From the NCBI RefSeq assembly GCF_006345805.1, contig NC_043004.1, forward strand, positions 19,530,001 to 19,594,000: 64,000 bases of DNA, read 5' to 3'. How positions within the stretch are numbered: position 1 is the first letter of the stretch; the number at the start of each line of letters is the position of its first letter. Both the position numbers and the translations under genes were made by a program. Positions 1 to 64,000 of the stretch are shown here, in pieces. The notes beneath the pieces are model-generated. The model worked only from the letters and a program-made list of their open reading frames with translations. It made no database searches and was not told where the DNA came from. Source of the stretch: Octopus sinensis. Taxonomy: Eukaryota.

Positions 1-1834
1 GGAAAGTGACGGAAGTTGTTTTCTGCAGATTTCCAGAGTTTATTGCTCCTGAGCATCTGCCACATACAAAAACTATCTTCCCAGTTTGCCTTCTTTTGAC
101 ATTGCTGCACCTCTTATGTGTCCATAGCTTACACTGGGTACATCTTATAGAGTTTCTACCTACACCTTTTCTACAGATCGAGCAGGGCCATCTTCCTGAA
201 GACATTTGTGGTATATCTACCTTCCTACTTATTAGTACTTTGGTTTTAGCTAGGTTGACTCTAAGGCCCCTTGATTCTAATCCCTCCTTCCACACCTGGA
301 ACTTCTCCTCTAGTTCTGATAGTAACTCAGCAATTAGAGCAAGGTCGTCAGCATAGAGGAGCTCCCAGGGGCAACCTGTCTTGAATTCCTCCGTAATTGC
401 CTGGAGGACTATGATAAATAGGAGGGGGCTGAGGACTGAACCCTGGTGGACCCCAACCTCTACCTTGAATTCTTCTGTGTACATGTTGCCAACCCTAACC
501 TTACTTACGGCATCCCTGTACATGGCTTGCACAGCTCTCACCAGCCATTCATCTATCCCTAGTTTCCTCATTGACCACCAGATAAGGGATCGGGGGACCC
601 TGTCAAAGGCTTTCTCCATGTCAACGAAAGTCAGGTACAGAGTTTTATCTTTGGCTAGGTATTTCTCCTGCAGCTGTCTCATCAGAAATATGGCATCAGT
701 GGTGCTTTTCCCTGGCATGAAACCAAACTGCATCTTGTCCAAGTTGACTTTCTCCCTAATGAGTTGGGCTATGACCCTCTCTGTAACCTTCATTACCTGA
801 TCCAACAGCTTGATACCTCTGTAATTATTTGTATCTAGGGCGCCTCCTTTACCTTTGTAGCTGTTGACTATTATGCTGCTACACCAGTCATTGGGTATGA
901 CTCCTTCGTGTATCACCTGGTTAACTATACGGGTGACTAGGTTATAGCCGACACTGCCAGATATTTTGAGCATCTCTGCAGCAATTCCTGATGGGCCTTG
1001 GGCTTTCCCTGTCTTCATGCTTCTAATTGCCTTAACTACCAACGAATTGTCAACTCGGATGGCTGGTCCCTCTGTTGGGTTGACATTCGGCAGACTCTCT
1101 TTATCCCATTCATTTTCTTTATTCAGCAACCTTTCATAGCGGCATCTCCAAACCTCTCTCTTTCCATCCTCATTTAGCGCAAGTGAACCATCATCCATGC
1201 GGACACATTTCTCTCCTACCACATCACGATTCTCTCTCACACACTGTCTTGCAACACGAAATACCCCAAGTCTTTCATCCTCACGGCGCAGAACATTGGC
1301 AAATTTTTTCTTATCTGCTTCCCCTCTAGCTAAATAAACCTGTCTCCTAGCTTCCCTTTTGGCTGTCTGATACAATTCCCTGCTACCACCGTTCTTCCAG
1401 TCCCTCCAAGCCTGTTTCTTTTGTCTAATAGCCCTGTCAACCACATTATTCCACCACCACGTTACTCTGGGTCGAGATGTGACTTTGCTCCATCCACAGA
1501 TAAGATTGTCCCGTAGAAATTTCCAGTTGTCTTCCACATTAAGTGAAGCTATATCCCCTTCTATTTCGTCAAAGGCTTCGAGTAGTATGTCTCTAAATCT
1601 CTGTCCATTTGCAGGATCTTTAAGCTTCCAGACCCTTCTCCTCCAAGCTGGTCTTCTTCTGGGCAACCATTTAGCTCTGATCCTGAAGTTGCTAACTACT
1701 AATCTATGTTGAGGGGTACATTCTTCGCCTGGGAAGGTTTTGGCATTTATAAGCAGCCCTCTTTCCCTCTTTCTGGCGAGGATGTAGTCAATCTGGCTAG
1801 TGTGTCTGCCAGAACAGTAGGTGACTAGGTGAGA
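1..1834 (-). mobile_element. RTE-clade LINE, 5'-truncated, ORF (end of AP endonuclease + RT + PHD-like finger) intact and running off the left edge
   Basis: Manual translation of the minus frame 1843->2 gives 614 codons with no stop. It contains SQIDYIL and QHRLVV (APE C-terminus), TWWWNN, QFGFMPGKSTTDAIF, FVDMEKAFDRVP, GVHQGSVLSPLLF and ELLYADD (YADD at 355-344), then WPCSICRKGVGRNSIRCTQCKLWTHKRC. The ORF track misses it because no stop lies in the window. Confidence 0.95.
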
Positions 1835-1899
1835 GGTGAGATATTATATTAATATTCTTTCTAAACATTAGAAGACTGTTACAACTCAGTAACCAAACC

Positions 1900-2790
1900 A
1901 AAATTCTCTCTCTGAGAGACCTTGTGGCATGCAATGAAGCCTTATGCATAGCACTCATTGAAACACCTAAAACCTGACATCACTGATGCAGAAATACATG
2001 TACCAAAGTATGTTATATTGTGAAACAACAGAAAAGACAGGAGTCATGGTGGAGTTGCAATGTACATCCATGAAGACCTCACACCACAGATCCTTTACTC
2101 ATACTCAAACTCGGTGTGTGACACACTGATTGTTCATTTAAGACAATTTGATATAGTTATATGTATTACTTATGGCCCACCATATGCTCCAGATCAGACA
2201 GGCCTATTCAAAACCTTGCAAAATTAAAAAAAATGGTTCAAACCAAATTAGAACAGCACATCATTGTTCTTTTCATTGAAGAGTTCAACTTGCCCAGTGT
2301 AGGATGACCTGAAGGCCTTTTCCTCTCACGAATGATGTATGAACAAAGACAAGTAGAATCCCTGCTCAACCTTACCAACACATTATACATGGAGCAAGTA
2401 GTTCTAACCAGGGCAAACAATATCTCTGCTTGATCTGTTTCACAAACAGTATTGATCTCATTCATAATGTGAAAGTGGCATCAATCACAATTTAATAGAA
2501 CGTGTACCAAGTGAACCCACAGACATGCAGTCTATGAAAAGCACCCAAAATGTATCCAATCTGAGCTTCAATAAAGCTGACTGGAAATCGATTGAAAAAG
2601 AGCTCATCCAATAGTATTGGCCTCAGTGTCTCTCTACATCTGACGTCGTCTTGAGACTCAACGAATTCATATCTGCAATTCAATCCATATGCTACAGGAT
2701 TGTCCCAATGAGAAAGGCCACCACATATATGCACAAAATTCTCAGGGAGAGGGAAGTTCTTATGAGACAGCATACAAAGATTGCTGGGAA
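1900..2790 (+). mobile_element. Decayed CR1/L2-like LINE fragment (AP endonuclease region)
   Basis: Frameshifted translation reads ET-H-LKPDITDAEIHVPKY...RSHGGVAMYIHEDL...IVICITYGPP, matching APE domain motifs; many stops. Confidence 0.7.
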
Positions 2791-2799
2791 TCCATCAGG

Positions 2800-4905
2800 G
2801 CCTGTGGCTCAGTTTGAGCTCATTTCATCAATGGCTGATATTACATCACTCTCCTCTAGATTGATATTACCAATAATTGTCATTTCTTTGTGTTGAACAG
2901 AAGAACTCATCAGGCATAGCTATTTGCAAGTGTCCAATTGGAGTTGTCCCAACATTCTTGTATTGCATGTACAGTATTTCACTTACCCTCTGGGGGTCTG
3001 CAGTCCTTGAGCAGTGGCCCTATCTTGTACTGTATTGAATTAGACTCTTTTAGAAATCTATAGAAGTCTTTAAGGTTTGTCTTTATATTTTTGTCTGCCC
3101 TCTCCTTTTCATGAGATTTTTTGAGTTCATTTTTGGTCTTGAGCAATGTTGGTTTAAGATAGGATCTTCTTCTTATCTTTTAGTGGCTCATTTAGACGCC
3201 TTGAGACTTTTGTTCATCAGTAGAATCCTCCTGTTCCTGAGAATTATTTTTCTGTTGGTTTGGCATTCTTTCTAAAGCAAACTTACTGCATATGTCATGC
3301 ATGATTGCCATAAAGTGTTGTAGGTTTATGTTAATATCTTGCATTAAGAGGCTGTATGATCAGTTTTGTTTCCAATTAGTCTTATGAAATTTCAGGCTGG
3401 AGAGGAGTTGAATTGGGCATTCTTAGTAGCCTGCAGGCCTGCAGTTTTCTGCAAACCAGACATTGTCAGCTCTCTTAAGTTATGGTCCAAGTCAATCGTT
3501 GGTGTCTGCTTAAGATTATGGATGTCTACTGTGTTCTTTGTGAAGCAGAGGTCCAGGACATTTTTACCTCTTGTTGGGTGGTGCTCTGTTTGCTCCATAA
3601 TTAGTATGTTGTGAAGGTTGTCATCAACATTGTTTAACACTTCCATCTTTTTGTGGATCTCTTCAAATGAGTCCCCATGATTTGAAGCATCTGGTGAGTG
3701 ATATGTTGTACATATTACTATTTTCATCTGTTTAATGTATACCACCAGAATGTTACAGTTTGAGTGTGACAGCAGAGCTACAGGCTTGACATCTTCCCAG
3801 ATCTACATTGCTACTCCACTGTGAGTCCTTTCTATCCTGTCAGTTTGAAATAAGACTTATTTTGGTATGTATATCTCGGCTTCTGATATGTCAGTGTTCA
3901 GATGTGTTTTTGTTAGTGCCATGCATATTGCTTGATTATACGTTACTAAGTTTGTCAGGTTTGCATTGGTGGGACATTATGAGGCACCTGATACTCAGCA
4001 GGAGTGGAGGCGCAATGGCCCTGTGGATAGGGCAGCGGACTCGCGGTCATAGGATCGCGGTTTCAATTCCCAGACCGGGCGTTGTGAGTGTTTATTGAGC
4101 GAAAACACCTAAAAGCTCCACGAGGCTCTGGCAGGGGATGGTGGTAATCCCTGCTGTACTCTTTCACCACAACTTTCTCTCACTCTTACTTCCTGTTTCT
4201 GTTGTACCCGTATTTCAAGGGGCCGGCCTTGTCACTCTCTGTGTCACGCTGAATATCCCCGAGAACTACGTTAAGGGTGCACGTGTCTGTGGAGTGCTCA
4301 GCCACTTACACGTTAATTTCACGAGCAGGCTGTTCCGTTGATTCGGATCAACCGGAACCCTCATCGTCGTAACCGACGGAGTGCTTCCATCCAACTCAGC
4401 AGGAATGCAGGTGTGACATATAAGATGTCAGTAGTGGCCTCTGGTTTGATATATGCAGTAGTGTCAGAGGTAGTTATGAGCAGTGCAAGCACCATCCACT
4501 TAGTTCCATGGCTGTGACATCATATCTTGTGACCTGACCCTATGTCTTTGGTGTCAATGAAATCAGTACCACTCACATGGGACTTGGGATGAGCAAATCT
4601 ACAGCCTGTCTAAATGTCCCATGCCAGCAGGTACCTTTTGCATAGAACTTGCAGTCTGGTTTGGCTTTCTTGTTTCCAGAAACTCTGTCTTCACAAGTTC
4701 TATTTCTTCTTACCTTTTGTTTCTGCTCTCACACTGGGCTCACGTCCATTTTCTACTTGCCTGCTTGCTGTGTCTTCATTTTCATCTTTGGTTTCTTTTA
4801 TTTCTCCTGGTGGATCTTTGCTTTGCTGCTGTTGTTCTCCTTCATCTCACATTTGTTCAGTGATGATATCTGTTTTGCTTTGTTCCTCCCTCACAGCATC
4901 ACCCT
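2800..4905 (-). mobile_element. Decayed CR1/L2-like LINE (ORF1 remnant with CCCH-like finger + AP endonuclease), interrupted by a SINE
   Basis: ORF 3392-3745 reads IVICTTYHSP...PTRGKNVLDLCF...DHNL. 3800-3960 reads KTHLNTDISEAEIYIPK...THSGVAM. Around 4590-4660 the minus strand reads KPDCKFYAKGTCWHG...CRFAHPK. Confidence 0.7.
4004..4393 (+). mobile_element. tRNA-derived SINE (tRNA-Arg-like head), full length with target-site duplication
   Basis: Head GGAGGCGCAATGGCCCTGTGG...GGTTTCAATTCCCAGACC has A- and B-box-like motifs. An 11-bp TSD actcagcagga flanks it at 3993-4003 and 4394-4404. Confidence 0.85.
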
Positions 4906-5586
4906 AACCTGGATATGCAAAGAAAGAAAGAGAGAGAATATGAGGGTATGTATGTATAAATGAGTATATATAACAATGTATGTGTCTATATCATGTATGT
5001 CTCAATATGTGGTATTGAGTTTCAAAGTGTATATGTATCAATGTGCGTGTGTGTGTGTGTATATCAGTTTGTGTGGGTAGACGAATGTGTGTTTTGGTAA
5101 TAATTAACTCCAAGTTCAAAAACCGAAGAATTCTTAGTGGACAGTCATAGAAGCGTGGGGAATCAAGAGGCTTGAAATATGTTTTTATGGTTTTATTGCT
5201 AACTATTCCATCATCAGAGAGAGAGAATTAAAGAATATTAAAAAGATAAGAGATAGGAAATGGAATTCACTACAATTCTTTTGATTCATCCGGCACCCAT
5301 ACCTCACAGGTGAGATGCTGTACAATTGTCATGCATTATAGGTGCAGATGTGTCTCCTCAGCTGATTTTTCAAATTTACACTGGTTTGGAAACTTTGTGG
5401 TTTATTCTATCATCTCTAAGTACTGCGGCTTCCCCTGTTCTCTATCTTGGTACATTTAATACTAAAAATGTTAGGATGCCAGATTTGTTTCATATTGTTT
5501 TGTTTTTCTTATGACTATATCTGTATTTACATAATTTGTGAAATCGCCAACATCATCTTTTGAATTTGATTCCTGTTTGTAAGGTT

Positions 5587-7176
5587 CATCATCATCATCA
5601 TTTAACATCTGCTTTCCAGGGGTTGGATGGTTTGACACTAGCTGACCAGTCAGAGAGCTTCCCAGGCTCCATTTGTCCATTGTCCACTGTGTATTGAGTG
5701 CTTTTTATGTGGTACCAGCACTGGTGCTTTTATGTGGTGCCAGTATAAGTGACTTCGACATAGTACTGGCACGAGTGCTTCTTATGTGGCACCAGCATGA
5801 GTACTTCTTACATGGTCCAGCATTAGTGTGCTTTACATGGTGCTGTCACTAGTGCTTTTTATATTGCACCTGTGTGCAAGGACTTGCCTGTATCCATGGA
5901 TGGCCAGAGTTTTACTTAGCTTGATGTTTCTTCTCAAGCACAGCAAATCACTGTATGTCTTGGTCCCTCATCATCTCAGGCTCAATGTTGGAGATCTTTT
6001 CTCACAACCTTGTCCCATGTATTTCCTCCACAATTAGAGATTGGCACTTCTTGATTACAGCATACACATCACATCACCATACCAATGAGCTCTTCTCTCT
6101 TGTATGCAACATCTGATGCCTCATATGCCCAATTTTTCTCTTAAATCATTTACATTCTGTCGTACATGCCTACAGTCATTACCCATTTAGCAGAGCATGC
6201 TGGCTTCATTTCTTTCGAGCCTTCTCAGGTCCTCTGTAGTCATAGCCTGTGTTTCACTGCCATGCAGCATAGCTGTACATACACAGGCATCATGCTGTCT
6301 GCCTTTTACTCTGAGTGAGATTCCCTTTGTTACCAACATAGATAGTAACTCTGAACTTTACCCAGTCCATTCTTATTCTAGCAGTTGTGCTTTCAAAACT
6401 TCCTCCTTCACTGCTTACTTGGTTGTCTAGTTAGCAAAAGATATCTACTACTTCTAAGGATCCCTCCCCCAGCCATTTGATGAAATCTATTTTCTTTTCA
6501 TTCTTAGTATTTACAGTACTCACACATCTACCACACACTAAGACTACTCTCTCTGTTAACCTTCCTATGATACCACTCTCTTAAGTTTGTGTCTTATGTG
6601 TCCATAGCTTGCACTGGGTACACTGTATGGAGTTTCTATGTACACCTTTCTGATATATCAAGCAGGGCCATCTCTCTGAAGAGATTTGTGATGTTTTTCT
6701 CTTTATTAGGACTTTGGTCTTTGCTAAATTAACTTGAAGGCCCTTAGATTCCAGACCTTGCTTCCACACTTGAAATTTCCTCTCTAGTTTGAACAAGGTC
6801 ATCAGTATAGAGGAGCTCCCAAGTGCAGCCAATCTTGAATTCCTCTTTTATGGCCTGGCGGACTATAATAAAAACAAGAAGGGTCTGAAAATCAATCCTT
6901 TGTGAACATCTATTAATACACTATATTCATGCTATACTCATTGCTGACCTTCACCTTACTAACATCATCTCTGTACATGGCTTGTGCAGCTCTCACCAAC
7001 CACTCATAGATACAGAGCATCCGCATTAACCACCAGATGAGGGAGCAAGGGATCCCGTCAAAGGCTTTCTCCAAGTCTACAAAAGCCAAGTAAAGAGGTT
7101 TATTTTTGGTTAAATGCTTCTCCTGCAGTTGCTTTACCATCATAAATAGATATAGTGTATTTGCATTTAATGTCAT
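5587..7176 (-). mobile_element. Decayed RTE LINE (RT 3' half plus 3'UTR and (TGA)n tail), related to the element at 1-1834
   Basis: ORF fragments read KNKPLYLAFVDLEKAFDGIP and GLESKGLQVNLAKTKVL...WPCLIYQKGVHRNSIQCTQCKLWTHK. The 3'UTR has repeated gtgctttt(t)atgtgg units and a (cat)n tail at 5587-5601. Confidence 0.85.
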
Positions 7177-8104
7177 TTAAGAGAAGTTTCAAGTTAAAAC
7201 CTGGATAAAAAGTGAGTACTGAATCAGCAGTCAGGAATTACATTGACCTCAGTGACTCTGGGAATATGCATTCTGTGATCCTATTGTTAAAAACTTGTAA
7301 AATTCTCTGAGGAGTTTAATCTTAACAATAAATAAAGGCATTTCTGTCGCAACAAAGATATTTACAGCAACACAAGATATGCATCATATTAATACATTTG
7401 CTCTTCCTTAATGGTTCTCTTTGATTTTTATGGCTGAGGTATGGTGAAAGCTGTTTGTTATTATCACAGATCATGTTATCCAGTAGCTATTGTTATTTAA
7501 TTTAATGTCTCAAATACAAGAGTTTGTTATGTCATATCTTAATACTATCAGCCAGTTATTCTTATTTAAGTGGAACTGTCCCAAAGTGACCACAGTAAGT
7601 GCTTCCATGATAACATTTGAGTTTTAGCATGGTTTTCCTCCCCCAAAATTATTAAGCTATTAATTATTCTTTTATCTTGTTCCCACCACCACCATTTTCC
7701 CTCAGTGTGTTATTAATAATATTATTTAGTAATTTTATTTATTTTGTGAAAAATTAACATAATACATGTAAGATTTTTGTTTTAAACATAGATTCTTTTT
7801 TATTGTTTTTTCTACACAGAAAATCAACCGATTTTCAAAATGCTAACTCCTACTTCCTCTCAATATCATCAATCAGTAATTCATCTTGCAGATAGTTACT
7901 GAGGGTAATTTATTCTCTACTATCATAACTTGTGTTGTCAAGAATGTTGACAGTTTTATTTAATAAAAGAAATTAGTGCATGAAAACAATGGGCGAAGCC
8001 GTTGATAAAATCAGCAATTGAGTAAATATATGTACATACACAGAATTGTATCACTTTAACAATCAGATACAGTTGTAACATCTCGGTTGAAAATGTAATC
8101 ATCC

Positions 8105-8110
<6 letters not shown>

Positions 8111-8153
<43 letters not shown>
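8111..8153. repeat. (TA)n microsatellite
   Basis: Pure TA run; one of dozens in the window. Confidence 0.95.
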
Positions 8154-8160
<7 letters not shown>

Positions 8161-8199
8161 TTTACATTTCCATACATGGATCAGACAGATTTTGTATAA

Positions 8200-10110
8200 C
8201 CAGATACCATTCCCATTGCTTATCTTCACCTGCTTCCAATTAAGATAAATTTTCATTATGCTCAGAGTTGATTAATTGGAAGACTAGAAACAAAGAATAC
8301 CTCTTGCACGGTACTGACATTACCCTTGCCATACTTATCATATGTATGATCTCCTTAAGCACTTGATTGTGTCTTCAAATGTATATTCCTTGGGCTAGTG
8401 CTACTCTGTAAGAGCTCAGAACATGTTCCATTGTCAGTCTACCTTGGCAGAGTAAGCACTTAGGATTATATGATTTGCCTACTTCACTAGGTTTGCATTT
8501 GAAAGCAGGAGATCATAGATATGAGAATAAAATTTATTCTAAGAGGTGTTATGTACCACAAGTTGTTCCAGCTGAGACACTTCTGGAGTGCAGCTTGCCA
8601 TGTTGTCTACTGGCACTCTTGGCTCTGCTGTACTGCCTTCCGTATTTTTGTGGCATCCACTTCCTTTTCACCTCCAAAAGAATAAGATCTCTCTTCTGGC
8701 CTCTAACCAACATTCCAGTTTTGTTATGCCTAGTCTCTGTTGATTTGCCTGAGTGTGTCCCACTAGTTCTCTGATTGTAAAGCTTTCCTTTCCTACATCC
8801 ACCACCTTCTGGACTTCTCATTTCCTGTCTTCAGTTTGGGGTTGATCGATCTCACAACCTTGTCTTTCGAGTTTTCAAGCATGGTTAAGAGTCTTACTTT
8901 TCCGACTTTCTATTCCTCTTACGATGAACATGAGAAGCTTAGCTTGGCAATAGTAGAGTGCGACATTAGTAAGAACTGGTAGGATAGCAAACCACTTCTT
9001 TGTGTACTTGTTGATTTTGGCCTCCATGTCTTCCACTGTGCTAGTGCTGATATCATAAATCAACAGAGATCAGAGAATCTTTGGGATTGACCTGAGCTGC
9101 AAACACTAAACATTGTTTTTGCCAGAAAAGCCACACTAGTCTATGAGCTGCAGATCTTTTACCACCATTAGGTTGGTTTCAGTTGCTCTTTCCATATCTT
9201 TCAAAGTTTTGTCATACCACCTTGTGAAGCTTTTGACTGGCTCTTCTCCCAATGTGAACATGGCTATTTATGCTAATTTACCTTACCATAGAGTGAGGCT
9301 CTGGAATCTCCTTGGTTTGAACCTCGTTCTAGAAGACGCAACAACTTTGTTCAACTGTTTCAGCATCTTGCATGTTTCATCCTCCTTTCTGGAAAGGACT
9401 GTAGTGTTGCTCATAAAGGCTTTTAGAAGTGGCATCTGAAATCCTCTCCAAGTTTTGCTGAAACTGACCATCCCGTTGCTGCTTTCAGGACGACCTCCAT
9501 TGCCAACACAAACAATACAGGGGAGATTGTACATTCCGTTGTTATGCCAACTTCCGAATTGATCCAGGTGGTATGTACTCTTTGGTGGAGAATTGCAAGA
9601 GAAACCATGAAATACTTCACTTCTTGGATATTTTTTGAAAGATGATAGATCACAAGAGCTAGTTGAATCATTTTGTGTGCGACTGAACCCTAAGTATTCA
9701 CCAGATTGAGATGTATCACCTCAAGATCTCTCCTCTCTGCCCTAGCTCTTTGGATCATCTCCCAAGTCATTGAGGCATGTTCTACACAACCCAACACTCT
9801 AGGGATGCTTCCCTTCTGAACTGACATATCCAAGTACTAATTCTTTGTAAGATATTTATTTACTCTTGCTGCCTGTTAGATTCTTCCCTCAACATACAGA
9901 AGTGATGTTGGTTTTAATTCGCTGATGTCACTTGAATTCTGCTCTTTCGGAAAGTATATTCTTTTGGCTTTCATCCATTGGTCGCTGATCTTCAAGTTCT
10001 TCCATGCTGACCATATTAATTTTTGAACAACAGGTAGGGTATTCTGTTTGGTCCCTGGATCCTTTGACCACTTTCCTTACTGTAGCCATGTAATACAGAG
10101 TTTTTTGTTG
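8200..10110 (-). mobile_element. Decayed Hero/NeSL-type (RLE-class) non-LTR retrotransposon
   Basis: Frameshifted pieces read LIWSAWKNLKISDQWM...PKEQNS, SVQKGSIP..GCVEHA, WINSEVGITTECTISPVLFVLAMEVVL, PLLKAFMSNTT (FMDD decayed), AKINKYTKKW, QQSQQGQWTTWE and TMEHVLSS.RVALAQG...RHNQVLKEI. Confidence 0.8.
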
Positions 10111-10374
10111 AATGAATTGACCCCAATACTTATTTTTTTAGCCTATTAGCGAGGGCAGACACTGGCACAAAGCCACACACACTCAGGTATATACATGACG
10201 GGCTCCTTTCTGTTTTTCTGTACCAAATCCTCTCATGAGGATTTGGCTGGTTCAGGGTTGCATTGTGTGGTTGAGTAACAAACTTCTAACCACAACCATA
10301 CACAGATACAAGTGCCTACATGAACACATACACACACACACTCTCTCATGCATATACACTCTTGTATATATATA

Positions 10375-10690
10375 CATCAGTACATGTGCATAAGCACCAT
10401 CCGATCGTGGCCGTTGCCAGCCTCGCCTGGCCCCTGTGTCAGTGACATGTAAAAAGCACCATCCGACCGTGGCCGTTTGCCAGCCCCGGCTGGCACCTGT
10501 GCCGGTGGCACATAAAAACCACCCACTACACTCACGGAGTGGTTGGCGTTAGGAAGGGCATCCAGCTGTAGATACATTGCCAGATCAGACTGGGCCTGGT
10601 GCAACCTTCTGGCTTCCCAGACCCCAGTTGAACCGTCCAACCCATGCTAGCATGGAAAGCGGACGCTAAATGAAATGATGATGATGAATG
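10375..10690 (+). mobile_element. RTE-type LINE 3' end/3'UTR fragment
   Basis: Contains repeated gcacNtaaaaagcacc units, the motif ggttggcgttaggaagggcatccagctgtag and a (tga)n tail; same tail type as 5587-5870. Confidence 0.7.
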
Positions 10691-11364
10691 ATATATATAT
10701 AGGCATGTGTATGTATGCATGCGTGTGTAAATGTGTTTGCTTTTAATTTGTAAGATATACAAGAGTTAGTTCAGGAAAAGCAAAACTGGGAAATTGGAGT
10801 AAAATAAAAAATTCACATGTAACATGAATAATATTTTGAAAACAAAAAAAGTGTTATATGGAATTTCATATATATATGTGTGTGTGCGTGCATGTGTGAA
10901 ACTATTGAAGTAAATATTATTTATGATAAAAATGTGCGCAACAACTTGTGAGTAAAGCCTCTCATTATAGTTTGCCTGCATTTAGCATTTCTGACAGTCA
11001 CTCACTCTCACTCTTTTATTTTAGTTTTCTTCTGCCAGCATGATCAGTGTGAAATACACTGCATTTTATCATGTAAGATAAGATTAAATGAAGCATTTAG
11101 AAAACAGAAAGAACTTTCAGTTACAAAAGACAAACTGAACAACTGAGGTGCTGTTACAGCAGACAATAGAAACACTGCTGGATAATTTAGAAAACTTCAA
11201 ACTGTTTCATTGAGCATTATGAAACAAATGCAGAAAATAAAACAGAATGACTTCAGCTCATCAATTTATGAATTGATACAAATTCAATAGCTTCAAACGT
11301 TGGTGTTACTTGCTCAAAAAACAAAAACAAAAGAAGTATACAATAAATACATAGACACATAGCA

Positions 11365-11406
<42 letters not shown>

Positions 11407-12825
11407 TAATATTGATACATTGCTGAGAGATAAACAGAAACAAATTACAGTTTGGGTTTAAAATACTATGAGATGGTGATAGTGTAGGGAAACTAGATCG
11501 ATCAGTTAGTTGTGATACTGAAGATTTGATTTATATTTTTGGTAGTTTTAATTATTATTGTAATTACTAAGTGTAAAGCCAGTTGACTGGCAGAATTGGT
11601 TGAGCAGCGAATGCCTTTTCTTTTTTTTTTTTTTGTATTTAGTTGTCTCCCTTATGGTCAGAGTTTGAGTCTTGCTTGGTCAATTTTGCCTTTCATTTCT
11701 CCTCCAGTGTTTAATAAATAGCAGTCAAATTCTGAAGTTGTTATGATCAACTATACCTACCTAAAATAGCCTTCAATCTGTTACATATCAATATTTATAA
11801 AATGTAAATATCAAATGTTATACAGTATTTTACTAAATAAGGCAACAATATAATTTTATCTTCAGTTGAACCCAATTTAGTTCATGCCTATGAGAAAAAC
11901 GTAAGCTTCTCAACATCCTTTTACTCTTTGAACATGGCAGATCTTGTTTATAATAGGACAAAGTTCAAGGAGTGACAGAAATACTGGCTGTCATGCTGGA
12001 ATAAATACCCTACTATATTAAGTTTCATCCTTTTCATTCCGACTATATTCCCTATTGGAGTTGATTTTAGTCTTTCATCCCCTCCAGGGTCAACAACCTG
12101 AGTATTATTTACTTGCTTTAATTTGAATCACAACTGTTTCAAATTATTGACTGTGTCAACGTGAGGTATCAGTATTTAAAACTTCAGTTATGAGTTGCAT
12201 AGAAGATACAACATTTTTGTTATCCATGTCTTGTAGGATGCCCTGATTCACCACATATGCTGTTAATGGTGTTGGGAAAGGTTTGAGCATCACGATATTT
12301 CCTTTCCTCAGTCCCTGAATATCTACCATCTTATATCTATCCAAAACAAGCTATATACAATTTTAAAACTCATCTTTATAATTCATTTTGATTATTGAGC
12401 TCAGTATCAGTGTTCAGTTGTTGCCATTTCATTTTTAATATTTTCAAGGAAATTACATTTTACTATCTTATTTTTGTCTTCTCCTTTGGAAACTTAAAGC
12501 TTTTGTACCCGTGTAAAAAAAATAAAAATAAAAAAAAAAGAGAGAGAGAAAAAGAAAAAAATTTCAAAATATCATTTGGTAACTTTTATAAGCAATACTT
12601 TTCTTCTGTTGTTTTTACCAATTAGGCAGCTAGTTTACTCAGGATGCCTCTATACTGCTAACTCTGCCTGATATATTCTGCTTGCAAGGAAAATCTGTAA
12701 TTGACATGTGAATGTTATTTATCAAAAGCTTGCAATGTGTGCTTAGTACTATATCAATTTCTGATTAATTGTAATCAAATTATATACGATATTAACTCTT
12801 TTTTATTGTATTTTCTTTTATTAAG

Positions 12826-13260
12826 GAGCGGCCTGAAAGAGCCTTGTACGACCCACGCAAAGCCTTGGAAAGACGCCAGCAGTCAGAAACGGCTCGAATG
12901 CAGTATCATGAGAAAGGAAATAATAACACAGATAAAGGAGGAAACATTTCTGAAACTAAGGCAGGAAGCCAAGAAAAAGTTTTACCTGAACGTCGTGAGA
13001 GAAATTCTTCTCATGACAAGAATAAGGGTAACTTAGATAAGAACCGGGTAGATAACAATAAGACTAACTCTGAAAAAGTCTCATACTCTAAAGGTGGTTA
13101 CAACATAGATAAAGCGGCTGCAAACAAAGGCAGTGCAGAAGTGGCTTCTCTGTCCAGCATTGCTGCTAGTATGGAAGGTGGAGTTTCTGCTGAAAACTCC
13201 ATTCCTACAGAGGTTAGCAGTCACATCATTGAGGAGAGCAGGTGCCATGTTGAGGAGTGA
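12826..13260 (+). CDS. UPF3: Terminal coding exon (144 aa + stop) starting with an EJC-binding-like motif; probable UPF3 last exon
   Basis: Strong acceptor ttttttattgtattttcttttattaag| then phase-0 ERPERALYDPRKALERR..., open to TGA at 13258-13260. RPxxxLYxP matches the EJC-binding motif (human UPF3B DRPAMQLYQP), which is C-terminal only in UPF3. AATAAA follows near 13295 and 13582. No upstream exon was found in the window, so the exon call is firmer than the gene name. Confidence 0.55.
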   Translation, partial: ERPERALYDPRKALERRQQSETARMQYHEKGNNNTDKGGNISETKAGSQEKVLPERRERNSSHDKNKGNLDKNRVDNNKTNSEKVSYSKGGYNIDKAAANKGSAEVASLSSIAASMEGGVSAENSIPTEVSSHIIEESRCHVEE

Positions 13261-13852
13261 AAGTTCAATGAATGGTTAATTCCAACCATGATAAATAAAG
13301 TACATGAATTGTTCACTGCCATTTACAGCTACTGAACATCTGTTGCATCCTGCTGCACAATAGCAGGTTACAGTGAAGTGTTGTTCATGGCCCAATATAT
13401 GGTGAGAGAGTGTCAAGTTGCACATTGACCATACAGACAGACCTGAGTGGATGATACTGAATTCTTGGGTTTAACTATTCTGATAAAGGAATTTTGCTGG
13501 GGAATGTCAAATACTTCTGTCCTCCCATCTTCAGACACACTAAGTATTTTTGTTCTCCCTTTTCATTTGAAGGAATATTTAATAAATTCTTAAACAAACT
13601 CTGTGGATTTTGTTCTTGTCTTCATTTCTTGTTTATTTTTGATTATTTAGAAATACATGAAATGTTAGAAATGAGATATATATCATCGTTATAATCAATA
13701 TCACTTTACTTCCCACTTTTCCATGCTTGCATAGTTAAGACAGATTTTCCAAGACCAGATACTCTTCCTATTACCACAACTATCAGGTCATTAAGAATGG
13801 AATGTCTGATTTTGAACTGAAAGTAATGCAGTAGATTAAAGCAGGCATCTAA

Positions 13853-14235
13853 ATCTCTCTCTATATAAACGGCAGTTTGTCTGTGCGTGTTTCTGTGTGT
13901 CTGTTTGCTTGTACCCTCACCCTGACCACGGCTTTCAACCGATTCTGATGAAACTTGACACACACATAGCCCAATGTCATAATTCAAAACTAACGCAGCG
14001 AAAATTTTGAAAAGTTCCCCCAGTTCTGAAAAAAATCGATAAATTCGACATGGGGTCGAGAATCAGAAACACAAACCGCAAACTGTCATGGGGACGCAAC
14101 TCCACCTTTTTTAACTAAAAAAAAAATTACCATCATTTTTTTCCATTTTTTGTTATTTTTTGGCTATAACTCTCTAAAAATGCTTTATAGTTATTTCCCT
14201 TACAAACCTGAGCAACACCGGGCGATACTGCTAGT
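13853..14235 (-). mobile_element. Non-autonomous Helitron/Helentron-like element (HINE/Lep1-like), copy A
   Basis: 5' end ACTAGCAGTATCGCCCGGTGTTGCTCAGGT with a subterminal hairpin; 3' end with (CAGA/CA) repeats and tatatagagagagat. Its 3' module matches 26420-26693. Confidence 0.75.
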
Positions 14236-14574
14236 TTATATATAAAAGTGAAGTTGTGTGTCTTTCTCCTACGATTTAGATTCCTAACTACTCCCACATT
14301 TTGCGGTGCAGTGTAACCAAAAGCGGGTATCTTATAGTCGTGATTCATATCGAGCCCTTCCGGGTATTAGCGCGTGTCTACGATGAGTCTACGATTTAAA
14401 AAAAAAATTACCATGTTTTTCCATTTTAATTTTTTTCGCTATTATATAAGGGAAGTAACTCTCTAAAAATGTCTACGATGAGTCAACGATTTAAAAAAAA
14501 TTTACGATAATTTTTTTTCCAATTTTAATGCATTTTTTTGCTAATTTTTGGCTATAACTCTCTGAAAATGCTTA

Positions 14575-14964
14575 CATTCTTCTTCTTGTTTCAGTCATTT
14601 GACTGCGGCCATGCTGGAGCACCGCCTTTAGTCGAGCAAATCGACCCCAGGACTTATTCTTTGTAAGCCCAGTACTTATTCTATCGGTCTCTTTTGCCGA
14701 ACCGCTAAGTAACGGGGACGTAACCACACCAGCATCGGTTGTCAAGCAATGCTAGGGGGACAAACACAGACACACAAACACACACATATACATATATACA
14801 TATATACGACAGGCTTCTTTCAATTTCCGTCTACCAAATCCACTCACAAGTCATTGGTCGGCCGGGGCTATATAGAAGACACTTGCCCAAGATTCACGCA
14901 GTGGGACAACCTGGAACCATGTGGTTGGTTAGCAAGCTACTTACCACACAGCCACTCCTGCGCC
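14575..14964 (-). mobile_element. Abundant tRNA-derived SINE (family 'SINE1' here) with internal microsatellite
   Basis: Reverse complement of ggcgcaggagtggctgtgtggtaagtagc...cttgggcaagtgtcttct...gactgaaacaag; at least 8 copies in the window. Confidence 0.85.
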
Positions 14965-15127
14965 ATTATATATATATATTCTCTCCCAATTTCGCAGTGT
15001 GTGTATGTGCATAAATAAATGTATTTACGGTAATGTATCCCATTGCTTAGGTTATAATATTTCATTAATATATGTTTTGATGAACGTCAGATCTGATAAC
15101 AAGATTGCTTTACACCATTCAAGGCCT

Positions 15128-17428
15128 CAGAGATCAAAGAGGGGTGCCGACAGAGATCAAAGAAGGTGTCGACAGAGATCAAGGGGGTACCGACAGAGAT
15201 CAAAGAGGGTGCCGACAGAGATCAAAGAGGGGTGCCGACAGAGATCAAAGAGGGGTGCCGACAGAGATCAAAGAAGGTGTCGACAGAGATCAAGGGGGTA
15301 CCGACAGAGATCAAAGAGGGTGCCGACAGAGATCAAAGAGGGGTGCCGACAGAGATCAAAGAGGGGTGCCGACAGAGATCAAAGAGGGGGACCGACAGAG
15401 ATCAAAGAGGGTGCCGACAGAGATCAAAGAGGGGTGTCGACAGAGATCAAAGGGGGTGCCGACAGAGATCAAAGAGGGTGTCGACAGAGATCAAAGGGGG
15501 TGCCGACAGAGATCAAAGGAGGTGCCGACAGAGATCAAAGAAAGGTGCCGACAGAGATCAAAGAGGGGTGCCGAGAGAGGTTAAAAAGGGTGCCGACAGA
15601 GATCAAAGAGGGGTGCTGACAAAGATCAAAGGGGGTGCCGACAAAGATCAAAGGGGGTGCCGACAGAGATCAAAGGGGGTGCCGACATAGATCAAAGAGG
15701 GGTGCCGACAGAGATCAAAGAGGGGTACCGACAGAGATCAAAGAGGGTGCCGACAGAGATCAAAGAGGGGTGCCGACAGAGATCAAAGAAAGGTGCCGAC
15801 AGAGATCAAAGAGGGGTGCCGAGAGAGGTTAAAAAGGGTGCCGACAGAGATCAAAGAGGGGTGCTGACAAAGATCAAAGGGGGTGCCGACAAAGATCAAA
15901 GGGGGTGCCGACAGATATCAAAGAGGGGTGCCGACAGAGATCAAAGGGGGTGCCGACAGAGATCAAAGGGGGTGCCGACATAGATCAAAGAGGGGTGCCG
16001 ACAGAGATCAAAGAGGGGTACCGACAGAGATCAAAGAGGGTGCCGACAGAGATCAAAGAGGGGTGCCGACAGAGATCAAAGGGGGTGCCGACAGAGATCA
16101 AAGAGGGTGCCGACAGAGATCAAAGGGGGTGCCGACAGAGATCAAAGAGGGGGGGGGGGTACCGACAGAGATCAAAGAGGAGTGCCGACAGAGATCAAAG
16201 AGGGATGCCGACAGAGATCAAGATTAAAAGAAGGGGTGCCGACAGCATCAAAGAGGGTGCCGACAGAGATCAAAGAGGGGTGCCGACAGAGATCAAAGAA
16301 AGGGGGTCCGACAGGAATCAAAGAGGGTGCCGACAGAGATCAAAGATGGGTGCCGACAGAGATCAAAGAGGGGTGCCGACATAGATCAAAGAGGGTGCCG
16401 ACAGAGATCAAAGAGAGTGCCGACAGATCAAGGGGATGCACAGAGATCAAAGGGGTGCTGACAGAGATCAAAGGGGTTGCCGACAGAGATCAAAGAGGGT
16501 GCCGACAGAGATCAAAGAGGGTGCCGACAGAGATCAAGGACGGGTGCCGACAGATATCAAAGGGGGTGTACAGAGATCAAAGGGGTGCCGACAGAGATCA
16601 AAGAAAGGTGCCGACAGAGATCAAAGAGGGGTGCCGAGAGAGGTTAAAAAGGGTGCCGACAGAGATCAAAGTGGGTGCCGACAGAGATGAAAGAGGGGTG
16701 CTGACAAAGATCAAAGGGGGTGCCGACAGATATCAAAGAGGGGTGCCGACAGAGATAAAAGGGGGTGCCGACAGAGATCAAAGAGGGGTGCCGACAGCAA
16801 TCAAAGAGGGTGCCGACAAGGATCAAAGAGGGTGCCGACAGAGATGAAATGGGGTGCCAACAGAGATCAAAGAGGGGTACCGACAGAGATCAAAGGGGGT
16901 GCCGACAGAGATCAAAGAGGGTGCCGACAGAGATCAAAGGGGGTGCCGACAGAGATCAAAGAGGGGTGCCGAAAGAGATCAAAGAGGGGTGCCGATAGAG
17001 ATCAAAGAAGGGTGCCGACAAGGATCAAAGAGGGTGCCGACAGAGATCAATGGGGTGCCGACAGAGATCAAAGGGGGGTGCCGACAGAGATCAAAGAGGG
17101 GTGCCGACAGAGATCAAAGGGGGTTCCGACAGAGATCAAAGAGGGGTGCCGACAGAGATCAAAGAGGTGTGCCGAGAGAGACCAAAGGGTTGCCGAAAGA
17201 GATCAAAGAGGGGTGCCGACAGAGATCAAAGGAGGTACCGACAGAGATCAAAGGGGATGCCGACATAGATCAAAGAGGGGTGCCGACAGAGATCAAAGAG
17301 GGGTGCCGACAGAGATCAAAGGGGGTGCCGACAGAGATCAAAGAGGGGTGTCGACAGATATCAAAGAGGGTGTCGACAGAGATCAAAGAGTGTGCCGAAA
17401 AAGATCAAAGAGGGTGCCAAAAGAGATC
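15128..17428 (+). repeat. Minisatellite, ~103 units of 21-23 bp, consensus GGGGTGCCGACAGAGATCAAAGA
   Basis: Direct reading. Hand count gives ~82 units with GATCAAAG and ~7 more with ATCAAAG. Unit length varies through the G-run, and higher-order blocks of 111 and 248 bp are present. Confidence 0.97.
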
Positions 17429-17499
17429 TTCCCTTACAAACCCGAGCAACGCCGGGCGATACTGCTAGTTATGAATACAATTTTGCCATTTTATCAGTA

Positions 17500-18110
17500 G
17501 TTTATTTATGCCAGCAGCAAAGAACTTCCAAGTTCAGTTCTTTGTGCAACATGTGGTCAAGCATTGTCTTCCAAGAGAATCAGTCTTTCTCTATTGACCA
17601 ATTTCAGTTGTTTAATTGCAAGTTCACTCATCATTTCATCCAATTGGTTGATGTATACATCCACTGTAATTGATTTACCAGGTCTCATGAAGCTGTAGTG
17701 GATGACACCAGTACTGGATCACCAAACAGACACCTTTACCTTTTTTTCGGTGAATATTCTTTTTTGGATTATATTTTGGCACTTCATCTCTATCGAACCA
17801 CTGTGCAGAATGCTTGCTATTGTTGAAAAGAATCTTGCAAAAATGGTTTATTTTTATGCCATGACAGCAAAGAACAGCAAGTTTCAAGATGTCATTTGAT
17901 GCTTGTTCAGCTTCTTTACTTTGCCCTATTTGTATCAGAGGTCCTATACAGTTGAAATTGAAGCATCAAACCTTGCTGCTAACTTATGCATAGTTTGAGA
18001 TGTATCCACTTCCACTACAGTTTCCAGCTCAGCATTATCCACCTTGGTCTCAGGTCTACCATGGGGCTGATTTTCAAGAGTAAAGTCACCAGACTGGAAC
18101 TTCTCTAGTA
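17500..18110 (-). mobile_element. Decayed mariner (Hsmar1/SETMAR-like) transposase remnant
   Basis: Minus translation pieces read EKFQSGDFTLENQPHGRPETKVDN, GKVKKLNK, HSAQWFDRDEVPKYNPKKNIH, GVIHYSFMRPGKSITVDVYINQLDEM and LILLEDNA*PHVAQ. Confidence 0.85.
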
Positions 18111-20559
18111 AATAATCGCAAAGTAAAATATTGTCTGTTTAGATTATTAATAAATTTCAAGTTTGCAATCTTTGAATGTAATTCAAATAAAATATATTCA
18201 GAAAAAAAGAAATTAAGTCAGCAATCATTAAAAAGAATTCTATTAAAAAAAAAAAAATTAGAGGAAGAGTAGACTGCTCTACTTTAGCTGTGGAAATTAT
18301 AGACCTCGACTGGAAATTGGGATGAAATTCAAAATTGGAAAAGAATGCTTAAAAGTTAATTCGGGGGAAACCAAAAATGAAGATTTGTGACATTAAAATA
18401 TGATCAGGTCAGCTGAGAAGATTTCCTATATTACTATGAGTTGATTCATTGGAACAAGTATAATCAATGGTTACATAACTAAGATCTATTATGGTAACAT
18501 AACTTATCTATTTGTACCAAGGCAAGCTAATCATTTAATATCTTGTTTGGAAATGCTAAGAATGTTTTACTGTGTAAATGTGAACAGTGAATTGGAAGTT
18601 CCTTATGCTTATTTATTAAGATGGAGTTACATTTGAGAAGCTCTGGTATTTCCTCAAAGTACAGATTACTTCCAGAATTCCCTCCATGATACAAAGAAGC
18701 AATACCATGTAATAGAATATTTAAAATTATTCTCCTTGAGTCTCCAAATAAATTTGCTTGATGACAAGGTTGTTAGTCATTTTAATGATTAAATATGGTA
18801 GATAGAAAAATGATAAACATGGATATATTCTAGATAGAAATTTATCAGATACAAATTATACACATTACATATTTTTTTAATGAGTAACAGAGGTGTTAAT
18901 TAGCTCTGATTTTGAGGAGCCAAGTGCAGGTTCCCTTGTTGGTTATACAATGTGTTGAAGACATCACTTGGAGTTAGATTGTCTTTTGCCATTGAGGTTG
19001 CATGAGTTATAGGTAGCCAACAGAAACGTCAAATAGTAATTAGCTTAAGTGATTTCTTGTTTAAAAATATGCAAATTTTTCTCAGTCACTTACGTACAGT
19101 ATTCTACATCTATTTGGAATTCTTTTATCACAAATTTAGCAAGCATGATAAAGTGTATGCCTTGCTGAGGAGGTCTTATAAAACTGTAACATGTCCAGTG
19201 TTGTTGAAATGATTGAAGTATTAGCCATTAATGTAACAGGATATATTAGGTGATGATACTAACTCTTCCAGAAAGTTCAGAATTGCGAAGCAGAAGGCAC
19301 CTCTATAGTGCACAGACTGCAAGCACCATCATTCCCTTAACTGCAGCCAATTCCTTAGGTCCTCTGACCAGAGAATTTGAACAAATTCATGAGAGTGATA
19401 TCAAATATGCATTTGACCACATCAGACATGAGAAAATCCTAATTAAATTACCTACCTATGGGTTCCAGATGTAGGGAAGAAAAAAAAAATTTAGAAGCTA
19501 GAGATTTTAGAATTTTAGTGAGTCTTTAGCAATCACTTGAATGGTCAGCCTTCTTTTGGATGTGGTCTAGAATTTTAGTTTGTGTAACAGTAACAGCACT
19601 GACCTTAAATGCAAACTGAACTTCAGTTTAGTCTAAAATGTCAGTTTTTATAACAATAGCAGCCATGTCCAAAATATGTAAGCTGTAATTCAATGTGGTT
19701 TAAAATTTTATCAGTGAATCAGCAACAGCTCTGATCCAAGAATGTGAATTGTACTCCAATATGGTTTTCACATTAGCTTTGTTAGAAGGTTATTCTATTA
19801 ATTAAATTTGAAACATTTTCTGTTCAGTTTTCATAATGTTATTTATATGAAATCTCCATGAGAAATTATAATCACCATCATTTTATGTCTGCTTTCCATC
19901 CAAGCATGATTTGTCACAAATAAAGTCAGCACTTAAGTTGATTGGCAAACCGCGTCTGAATAATTTTAAAGTTTTGGCTTAGTTTCTACAGCTGTGTTTT
20001 TCATAACACCAGTCATTTTACTGGGTGCTTTTTTTTAAAATCATACCAGCTCTAGTAGCTATGTATACTTGACATAAAAAAGGAACCTCACTACCTATGT
20101 CTCTATTTACTTGCCACTCTCTATACAGTGAGATGCATGATTGATAGAGGCATGAATAATGATGGCAAGAAAAATGTGTAATGAGAATGGATGAGTGATA
20201 ACTATACTTAACATTCCGAATTAGGTAGAAGACTGTGTGTAAAGAGGCAATATTGTAGAAATGAGCTGTAAGCATAGACTTTGTAGAATGTTAACCAGGG
20301 GAAAGAACTCATACATTCTTGCTCATTGTAGCCAAGGGACATAACACATTTTTTTTAAAATAAAGAAATCGTTTTGAGTTATTTCCCATAAAACTTTGTC
20401 TTCCCCCACTCTGTCTGTCTCTCTGCATTTCTCTCTCTCTCTCTCTCTCTTTCCCTCTCACACTCCGTTTATGCTTTCATTCATAAAATGATGTTGAAGT
20501 CAGTCATGTCGGTATGAGGGGATTATTCATCTTCCTGTAATGAATGCACTCTTCTCGAA

Positions 20560-20760
20560 ATTTTGCCACTGATACAGGCTTGACGGTAAAAAAAACAAAA
20601 AAGACAAGAAAACCTCAAAGCAATGAGTGATTCTCTTTGGATTAGCGCGAAGAAGTAGCTGCAATCAAACGGGGACCAAAAAAAAAAAAAAAAATAAAGC
20701 AACCCCCCCCCTTCCAAAAAAACAACTCAACATGGCGGATCACTACTTGTATACCCCATA
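20560..20760 (-). promoter_or_regulatory. Candidate promoter/5' end of an unidentified minus-strand transcript
   Basis: YY1-type motif AACATGGCGG at ~20729-20738 (CCGCCATGTT on minus), locally retained CpGs, and position at a CpG-depletion boundary. No downstream exons identified. Confidence 0.35.
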
Positions 20761-21071
20761 GTTAGACAGGAGACTGGGTTCAGCTATTGCAGATCGCAGC
20801 ATTGTTGAGAGAAATTTCAATGGATCTGTGAATTGTACCAAAGCCTGCATAATTCTACAGAGAGGTTAAGCAAAAGACCTTTGATCGGTTACATGAAAAG
20901 GATAAAAAGTGATTGGGATCTAAAACATCTGAATTACTCGAACTTCAGAGCCAAACAATTATGACAACAATCAACCTTCGTTGAGAAAAAAAATTGCTGT
21001 TATTTCCACAGATTATCAGAATCACACAATAAATGGAAGACGAACAAGAGAAGAACGCAAACAACACGGAC

Positions 21072-21277
21072 TATGAGGGGTGTTGAAAAGTTCCGGCTTT
21101 GGGTAGAAGAAAATACAGGAGGATCAATTAATTATGATTTTATTCAACATATTCCAGATTCACACACTTATTGCAGAAGTTCCTCAGTTTTTCTAAGCTC
21201 TGTAAAAGAACTCAGAAATTAGGGCCTCCAACCAGATCTTTCGCGATAGCCTGGAGCTTTTCAGCACCCATCTTGTA
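21072..21277. mobile_element. Mariner-derived MITE
   Basis: TIRs TA(T/C)GAGGGGTGTTGAAAAGTT / GCTTTTCAGCACCC..TTGTA; a second copy in the opposite orientation lies at 58831-59052. Confidence 0.75.
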
Positions 21278-22296
21278 CAGCCTATGCGATGACAATGAAA
21301 CTTAGACAAACGTGCTGTCAACGCATTAGAGAGCAGTAACTGATTAAGAACAAACGGAAATAATGAGTGGAAAATATAAACAACTGAAACAACACAACTT
21401 AACACCAAAATTCAATGAAAACTGTATCATCTACTTTGAGGAACAATTAGATAGAGAACAATTACCATATGAATCATTAGAAAAACTAACCAGCCTTATC
21501 TAATTGCCTTTTGGATAAACCCTTTTTTTATATACGTCAGCAATGACTTTCTCACTGGTAATGCCTTCTCTGTGTATTGCACAAATATAATTGTTTTTTC
21601 ATAAATAAAGTGCACTTGATATTCAAGGCTCCGATGAAGCTATAGAATGTTATTCAGGCAGTCGACTAAGAGTCCGCTGCATCTTATAGCAAAAAACGGC
21701 TGTAAGCTAATGAAGTTCATAATATAACCATTGTTTTTCTTGTATCAGATATATCTTCTATATATATATACATATAAAATATACATATACTCCCGGGTAT
21801 ATAAAGGTTGTTTTAAACACATGCAACTTTTGATAATGATTTTATGAGAATATATAACTATTGAAAGGAAATATCAAAAGCATTTTCAGTTGCGATTCTC
21901 TTCCCAAACGCAACAAAAACGAACAATTTTTAAAAGAACGATGATCGTTTACAAAAATGTAGATCGACTGGAGAAAACGAAATGAAACACCATTAATCCT
22001 TTCAAAAATTGGCCAGTATCAGAAGAAGGTGAGACTCTGTATCTTGTGAGATTTGAAGGGCATTATGTTTTACGAACGAATCAAACTAAATCAAACGTTG
22101 ATTGAATTCAGACAATTGTTTCTACTTAAACCAACTAAAGTTTCTCTCAATATCAAATATATACGTATATTTGATTAATGAGAGAGACGGAAGATGGAAG
22201 ATACGAGAATCTGTCTCGTTCACTACGACTGTTTCGACCCATGTAGCATCCATCCTTCGCCAAACTACCAGGTGTATACCATACGATTTTTAAAAC

Positions 22297-22366
<70 letters not shown>

Positions 22367-22620
22367 TATATGTATGTATGTATGTATGTATATCTATCTA
22401 TATTTGTGCGTGTGCATGAACATATATATATATTCAATTCAAATTAACGAATAAGGGACGAAAAGAAGGAAAGCAACGAACGTGAGTAAGGACATGCACA
22501 AGAAGTGCATTAACTTGACGCTTGGTGAAAGGATAGAGTTTAACGTTTCGAGCGAAGCTTTTCGTCGGAAAGGAGAGAGAGAAATTACCAACGGCTCACG
22601 TGTAGTTACATTGCTGAAGA

Positions 22621-22665
<45 letters not shown>

Positions 22666-22670
<5 letters not shown>

Positions 22671-23072
22671 CTTACGTTTAAAGTCAACAAATAAAGTTTA
22701 CTTTAGAAGCGTTGATACGTATTGAAAGGTACAGATAAAGAAATAATTTTATTCTCAAATGCAGTATAAATATAATAATATAGCATGATTAGGATAAACT
22801 TTCTATATTGCAGAAAAATCTGTCGGCGGCTAGCCATGAAACTCGAATTCACATCCCTGTTATTACGCGTCAAGTGCTTTACCATTAAGCTAAACTGCCC
22901 AGCACCAAGTCCTGCATTTTCAGGATATATCAATCTAGCTATATAAGACGGTGTCGTACGTTAAGTTCAACTTACGTTGAAAGTCAGCAAAAATAATTTC
23001 CTTACCTGTATCTTTCAATACATCTCAATGCTTTTAAAGCAAACGTTGTTGACTTTCAACGTAAGTTGGATA
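22666..23072. repeat. Fold-back element: ~85-bp inverted arms around a degenerate tRNA-like sequence
   Basis: 22666-22750 is the reverse complement (~80%) of 22989-23072. Minus strand 22828-22900 reads GGGCAGTTTAGCTTAATGGTAAAGCAC...GAATTCGAGTTTC. Confidence 0.65.
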
Positions 23073-23564
23073 TGTATATATATTCTCTTATTAATTATTA
23101 TTGGTTGATTAACAAGGCCGCTAATAGTTTTATGTCAAGAGATCTTCACAAGTGTTCAAGTGCACTATATGGAAGAATTATGCTTTCATGTTTTCCTTAA
23201 TATGTATAATAGAATCCTGTATTTAAAAATCAATGCAAATAAAGAAAGCTAACTCAACAGATCACCAGACCCTCAAAGTTACACAAACGGCCCAACTCTA
23301 AGTATACATACAAAATTTTCTCGTTATACATACACAATGTATGGAAGCTTGGTTTGGTAAATATAAAATTTGCTTGATATAGATATTTTGTTTCATATAA
23401 GGTGCTAGATAGAAATTTATAGACTTGACCATTCTTAACGTTTACTAAAACAAGAAGTCATAAAAAGTAAAGTGAAATAATTGTAACCTGCTTTAAAAAG
23501 TATATAAAATTTTAGGTAAAGAAAACGTAAATACATTCACTAACTCACACACATGCACACACAC

Positions 23565-23616
<52 letters not shown>

Positions 23617-24034
23617 ACACACACACGCTCTCTCACACACACATGCGCACAAATAGAATCTCATGGGAATACAATGTATAAGTGTTCAAATTTTACTCTT
23701 CGACCTGCACGAATAATTTGACTTGGTTCAATGCAATTGTTTTATTCTCAAATCTATGCTTAAGTATAGTTTGGCATCACCTTTGTAATAGATATTGTAT
23801 TAGACCATATTCAGATATTCCGCTCTTTCTAAAAATAGATATTACCTGTCGATTTATAACATTCCAGTCTATTGTACCCTTATTTTATGCCTCAACAATC
23901 TTTTATGTATTGAAGCTGTTACCATATCAAGACCGCCTTGAAACTATAAATATACATGTTGAAACTTTGCCTTGTTGATTGTCTCTATCTTAGATTTATC
24001 ATCATCATCATCATCATCATTATCATCATCAAGT

Positions 24035-24237
24035 AGGTGAGCTGGCTGAATCGTTTTGAAATGCTTAGAGGTATTTCGCCCGTCGCTACGTTCTGAGTTC
24101 AAATTCCGCTGAAGTAGATTTTGCCTTTCATCTTTCGGGGTCGATAAATCAAGTACCAGTGAAACACTGGAGTCGATATGACTGACTCACCTCATCCCCT
24201 AAAATGGCTGCCCTTGTGGCAAAAATTGAAACCATTA

Positions 24238-24280
<43 letters not shown>

Positions 24281-24281
24281 C
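24035..24281 (+). mobile_element. tRNA-derived SINE, second family (core gcctttcatc.ttcggggtcgataaa) with (ATT)n tail
   Basis: B-box-like gagttcaaattcc plus a conserved core; related copies at 33831-34060 (-), 60970-61070 (+) and a weak one at ~11575-11700. Confidence 0.75.
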
Positions 24282-24424
24282 ATGTTTTTTCCTTCTTTCT
24301 TCAAATTTTCATCCATTTCTCGCCGAGTGTTTTCCATACACCTAGGGCAGAGAAGCTCATTGTATGCATTCCCAGATTACACGCGCAAATTCACAGATAA
24401 AATATGTATTAAAAATTAGTAATT

Positions 24425-24830
24425 AGGCGCAGGAGTGGCTGTGTGGTAAGTAGCTTGCTAACCAACCACATGGTTCTGGGTTCAGTCCCACTGCGTGGCA
24501 TCTTGGGCAAGTGTCTTCTGCTATAGCCCCAGGCCGACCAATACCTTGTGAGTGGATTTGGTAGACGGAAACTGAAAGAAGCCCGTCGTATATATGTATA
24601 TATATATAAGTGTGTATGTATATGTTTGTGTGTCTGTGTATGTCCCCCTAGCATTGCTTGACAACCGATGCTGGTGTGTTTACGTCCCCGTCACTTAGCG
24701 GTTCGGCAAAAGAGACCGATAGAATAAGTACTGGGCTTACAAAGAATAAGTCCCGGGGTCGATTTGCTCGACTAAAGGCGGTGCTCCAGCATGGCCGCAG
24801 TCAAATAACGGAAACAAGTAAAAGAGTAAA
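24425..24830 (+). mobile_element. SINE1 copy, full length
   Basis: aggcgcaggagtggctgtgtggtaag...aaacaagtaaaagag. Confidence 0.85.
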
Positions 24831-24844
24831 TAAATTCATGGATG

Positions 24845-25115
24845 GATGTTGTTTTCACAGCGTTAATGCTCTTCTCAGTACATGAGCCGTTCCAGTTAAT
24901 ACGATTTTTTGAACTTCCTGTAGGGATGGTAAACCTGGAATCATTTTCAAATAGGTTTCAGTACCTTTTTTAATCATTCCTAGAGATCCTACAATCACTG
25001 GTACTGCAGTCGCCTTGAGAAGCCACATTTTTTCAATTTCTATTAGCAAGTCTTTATATTTACTCATCTTGTCAAATTCTTTCGCCGCTATATTGTGATC
25101 GCAAGGAATAATGTC
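24845..25115 (-). mobile_element. R4/Dong-clade LINE 3' fragment (RLE C-terminus)
   Basis: Reads IDIIPCDHNIAAKEFDKMSKYKDLLIEIEKMW...PVIVGSLGMIKKG...IPG...QKIVLTGTAHVLRRAL; adjacent to (TAA)n. Confidence 0.8.
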
Positions 25116-25125
25116 AATTAATAAA

Positions 25126-25126
<1 letters not shown>

Positions 25127-25197
<71 letters not shown>

Positions 25198-25270
25198 CAT
25201 CATCATCGTCATCGTCATCGTCATCGTCGTCGTCGTTGTTGTTGTTGTTGTTATTATTATTATTATTATT
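25127..25270. repeat. Compound trinucleotide microsatellite (ATT)n(ATC)n(GTCATC)n(GTC)n(GTT)n(ATT)n
   Basis: Direct reading. Confidence 0.95.
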
Positions 25271-25449
25271 AAGAAATAAAACAGAAGAGTGCCATAGTTA
25301 TCATGTGAAATTGGTTGAACGATATCTCGGCATCTAGCGTGCATTCGACAGGTTCAAAAATTACATGTGAGTCTATTTCGTGTTTTGTTAAGATTATATA
25401 GGACTTTATTATTATTATTATTATTATTATCATTATTATTATTATTATA

Positions 25450-25850
25450 TTATTATTATTATTATTATTGAGTGAGAGAGCAGTGCATTCCATCAAAGTG
25501 ACACTGGGGTAAAATATACGAAGCCCAGTAAACCCATCATGACTACCTGTCTGATAAAGGTACACCAGGCACATGCATTACAACCATGTGTGCGCGACAT
25601 GGTGATCTCATATCAAGATAAACAGCGCATGACCTTGCAAGTGGGGCCCAGTTAGAATTTTTTTCTGGTCGAGTAGCCCATCCCACTCAAAAGGTTCTTG
25701 AATAAGGATTGTTTAGGGATGTTGAACGAACCACCCATGTTTCCAAAGGTGAATTATCCAAACCTCTAAGAATTCCTTTCAACATACGGCTATGCTCATG
25801 ATCAGAGATGTACATATCGTCAGCCACCAAGGGACATTGTGCGCGCGCAT
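25450..25850. repeat. Dispersed repeat; core shared with 47070-47155 and 61185-61265
   Basis: The segment gaattcct...tgatcagagatg(c/t)acatat(c/t)gtcagcc recurs three times in the window. Confidence 0.55.
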
Positions 25851-25886
25851 GTCTGTACAATCACATAAGTATATATATATATATAT

Positions 25887-26693
25887 ACTAGCAGCATAGC
25901 CCGGCGTTGCCCGGGTATGTAAGAGCCCCTAGTAGGCAACGACTAATCCCAATCTAGTCCTTTCCCTCTAGGGAACGAAGGCGCATGTGTAGGTTGCAAT
26001 TTCTTCTCTTCACTCCCAAATAACTATCAAACAGCTATCGATAATTCAACCCAACCAATTACTAACAGGAAGAAATTACATTCGAGACTTTACTCCCAAC
26101 ACCGCCACTTCTGCTAATAGCTGCTGCAGCCTCAAGTTATTCGAATACTTTTTTTGTTTACACTTTCTTTATAACTACCATCCCAAACGTTTTACCTTAA
26201 ATTTTTGACGTACCCTAAGGGTCCTCGGACGCTACTTGCAAACTCTTGGTTTATTATAAACCGCTTTTGTCGTGTGCACCAAAAACCCTTTTTCATTCGT
26301 TTGTTCAGTTTGGTCACTTTTGACTTTTTCGTTGTTGTCACTCACATTGCTGCCCGCTTTTTTGCCGTATTTGTACATTTTATACATTTTGGGATACTTA
26401 CCCCACGTGTTCCGAGAGTTAAAAAGGTCGAGTTGCGTCCCCTAGACGGTCTGTAGAAAATGTGTTGCATATAAAAAGCTTAGATTCTCGACCCATGTCG
26501 AATTTATCGATTTTTTTCAGAACTGGGGGAACTTTTCAAAATTTTCTCTGCGTTAGTTTTGAATTATGACATTGGGCTATGTGTGTGTCAAGTTTCATCA
26601 GAATCGGTTGAAAGCCGTGGTCAGGGTGAGGGTACAACCTGACAGACACACAGACACACAGACAGACAAACTACCGTTTATATATATAGAGAT
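25887..26693 (+). mobile_element. Non-autonomous Helitron-like element, copy C
   Basis: Starts ACTAGCAGCATAGCCCGGCGTTGCCCGGGT after (TA)n and ends acagacagacaaactaccgtttatatatatagagat. Its 3' ~270 bp match copy A; the middle differs. Confidence 0.75.
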
Positions 26694-29221
26694 AATATTT
26701 CCAAGATGGTTAGTGGTTGTGAATCCAACCCACTAAGGGATAATATCCATCCAATATACTGCTGGTAGAATACCCAATTATTAATACACAAGTGTTTTTC
26801 ATTGCATGGCAATTACATTACCGAGTGTAATAAATGGGTGCGGATAAAAAGTTATTTTACCCTTAATTTATACAGCAATAAGAAACTGGAGGGGGATCAA
26901 GAGGTGGTATTTATCAACTTTTAGACATTATATTAAGTCTATTTATTATTTTTTAAAATGAAGTAGAGAAGTAGATACATAAGTAGATACTCATGCAAAC
27001 ACATATTTTGATTGACTTGATTCCGATACCTTTGTGTTTCGTTCTTTCTAATTACTTTGTCATGCATTTAGATGTTAAGTGTGTCGGTAAATATATGATA
27101 CATTGGAATAGAAATATTCTGTGGTATTTATGGCGAAGAAAATTACCTCTCTTTACATGGATAGTTACTTTTGTCTTTGCATTTTGCAAGAACTAGTTAT
27201 CAACATTCTGGTTATAATCAACGTTTCCCCTTTGGCGTCCAATGATTGAAACCAGCAAAAGGAACACACACACACACACACACACACCACACACGCACGC
27301 ACACACACAAGTATCAATGCTAATAATATTTCTTCTCATATTGGTTTTAGGCATTGAAAGAGACAATGTTGTCAGATCGTGAGAGAGTATATTATATAGT
27401 CGTCACGAAAAAAAATTTTGTTTTCACTGACGATTGTGTAATGCTAGACGAAATGAGCGTCTGATGTAAAAAATTATATCTGTTTTTCTACAAGTATTTT
27501 GCATGTTAATTTTTACATATATATTCGATTACATAATATACTTTAACCACGTTTTGAACTCTGTTTTTCTATAACAAAATTTTTCAATCATCTGCAGTAT
27601 GCGTATTTAGGGAAGACTCTACAGATATGAGTTTCCATGTGTAAGTTTCGTGCCCCTAAGCTGATTACCCTTACAGCATATGTACATTTATAAATATAAT
27701 ATTCTTTCTTTGTTTTTGAGGGATATAAGACATATTTATGTGAGTGTAAATAGATACACGGACAAACATACATTTAGTGTATGTTATGTTAAGCATAAAG
27801 ATGTTTTTAAAGAAGAAACTTGGATAATGTAAACACGGATTAAGACGTTAATCATATCCATTAAGGAAAACTCTTAAATTACGCTAAAAGATCAAAGCCA
27901 ACAGTATGCTAAGATTGAAACAACGAAAAGAGAAATATCAAAGTAATCAGATGCAATATATTATATTATATTATATTATATTGTATTATGAAGTTACTCC
28001 TATGTATATTTGCTTAACAAATTGTAGAGCATAGTTCAACATACGTATTTACTAAATGGTTGTGTAGTGACGTTTAAATGTTCGCAGATAATTTCTTCGC
28101 ATAAAACAATGAAGTTCTGAAAATGTAAACACGAGAGAAAGAGAAAGGGGTGGGGGGAGAGAGAGAGAGAGAGCAAGAAAGAAAGAAAGCGAAAGAGAAA
28201 GGTATTTATAAAAACGCATATTTTGTAAAAGTAATAGGCATAAGGTCACTGAAGTCTATATATGCAAAAGCACACAAACATATTGGCAAAGACGGAAAAA
28301 AATAATTTTGCGACGTTCTGAATACATATTCTTAACAGATCACTCCATCTGTGCGTAACGTAACATTTCTTAAGTAACACAACAACACAAAATGGAAAAA
28401 ATAATCCTCTTGCCTTCTATTTCGTTTGTAGATATTTGCATAAGATATATTCGTTGAGGTGTTGTTTAGGGCTCAAGCACTCACTGCTCACTTACATAAA
28501 CCAGTCTCTTGTTAGGAAGAAAACTAAAGAAGCTGTTAAACGAGTGAATCATAAGAATACAAGAAAAGATTTATCTTCAGTAATCTCGCTATAGAATTTA
28601 TCTTCAAGCTGGAAGTTGCATGCTGTGTTAAGATTAGCCAGTCGGCTATTAGATTACGCATGTAATCAGTGTGCTTGTAGTTTAGTTGATAAATATCTCG
28701 AACTTGCATTGACTCTTAACTCATAACAGATGTCATAGAGATCACATGATCTCACTGTCTGCCAAACTGAAAATTTCTTGCTTTTTCTCTTTTTTTTTTT
28801 CACAAACTCTACCAATTCTTGTTGCTGGAGGTTGAAAGAGTTAATTTTGCTTGCTACTGTCCTATCTAGTTTGAGATTTTGTAAAATGTTGCTTCACATT
28901 TAGAATGACATCACTACAAATCGACAAATTAGCTTCACTAACACCATCTACTAACTTAGTATTTAATATCTCTATCGATTTTCCATTCAAATGTGTTCTC
29001 TCTCTGAAACGTCAATTACTCAATTAATTACATTATATTAATTACACATCAGGTGCACATATCATGCACTTTTATTTACATTTATTACACGATTAATTAC
29101 ATGCCTATTACACATATTACTCATTAATTAGATGTTTTATAGAGATTTGTTGCATACATTAATAAATTGGTAGTCTCACGGTTCCAGAAAAGGAGGTTCA
29201 GCAATTTTTTTTCTTTTATTC

Positions 29222-29652
29222 TTTTATTCTTTTACTTGTTCTAATCATTTGACTGCGGTCATGCTGGAGCACCGCATTGAAGGGTTTTAGTCAAACAAAT
29301 CGAACCCAGGACTTATTTCTTAAGTCTATAATTATTCTATCAGTCTCTTTTGCTGAACTACTGAGTTATGAGGGCATAAACACACCGTCACTGTTCGTCA
29401 AGCGGTGATGGGGAGGGGACAACCACAGACACAGACACAGACACACACACACACACAGATATAAACATACATACACTCACATACACATATATATATACGA
29501 TGGGCTTCTTTCAGTTTCTGTCTACCAAATCCACTTACAAGTCGATGATCGGTCCGAGGCTATAGTAGAATACACTTGCCCAATGTGCCACGCAGTGGGA
29601 CTGAACCCGGAACCATGTGGTTGGGAAGCAAGCTTCTTACTACACAGCCACT
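29222..29652 (-). mobile_element. SINE1 copy
   Basis: Same family as 24425-24830, reverse orientation. Confidence 0.8.
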
Positions 29653-29654
29653 GC

Positions 29655-29850
29655 ACATATTATCTGTTTATAGTGATCAAATGTTTGTGCTGCGCATATT
29701 GTAACCCCCTCCATAAAATCGACATTGCCTGTACCAGTGCATGGTGCACCACTCGTCAGATGTCGGAGTGAACACAATGCACCAACGGTCAGGAAATCGA
29801 ACCTGCGCTCTCGCAATCGTGGGTGCAGTACCCTAACCACTTGGATACTC
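29655..29850 (-). mobile_element. tRNA-headed SINE-like fragment (third family)
   Basis: Minus strand ggacgagtatccaagtggttagggtactgc...gcaggttcgatttcctgacc has A and B boxes. Its 5' end lies in a perfect 31-bp tandem duplication (29845-29906). Confidence 0.5.
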
Positions 29851-30539
29851 GTCCTCACGTTCCCGTAATTCAATAATACTCGTCCTCACGTTCCCGTAAT
29901 TCAATAATTCTTAAAACGTCTCATCCTTGCTGGAGAGCGAATTTTGGAGGTTTGCTTTAGTCCAAGGATAGAACGCCTGTTATATTTACAGGAGATATGG
30001 GTTCGAGCATCACTAGCGGTCTTTGACTTCATTTTTTAAAACTCAAAATTGACATTCTATCAGGCGGCGAGTTGTACCTGTGCGTGCACGAATGAATATG
30101 TACATGTGTCGTGATGTTTTGTGTGTGTGTGTGTGTGTGTGTGCGTGCGCCCATGCTTTTTGTGTATTTATCACGTCTATAATATTAAATTCTAAGCACC
30201 AACAAACCTTGGTGTATGTGTGTGTATACATACATGTATGTATATGTTATATTGTTTTCTGACTGCATGTGTGTGTGCGTGTGTGTGTGTGTGGTGTGTG
30301 TGTATGTGTGTGTGTGTGTGTGTGTGTGCGTGTGTGTTTATATGTGTTCATGCATATGACATAGAGTGTTATTTGAATATGATTGTGTATGTGACCATAT
30401 GCGTATCGGTTACAATGTGATATGCTGTGAGAGTGTGTATAAGGAATAAGTTAGCGTGTACGTGTTTGTGTAATACGTATGTGTATTTTTTCGTTGTGCG
30501 TGTACGTGAGTGCGGTGTGAGGCGAGGGTGGTGGTGTCA

Positions 30540-31500
30540 GAGGAGGTGTTATATAAAGGGGAAATTGAGACCAAAAGGTGTTTAGTTTTGAAGGGAGAAA
30601 TTAAAGCACCGCTTTCGGTGAAGTTTGGATTTCTCGAATACAGTGTCTGAAGAGAAGCTTAAGACGGAATCACTCAGTTATCCCAAAAGCTGCAAGGGGG
30701 GAATTTGAGGCAATAGATGATGTTGGTGGCGGTACAACAGAAAACATTAGAAATATTGGCAAGCGAGCTAGTATTGGAAAGGAAAAGTATTGTAAAGAAG
30801 CCGGGAACAAAGATGGATCCGAGGAGAGAAGAAGAAAAAAGAGTTAGGTCCCATTAAATCGTACAAGTTTCGGCACGCTTGAATGAGGGATGGTATGGGT
30901 TAAGGAAGAGTGGAAGTGTGACAGGATCATGGTGGAGGCGGCGGAAATTATGAAGGGTGGTGAGTGAAGGGAAAGAGAGGAGTTTGGTGTGAGATGGTTG
31001 CGGAGGAGAGGGAAGAAGTATAGCCGACTTGGTGGGCGCTGGTAATGGTGTCTCAGAGTAAGTAGGGATATCCACGTGGAATCAATAGAAAGCGTCTCAG
31101 ATCGTAGCTACATAGAGGAGGTGGAGACGAAGAAATTCTAGTAAGGAATCGCACGGTTAGTGCGAGTGGGGTGAAAGAAGAAAAAAGTTAAGATAAGAAT
31201 GAGAATTGATGAGGAAGTGTGGTCGGGTTGAGCGATTGAACAGAAATGGCCAGAAAGTTAATGGCGGCTTCGGAAATGACAAGCAAATTCAAGGGAAGGG
31301 TGAAAGGATTTGATAAACGAGATGACGGTTGTGAGCTATTCGTGTGAAAGAGAGATGGCTTCGATATACTGTCACCTATACTGTGACCGTTAAAATTCTG
31401 GGTTAGGGTCGGTGAAATATGAGAAGATTTGAGCTTCGCCCTCGTTCTTTCAGTGAGGCAGTTACAGGTAGGTATTCTGAGGTGGCTGGCGCTATCAGGT
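30540..31500 (-). mobile_element. Highly decayed Penelope-like element (RT thumb to GIY-YIG)
   Basis: Minus pieces read HPTRTNRAIPY, NFRRLHHDPVTLPLF..P..PSFKRA and a terminal ...FSLQN*TPFGLN, resembling the PLE linker and C-terminus. Confidence 0.55.
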
Positions 31501-33830
31501 GGTTTTGAAAATGTTCCTGTTTACAAAATAACTTTATGAACAAAGTGAAAGGAAACTCTTTTTTGGCAGAATAAATTCAGTGTGTTCATTGCGTATAACG
31601 TGTCTCGATATCATTTTATTTTCACCTCGCAGTAGCAGTGATATTATACTCTGAAAGTTGATTATATACGAATAAAACAGAATCAAGATTTCGTAAAAGA
31701 GAGAAAAACAAACAAAACAAAATATTACATTTTTGTTTCTTTCAAAGCAGTTTCAATGAGGGAAACCCTGTTCTATCGCAGCTTTTGTTCACTGAAATGC
31801 ACGTACACTCACATAAACGCGGAAATAAATAGAGAAAATTAATTGTGGAAAATGACAGGAAAAATAATTTCTATTGATAGCAGAATGTAGTGATGACTGG
31901 ACCTTTTTAACTTAATACAATGAGTCAATTCTAAGAAAGATATGAGCTGTGACAGCTGTGATAGAATTTGCCATTGAGATATGGAAAATCTAAGTCGTTG
32001 TTGATTGAATAAAGAAACAAAAAATCTGTTTTTGAAGTGAATGCAATAATTTCACTAGTTTTCTATTAACAACAAATCTGCGTTTGCTTAAATCGAAATG
32101 AAAAACCTCCTGGTTTGCGAATGCAAGTTCATGTACAATATGAATGGGTGCGAACACTGCCTAGTGGATAGATTCCAGGTTTGACTAAAACTGGAAAGAC
32201 AGAAGCAGTGTGGAAAACCACCAGATAGATTGTACCTATTATTATAAGAGCTTTGTCGCATAGTGCTGTAATGCCGATTCTGGTTGAAGACTACCTTAAG
32301 GATATAAATATCTGGAAAATATTCATTATTTATTCCAGCCAACAAGAATACTCAGTGTCGAAACCGATGAAGGACCTTTTTACTTCTTTCACAATTGCAA
32401 TGAGAATATAAATAGAGTGACCGAATGGATATGAAACCGTCAGTTTGACGTTTATGAGTTCCTCATGTGATTAATGGACTTGTTAGTTACTTGTTAATTT
32501 ATTTAAGCATATGTCTCATAGAAGCACTAATGATAAAGACGAGTTGATAATAGTCCAGAATATGTAATTTTCTTGAACTCTATATTCGATAATTCAGCTG
32601 AGTTGAGTTAGTCTTTGAACCTACATCTATATTTGAACATACGCTCATCCCCGCAAAGTGTTGAAAAACTTATCAAATATAGATTGTTACTGCTGCTTAA
32701 TATAGTCTACTATTTCCTCACAGCACAATTTACAGATTAAAAAATTAACGCAATATACTGCGAAGAGTCCTGTTAGTTGCGATTGCTGTAGCTCCCATAT
32801 CACAGAAATAGTATATTATAAAAAGACCCACAGAAATAGAAAATATGTTTCTCAAGGATAATCGTGTAATGCAGGTCATTTGTGATTCGAAATTTGTAAA
32901 GGCAAATCCTCTGGAAAAGTTTGATTTATTTTCTTTCCACTTCGAGAATGTTTTCCTTACAACTCGCCATACATTCTTGTACGACTTTGTGACCACATTC
33001 GAGTTACAAGCAACTGGTTTAAAGTGTTTCAAATGTTGATTGCTTATATTTTCTAAGTAGCGAGTTGATGTTGTCAGTCAGATTGTCAGTATAGTTGAGC
33101 CAGCTGAGGTTGTCATTATTGTATGGTAGAAAGAAAGAGTAACGATTATAGATAATACAAGAATATTTTTATGAAACAGAAAACAAAACTGTCCAAAAAT
33201 CAAATAGAAGAAAATGGCTGTTTATGTATTAGTGTGATTCCATATGCACAAGGATTTCACCAATATTTCCATATTTACCTAACCAATCTCCCATGACGTT
33301 GCAACTGAATGGTATTAGACCATCATAGTCTTAACTACAATTTTTCATTCGCACAGTGGCTCAGAGTTATTTTATCTCCAAACACTTTTATTTTCCTATG
33401 TTAGTAAATCTACAATGGTTTACTTTCACTTAGTAACATTGTTACCATTATATCGGCAATTACAACAAAGGCTATATATTGTAGATGAAATCATACTAAT
33501 CCTGAAATACGCCCGAATTGCTTTCTGTATATATATCAGAATAATGAAAACTACAATCATTAAGAATTATTGCCTTTCCTCATCGCATATTTATAGTTAG
33601 CCTTTCAATGCTCGATGCGCACTAAATGTGCTAAAACAACCAGACTTTTATTATTTGTGGTAACTAAATGATTTTTCTTTTAATTAGATATATAATATTT
33701 ACTCCTATATAATTAGTGTCATAAAATTTCATATATCGATGTATATATCTTTCCATTTAGCTTCGTCATTACGCTTCCTACACAAACACACAAGCAAAAG
33801 CACACACATAGAAACACTCACATATATATA

Positions 33831-34060
33831 TTTCTTTATTGCCCACAAGGGGCTAAACATAGAGGGAACAAACAAGAATAGACAAAGGGTTTAAGTTGAT
33901 TACATCGACCCCAGTGCGAAACTGGTACTTTATTTATCGATCCCGAAAGGATGAAAGGCAAAGTCAACCTCGGCGGAATTTGAACTCAGAACGTAACGGC
34001 AGACGAAATACGGCTACGCATTTCGCCCAGCGTGCTAACGTTTCTGCCAGCTCGCCGCCT
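33831..34060 (-). mobile_element. tRNA-derived SINE (second family) copy
   Basis: Reverse complement aggcggcgagctggcagaaacgttagc...gagttcaaattccgccgaggttgactttgcctttcatcctttcggg. Confidence 0.8.
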
Positions 34061-34569
34061 TCACATATATATATATATCTACATATACATTGTGCCTGCG
34101 CGCGCGAGTATACGTATGTACTTTAACGATGTTAGATACAAAAATCAATATATTAATGATAATGATGAATATATTTATAGACAATAAAAAAAAATCGCAA
34201 CAAATTCTTTTGACATTTCCTGTAAAAGAAATGTCAAACTATGCTTGTCTTGAACGAATACCTTTGTGTATAATAGATATTCCAGGTTTTGCAGAAATTC
34301 TCAGTAAATGTTTTGTATCATGATTTGAATTTTTATATATAACTTAGTGGCATTCATTTGTCAACTTACAACATAAATGATCAATGGTAATAAGCTGGTA
34401 GCAGCCAGTATGGAATTAATAGATAAACAAAAGAGTGTCCGTCTATCATATTATAATTTGGTCAACTTTGGCCAAATAGCTTTCTTTTCTTCATTTCGTA
34501 TACCTGTTTTCATTCTCTCTGCCCCCCCCCACACACAGACACTCACTCACACACATATTATTCTCTTAT

Positions 34570-34955
34570 CTTTTGTTCGTTTCAGTCATTTGACTGCAGC
34601 CATGGTGGAACATCACTTTGAAGGGTTTTAGTCGAATGAATTGGCCTCTAGTACTTATTTAAAAAAAAATCCTGGTACGTATTCTATCGGTATCTTTTGC
34701 CGAAGCGCTACCTTACGGGGACGTAAACACATAAACACCGGTTGTCAAGTGGTGAAGGGAGTTCAAACACACACACTTATATATATATATATATATATAT
34801 ACATAGAACGGGCTTCTTTCAACTTCTTTCAACATCGATCAAATCAACTCACAAGATTCTGGTTGGACCGAGGTTATAGTATTTGCACAAGGTGTTACAC
34901 AGTGGGACTGAACCGGAACAATATGGCCGAGAAGCAAGCTTTTTACCACACAGCT
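34570..34955 (-). mobile_element. SINE1 copy (diverged); partial 3' copy follows at 35165-35275
   Basis: Family match to 24425-24830. Confidence 0.7.
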
Positions 34956-34964
34956 ACGCTTGCG

Positions 34965-35074
<110 letters not shown>

Positions 35075-35108
35075 CATATATATATATATACCACACACAC
35101 ACACACAC

Positions 35109-35162
<54 letters not shown>

Positions 35163-35288
35163 ATAAACTCTTCTACTCGCAGTCATTTAACTACGGTGAT
35201 GCTGGAGCACCGCCTCTAGTCGAATAAATTGACCCGAGGGCTTAATCTTTGTAAGCCTAGTACTAGAGGTGCTAAGTCCGAAACTGTG

Positions 35289-35380
35289 CGACGACGACGA
35301 CGACTACCACCACCACCACCACCACCACCACCACCACCACCACCACCACCACCACCACCACCACCACCACCACCACCGCC
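35289..35380. repeat. (CGA)n(CCA)n microsatellite
   Basis: Direct reading; source of the spurious poly-Pro ORF 35229-35447. Confidence 0.95.
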
Positions 35381-36467
35381 ATGTTCACGACCAACATTGG
35401 AGAATTGCTTGCACCAACAGTTAGAGAGTTACTGCTGCTGCTGCTAACCCAAACGCTGAGCAGTTTAAAATATCAAAATCCATGTAAATATATATTTCTT
35501 TGACTGCTTTCATCTGAAGATAGGCCTTTGGGTCTGAAATATAACGTTTTCTTTTGTTTTTGTAAACCTTTCTGCATTGTCAGAAGCTTTCCTTCATTTT
35601 CTATTTCTGTGCAACAATGCTGCAAGCGAACTAAAACGCGCACGCTTGTTTAAATTTGTTAGATCGATGAAATCTGTAAAATACTTGGAAAAGGAAATAA
35701 TATTTTGAAAACAAAAGAGTTTAATATTTAATTTAATTTATATATATATTTATGTGTGTGTGTGAAACTGATAAACTAAATACAATTTACAGTAAAAATT
35801 TGCAGTTTATTTTGCTTAACGTACCAGCTAAATACAGTAGAGCAAAACATTTTACTACACTTTGCTTGCATGTAGCATCTGATATCACACCCTCCCTCTA
35901 CGTTTGCTGTTTTAGTCTTCTTCTACAAGCGTGACCGGTATATATATATATATATATATATATATCTTACATATAATAAAACGCAATATGCGTCTCGTTG
36001 GTCCCTAGCGGTCAGGTATCCATTCCTAAACATGGGCAAAAATAGCTCGAAACCAGTCTGGTCTGGTCGCTTCCTTGCTTGCAATATATATCGGATGCAA
36101 ATTGCATCTTTTACCAGCTAGCGGGCGTCCTCTTGAGGTAAAAAAATAGCAGTAACGTTTGTCGCGTAGTGAACAGCCATATTGAAGTGACCAATCAACG
36201 CCAAGTTAAACGCTTCTCCTTTTTATTAGCACACGTAAACACGCACACAACACACACACATGTTGTTCCTGCCTTTCCCTTCTTCAGGTGGTTAGTCTGG
36301 CTAAAAGTTTGATCTAGAAAAGTCTTTAATGACCCTCATAAACACTTTTATTTGTTTTCTCCTCTTGCATTCTTCCTTTCTTTTCTTTTCAATTTCTCTT
36401 TTTCGTTGTTTATGATTTTGCATCTGTCACACTTTCTCTAAATCTTAGTATATATATATATACATAC

Positions 36468-36520
<53 letters not shown>

Positions 36521-36526
36521 ATATAT

Positions 36527-37000
36527 GTAACAGGTAATTTGGAACAAATTTCAAATGGATGTGTTTCTAATTGTATAGATTTTCTTGGAGTCTAAATTTT
36601 TAATATTACCAGCTTGAACAATCACTTGTAATATTTTTTATTTCTGACTGAACAAACTATGAATGTTAATAAAAAATTAAAGCATAGAAGTGTAATTGCT
36701 GATTTATTCCGCGCTGGCAAAAGTGCTGGGGAGATTGTTAGAGACATAAAATATACCAAATCTACTGTTTTTAGATTCGTAGTCAATTTGAAGAAAAGTC
36801 AGGATATTCAGAGAAAGTCACACAGAGCGAAAATTCACACCTCGCTTCTTAACAGTCGAACCTATCATAATCGATGGCAAAGTTAGTTCAAGATCGAGGA
36901 TCAGTAAAATGACCACTTCTTGGGCTGTGAGACAAGACCTCCATATGAAATCGTATGTGAGGAGATGCCGTTCATGGTAGGTGAAACTGCAAACCATCAA
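36527..37000 (+). mobile_element. Tc1/mariner-superfamily (maT/rosa-like) transposase 5' remnant
   Basis: ORF 36659-36886 reads RSVIADLFRAGKSAGEIVRDIKYTKSTVFRFV...RKSHR (HTH). A shifted frame then gives VRQDLHMKSY. Inserted at the end of (TA)n. Confidence 0.65.
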
Positions 37001-37049
37001 AACTCACGAGTGATAGCGTTCTATGGTTTAATCCGGTATTTAACATTGC

Positions 37050-37690
37050 AGTAAAAACTAATATAAACAGAGAATTCTTGAAAATAGTTTCTAGGCACTT
37101 TTAAGAAAAGCATAAGGTCTACAGAATTTTAAGAGAAGAACGCTAAAGATTAGCAATTCTTGTTGCAAGAGCTTCGCCTCTTTAATTAACCAGCACAACA
37201 CGAAAACATTTAGAAGCAACAACAGTGCCGGAAATAACCAGAATAATTGCAATTGTAAAGATCGAAGTTGCTGTCCGTTAGGAGGAAATTGTTGAGAGAA
37301 AGGAATTGTTTATAAAGCTAAGGTGCAAATAGATGGCTCACAAGAATACAAAACATATAGAGGAGCTTCAGAAAATTCCTTTAAAACTAGATTATATTCC
37401 CACTGAAATTCATTTCGATACCCCGAAAGCAATGAGTCTTGCCAAACAGGTTTGGCCTTTGAAAGAAAATGATACCCGTCCTTTCAATATTAGCTGGGTG
37501 ATCTTAGAGAAAGCTGCATCATATCAGCATAGAGATTATGGACACCCACTGAGGTGCAATTTCTGCCTAACTGAAAAGCTCTTCATCTTGTTCCAGAATA
37601 AAAACGCATTGAACCAAAGACGGGAGCACCTGAACTCCCGCAGACATGCTACGAGATATAAAATATCGAGTGATAAAAAACCGTATAGAT
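37050..37690 (+). mobile_element. Penelope-like element 3' remnant (linker + GIY-YIG, Naiad-like)
   Basis: Reads NCNCKDRSCCPLGGNC*EKGIVYKAKV...YKTYRGASENSFKTRLYSH*NSF...SLAKQVW.LK...ISWVILEKA..Y...RCNFCLTEK...LNQRRE. Confidence 0.8.
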
Positions 37691-38404
37691 AATATTTGAC
37701 ATCCGCATTTGAATTTGGCTTTTCCACCTAAAAACAGACATCATTTTGTATAATATCCATTGTACATCTATCGCCTTTACATTTGACATTTCTCGTCTTT
37801 CAAGAAAACCTTCGACTGTTTAAAAATTTAAATTTAAATTTCGCCGGGGTCAATTTTTTCTCATTTTCAAATTCAGATTTTAAAGATATTTTTTTAAAAA
37901 TTTCATATTTTTTCATATTTATATTACATCTAATTATATTACATAATTTTTTTGCACCATTTTCTTATTTTAACATTCAATACACCAGGCAGTTTTTATT
38001 ATATTCGTCTGGTGTATACATCTATCTTGATGTGTATATATGTAAGTAGATACACACACATATGCATAAATGTTTATCTGTATATTTTTATGCGTGTATA
38101 TATGAGTGTTACTATTTTATATATGTATGTAGTTATGTGGATATGCATATCTGTTTTATAAGTGTGAGTTCAAAGCTTACAGAAGAGTTTTAATGCATCC
38201 AACAATAGTTTGATACATTTAGGAACGCTATTTTTCAAATCATTTTCTCTCACTCTCTCTCTATTTTTGTCTTTCCCTTTCTTTTTTTCATTCTCCCATC
38301 ACTTTTTTTTCTTTTTTTCTTCCTCCCTCCACTTCTTATTTCTGATTCTTTTTCTTTTTCTGACTTGCAACATCATAGTTGTGCATTTGGAATATACGGA
38401 GACG

Positions 38405-38463
<59 letters not shown>

Positions 38464-39095
38464 GATACCTATATTCATATTAGTATATATATTTTGTCTG
38501 TATATGTCTGTCTATATGTATGTGTGTATGCATGTATCAACGTTTGTATGTCTAGTGTATATATGTATATGTTTTGTGCTTGTGTATGTATAAGCAAATG
38601 TTTGTATACTTTTGTACGTGTGTTTATTTTTATGCTGTTTAGATCTCTGTAAGTGAATATGTCATTATAAACAGACTTATATTTTTTAAATTAAATTTAT
38701 TTTACCTTTACTTAATTTACTCTGGGTATACATATTTATTCCTTCTAGCTAAAGCTAATTTTTGATTTAAGCTTTTCTTCGATTTTACATAATATAATTT
38801 TAATTTTATGTTCTTAAAAAGACAGTTAGTTGAAAGGACCAAAGAAACAGAACGAATTTCAAATGTGTCGCTGTCAAGGTAAATTGCATATTTATACATA
38901 TAACGTTAATTTTTTTGTTTCATTCTCAAACTAAACTGTCCGACGAACGGGAACACGAAACTCTGAGTAGCAGTTTTCTTTTGTGATGTTTTTGTAGCTT
39001 TAACAATAAGGCATATTACACTACCTCGTGTATTCGAGTACTATTTACCCACCGTCTTCCACATTTATGTGCTTGCTTTGATATACACACACACA

Positions 39096-39173
<78 letters not shown>

Positions 39174-39372
39174 CACACACATGTATGTATGTCTATATAT
39201 ATGTATATTTATATCAATATCAATCTAACTATCTGCATATATATATGATGGCCAGATAACGACATCCGAAACTCGGAGTTTTATCATGGCTACCGAATAG
39301 TTACATTTACAGATAAATTCCTCTATTTACATAATATCTAGGTCTCTTTCAGTGTTTTGTTGTCTTACCATT

Positions 39373-39378
39373 TCTATC

Positions 39379-39423
<45 letters not shown>

Positions 39424-39534
39424 ATCTATCTATATACATACATACATACATACATACATACATACATACATACATACATACATACATACGTACGTACATA
39501 CATACATACATACATACATACATACATACACACA

Positions 39535-39580
<46 letters not shown>
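39373..39580. repeat. Compound (TCTA)n(TACA)n(TA)n microsatellite
   Basis: Direct reading. Confidence 0.95.
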
Positions 39581-39931
39581 ACGGGAAGCTTTATGAAAAT
39601 AGACAAAAGACGAAGGCAGGTTTACGGAAATAAACAAAAGACTATATACATATAGTTAATAAAAGAAAATATATAAAATAAAATAGAGCAGGAGTTATTA
39701 CAACAAAATTGTATATAGAGTTACCCCAGGTTTCGCTCCTACAAAGCTTGTGGACAGCTGATCAGATTCTATATGAATACAAAAGTTTAAAATATCTACG
39801 TTGCAGACGTGAGGAAATGCTGAGACCTCGAGGAATACGAAAAAACGTTAATGAGTACGGGTTATTTCTCCTTAATCATAGGGAAAAAACCTTTATAGAC
39901 TCGCAGAGGCCTAGCTAACAAACGGGGCGAT

Positions 39932-40560
39932 TCAGTTTTCTAGTAAGTAGTTCTTGAAGTGGATACATTTAGAAAACACTTCTTTACGCCAGGCTTCTTT
40001 ATAGTTCTTAAGAATTTTGGTTCTCACCGCGATGCAGATCTTGCAACGGCCATTTCCATTAATATACAGTGCCGGATAATCAATTAACTTCCACCTGATA
40101 TTTGGTCGCTTGATATTTGAGGTGTCACACATAGCGGGAAAGGGACGTAACAAACCGTCTTTCTGGGACTCTGAAGAATGACTGGTGATTAAGAAGACGC
40201 TTCTTGAACGAAGTACTCGCCGAACCAATATGTTTATAAACATAGGGTGAGGCCTTAATCGTACTCCTGATAACATATGGCACGAGGCTGGTCATTCTAT
40301 CAGTGTCGAAGATGATTGCTTGGTCCTCATCTGAGGTGGCGGAACTGGGAACAGCAGATGCCTCTTCCAAGTCGTTGGTTCTGGATAGGTCATTATTTCG
40401 AGGTGCGGGGTTTGTATTGGTGTTCTCATACATTGCAGGCCTGGTCACTCTCTCCGCATCTATATTATTTCATTATCCGTAGCGGGGGTACCGGGGTCTT
40501 CAGTGACGCTCTCTATGATGCTGGTCTCGATTTAGTTATTATCTCTGGGCGTGGCAAACT
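39932..40560 (-). pseudogene. GIY-YIG endonuclease pseudogene (Penelope/Naiad-like) with a low-complexity N-terminus and no adjacent RT
   Basis: Reads SLVPYVIRSTI...YKHIGSASTSFKKRLLNHQSFF...TSLSRYV*HLKY, then a frameshift to PNIRWKLI...YINGNGRCKICIA...EVFSKCIHFKNYLL. Confidence 0.7.
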
Positions 40561-40700
40561 CTATTAGCGTGAGAACTGATCAACCTGCAAATAATATTGC
40601 TGTTCGATGTTACATTACGGTTATTATGGATATTAGGTCCACAGGAATCACCATAGCCTGACAGATGATGGATGGTTTTTTGAACAAAGTACTCGCCGAA

Positions 40701-40858
40701 GCAGTGGCTGTGTGATAGGAAGCTTGCATCTCAACCACATGGTTACGGATACTGTCTTCCTGCCTGGCACTTCAGGCAAGTGTATTCTACTATAGCCTTG
40801 AGCTGACTAGAATCTTGTGAGTGAATTTCGTAGACTGAAACTGAAAGAAGCCCGTCGT
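40701..40858 (+). mobile_element. SINE1 5' partial copy
   Basis: gcagtggctgtgtgataggaagcttg...gaaactgaaagaagcccgtcgtata. Confidence 0.7.
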
Positions 40859-40865
40859 ATATATA

Positions 40866-40907
<42 letters not shown>

Positions 40908-41876
40908 TATATATATATTATATTATATATATAATATATATATGTGTGTGTGTGTGTGTGTGGTGTGTGTGTGTGTGTGTGTAAATAAAATATAAGGATA
41001 ACATCTATATAAGATTTCATCGAGTAGCCAGCGTGTAAACTGATTAAGGAAAAACATTAATACAAGATATATAACATTTTTCCTTTATATATAAACGATA
41101 CGGCTGGAAAGATATCAAGTCAGTCAGGGATAGGCAGAATTTTACAATTCTTCCGAACCACTGCAACCACTGAAAATTTCTAACCTGGAATTCAATAGAG
41201 AGTTAGGGATCTTAGATCTGAAAAGTACCTGCATTCTTTCAACGAAAAGAGTCTACATTTATTCAATCCATTCTCATAAAGTATGGATTTTTGAATTAAT
41301 TTCTATTTAATCACATGCGGGGTTTCGTTATCTTTCGAAGTCCTTACGTAGCTAACCAACTTAGTAACTTTACTTTTGTCCCTATGTCGGAAGGAGGCTA
41401 TGTGATTGGCACAGCGATTTTTAAATTCTCCTCATAATCCAATATAGGTTTTCTTATCAGTTGTGTTATTATTTAGCGTTGCAGTTTCTGCTTTTCTTTT
41501 TCCGTTGCCTATTGTCAACATTTTCTATATGCTGCCATCTCTGTTTATTTCGCGTTTCTTCTATTATTCAATTTCTTTAGTTCATTATTATATGTGGTTT
41601 GCGCCCGAAGAATATGTTTGAGTTCTTCAACATAAGAAACTATTAATAGCGCTTTAATACATGTATTGTGACGTTAAATAAATACACCAGATGGAGTAAT
41701 TTTTTTGTTAAATTTTCTTTACGCCTACTCATATACCCCACTTCTACCCCACCCTCAGCCTGTGGAAGAGCGTAGGCTCGAAATGTTAAGGAATTTTTCT
41801 CTTCCTGAGCGTTATACTAATACATCTGTTTGTTGTCTACACCACCTGTCTTCGTCTTTTGTTTTTTGTGAATTCT

Positions 41877-41917
<41 letters not shown>

Positions 41918-41959
41918 AGAAATAATATAAGGAAAATACACACACTTTACATAGTTTTA

Positions 41960-42740
41960 ATATAATTTTTAATATATCGACCGGTTTCGCTTTCGCTATT
42001 CATGATATTATGGTTTACTTATTTGAATATGTATTTTCTTAGTCGATGTTGTGTGTGATGATATTTACGAGTGAATGACTTCACAAGTAGAAAAATAAGG
42101 GGACGTAATTGGTTATCGTTATTATTATTATTGTTGTGGGCAAGGGAGATAAATGTTCAGCTGTCGGTAAGGGGAGGGGAATATATATATGCACAAAAAG
42201 TTTCAAAAAACTTGTTTAGTGAGGGGATTTATATACAGTGATGTAATCGTGAATTGAAATATGTAAAAAGATAAAAGTTGGTTATGCGTGCATATTAAGA
42301 AGTGTTCTGTAATTTTCGATGAAAAATGTTTCTTTATTTAAACGTTCTTGTGGAGAAATTGTGTCTTTGCACTGGTAGAAGGGGAAGACTGTGAAGTTTG
42401 GTTTGATGTTATCTGCACATTTTTCTATATGTTCACTGAGAGGAATTTGCCTGTATTGTAGGAAACGGATTTGCTCTTTATGTAGAGTGGTTCTCCGTCT
42501 CGAGGTCATACGCGTCTGTCCAATATAGTTGTGTCCATATCCCGAGTAGGTTATTACATAAATTATATTCTCAGAGGCACAAGTGAAACTAGTTTTAATT
42601 GTGAACATCTCTCCTTGTTTGAAAAGGAAATCAGAGCCTTGAAGTTGGGGTAGATCCCACAGTTTGGGCGTCCACATTTTTCAACCGTTGGTTTCGCGGT
42701 TGTTTTGTAAAGCTTTGCATTTGTTAGCAGTCTCTTTAGC
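41960..42740 (-). mobile_element. Penelope-like element 3' remnant (Neptune-like Cys-rich linker + GIY-YIG)
   Basis: Reads KPTVEKCGRPNCGI.P, frameshift, then FTIKTSFTCASENIIYVITYSGYGHNYIGQT...LHKEQIR...LSEHIEKC...ERLNKETFFI. A hammerhead-like remnant lies at ~41978-42005. Confidence 0.8.
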
Positions 42741-42845
42741 GATTTGTGTTGCATTTTGCATTTGACACACACACACACATGTATATATATAATAGAAATA
42801 TGTTTCAAAAATAAAATAGAAACAACACCTGGAAAAGATATGGGG

Positions 42846-43166
42846 GGAAGTAAGTGGAAAAAAGCGAAAATGCACATTGAATATCCCAAAAAATAAAGGC
42901 TTTTTAATGAAAAGTAGCGATAAATAAATATAATTAGATGAACTGAGGTAGAATTAAGAGGAATTAAATTCATTATTTTGAATTGTTGACGAGATTCAAA
43001 TTTAAACCGGTCTGACTTTGAATCCCTTTAACAATTCAGAATAACGAATTTAATTCCTCTTAATTCTACCTCAGTTTTTCTAATTGAATTTATCGCTACT
43101 TTTCATAAAAAAGCTTCTATTTTTGTGATATTTAATGTGCATTTTCGCCTTTTTCTTCTTACTTTC

Positions 43167-43167
<1 letters not shown>
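42846..43167. repeat. Fold-back repeat, ~150-bp arms (~80% identical), 16-nt loop
   Basis: 42846-43000 is the reverse complement of 43017-43167. Confidence 0.8.
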
Positions 43168-43204
<37 letters not shown>

Positions 43205-43916
43205 AATAAAATAGAACATATGCATATATATAAACATATCTGTACGTACCTACCTCTACATGTACATATACACGCATATATGTGTACAGGACACCAAAAA
43301 GACGTCGAACACATAGAGAGACGAAAAACATAGACACAAACCAAGGAACAAGACAAGCAAAAAAGAGATACAGGACAATAAGCACAACGAAAAATCCCCT
43401 TCTTCAGTCGCTAAGGTTTCATCTACTAAACGTTTCGAAGGATATATATATAAAGGTGTATGTGGAAGTGTGAATGTATGCCTGTATATATATACATATA
43501 TTTATACGTATAAATGCCTAAATATATATGTATTACATATACATACATACACACACATACACACACACATATATATATACATGTGTGTATGTTTGTGTGT
43601 GTAAATTCGCATATATGTTTGTGCATCTACGTATACATGTTTGTGTGTGTGTGTGGTGTGTGTGTGTGTGTACGCACGTAAACGTTATGCACGCTGGACA
43701 TATATGTCTTAGTTTTGTGAGAATATGGTTACGTGTATTTTTTTGTTTTTTCTCTTTTTCTTTTTCTACCTACTATAGTAACTTCCCTTTTATTCAACGG
43801 TTTTTCATAGCGTCTGTTGCCATTAATAGCCAACGAGAATGCATCGTAGCTCTTCTCTCCGACGTTCGAAACACCGAGTACTATAATGACAACTTACTGT
43901 TTGTTCTAAATTATGA

Positions 43917-44256
<340 letters not shown>

Positions 44257-44937
44257 ATATATATCCAACCACGTGCTTTCACACACCAACTTTCTCACCT
44301 ATATATATATATATACAAATATATTTTACTGAGAGTTCTAATTATTGGTTCTTTACGTCTGAGTGTATTTACCCTTATATACACTTTAGAATTGGTCTTA
44401 TTCTGATTCTGGAGATTTCTTTCCTCACAAACGTGCATGTCTTCTATTCGGTTATGCTTTTGTGTGTATATGCATAAATGTAAATGTCTTCCAATTAGAT
44501 TGCACTTCACGTTTGAGGTTTGGAAGGTATTACTTGGAATCCAACTATGACTCCACTGCATCTTGTAGTAGAAACGGCTGTAAGCTAATAAAGTTCAAAA
44601 GACAATTGTTTATTCCTTTGGCATCTCATTTGCACCCCTACCACACGCACGCTTTATGTTCTGTTACGGGAAACGTTTTCAATATTCATATAAAAGGTCC
44701 AATCCTATTGTGCCTGCTACAGCCAAATGATGCCAACTGGCAATACCAGATGTTTTTTCGGGGGAGGGGCGCACCGAAGCACGCGTAGTGTTACATTAAA
44801 ATATTTATAAATTCCATCCAAGGATTATTATCATTATTGCTATATTTATACATATACACACAGACGACCACGTATCAACATATGTATGCATACACTCATA
44901 CATAGACACAATTATACACACGCACGCATATATATAT

Positions 44938-44992
<55 letters not shown>

Positions 44993-45216
44993 TAAATATA
45001 TGTTTGTGTGTGTATAAAAATCTCACAGAAGAATGTCACAGAAGAATATTATGGTTTTGCTATAACCAAACTTAACTTAAACGAATAGCAGAGGAAAATT
45101 CCTCTTGGGAAAATGTCTTACTTTTATGCCCTGAAGAGATCGTACTAATAATATATAAATCAGACCATATGAATATGCAACAATATGCAGCCGGTACGAT
45201 CGAAACACGTACCTGA

Positions 45217-45337
<121 letters not shown>

Positions 45338-46947
45338 GTAAGCATGTAAAAAAATCTCAAGAGAACTGAACAGCAGAAGGTTTCCAGAAAAGGACCATCA
45401 CTAAAGCAAGTGTTTCGGTCCTTAGATTCTTACACTCTAAGGACGAGTGGGAGGTGGATGGGAGGAAGCAGCATCCAGGTCGTGACCGCTGGGTACCCAT
45501 CTGCTGACAGTTTTTAGCGACTGGATATCGGAAACTTGTGCATTTAGACTGTCTGAAAATTTGATCCTGCAACTCCTCTCTGTTGACTCAGCTTGTACTT
45601 ATACTTAAAGAAATAGCAAGATTAAATTGTGAGCTACAATAAGTTTCCTATTTCGATCGGAATTAATCGGACAAATTGTATAGCGTCCTGTGTACTTTCC
45701 TGCAATCTTTCCTGCCCAAAAGAAGCATGTCGGCTTTCTGAGAAAAAGCGAGAAAGAGTGAGACATTACGAGAAGAAAAGAAAAAAAAAAGGTTTGGAAG
45801 GAAGGGAGATAAGAGTTATGTCCTTTCAAATCATTAGAACTGGAATTGCGTCATGCCACTCGGCCTGCAAATATCCTTTGGCGGACCAGCGTCCTACTAA
45901 AAGGAGGGGGAATATACTCACCAGAGAACCCGAGCAACCAGACTTATAAACCAATGGCTTTCATTATCAAACGTTTCGACGTTTTAAATGCATGGTAAAA
46001 CGCCTGAAGGAAGTCATGTATTCAATGTATTATACATTACATAATTTTCATTCATCACGTTATCAATTAAATTTATATATTACCCGCGGCTACTTATAAC
46101 AACTTTCGACATATTTTCTGTTATTTGATATAATATTGGCTTTATATTTTTGCAGCGAATTCGTTTTCACTTTTTATCAATTGAACGAGTTTCTTATGGT
46201 AATAATGATTCTTATACAATTCATCATCTAACCACTACAAGCAATGACAATTAAAGATTGCTTTCTATATTCACTGTTACCATATTCACATAGTTTAGCA
46301 CGGTATAGCGAAAACTAAACCGACTTCATAGATGATTTAGAGTTGCAACTGCTTACAGGAAGGGTTGAGGAACTCGTAAACACATCGGTCTACTATTCAT
46401 TCTCCGGAAGGCTTTGACAAGAATACTCTGAAATGAATTGTTAACCATGACAATATTAGACATATAAATGTGATTTCTATCTCGTAGAAAGATTTATGCT
46501 TGGATATTCTCTGGAAGAAAAGAAAGAGAAATATCACCTTTATTCGACTAACGCTGTGAAGCAATGACAGAGGTATTGAGTGTTTGAGAGCAAAGAATGG
46601 GATGTATTGTTACTGTAAATGTATTCTCCACATTTCTATCCGCAGTCCTTGCCATAATAATTGATCGTTACCTCCACTGAATACAGTTATCAGAAATGGA
46701 AAGCCAAAACTAAAAGCACCTTAAATATATGCAGTCTTCTAATGTAACATCTGAATTAGATATTCAAGAAATTGTTAATATCTTTCACCTAGGTATAGAT
46801 AGTTGCCTGAAGCCAGTCAAAAAATGTAAAAATATATGCGGTACCCAGCATCAGTTCACTGGTTACAGCTATTATAGGATACCACCAGGAAGGGTTTGGC
46901 TGATCATTTCGAACACCATTACTTTGTCCAATCTAGTGGTTATATTG

Positions 46948-47416
46948 CACAGTGTAACACGACTTTTGTCCTTGGGTAGCAACTGTTATTTCTTATTTGT
47001 TTACCCTAGAAAGTATGAAAAATTTCCTTAAAACTTTGCTTTTCTTACATTTATCCAAATCCCAAGGAATTCCTCACAACACAGGGTTATGATGCTCCTC
47101 CCTCACTACTCTTTCTCATGATCAGAGATGCACATATTGTCAGCCAATAAGGTACATGCAAAAGTGGTTAAGGTCAAGCAACTATCAAGCAAATCTGTGG
47201 TATTGAGCAGAATATTTGCTTTGACGATATTTCTGCTTGAGCAACACAGCTTGGAATCCATCTGAAATGTAATGGAAAATAGGTTAGTTTCAAAACATTG
47301 ATGTCCAGGTCACAAATTAAAGTTTGGAGGGAATAGTAGTCATTTCCTTCGATTTCTAGATAGAAGCAAATAGGAAATAACTGACCAAAGAACCCCCACC
47401 CAAATGTTACACAGTG
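46948..47416. mobile_element. MITE-like DNA element with terminal and subterminal inverted repeats; second copy 61078-61534
   Basis: Ends CACAGTGTAACA / TGTTACACAGTG; subterminal IR gcaactgttatttcttatttg..ctagaa / ttctaga..caaataggaaataac. Confidence 0.65.
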
Positions 47417-47737
47417 TTCTCTCTGTATATTTGTTGAATTATTAAGTTTCAGTTCGCGTGTCCGTGTGACTGTGATTGTATGTATGCAAGGGTATTTGTT
47501 TGTGTGTACGTGTGTATGTCGACGTGTGTGCAAATGTGCTTCCTATGTAAATGTTTGTATATATGTGTATATATGTATTTAGAGAAGGAAAGAGAGGGCG
47601 GGTAACTTTCCTTATCAATTAAAAGAATACAGTGCGCTGAGAGGATTGAAATAAACACGCAAAACATACTTATTTAACGTTTATTGTCAAATTTTACTAT
47701 ATCAAATGTGTTCCTTGTACAATGTTTCGTTTATATA

Positions 47738-48900
47738 TTAGGTCATCCCATAAATAATTCGGTGTTTTCAATTGCATGAGCTAAAAGTCGGAAATGGTCG
47801 GGATAAACTACCCGCGTCAACTTGCTGTAAATGCATTTATTCTTAGTACAAGTTTTGAAGAGTGCAGTTCGATTTTAAAAGTTGTTTTTTTCAAAGCTAT
47901 AATGGAAGTGACAAAGAAGTATATTCGGCATATTTTACTTTATGAGTTCAATAAGGGTAACAACGCGACGGAAAGGGCGAGGTATATATTAATGCAGTTT
48001 ATGGGGATCGGACAATAAGCGTAAGCCAGGGTGAACGGTGGTTCCAGAAATTCTGAGCCGGAACCTACAGCCTAGAATCCGAGTCTCGTCCTGGAAGGTC
48101 TGTAGAGCTCAACGAGGACACCCTGTAAACCCTGGTGGAACAAAGTCCCTTCATAACTCTTGAGAAACTAGCAAAGAAGCTTCGATTTGGTCACTCAACC
48201 ATTTATCGACACCTGCGAGCCATCGGAAAAGTCAGCAAATTGGGTCAATAGGTTCCTCACAAACTTTCTCTGTCTAGTCGCGTACAGAGAGTGAATGTGC
48301 GTTCTTCTTTGCTGTCACTTCAAACGATTGAACCTTTTTTTGGAGTGAATGGTGACAAGAAATGGGTTCTCTATAAAAATGTCAAGCGCCGAAGACAGGG
48401 AGTAGGGAAAGGAGAAACAGCTGCACCGCAGGCTAAATATCTTCACCTACGTAAAGTGTTATCTTTTTAGTGGAATATGAAAGGTTTAGTCCACTTTGAA
48501 CTTTTAAACCCAAACCAAGCGATAACAAAGGAGATCTACTGAAGTCAGCGCTGCAAGAAAAACGAACATCTTTGTTTTGAAGATGAAAGGTGGTCTTCCA
48601 TCAGAAAAATGCTCGGTCACATACGGCGAGGATGACATTGCAAAGGCTTGAGCAGTTTGAATTAGAAACAATGCTCCACCCACCATATTCGCTGGATATT
48701 ACCTCCATCTGATTATCCTTTATTCCTCACTCTTAAAAATCATTTGGACGGAAAAAATATGATTTCTGTAGACGAGGTCAGAACTACTGGAGGAGTATTT
48801 TTCGTCACGTACGAGTGAATTTTGGAAGAGGGTCCTTGCAAGCCTTAAAAAAAGAACTTTGCTTATCTTAATTTTTAAGAATAAAAGAAGTATAAAAAAG
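47738..48900 (+). mobile_element. Near full-length decayed mariner transposon
   Basis: After TA, TIR ttaggtcatcccataaataa. ATG 47902 gives MEVTKKYIRHILLYEF...RWFQKF...RHL..IGKVSKLGQ*VPHKL...KWVLYKN...HFELL...HPPYS.DI; multiple stops and frameshifts. Confidence 0.9.
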
Positions 48901-48920
48901 CCAATATATAGTAATATTTT

Positions 48921-49312
48921 CTTTTATTCTTTTACTTACTTCAGTCATTTGACTGCAGTCATGCTGGAGCACAGCATTGAAAGGTTTTAGACGAACAAAT
49001 CGACCTCAGGACTTGTTTTTTTAAACCTGGTACTTATTCTATCGGTCCATTTTGCTGAACCACAAAGTTACAGGGACGTAAATACATCAATACTGGGTGT
49101 CAAGCGGTGATGAGGAGACAAACACAGACACAAAGACACACACACATATACGACAAGCTTCTTTCAGTTTCCGTCTACCAAATCCACTCACAAGGCTTTG
49201 GTTGGACCGAGGCTATAGTAGAAGACACTTGCCCAAGTTGCTACGCAGTAGGACTGAACCCGGAACCATGTGATTGGGAAGCAATATTCTTACCACACAA
49301 CCACGCCTACGT
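48921..49312 (-). mobile_element. SINE1 copy
   Basis: Family match to 24425-24830. Confidence 0.8.
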
Positions 49313-49321
49313 CTATACACA

Positions 49322-49355
<34 letters not shown>

Positions 49356-50306
49356 CATACATACATACATACATATAAACAATAACGATGATGGTGATGA
49401 AAAAATTATATTTATATATATATTTATTGATATATTATATATATAGTATATATAAATATATAAATAGCATATATAAATATATAGGTACACACACTCGCGC
49501 GCGCACACACATACATACGCATATGGGTACAATTTATGAATCATGACAATTGAGTGAAATAAATGTTATGAAGAAAATGACATTTATCTAAAGTAAGACT
49601 TATAGATTATTAAAATTATTAACCACTTAAATTCAGAGCAGATTGCATGGTATACAAAATTCCTGAACACACACGCACACACGCACACAGACACAGACAC
49701 AGCCACACAGATACACATACACACGCACACACGCACCCCTACCCCCACAAAGCTTTCGTATATACTTTATCGAAGAATTACACATCATTGGTTTTGATAT
49801 AATACAGCCCCGAAAGCCGTTCTTTTGTAATTTCACGAGAAATATTCAAAAGTAGATTGTTCTGAAGAGTAAACTAAGTGATAAAATTGCAAATGGATTC
49901 TCAAGGGATTATGTAAAAGGTTGGTAAAAGTTACGGGAGAAATAATGTCTATTTATATATTTCTGGAGAGAAATAATGTTTGATGTTGCGCACAATGGTT
50001 TAGAAATAGATTCGTTTATTTGTTTCTTTGACTTAAAACTCAATGAGTTTATTGCCTTTGGAATTAAAAACATATTCACTCGAAATTTCCCAGAAAAATA
50101 TGAGAAATGTATTATTGTTAGAATATTTGTTTGAATTACAATTTTTTTACAGAACCTACTACTACTGCTGCAACATTTGCTGCTCCTACTTCTGTCACTA
50201 ACAAGGGTAAAAATATTTTATGTATACATACATACATACATACATACATACATACATACATACATACATACATACATACATGGATGCATATATTCAGGAA
50301 CGCCTG

Positions 50307-50374
<68 letters not shown>

Positions 50375-52699
50375 GAGTGTATTATACCTTGTTAACAATT
50401 AACACGGATAAATAAATAAATAATTACCAGGGCAGCAAAAATCTCACAAGTAAAGATGTTGTAACTCCTTGTTTATAAAGGTTGAAACTTCGTGTTTACG
50501 TTGAATATTTTGAATAATATGAATAAAAAATGGAGTTAACGCAGGTTTAAACAAGTATTTTTACTTTCTACATATGTTTCGAAAATTCCACTGATACTAT
50601 TCAAAAGAATAAAAGGTATAAACAATGCAATATATATATATTTATTTATTGCACAACACAAACAAGAAAAAGTTAATTTTTTCGAATGCAGAAATGCTGC
50701 TAGGATATCAGAAATACTGGGTAAACTACCTATACAAGGCGAGAAAAAATGTCAGCAAACAGGCATGGGACTCGAACCCACATTCCCAAGCATTCCCCCC
50801 GCTATGTTACCAGTTGCAATAGATATCTGCTAAGAAGCCGCCAAACAAGTCTGACATGTAGGGCAATCATCGAAACCAGATGATTTTCCCCCTGTGCAGC
50901 CCATCATCGAATTCTGTATTTCCGTGGCTGTTATTGGCATTTCACAACGCTCCACCTTCTCTTGCCGAGAGTCGTGGCATATCGTCGTGATAGGCCCTGG
51001 AGTTCATCCTGCGTCCGGCCTGTATTTCGTCCCAAACAGTTGAGCGAATTGATGCTGAAATGCCGCACACATCTGCTCAGGCTCGAGTACAGTGTGCCCT
51101 TCTTGATCCACCAAAGACCGAATTGTGGCCTTCATGCTACGTTGCACCTCTGTCACTCGGGCTCATCAAGCAGTTTTCTTTCCCCCATTTTCTAGATCAC
51201 GCACCTTAGTTCTGACAATGTATCCTTCGTGCTTAGTGTTGAAGAATTGGTCCTGGCCAATCTCGCTGCGATGCCTTTTAGAAGCGCCTCTTCTAAGTTT
51301 CTAAGTTTGGCTCTATTCTGTTCCTTTCTATCGTTATTTCCTTACTAAACCTAATCAATTCTAGTCTAATTGCTCATAACGTGTTTATATGACGATTCCT
51401 TACAGTCTGAAAGTTTCCATGAAATTGGAGAATTTTTGAGGCATACGAAATCTCTGCTTCTGGCTAGGCGTGAGTGCTTCGGAGCCAATCGACGTGTAAA
51501 TGATTCCATTGCGCTCCTAATGGTAGTTCTTCAAGTGCTGGGGTGGTGGCCTTGTGAATAGTAGTGATGTGTGACTCTCTCCTGTTCATTCGTCATATTA
51601 CAATGAGGCTTAGCAAATGATTCTGCAGTGTCAGTGAGGGAGGAGTATAAGTGTGAGAAGTTGTATATACAATACTTCAGAGAGGGAGGATGTCTTACAG
51701 TGACAAAGTGAGAACTCGAGGAAATCAAGTTACTGATGCTGTTTGGATGGGTTGAGGTGTGTGACAGAGATAGCGGATGAATTAGAGGATCAGAGGATTA
51801 TGATTTTGAGCTCGAATCTCAATGCATGGCTATATACTCACATATTTTCCACGAATGCACACACATGCGTGCGTGCAACAGGCAGAGGCTTTCTTTCGTT
51901 CATTTACATTTACACTCACAAAACCTGTTAATATACATACACGAAATAGTTGATGCTCACACAAATTGTATATCACATACATGCTTACGTATACAGAACA
52001 AGCTTAACTCTCATGTAGACCGTACTACTAACTCATGCACCTGTATAAACAAATAAACAGTTTTAGACAGCTCAATTTTCATATAATAATTGGAACCTAA
52101 TACGATTCTACTTTGAAATATAATATTCCGTAATTTCCTTTTATGCAATGATTGAATTGTGATTTTTGATTTGATACTGATGTCGTATCAAACGATTTCC
52201 TTGACGAAATGATTCTTATTTATATTCCATTAGTGCATATGGCATTTATTAACATCCAAACTCCAAATCTTCCGGTAAATACTTTTTAAATATTATATAT
52301 TCACAAACTATAGAATATAAATCGCTGTAATGTTTTCACAATCTATCTAATTAAATTTCCATTCACCATTCTATGTAAGCAACTTTAACTCTCACTAAAT
52401 CCAACCTACAATTCAATGCACCTCCAACTTAATCCACTGCATGTCCTACAGAAAACAGCTTAACATTATTCCGGTTGATGCAAGTTCATATACTCAACGG
52501 ATCTAAAGGCAATACATTTCTCAAACTCCAACAGCTAAGTCTAATCCTATGCTCTCATAATCTAATGTTATTTCATTCACTTGACCATTAAGATTCGCCC
52601 ACACGTCATTTTCAACTAAATATAATCCAATATACCTGAACGCAAAATCAAGTTTTACTCAAGTTACTCATCTCTGTTATTTTCTGCTACATTTTCAGT

Positions 52700-53474
52700 C
52701 TTGTTAGGAACTTACTCTCTATTGCATAGACGTAGCAAAGATGGACGTCTTTTCCGTAGGTGTTACAGTATTGTTTTGTTTAACCTTCATAAGTAGTTTC
52801 CTCCGCCTCCTAACGAACATACTTTTCCACAAGATCCGCAAGTAGAGATGTCGAATAATGCATAGTTAGCTTCCTTGTGTGTGTGTTGTTTTCTCTGATG
52901 ATTTCCAGAGCATGCTTTACTTAGACGGGCACGTCCATACTTATTACATACTAAATTGGGGTTTGCGTCAGCAGCAGCAGCTGTGTTATATACAATGACT
53001 AGATTCTGGTGGTATGTTTTAACAATGGATTGTGCCAGGTGGTATATCAAAGACAGTGTATTCACCAACGTTGTGTGTCGAAGGAAAGAAATTGATCCAG
53101 GTAATATGTTATCGAGAATGAACTGACCCACGATATGTATTTGTCACATAATACGTGCTATAATCTACTTCATCTAATTCATCTGTTATCTCTGTCACAC
53201 ACCTCAACCCATCGAAACAGCATCAGTAACTTGAGTTCCTTGAGTTCTCACTCTGTCACTGTAAGACATCCTCCATCTCTGAAGTTATAGTCTTGTATAT
53301 ACAATTTCTCACACTTATACTCCTCCCTCACTTACACTGCAGAATCATTTGCTAAGCCTCATTGTAATATGACGAATTAACAAGAGAGTCACCCATCACT
53401 ACTATGCACAAGACTTTTAGCCACCATTTCAGCATCTGAAGAACTACCATTAGAAGCGCAATGGAATCATTTAC
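52700..53474 (-). mobile_element. Old dispersed element with an RTE-like C-terminal Zn-finger remnant; partial copies at 51496-51786 (+) and 55890-56210 (+)
   Basis: 53173-53474 is the reverse complement of 51496-51786; 52700-53150 matches 55890-56210. Translation NLVCNKYGRARLSKAC..NHQRK resembles RTE C-terminal CxxC..H motifs. Confidence 0.55.
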
Positions 53475-53499
53475 TCAGAATATATGTTATAAACAATAA

Positions 53500-53900
53500 C
53501 ATAAATGTATTATAGACAATCTATTGACTCAGGCGATGTGTTACAGATCATTAACTGGCCCATGAGATGTGTTATAGAAAATGAATGGCCTTAGAAGTGT
53601 TATAGGTGCTGAATTGATCCGGCTACTGAGTTATGGGCAATTAATTGACCCAGTGTATATGTTTTAGTCAATGGATTGATCCGAGAACTGTACCTGAGAC
53701 GATATATTGAACTAGGTGATGTATTAGAGGTAATACATTGTCCTGGAATATTTGTTAAACGGAATGAATTGACTCAGATATTTCATAAGTAGTTCAATGA
53801 TCTAATAGGAGTAGGAGACATTGAATTGAGTGGGGAGAGGTATCATTAGCAACGTTTCGTGAACTGTGTGGTAGACAATTAATTAGCCCTGGAATTATCC
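53500..53900 (+). repeat. Degenerate ~30-bp tandem repeat (approx. gatgtgttatagacaattaattgacccag)
   Basis: Recurring gtgttatag / aattgacc motifs at ~29-31 bp spacing. Confidence 0.6.
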
Positions 53901-53915
53901 CGTACATAAATGAAT

Positions 53916-54288
53916 ACTCTTTTACTCTTTTACTTGTTTCATTCATTTGACTGCGGCCATGCTGGAGCACCGCCTTTAATTGAGCAACTCGACCCCCGGG
54001 ACTTATTATTTTTGTAAGCCCAGTACTTATTCTATCAGTTTCTTTTGCCGAACCGCTAAGTTACAGGGACATAAATACACCAGCATCGGTTGTCAAGCAA
54101 TGCTAGGGGGACAAACACAGACGCACAAACACACACACGCATATATATATATACATATATACGACGGGCTTCTTTTCAGTTTCCGTCTACCAAATCCACT
54201 CACAAGGCTTTGGTCAGCCCGAGGCTATAGTAGAAGACACTTGCCCATGTGGCTGGTAAACAAGCTACTTACCACACAGCCACTCCTG
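53916..54288 (-). mobile_element. SINE1 copy with an internal deletion of the B-box region
   Basis: Family match; lacks aaggtgccacgcagtgggactgaacccggaa. Confidence 0.8.
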
Positions 54289-56850
54289 ATTTTAGATAAA
54301 GGTTAATATTTGTATTAATGTATAATGTTTTCGTTTGTTACAATCTATTAGATACCGTGCATAAATTGTTCTTTGATATGTTAATGTTTATTATGATATA
54401 ATAAGCTGAACCAAAGGTTTTACCCAGCTCGTTCTTTCTTTTTGCTAGTGACATTTAATGATCATGGACGGATTAGAAATTTAATTGTTAATTCAAAATA
54501 GTAACTGCTATTTTAATTAATGAAGTATGAACAAATCAATTGGGAATTGTAGGAAATCTTTAGCTTTATTTTATCAATATCCTCATGATTAAACTGTATG
54601 CATTAACACTTCAAGTAATTGATTTTGAAGAGCGTACTGCGATGTATATGGAAAACCTGTATTAGTTGTTTCTATGTTTGCATGCATGTGCAAATGTATG
54701 CATGATATTTTATGGATATACGAGGAATATTGTAGAATCTCTAAGTGAACTTTACGATTTCTAATCTCACTTTCTTTTTATCGAACTCCATTTCACTGAT
54801 GACTAGAAAAGAATGTATGTCCAAGTTCGTTTAATGGAAAGAAAATATTTAGTCAAATTTACTAATGGGTGGAGAAGGTATACGAGTAACTAGCTCATAG
54901 GAACAGAGTCTGTTATTTCAACAGTAGGAGGGAAAATAGGAGGAAACACGTCTATGAGCTAGTAGCTGAATGCAATCCACTTTGTGTAACAATTTCTTCA
55001 ATAGTAACACAACCTTCTTCCTCAATTATATTATCACAAACACTACCGATACCCTACAATTATTAACAAATCCATTAGTTTCAAAACAATCACTGTCATT
55101 ATTATTGTGAACTTAATTTCCATCACCCGAAAGTATAGCGCATGATCTATGACTAAAACAACAATTACGATATAAGCAAAAATTAAAAGACACTTAACTG
55201 CAGAAGCATTGACAAGCTTAGGAACGCAACACCAATGAAAGCTATTACAGTATTGAAGAAGTAAGATACGACCATATATTAAATCAGGTCTTTATTATTA
55301 TGGAAGCAATGATAGTGAAAACGAATTTTAAACTTTGATCAGCAAATTCAGCAAATTACTGTCAATCAGCAGAATGGCCTTCGTTTGGATACAATATGGG
55401 ATGTTTTTGGCGTGCAGTAGTAGTAGTAAAGTTTTATTATGTGGATCTTACCCAGTATGGTTCACATTTGATTATCATGGAGGGAGATAATGATGAATCG
55501 AAGGCTTCCAAGGTACTGACATCGACTAGAAACTTCCATAGAAGTAATGATATCAACAGGCTCTACCTGGAGTGATGCAAGCCGGAAAAACTTGACGTAA
55601 CGTAAAATTAATTTTACTATTGATTTTCATATCATAAAGTGATAATGCATTCTGACGAATGTTTTTGAAAGGAAAACAGTAACAACAACAAAAACAAAAG
55701 CAAGGTTTTTATATATGAAAAAATAATATCTAAACAAAAACAGTACAATGTCTAAACATTGAAACATTTGAAGAAAAATACATCAGGGAAAGAATAAGAC
55801 TCGGAAAATTGTAAAAGGGTACATTGATAAAAAAAATATATTGACTAATTTAGTCTATTGTACATAACACAACACCAAGCTCGATTCGTTGACTATTGCA
55901 TCTATCATATGACAAATGTCTAAAATACATATCGTGGGTCAGTTCATTCTCGATAACATATTACCTGGATCAATTTCTTGCCTATGACAGACTCACAACC
56001 TTGGTGAATACACTGTCTTTGATATATCACCTGGCACAATCCATTATTAAAACATATCAACAGAATCTATTTCACTTGCCATGTGGAAAAGAATGTACGT
56101 TATGAGGAGGAAGGAAACTGCTTATGAAGGTTCAAAACAACAATATTTTAATACCTACCGAAAGAAACGCCCATCATTGCCATGTCTTTGCGAAAGAGGG
56201 TCAGTTGCTAGCAGGACTGAAAAACCACATTTGCGCTATTCAGCAATCATGGAGTCTGTTTTCGTCCGATCTGTTTTCAGACACATACACACACACACAC
56301 CACACACACACACACACAAACAAACACACCCACTTATGTAGTGTATCTGCTTCCAGCGTGAAGTCTGATCAAAAAGTATCAGGACTGGTGCTATAAAAAG
56401 AAAACTACGACACATATCAATTCGGCATTTAATCTCCTTCGTAGTAGTCCCCTTGTGAAGCCACACACTTTATCCACACACTGTATGCCTTTGATGGGAG
56501 CATTCCTGGAACTCCTTTTGTGGGTTTTTATGAACATCTGCCTCGTTGCTTTCTCTTGGATTTCCTTAGTGTTCTTTAGATCTGTTATCATAGCAACAGT
56601 TCCAATACATTTATAATGAAGCAAATACTAGTTATTGATATAAAGAGCCAATGTAGGAGAAATTGTGATAGTTCACTGTAACAATACAATAAAGAATTTA
56701 CTGATGATCCGTCGCCGTTAAGCATGCAACTTCACTTGGAACATCTAGTATTCCAAACAACCACAATGGTGATACATACGTTTATTACACACATGTGAGT
56801 GAGAACACTTTGAGATATTTTTGGTATCTAACATATGTCAGATACTGCGA

Positions 56851-56954
56851 GCGCTGCTTCTGATTGGTCAATCCATGGAGATGACCCGAGGTCACGGTGA
56901 CAGCGCTGCTTCTGATTGGTCAATTCATGGTGATAACCCGAGGTCACGGTGACG
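56851..56954 (+). repeat. Tandem duplication of a 52-bp unit
   Basis: gcgctgcttctgattggtcaat(c/t)catgg(a/t)gat(g/a)acccgaggtcacggtgac(a/g) x2. Confidence 0.9.
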
Positions 56955-57045
56955 GCACTACTTTTGTCATTCATAAGTTACAACTAAACGTGAAGAATTT
57001 AGTTATTGGGTTAATAAAATATGGTCGTTTATTCGTGTGTAATAA

Positions 57046-57224
57046 ATAAAATACCAAACTCATTCCCTATGGATACCGTATTTATTACAACTCGTATTTA
57101 TTACAACTCGTATTTATTACAACTCGTGTAAACGTATCTAACGAGCGAAAGCGAGTTAGATACGTTTACAAGCCACTCGTTGTAATAAATACGGTATCCA
57201 TAGGGAACTCGTTTGGTATTCTCT
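57046..57224. mobile_element. Palindromic MITE-like element with an internal 16-bp triplication
   Basis: Arms aataccaaac..ttccctatggataccgtatttattacaac...tgtaaacgtatctaac around a gagcgaaagcga centre; cgtatttattacaact x3 at 57077-57124. Confidence 0.75.
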
Positions 57225-57623
57225 ATTTATCTCCTTTATTCATGTTGCACTTGGACTGCAAAGCTATAGTATTCGAAGTGTGATATGAAGTAGCAGTTAC
57301 TAGTCAGTGAGAGGCTTCACTTCATAGCAATATTACTGTCTTCTTCGAGTCTTTAGGAAACATACTCATGCTTAGTCTTTTTATGGTATGCTGAACCTTC
57401 TTTGAGGTTTGTTAGTCCAGCTATTTGGGGGTTGTATGGGAGGTCGTCAGGAAGAGAGCACTTCCTGAGGAGCCTGTCAGCGTGTAGGATGTTGTTCTCT
57501 TCACTTTTCAGCATTAGGTCTACATATCTATATATTTTTTTACTGTTGTTGAACAAATGATGTCCAGACGACATTCACAAGCTATCTGCACTGATTTCAA
57601 CAATCATCTCTACATAGGTAGAG

Positions 57624-57904
57624 TTGTTGTTTTGTTCCTTCTCGAGCCATGCCTGGCTCATAAGGGCCGGTTTCCCGGTTTCTTCGCGTATAGGTTCCCC
57701 ACCTGGACGGGGCGCCGGTCCATCGCAGGTGAACTGCAAGATGCAGGAAGAAAGAGTCAGCAGAATTTCGCCATTACCTTCTCCCGGAGCCGCATGGAGC
57801 TTAGGTGTTTCGCTCATAAACACACACATCGCCCGGTCTGAGATTCGAACCGGGGATCCCTCGACCGCGAGTCCGCTGCTCTAACCACTAGGCCATATGC
57901 CTCC
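57624..57904 (-). mobile_element. tRNA-Arg-like SINE sharing head and body with 4004-4393 but with a different 3' module
   Basis: Minus strand ggaggcatatggcctagtggttagagcagcggactcgcggtc...ggttcgaatctcagacc. TSD acataggtagag (57612-57623) / acattggtagag (57905-57916). Confidence 0.85.
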
Positions 57905-57949
57905 ACATTGGTAGAGCCTGTTGATATCATTATTTCTATGGACGTTTCT

Positions 57950-58740
57950 GGTTAATGTCAGGATCTTGAGGAGTTTAATGTCTATGGCATAGATTTACTC
58001 TACCAACCAGTCAAGTATTTCAAATGATGGTATTAACACTAGTGCTGAAAATGCATTGTGGAATATTATCTTGTTGTAAGAGGAGACTTCTGACTGTCAC
58101 ATTTTTGTAAGTCTGGTTTAATATTCTCGGGTTATTCTATCTTCCTTTCACAGCATCTTCATATAATATATTTTCGTCGATGCCTAAGTACTTGTAACAA
58201 TCCTCGTGTGGAATAGGAGACATATAGAGAATTCATTGACGCAGCGGTTCTGGGTTTGAGGGTGAGATTATTTTCCACATTCAGCAATGAAATATGAACA
58301 TTTCTTTCGAGCCAATTTCCAATTTAATGTCAGTGTTATTAAATCCAACTATATTTTGGCATTGTAAACATTTTTAGCATAGATCATCGCCCACAAAGAG
58401 ACTATCAGTTACATTAGTATCTCTAGCAGTTTCAGACCCTAGCAGACAGCCTTTTAATTTTTGTGACAGAAATGGTAACGGGTTTATTAATAAAGTAAAT
58501 AGAAATACAGAAACAGTGTTTACTTGGAATATTCCCATTCAAATATTTATAACATGAGAGGCGATTGTTCCGCTCCCAGTTGTGTGAGGATTGTTACGCA
58601 GGTTTTTGTGAACCTCTCAGTGACAGTAACTGTTGTAGCAAGTACTTTAGCTAGATGATAATGCGCTTCAACAGCCATGAGTGGGAACAGAGTCGAATAT
58701 ATTCTTATAATCGAGGCTTACTGTTATAAGGTTTCTGTAG
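57950..58740 (-). mobile_element. Highly decayed R4/Dong-like RT remnant
   Basis: Minus pieces read NLITVSLDYKNIFDSVP and PHEDCYKYLGID, plus a decayed DD motif near 58390. Confidence 0.55.
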
Positions 58741-58830
58741 TATGTATGTATGTATGTATGTATGTATGTATGTATGTATGTATGCATGTATGTATGTATG
58801 TATTCATCTATGAATCTCTGCACACATATG

Positions 58831-59052
58831 TACGAAGGGGTGTTGAAAAGTTCTTGCGTCATTTAAGGGTGTTGCGAAAGGCCTGGTTTGAGGCCCAACC
58901 TTCAGAGTTCTTTTACAGGGCTTACAAAACCTGAAGAACCGCTGCAATAACTGTGCATCTGAGAAGGGAATAGCTTGAATAAAACCATAATTAACTGATC
59001 CTCCTGTATTTTCTTTTACCCCAAACCAGAAGCTTTTCAGCATCCCCTCGTA
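58831..59052. mobile_element. Mariner-derived MITE (second copy)
   Basis: TIRs tacgaaggggtgttgaaaagtt / agcttttcagcatcccctcgta; the interior is the reverse complement of 21072-21277. Confidence 0.8.
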
Positions 59053-60130
59053 ATGTTGAATGTAACAACTAATGATATTAATCTATTGTTAAATGAGATA
59101 ATGAGTCATTAATCTGTGGGACCGCCAGAAAAACGAGAGAAAAACGTTAATATAATTAAATGGTTTTAATAGGGATAACCACAGTTATCTAAAGTACAAT
59201 GATTAAGAATAAATGTTGGTTAATATTATTGTTCGGTGGAGTAAACAAGAGAGATAACTCCGAATGTTTCTGCTTTCTAAGCCACCGTCAGTGGAAGTTT
59301 AAACTTTGTTAGTCTTTGCTGGCTTGTTCTTGCTGGCTCTGTTGTAACTAATAGAAAAATTCAGAAGTAGTACCTGGAAACGAGACCAATTGACTATTAA
59401 TGTAATTTTGTGTAATGTAATAATGTGTCAATTTGTCAATTTTCCTTATGTATTGAATAACGCTAACACATGTGTCAGTCGACAATTCTTGTCTAACGGG
59501 AAAAAGATAATGAAATCCTAATACTTTTACAAAAGACAGACTGGTCATGGATGGTAAGCTTTTGGCCATAGCTTTGATTGTTCAGGATTGGCCTGGGGCT
59601 AAACAACTATAATAACAAGAGTATACACCAGGATTAGTTGTCAAGTTATCGAGTCTTTTGCAGATGATTATTTCCTTTTTATCTCATTAAAAGACACACC
59701 ATTGTTAACTTTGCCCATTCAAGCGAAAGTCTTTTAGTTAATGAGTGATAGAAAGGCAGAAAGGTTTGTATACTTACAATGTATAATCTGATCAATATTG
59801 ACAACCTGTCACTGGATGTGTGAATAGAAATTAGAATATCTGTGTACAGCATTGGAAGGTCTGAGAAGGCAGTAATATAATCCAAAACCTAATGTTTCTT
59901 CTTACATAAGAATGTTATTCAATACACCATTTCTTGAATTGTTTTTAGTTTTCTTAGCATTTCCTATACAAATGACTAGCATGAAAATTAGTAAAAGTAT
60001 GTGGAATGTGGAAATTGAAAGTGTAATATAATTATATGGCTATCGAAAGAACAGCTGTAAATAGTTAATGTACATCCTACACACACACACACGTGCGCGC
60101 ACACATATGTGCATATATATATATATATAT

Positions 60131-60198
<68 letters not shown>

Positions 60199-61077
60199 TG
60201 TGTATGTGTGTGTATGTGTGTGTACTTGTTTCACCTGCTTTTGACATTTTCGAATTTCTCATATGTAAGAAGTTCTCGAAATAATTTGGAAGTTATTCTC
60301 TTTTCAGTAAATACCTAGCTACTCAATAATAGGAAATAAATCTCTATATATATTGATTGTAAAAAAAAAGCAACAAAAACAAAAACAACAAAGAAACTTA
60401 AAAAAAAAAACGCGAAACAAAGGAGATTCTGTAGGAGTTTTATTTCTGTGGGACTGCTATAAAAATAATAATCGATGTATACTACGATATACCTCAAGAA
60501 ATATAAAAAGAAAATCTGGAAACAAAGTTAAACTATTATTTGATATGTAATTTTTATTTGCTTGAAAAATAACGTAATATGTTCGCATTTACCACAAGCA
60601 TGGCTTACAGCTTGCAGTATGGTCAATATATAATGATTACACTTTGAGATTTGACATAAATAAAACTCAACGAAAATTGAATTCGTTAGGTGATAATTTA
60701 TAAAGAAAATTATGATGTTAGATACAAAATCGATGGAATTTAAAAAAAAAAGATTATGCGAACGACGAAGTAGAAACTAGTATTGAAATAAGAAGACGTT
60801 GTCTTAAAATGTTTGCAAGTTTGCAAATGCATTTTAAAATTATTTTCTTCTTTAAAGCTGCATACATTGAAACTGAATATTTTATGTTAGTTAAAATGCA
60901 TTTCAACGACATAGTTGACAAATAAGAAAATACACTGATAAACGATTGGGATATTACGAAAGTAACAAAGGTGGTGAGCTGGTAGAGTCGTTAGCGGCAT
61001 CTCGTCTGTCTTTACGTTCTGAGTTCAAATTCTGCTGAGGTTGACTTAGCCTTTCATCTTCTCAGGTTCGTTTGTAT

Positions 61078-61534
61078 TTTGGTAGCAACTGCTATTTCCT
61101 ATTTGCTTACTCCTAGAAAGTATGAAAAATGGCTAATATTTTCTTGAAACTTTGCTTTTCTTATATTTATTTAAACCCTAAAGAATCCTTCTTACCACAT
61201 AGTAATGATGCTTCCCCTCTACTCCAGCTAGTGATCAGAGATGCACATATCGTCAGCCGCTAAGGTTAAGCAAACGACAAGCAAATCTGTGGTATTGAGC
61301 AGAATATTTGTTATAACGATATCCCTGCTTGAAGAATTCAGCGCTGAATTTATGTAATGTAATGCAAAATAGATCAGGTCGAAATCTTTGATGTCCAGGT
61401 CACAAAAGCAAAGCTTGAAGGGAATCATTGTTATTCCCTTTGATTTCTAGATAGAAGAAAATAGGAAATAACAAATCATAGCAAATAGAAAATAACAAAG
61501 ACAAAAAATAAAATTAAAATTTTGTCACACTGTG
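61078..61534. mobile_element. MITE-like element, second copy of 46948-47416 (left end overlapped by a SINE fragment)
   Basis: Colinear similarity over ~450 bp; right end tgtcacactgtg. Confidence 0.65.
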
Positions 61535-62194
61535 TTATTAAACACTCCTAAAAGGTTCTACCCAAAGTAAAGGTGTATCGTACTCGCATGTTATGTTTTT
61601 ACGAGTGCGTTTTTATGTGTGCTTATGCATGTATCTATGCTTATAAGTTTGAATTCAAGCATACATATGTATATATGCCTGCATGTATGCATGCATGATT
61701 GGCGTGCTTGTGCATCAAATAAACCTGTATGCATGTATGCTTGGTGGTATGCAATATGCTTGGTACATACGCAATATTTAGCAGCATTTATTTCAATCGT
61801 CGGTGTGAATAAAAATAAATGAAAGCGAAAGGAGATGTAAACATCTCATTGAAGTTTGTATGTAAAAAGTTCCAGGTATGATTGTAGTGGCAAAAATATG
61901 AACGGTGATGCATAAAGTACGTAATGGAAATAACACATATAATACATGCACACCGAAACAAGAACGTACACTCATATATCATAAATTATGTATGTATGTA
62001 TGCATACATGTATGTATATGTATGTATGTATGTGTGTATGTATGTATGTATGTGTGCATGTATATATGTATGTATGTATATATGTATGTATATATATATA
62101 TGCATGTATGTATGTATGTATGTATGTACATAAGTATGTATTCATGTATGTGTGTATGTATGCATGTAAATCTTTTATCTTTTGTAATTTTTCA

Positions 62195-62485
62195 TGTTCC
62201 AGGACTGTGGCCACGCCGAAGAAGTTTTAGTAGAATCAATCGACTCCAGTACACATTTTTTAAAGCCTACTACTTATTCTGTCGGTTTCTTTTAACAAAC
62301 CGCTAAGTTACGGAGTCGTAAACACATCAACACCGGTTGTCAAGCGCGCATGCACACACACACACACACGCGCGCGCACACACACACACAAACAAACACA
62401 TATATGAGAAGCTTCGGTGAGTCCGAGATTAGAGTAGAAGACACTTGGCCAAGGTGTCACACAGTGGGATTGAAACCGGGACCAT
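62195..62485 (-). mobile_element. SINE1 copy (diverged)
   Basis: Family match (agtagaagacacttggccaaggtgtcacacagtgggattgaaacc). Confidence 0.6.
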
Positions 62486-62561
62486 ATATGTGTATATATA
62501 TGTATGCATGTATATATATATATATATATATATATATTAATATATATATATATTATATATA

Positions 62562-62652
<91 letters not shown>

Positions 62653-62670
62653 CATGAATACTTATATGTC

Positions 62671-62826
62671 GTGGCTGTGTGGTAAGTAGCTTGCTAACCA
62701 ACCACATGGTTCTGGGTTCTGTCCCACTGCGTGGCATCTTGGGCAAGTGTCTTCTGCTATAGCCTCGGGCCGACGAAAGCCTTGTGAGTGGATTTGGTAG
62801 ACGGAAACTGAAAGAAGCCTGTCGTA

Positions 62827-62895
<69 letters not shown>

Positions 62896-63112
62896 ATGTG
62901 TGTGTATATGTTTGTGTGTCTGTGTTTGTCCCTCTAGCATTGCTTGACAACCGATGATGGTGTGTTTACGTCTCCGTCACTTAGCGGTTCGGCTAAAGAG
63001 AATGATAGAATAAGTACTGGGCTTACAAAGAATAAGTCCCGGGGTCGATTTGCTCGACTAAAGGCGGTGCTCCAGCATAGCCGCAGTCAAATGACTGAAA
63101 CAAGTAAAAGAG

Positions 63113-63113
<1 letters not shown>
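62671..63113 (+). mobile_element. SINE1 copy with an expanded internal (TA)n
   Basis: Family match to 24425-24830; internal TA run of ~60 bp. Confidence 0.85.
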
Positions 63114-63156
<43 letters not shown>

Positions 63157-64000
63157 TATTATATATATATGTGTGTGTGTGTGTATGTACGTGCATGTAT
63201 GCGTGTATATATATATATATATATATAGGTGTGAAATTTGACTGGCAACTGTTGCTATCAGAGTAAGCGGCTGTGAGAAGGGGAGTGTACAAAGAAAGAG
63301 AAGGGAAGGAGAAATTTCTCTCAAGGGGAGAGAAGCGATTAAGACATCGGTATGTGTATATACGAACAAGCATTCGTATATACATATACACTCATACACA
63401 GACATACAGAAGGCAATAAATGCTTTATGATATATGAGTATGCCTGTTGGTAAGAACATATGAACCATAATTCTCATTGTTGGTGTTGCTTTATATATAC
63501 ATAAAATATATTGTGTTATTCGCGTTATTCTTTTATACATATGTCAGGTAGCATTTGAAATGTTCGTTAAATCTACATGTAAGCCATGGACAAATATTTA
63601 CCTAATAAACTTTATTTTATAAAGATAATTTCTTTTTCATCTGATGAGGTTTATTCGTCACTGAATTCGTAAGGAATACATATTTCTCTCACCTCTTAAT
63701 ACAGTAGAGCAGAAATGTAGAAAAACAATGAAAATCAATTGAAAATAATGTCATTGAAAATAATACAATTAATGTATATACAAATACTGTCTATTTTTTA
63801 TTGGAAACCTTCAGTTTTCTTTTGTTTTCTTGCACTTTCGTTGCAAAAGGCCGCAAGTAAAATGAAAATAAGGAAAACAAAAATATAGAAAAGAAATATA
63901 AAAAAGAAAATTAATATAGAAAGCATGAATGAGATAAATATATTCTTATAGAAAGAGAACTAAAATATTATCACCCAAACAATTAAAATAGAAAAGCTTC

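What the first reader, a model, noticed from the sequence alone, without database searches (positions are those of the whole stretch)
15128..17428. Natural 'super-TOPflash': ~100 tandem composite TCF/LEF + Helper sites
SEEN: the unit is GGGGT-GCCGACA-G-AGATCAAAG-A. By hand count ~82 of ~103 units keep GATCAAAG and ~89 keep ATCAAAG. KNOWN: AGATCAAAG(G), i.e. CTTTGATCT, is the optimal TCF/LEF HMG site multimerised in TOPflash reporters (AGATCAAAGGgggta, which occurs verbatim in G-run variants such as agatcaaagggggt). Invertebrate TCFs (Pangolin, POP-1) and vertebrate E-tail TCFs have a C-clamp that binds a neighbouring Helper site GCCGCCR/RCCG. GCCGACA matches GCCGCCR at 6/7 positions, and each Helper lies ~5-6 bp from the next HMG site and ~1 bp from its own. 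Most of the 22-bp unit is therefore the bipartite Wnt response element. INFERENCE: the array may be a copy-number-variable Wnt/beta-catenin super-enhancer, or a TCF sink or silencer. It lies ~1.9 kb downstream of the UPF3-like exon and ~3.3 kb from the candidate promoter at 20.7 kb. Function is not shown by the sequence.
Basis: partly seen in the sequence, partly recalled or inferred. Interest (0 to 1): 0.85.

Follow-up and report, generated by a model that had tools for sequence, protein, structure and literature searches.

The report
Helitron-borne minisatellite resembling TCF sites
The ~100-copy repeat is real and each unit does look like a two-part binding site for the Wnt-pathway factor TCF, but it sits inside a jumping-gene (Helitron) insertion that a related octopus lacks and that changes length fast, so it is most likely an ordinary transposon-carried minisatellite, not a conserved Wnt enhancer.

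Summary
Window 15128-17428 is a 22/23-bp minisatellite of 102.3 copies, with 82 GATCAAAG and 70 GCCGACA. The window is Octopus sinensis, CM016866.1:19,530,001-19,594,000, and the array lies 1.87 kb past the UPF3 stop codon.

Against published probes, the unit is a near-consensus bipartite TCF site: GAGATCAAAG[A/G]-N4-5-GCCGACA, in "AK" orientation. The Helper-like part matches 6 of 7 positions.

The context argues against a conserved Wnt element:
- The array lies inside a 3,615-bp composite non-autonomous Helitron insertion (13854-17468) with 5' TC, a 3' hairpin plus CTAG, insertion between host A and T, and no target duplication.
- O. bimaculoides has the exact empty site.
- O. vulgaris has the same insertion but 174 copies, while nearby flanks are about 99.5% identical.
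- Variation along the unit is uniform, with no extra constraint on the motif positions.
- A related 9-kb array elsewhere in O. vulgaris includes about 2.4 kb of a 10-bp derivative that has lost the TCF core.

Best explanation: a transposon-carried, fast-evolving minisatellite whose likeness to a TCF site is incidental. Binding or Wnt response is untested and not excluded.

The parts
15128..17428 (+). Minisatellite of 102.3 units of 22/23 bp, consensus CAGAGATCAAAGAGGGGTGCCGA, with a 23+22 = 45-bp dimer periodicity. The + strand is 73% purine.
   Evidence: TRF; motif counts; per-position profile. Internal block duplications: exact runs of 147 nt at offsets 111 and 248, 144 nt at offset 293 and 91 nt at offset 815.
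13854..17468 (+). The whole insertion relative to O. bimaculoides (3,615 bp), a composite non-autonomous Helitron. It begins TCTCTCTCTATATAAACGG and ends GATACTGCTAG. It lies between host A (13853) and host T (17469), with no target-site duplication.
   Evidence: Empty site: L002 25503-25657 = window 13700-13854, continuing directly as L002 25657-26333 = window 17469-18105. Junction sequences for all three species.
13854..14234 (+). Helitron copy A (381 bp), with its own 3' terminus ...CCTGAGCAACACCGGGCGATACTGCTAG.
   Evidence: Matches the window copy at 26693-26483 (95%) and 25923-25887; terminus scan.
14235..14577 (+). Helitron copy B, 5' part. It lacks the first TC. Its homology to the complete copy at L001 14210-14605 breaks off at ...GCTTACAT.
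   Evidence: Alignment A1.
14578..14980 (-). Copy of the abundant ~390-bp octopus SINE plus a (TA)n stretch. It is the first part of the 2.85-kb block that interrupts Helitron B.
   Evidence: At least 7 other copies in the window at 71-92% identity.
14981..15127 (+). 147-bp single-copy spacer between the SINE and the array. Its origin is unknown.
   Evidence: The only other copy is the O. vulgaris orthologue, 100% identical.
17429..17468 (+). Helitron B 3' terminus, TTCCCTTACAAACCCGAGCAACGCCGGGCGATACTGCTAG. It has a short GC hairpin 12 nt from the CTAG end and abuts the last array unit directly.
   Evidence: 95% identical to 14195-14236 and 89% to 25923-25887. Hairpin fold -4.5 kcal/mol, z = -1.0. 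All 7 termini found end in CTAG followed by T.
17469..18120 (-). Degenerate mariner transposase remnant, part of the host target region. It is present in O. bimaculoides too, so it predates the Helitron.
   Evidence: Pfam PF01359 Transposase_1, E = 7e-12 and 8.5e-5 in two different frames; L002 25657-26333 is orthologous.
12844..13260 (+). Last coding exon of UPF3 (regulator of nonsense transcripts 3A/3B), the nearest gene. Its stop codon ends at 13260.
   Evidence: 137/137 residues identical to P0004. The UPF3 gene range in L003 ends at window 13260.

Best explanation
The array is a minisatellite carried inside a composite non-autonomous Helitron. That Helitron is present 0.6 kb downstream of the UPF3 stop codon in O. 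sinensis and O. vulgaris and absent from the same site in O. bimaculoides.

Shown:
- The 3,615-bp segment has canonical Helitron ends and an exact empty site in O. bimaculoides.
- The array sits 40 bp from the Helitron's 3' end. It belongs to a 2.85-kb block (SINE + 147 bp + array) that splits Helitron B between ...GCTTACAT and TTCCCTTAC....
- The same satellite family forms a 9-kb array at an unrelated O. vulgaris locus.
- The orthologous arrays have 102 and 174 copies.

Inferred:
- The block was either captured by the Helitron before transposition or inserted into it afterwards.
- The array grows and shrinks by replication slippage and unequal exchange of multi-unit blocks, which also keeps the units alike.
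- The resemblance to a TCF HMG + Helper site is a property of the founding 22-mer, multiplied by that process, not something selection maintains.
- A TCF HMG domain would probably bind these sites in vitro, because the core AGATCAAAG is optimal. No sequence evidence shows that this matters in the animal.
For: Helitron signature and empty site:
- O. bimaculoides joins window 13853 directly to 17469 (junctions).
- The insert starts with TC, ends with CTAG and lies between A and T.
- All seven family termini in 261 kb end in CTAG followed by T.
- A hairpin lies 12 nt from the end.
- Another family copy, window 25888-26692, is absent from O. vulgaris, which indicates recent activity. Recently active Helitron families are reported in O. 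vulgaris (PMC13282606).

Array internal to the element:
- A complete Helitron B copy (L001 14210-14605) shows that the window copy is split by the SINE + 147 bp + array block, with only about 6 bp lost.

Fast, unit-wise turnover:
- 102.3 against 174.3 copies.
- The global alignment breaks into 45 blocks. Most of the larger indels are near multiples of the 22/23-bp unit (up to 200 bp) and many small ones are 1-4 bp. Identity is 94.3% in the aligned parts, against 99.4-99.5% in adjoining unique sequence.
- Exact internal block duplications of 147, 147 and 144 nt.

No motif-specific constraint:
- Per-position conservation is 83-96% everywhere. The exceptions are two slippage-prone purine-run positions at 67%.
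- HMG positions average about 93%, Helper positions about 90%, and spacer GGGT 91-94%.

Family evolves regardless of the motif:
- The L001 array has the unit GATCAAAGACGGTGCCGACAGA. It also holds about 2.4 kb of the 10-bp derivative CAAACCGGAT, which lacks both CAAAG and GCCGAC.

Precedent:
- Helitron-superfamily elements are known to carry, capture and spread tandem repeats in molluscs (PMC7492417).
Against: - The composite match is better than a casual resemblance. Orientation and spacing (AK4-5) are close to the experimentally optimal AK6, and none of 2 million random units reproduced the full composite.
- The differences between the two paralogous unit types fall mainly in the HMG-Helper spacer, as constraint on the two motifs would predict. 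That rests on only 2-3 changes in a slippage-prone G run.
- Polarity rests on a single outgroup. Precise Helitron excision in O. bimaculoides is not formally excluded, because further outgroups did not reach the site.
- The L001 array is not flanked by the same Helitron sequence. So whether the Helitron is the family's usual carrier is unknown.
- No chromatin, binding or expression data were available.
Confidence: 0.8

Rival explanations
1. One reading: the array is a working high-density TCF platform, either a Wnt/beta-catenin-responsive enhancer or a TCF sink or silencer. Octopus TCF would bind each unit through its HMG domain (AGATCAAAG) and its C-clamp (GCCGACA).
For: - 80 of about 102 units carry the optimal HMG 9-mer, and 54 carry the full HMG-N4-5-GCCGACA composite.
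- The arrangement is AK4-5, near the best-bound AK6. Any nearby Helper improved binding in flies (PMC4154663).
- Both motifs are kept in the O. vulgaris orthologue (134 AGATCAAAG, 112 GCCGACA) and in the paralogous L001 array.
- Helitrons are known to spread transcription-factor sites in plants (PHERES1; PMC6914339).
Against: - The element is absent from O. bimaculoides.
- Copy number and internal order are unstable between sister species.
- Motif positions are not preferentially conserved.
- Motif-less derivatives expanded in L001.
- The Helper-like part departs from GCCGCCR at position 5. In the fly reporter, mutating any of the 7 positions reduced activation.
- No annotated gene lies within 10 kb downstream.
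- Retention of the motifs across copies follows from common descent and homogenisation alone.
Confidence: 0.08
2. The array was not part of the Helitron when it transposed. The SINE + 147 bp + array block entered Helitron B after insertion, for example by retrotransposition of a read-through transcript ending in the SINE, or by recombination. On this reading the Helitron is only the landing site.
For: - The block sits between adjacent positions of the Helitron B consensus, like an insertion.
- The block starts with a SINE whose 3' tail abuts the breakpoint.
- The L001 array also abuts a SINE and is not inside Helitron B.
Against: - No clear target-site duplication flanks the block (sequence).
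- O. vulgaris and O. sinensis share the complete structure, so no intermediate is seen.
- Helitrons are known to capture host sequence (PMC7492417).
- The data cannot decide the order of events.
Confidence: 0.1
3. The array encodes a repetitive protein. ORFs of 159-246 aa are open in all three + frames, and a related O. vulgaris ORF is annotated as a hypothetical protein.
For: Long + strand ORFs. P0001 is annotated 'hypothetical predicted protein' in O. vulgaris.
Against: - The period is 22/23 bp, not a multiple of 3, with 6% indels, so the frame changes every unit.
- The frames are open only because the purine-rich consensus contains no stop triplet on the + strand.
- No Pfam family matches either ORF.
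- Only one homologue was found among 5.8 billion proteins, and it is itself a satellite array.
- The locus is absent from O. bimaculoides.
Confidence: 0.01

Closest known systems
Tandem-repeat-bearing non-autonomous Helitron-superfamily elements of molluscs and insects (oyster Cg_HINE/pearl; Drosophila DINE-1)
   Same: - A short non-autonomous rolling-circle element with satellite-like repeats between its 5' and 3' modules.
- No target-site duplication.
- The same repeat family also occurs as longer arrays elsewhere.
- Insertions are lineage-specific, with empty sites in relatives (PMC7492417).
   Different: - The ends here are of the canonical Helitron type: TC...CTAG, between A and T. They are not the Helentron/HINE type.
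- No subterminal inverted repeats were found.
- The unit is a 22/23-bp minisatellite, whereas the classical oyster satellite Cg170 has ~166-bp monomers.
- The array is long (2.3-3.9 kb).
- The repeats sit in a block that also holds a SINE, which points to capture or secondary insertion and not to a native central module.
Bipartite TCF/Pangolin Wnt-response elements (HMG site + Helper site) and synthetic TOPflash/AK6 reporters
   Same: - The sequence is GAGATCAAAG[A/G]-N4-5-GCCGACA, against the AK6 probe AAGATCAAAGG-N6-GCCGCCA.
- The TOPflash unit is AGATCAAAGGgggta, and its first 14 bases occur 16 times in the array.
- The sites are multimerised head to tail, as in synthetic reporters.
   Different: - The Helper-like part mismatches at position 5, and the spacing is 4-5 bp instead of 6.
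- Natural Wnt-response elements hold a few sites in conserved cis-regulatory modules. This is about 100-174 copies in a young, unstable, transposon-borne array.
- There is no evidence of binding, of a minimal promoter or of a target gene.
Ordinary hypervariable minisatellites (VNTRs)
   Same: - Unit length of 10-100 bp and strong strand asymmetry in purine content.
- Copy number differs between close relatives.
- Internal multi-unit duplications and a homogenised unit sequence.
   Different: - It is embedded in a defined transposon.
- It belongs to a multi-locus satellite family.

Membership tests
Canonical Helitron (non-autonomous) | 5' terminus TC and 3' terminus CTRR | tested here: met
   The insert starts with TCTCTCTC and ends with CTGCTAG. 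Seven family 3' termini in the loci all end in CTAG. A complete copy at L001 starts with A|TCTTTATATA.
Canonical Helitron (non-autonomous) | Insertion between host A and T without target-site duplication, shown by an empty site | tested here: met
   O. bimaculoides reads ...gcatctaaa|ttatcaac... where O. sinensis and O. vulgaris read ...gcatctaaa[TC...CTAG]ttatgaat....
Canonical Helitron (non-autonomous) | Short GC-rich hairpin about 10-12 nt upstream of the 3' end | tested here: inconclusive
   CCCGAGC-AAC-GCCGGG lies 12 nt from the end and its position is conserved across copies. The fold is weak (-4.5 kcal/mol, z = -1.0; -6.9 in another copy), and copy A has lost it.
Canonical Helitron (non-autonomous) | Dispersed multi-copy family mobilised by a Rep/helicase-encoding autonomous partner | not tested
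   Five independent 3' termini (insertion sites) were seen in 261 kb. No Rep/helicase partner was searched for, and the octopus genomes could not be scanned whole.
Helentron / HINE with central tandem repeats | Subterminal inverted repeats | tested here: not met
   No inverted-repeat pair links the two ends of 13854-17468.
Helentron / HINE with central tandem repeats | Insertion between T and T (from my own knowledge of Helentron target sites, not checked in a paper here) | tested here: not met
   The target here is A|T.
Helentron / HINE with central tandem repeats | Satellite-like tandem repeats between the left and right modules | tested here: met
   The array lies between the Helitron B 5' part and its 40-bp 3' terminus. 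It is accompanied there by a SINE and 147 unique bp.
Bipartite TCF Wnt-response element | HMG site matching CCTTTGATCTT / SCTTTGW | tested here: met
   80 units carry AGATCAAAG and 89 carry ATCAAAG. The 11-mer GAGATCAAAGG matches 10 of 11 positions of the probe site.
Bipartite TCF Wnt-response element | Helper site GCCGCCR | tested here: inconclusive
   GCCGACA matches 6 of 7 positions. The four essential first positions are intact, and position 5 is A instead of C. Mutations in positions 5-7 reduced activity somewhat less severely than those in positions 1-4.
Bipartite TCF Wnt-response element | Helper close to the HMG site in a favourable configuration (AK~6 or FF0) | tested here: met
   AK orientation with a 4-5 bp spacer. 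The other neighbouring pair is KK0 (read against the sequence).
Bipartite TCF Wnt-response element | Bound by TCF and Wnt/beta-catenin-responsive | not testable with these tools
   This needs EMSA, DAP-seq, CUT&Tag or reporter assays.
Bipartite TCF Wnt-response element | Evolutionary conservation of the sites, as expected of a functional cis-regulatory module | tested here: not met
   The element is absent in O. bimaculoides. The array has turned over between O. sinensis and O. vulgaris. Motif positions show no extra constraint.
Minisatellite / VNTR | Head-to-tail units of 10-100 bp with copy number varying between related genomes | tested here: met
   102.3 against 174.3 copies at orthologous sites.

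The most novel reading that the evidence does not exclude
A Helitron-associated satellite family in the O. vulgaris/O. sinensis lineage consists of near-optimal bipartite TCF sites (HMG + Helper, AK4-5). It would be bound by octopus TCF in vivo, making these arrays natural 'TOPflash' cassettes that transposons scatter through the genome. They would create lineage-specific, copy-number-tunable Wnt-responsive enhancers or titrate TCF.
Probability: 0.06. Interest if true: 0.75.

Novelty: new member of a known kind. Interest (0 to 1): 0.33.

Why it matters
As it stands, this is a clean example in a cephalopod of a canonical-ended Helitron carrying a long minisatellite. It comes with an exact empty site in one species and a 72-unit copy-number difference between two very close species. 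That is useful for repeat annotation, because a paralogous array is currently annotated as a protein in O. vulgaris. It is also useful for understanding how satellites spread in octopus genomes.

It would matter much more if the arrays were bound by TCF. That would be a transposon-delivered, dosage-variable Wnt-response module, and a natural test of how many bipartite sites an enhancer or sink can use. Nothing in the sequence evidence favours that over chance resemblance amplified by repeat expansion.

Tried and rejected
- **Mariner with an internal array.** I first suspected the array lay inside the adjacent mariner. This is rejected: the mariner remnant is present without the array in O. bimaculoides, and no terminal inverted repeats enclose the array.
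- **A third Helitron starting at 14981.** The sequence TCTCTCCCAATTTCGCAG suggested another Helitron 5' end. I judged this less likely than a single Helitron B split by an insert, because the two Helitron B breakpoints are adjacent in the complete copy at L001.
- **Origin of the 22-mer from the SINE.** By-eye comparison of the unit with the SINE segment ...GGTTCGGCAAAAGAGACCGAT... showed only modest similarity. No claim is made.
- **More loci of the family.** The translated-array search returned a single hit among 5.8 billion proteins. No octopus whole-genome DNA search is available, so the family's copy number and its usual carrier remain unknown.
- **Further outgroups for polarity.** A Logan contig from an unidentified octopod ends at window 13683. 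Similarity to Argonauta hians ends at 13482. Both fall short of the insertion site at 13853.
- **Look-up of P0004.** It returned no record. P0006 and P0019 worked instead.
- **Empirical null.** Among 84 arrays of period 10-100 in 261 kb, only this family has a TCF core. The sample is far too small to be a genome-wide null.
Full report
**1. The observation**

Tandem Repeats Finder reports one array at exactly 15128-17428. Its period is 22 (consensus CAGAGATCAAAGAGGGGTGCCGA, with an equally good 45-bp dimer of a 23-mer plus a 22-mer). It has 102.3 copies, 85% matches and 6% indels.

- AGATCAAAG 80, GATCAAAG 82, ATCAAAG 89.
- GCCGACA 70.
- 54 units carry the full AGATCAAAG[AG]-N4-5-GCCGACA composite.

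The unit is found nowhere else in the 64-kb window.

The claim that the TOPflash unit occurs 'verbatim' needs trimming. AGATCAAAGGgggta is indeed the Super 8x TOPFlash unit (PMC10178714). Only its first 14 bases occur in the array (16 times); the 15-mer never does.

**2. Where the window comes from, and the neighbours**

The window is 100% identical to Octopus sinensis GCA_006345805.1, CM016866.1. Locus L003 51183-74442 equals window 1-23260, so the window is CM016866.1:19,530,001-19,594,000.

The 'UPF3-like exon' is the last coding exon of UPF3. ORF 12844-13260 matches 137 of 137 residues at the C-terminus of the O. vulgaris/O. sinensis protein. The array begins 1,868 bp after the stop codon.

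Three polyadenylation hexamers (13294, 13581, 13835) lie between the stop codon and the insertion described below. The UPF3 mRNA may therefore end before it; this is inference only.

No other gene is on record within 10 kb downstream of UPF3 in O. sinensis or O. bimaculoides.

**3. What the array sits in**

The 42 bp immediately right of the array (17429-17470) recur at 14195-14236 (95% identity) and, inverted, at 25923-25887. In each case they form the end of a repeated element.

The orthologous O. bimaculoides locus (L002) is colinear with window 1839-21776. It shows an exact empty site: L002 25503-25657 equals window 13700-13854 and runs straight on into window 17469-18105.

The junctions read as follows:
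- O. bimaculoides: ...gcatctaaa|ttatcaac...
- O. sinensis and O. vulgaris: ...gcatctaaa[TCTCTCTC ... GATACTGCTAG]ttatgaat...

The 3,615-bp insert (13854-17468) therefore has these features:
- It starts with TC and ends with CTAG.
- It lies between a host A and T.
- It makes no target-site duplication.
- It carries a short GC hairpin 12 nt from its 3' end. The hairpin is thermodynamically weak (-4.5 kcal/mol, z = -1).

All seven termini of this family in the 261 kb I hold end in CTAG followed by T. This is the canonical Helitron signature.

The insert is composite:
- Copy A is 13854-14234 and has its own CTAG end.
- Copy B starts at 14235. Aligned with a complete copy at L001 14210-14605, it breaks off at ...GCTTACAT (14577) and resumes at TTCCCTTAC... 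(17429). About 6 bp are missing.
- Between the two parts of copy B lies a 2.85-kb block. It holds an inverted copy of the abundant ~390-bp octopus SINE with a TA stretch (14578-14980). It also holds 147 bp of single-copy sequence (14981-15127) and the array.

To the right of the insert is a frameshifted mariner transposase remnant (Pfam PF01359 in two frames). O. bimaculoides shares it, so it predates the Helitron.

**4. Comparison with the sister species**

The O. vulgaris orthologue (L004) is colinear with the window. It has identical junctions and the identical 147-bp spacer.

Its array is 3,921 bp with 174.3 copies, against 2,301 bp with 102.3 copies here.

Unique sequence next to the array is 99.4-99.5% identical between the two species. 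The arrays, by contrast, align only as 45 blocks. Most of the larger gaps are near multiples of the 22/23-bp unit, up to 200 bp, and there are many gaps of 1-4 bp. Identity in the aligned parts is 94.3%.

Inside the O. sinensis array there are exact duplications of 147 nt at offsets 111 and 248. There are also exact duplications of 144 nt at offset 293 and 91 nt at offset 815. The array is therefore being remodelled by multi-unit slippage or unequal exchange far faster than its flanks change.

I have not measured it within a species, and the assembled lengths depend on long-read assemblies.

**5. A second locus of the same family**

A search with a translated array ORF found a single protein among 5.8 billion. 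It is an O. vulgaris 'hypothetical predicted protein'.

Its locus, L001 on another chromosome, is not orthologous to the window. It holds a 9.2-kb array whose main unit is GATCAAAGACGGTGCCGACAGA, with 284 GATCAAAG and 228 GCCGACA. It includes 10 exact copies of the window's 22-mer.

That array is interleaved with about 2.4 kb of a 10-bp derivative, CAAACCGGAT, which has lost both CAAAG and GCCGAC.

The L001 array is not flanked by Helitron B sequence. One side abuts a truncated SINE. The satellite therefore exists both inside and outside the Helitron context. With two loci I cannot say which came first.

**6. How good is the TCF resemblance?**

Archbold et al. (PMC4154663) define the Helper site as GCCGCCR. 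[quoted passage not shown] The best-bound configurations are AK6 and FF0, and any nearby Helper helps. Their AK6 probe is AAGATCAAAGG-TGCAGT-GCCGCCA.

On the + strand the octopus unit reads GAGATCAAAG[A/G]-(G)GGGT-GCCGACA. It has the same order and orientation (AK) and a 4-5 bp spacer. The HMG 11-mer matches 9-10 of 11 positions, and the Helper-like part matches 6 of 7 with the mismatch at position 5. The other neighbouring pair, GCCGACA-GAGATCAAAG, is KK0, a weak configuration.

A TCF HMG domain would probably bind in vitro; that is inference from the optimal core.

**7. Is that more than chance, and is it selected?**

Results for 2 million random 22/23-mers at the window's base composition:

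| Pattern | Fraction containing it |
|---|---|
| WWCAAAG | 1.9% |
| AGATCAAAG | 3e-4 |
| ATCAAAG-N3-10-GCCG | 4e-5 |
| Full composite | none |

My 261 kb of octopus DNA holds 84 arrays of period 10-100, about 0.3 per kb. Extrapolated to my rough figure of about 2.7 Gb for the genome, that suggests several hundred thousand arrays, many of them related to each other. By this rough estimate, an optimal HMG 9-mer in some minisatellite is expected by chance. A minimal bipartite match is borderline. The full composite is unlikely for TCF alone.

The evolutionary tests are more telling:
- Per-position conservation within the array is 83-96% throughout. The exceptions are two slippage-prone purine-run positions at 67%.
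- HMG positions (88-96%) and Helper positions (86-95%) are no better kept than the spacer GGGT (91-94%).
- Motif-less derivatives expanded in L001.
- The whole element is missing from O. bimaculoides.

Retention of the motifs in the orthologous and paralogous arrays is what common descent plus homogenisation produce. It is not independent evidence for function.

**8. Most likely mechanism**

A non-autonomous Helitron, either carrying the satellite-containing block already or receiving it later, is present downstream of UPF3 in O. sinensis and O. vulgaris. Its absence from O. bimaculoides points to an insertion after that lineage split off, but this rests on one outgroup. Helitron families are recently active in O. 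vulgaris (PMC13282606).

A sister copy at window 25888-26692 is absent from O. vulgaris, so the family was active very recently.

The array then expanded and contracted by slippage and unequal exchange.

Helitron-superfamily elements that carry, capture and spread tandem repeats are well documented in oysters (PMC7492417). This element differs from those HINEs. It has canonical Helitron ends, and I found no subterminal inverted repeats.

**9. Rivals**

| Reading | Probability | Comment |
|---|---|---|
| Functional TCF platform | about 0.06-0.08 | Cannot be excluded without chromatin or binding data |
| Block entered Helitron B after transposition | about 0.1 | Concerns the order of events only; open question |
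| Coding repeat | about 0.01 | Excluded in practice |

The coding reading fails for three reasons. The 22/23-bp period rotates the frame every unit. The + strand frames are open only because the purine-rich consensus has no stop triplet. No protein family matches.

**10. Verdict**

What is there is a Helitron-borne, lineage-specific, rapidly evolving minisatellite. It is a new member of a known kind.

Caveats:
- Polarity rests on one outgroup.
- The genome-wide distribution of the family is unknown.
- No functional data exist.

Noticed in passing
window 25888-26692 (- strand): Another copy (~805 bp) of the same Helitron family. It has a better 3' hairpin (CCCGGGCAACGCCGGG) and ends CTAG|T. It is absent from the orthologous O. 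vulgaris site: L004 73808 joins 73869 across a TA microsatellite. This points to very recent activity in the O. sinensis lineage.
   Followed up: partly
window 24426-24826; L004 69579-70011: SINE insertions differ between the sister species. A SINE present in O. sinensis is absent in O. vulgaris, and the reverse holds at the second site, although flanks are about 96-99% identical.
   Followed up: partly
L001 2150-11363 (O. vulgaris OX597818.1): A 9.2-kb satellite array of the same family, interleaved with 10-bp CAAACCGGAT blocks, is annotated as a 250-aa 'hypothetical predicted protein' (P0001). This is almost certainly a gene-model artefact.
   Followed up: partly
L002 10001-25067 (O. bimaculoides LOC106877893): The 'uncharacterized protein' P0002 is the C-terminal part of UPF3. 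In O. sinensis and O. vulgaris the same exon ends the UPF3 protein. In O. bimaculoides a separate 524-aa UPF3 model ends about 7 kb upstream, so the gene model appears to be split.
   Followed up: partly
L003 39356-39694; L004 34385-34723; L002 2354-2658 (outside the window): A 27-bp in-frame tandem repeat (CATGAGAAAGCAGACAAGTTTGAGCGC, 11-12.6 copies) lies inside the UPF3 gene range in all three species. It probably encodes the repeated ...DKFERHEK... stretch seen in the protein.
   Followed up: no
window 5695-5870 and 10377-10523; many sites in L001-L004: Recurring 26-bp and 61-68-bp tandem units contain GGTGCCATGTAAAAAGCACC-like cores. They appear to belong to another dispersed repeat family with internal tandem structure. 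One such repeat forms the left flank of the L001 array.
   Followed up: no
window 14237-14577: The 5' part of Helitron B contains about 95-bp internal direct repeats (14375-14471 against 14470-14570, and 14116-14185). The family therefore tends to duplicate internal segments in tandem.
   Followed up: no
window 16148-16160: One array unit has its G run expanded to 12 G. Together with the 67% conservation at the two purine-run positions, this marks the run as the slippage hotspot of the unit.
   Followed up: no
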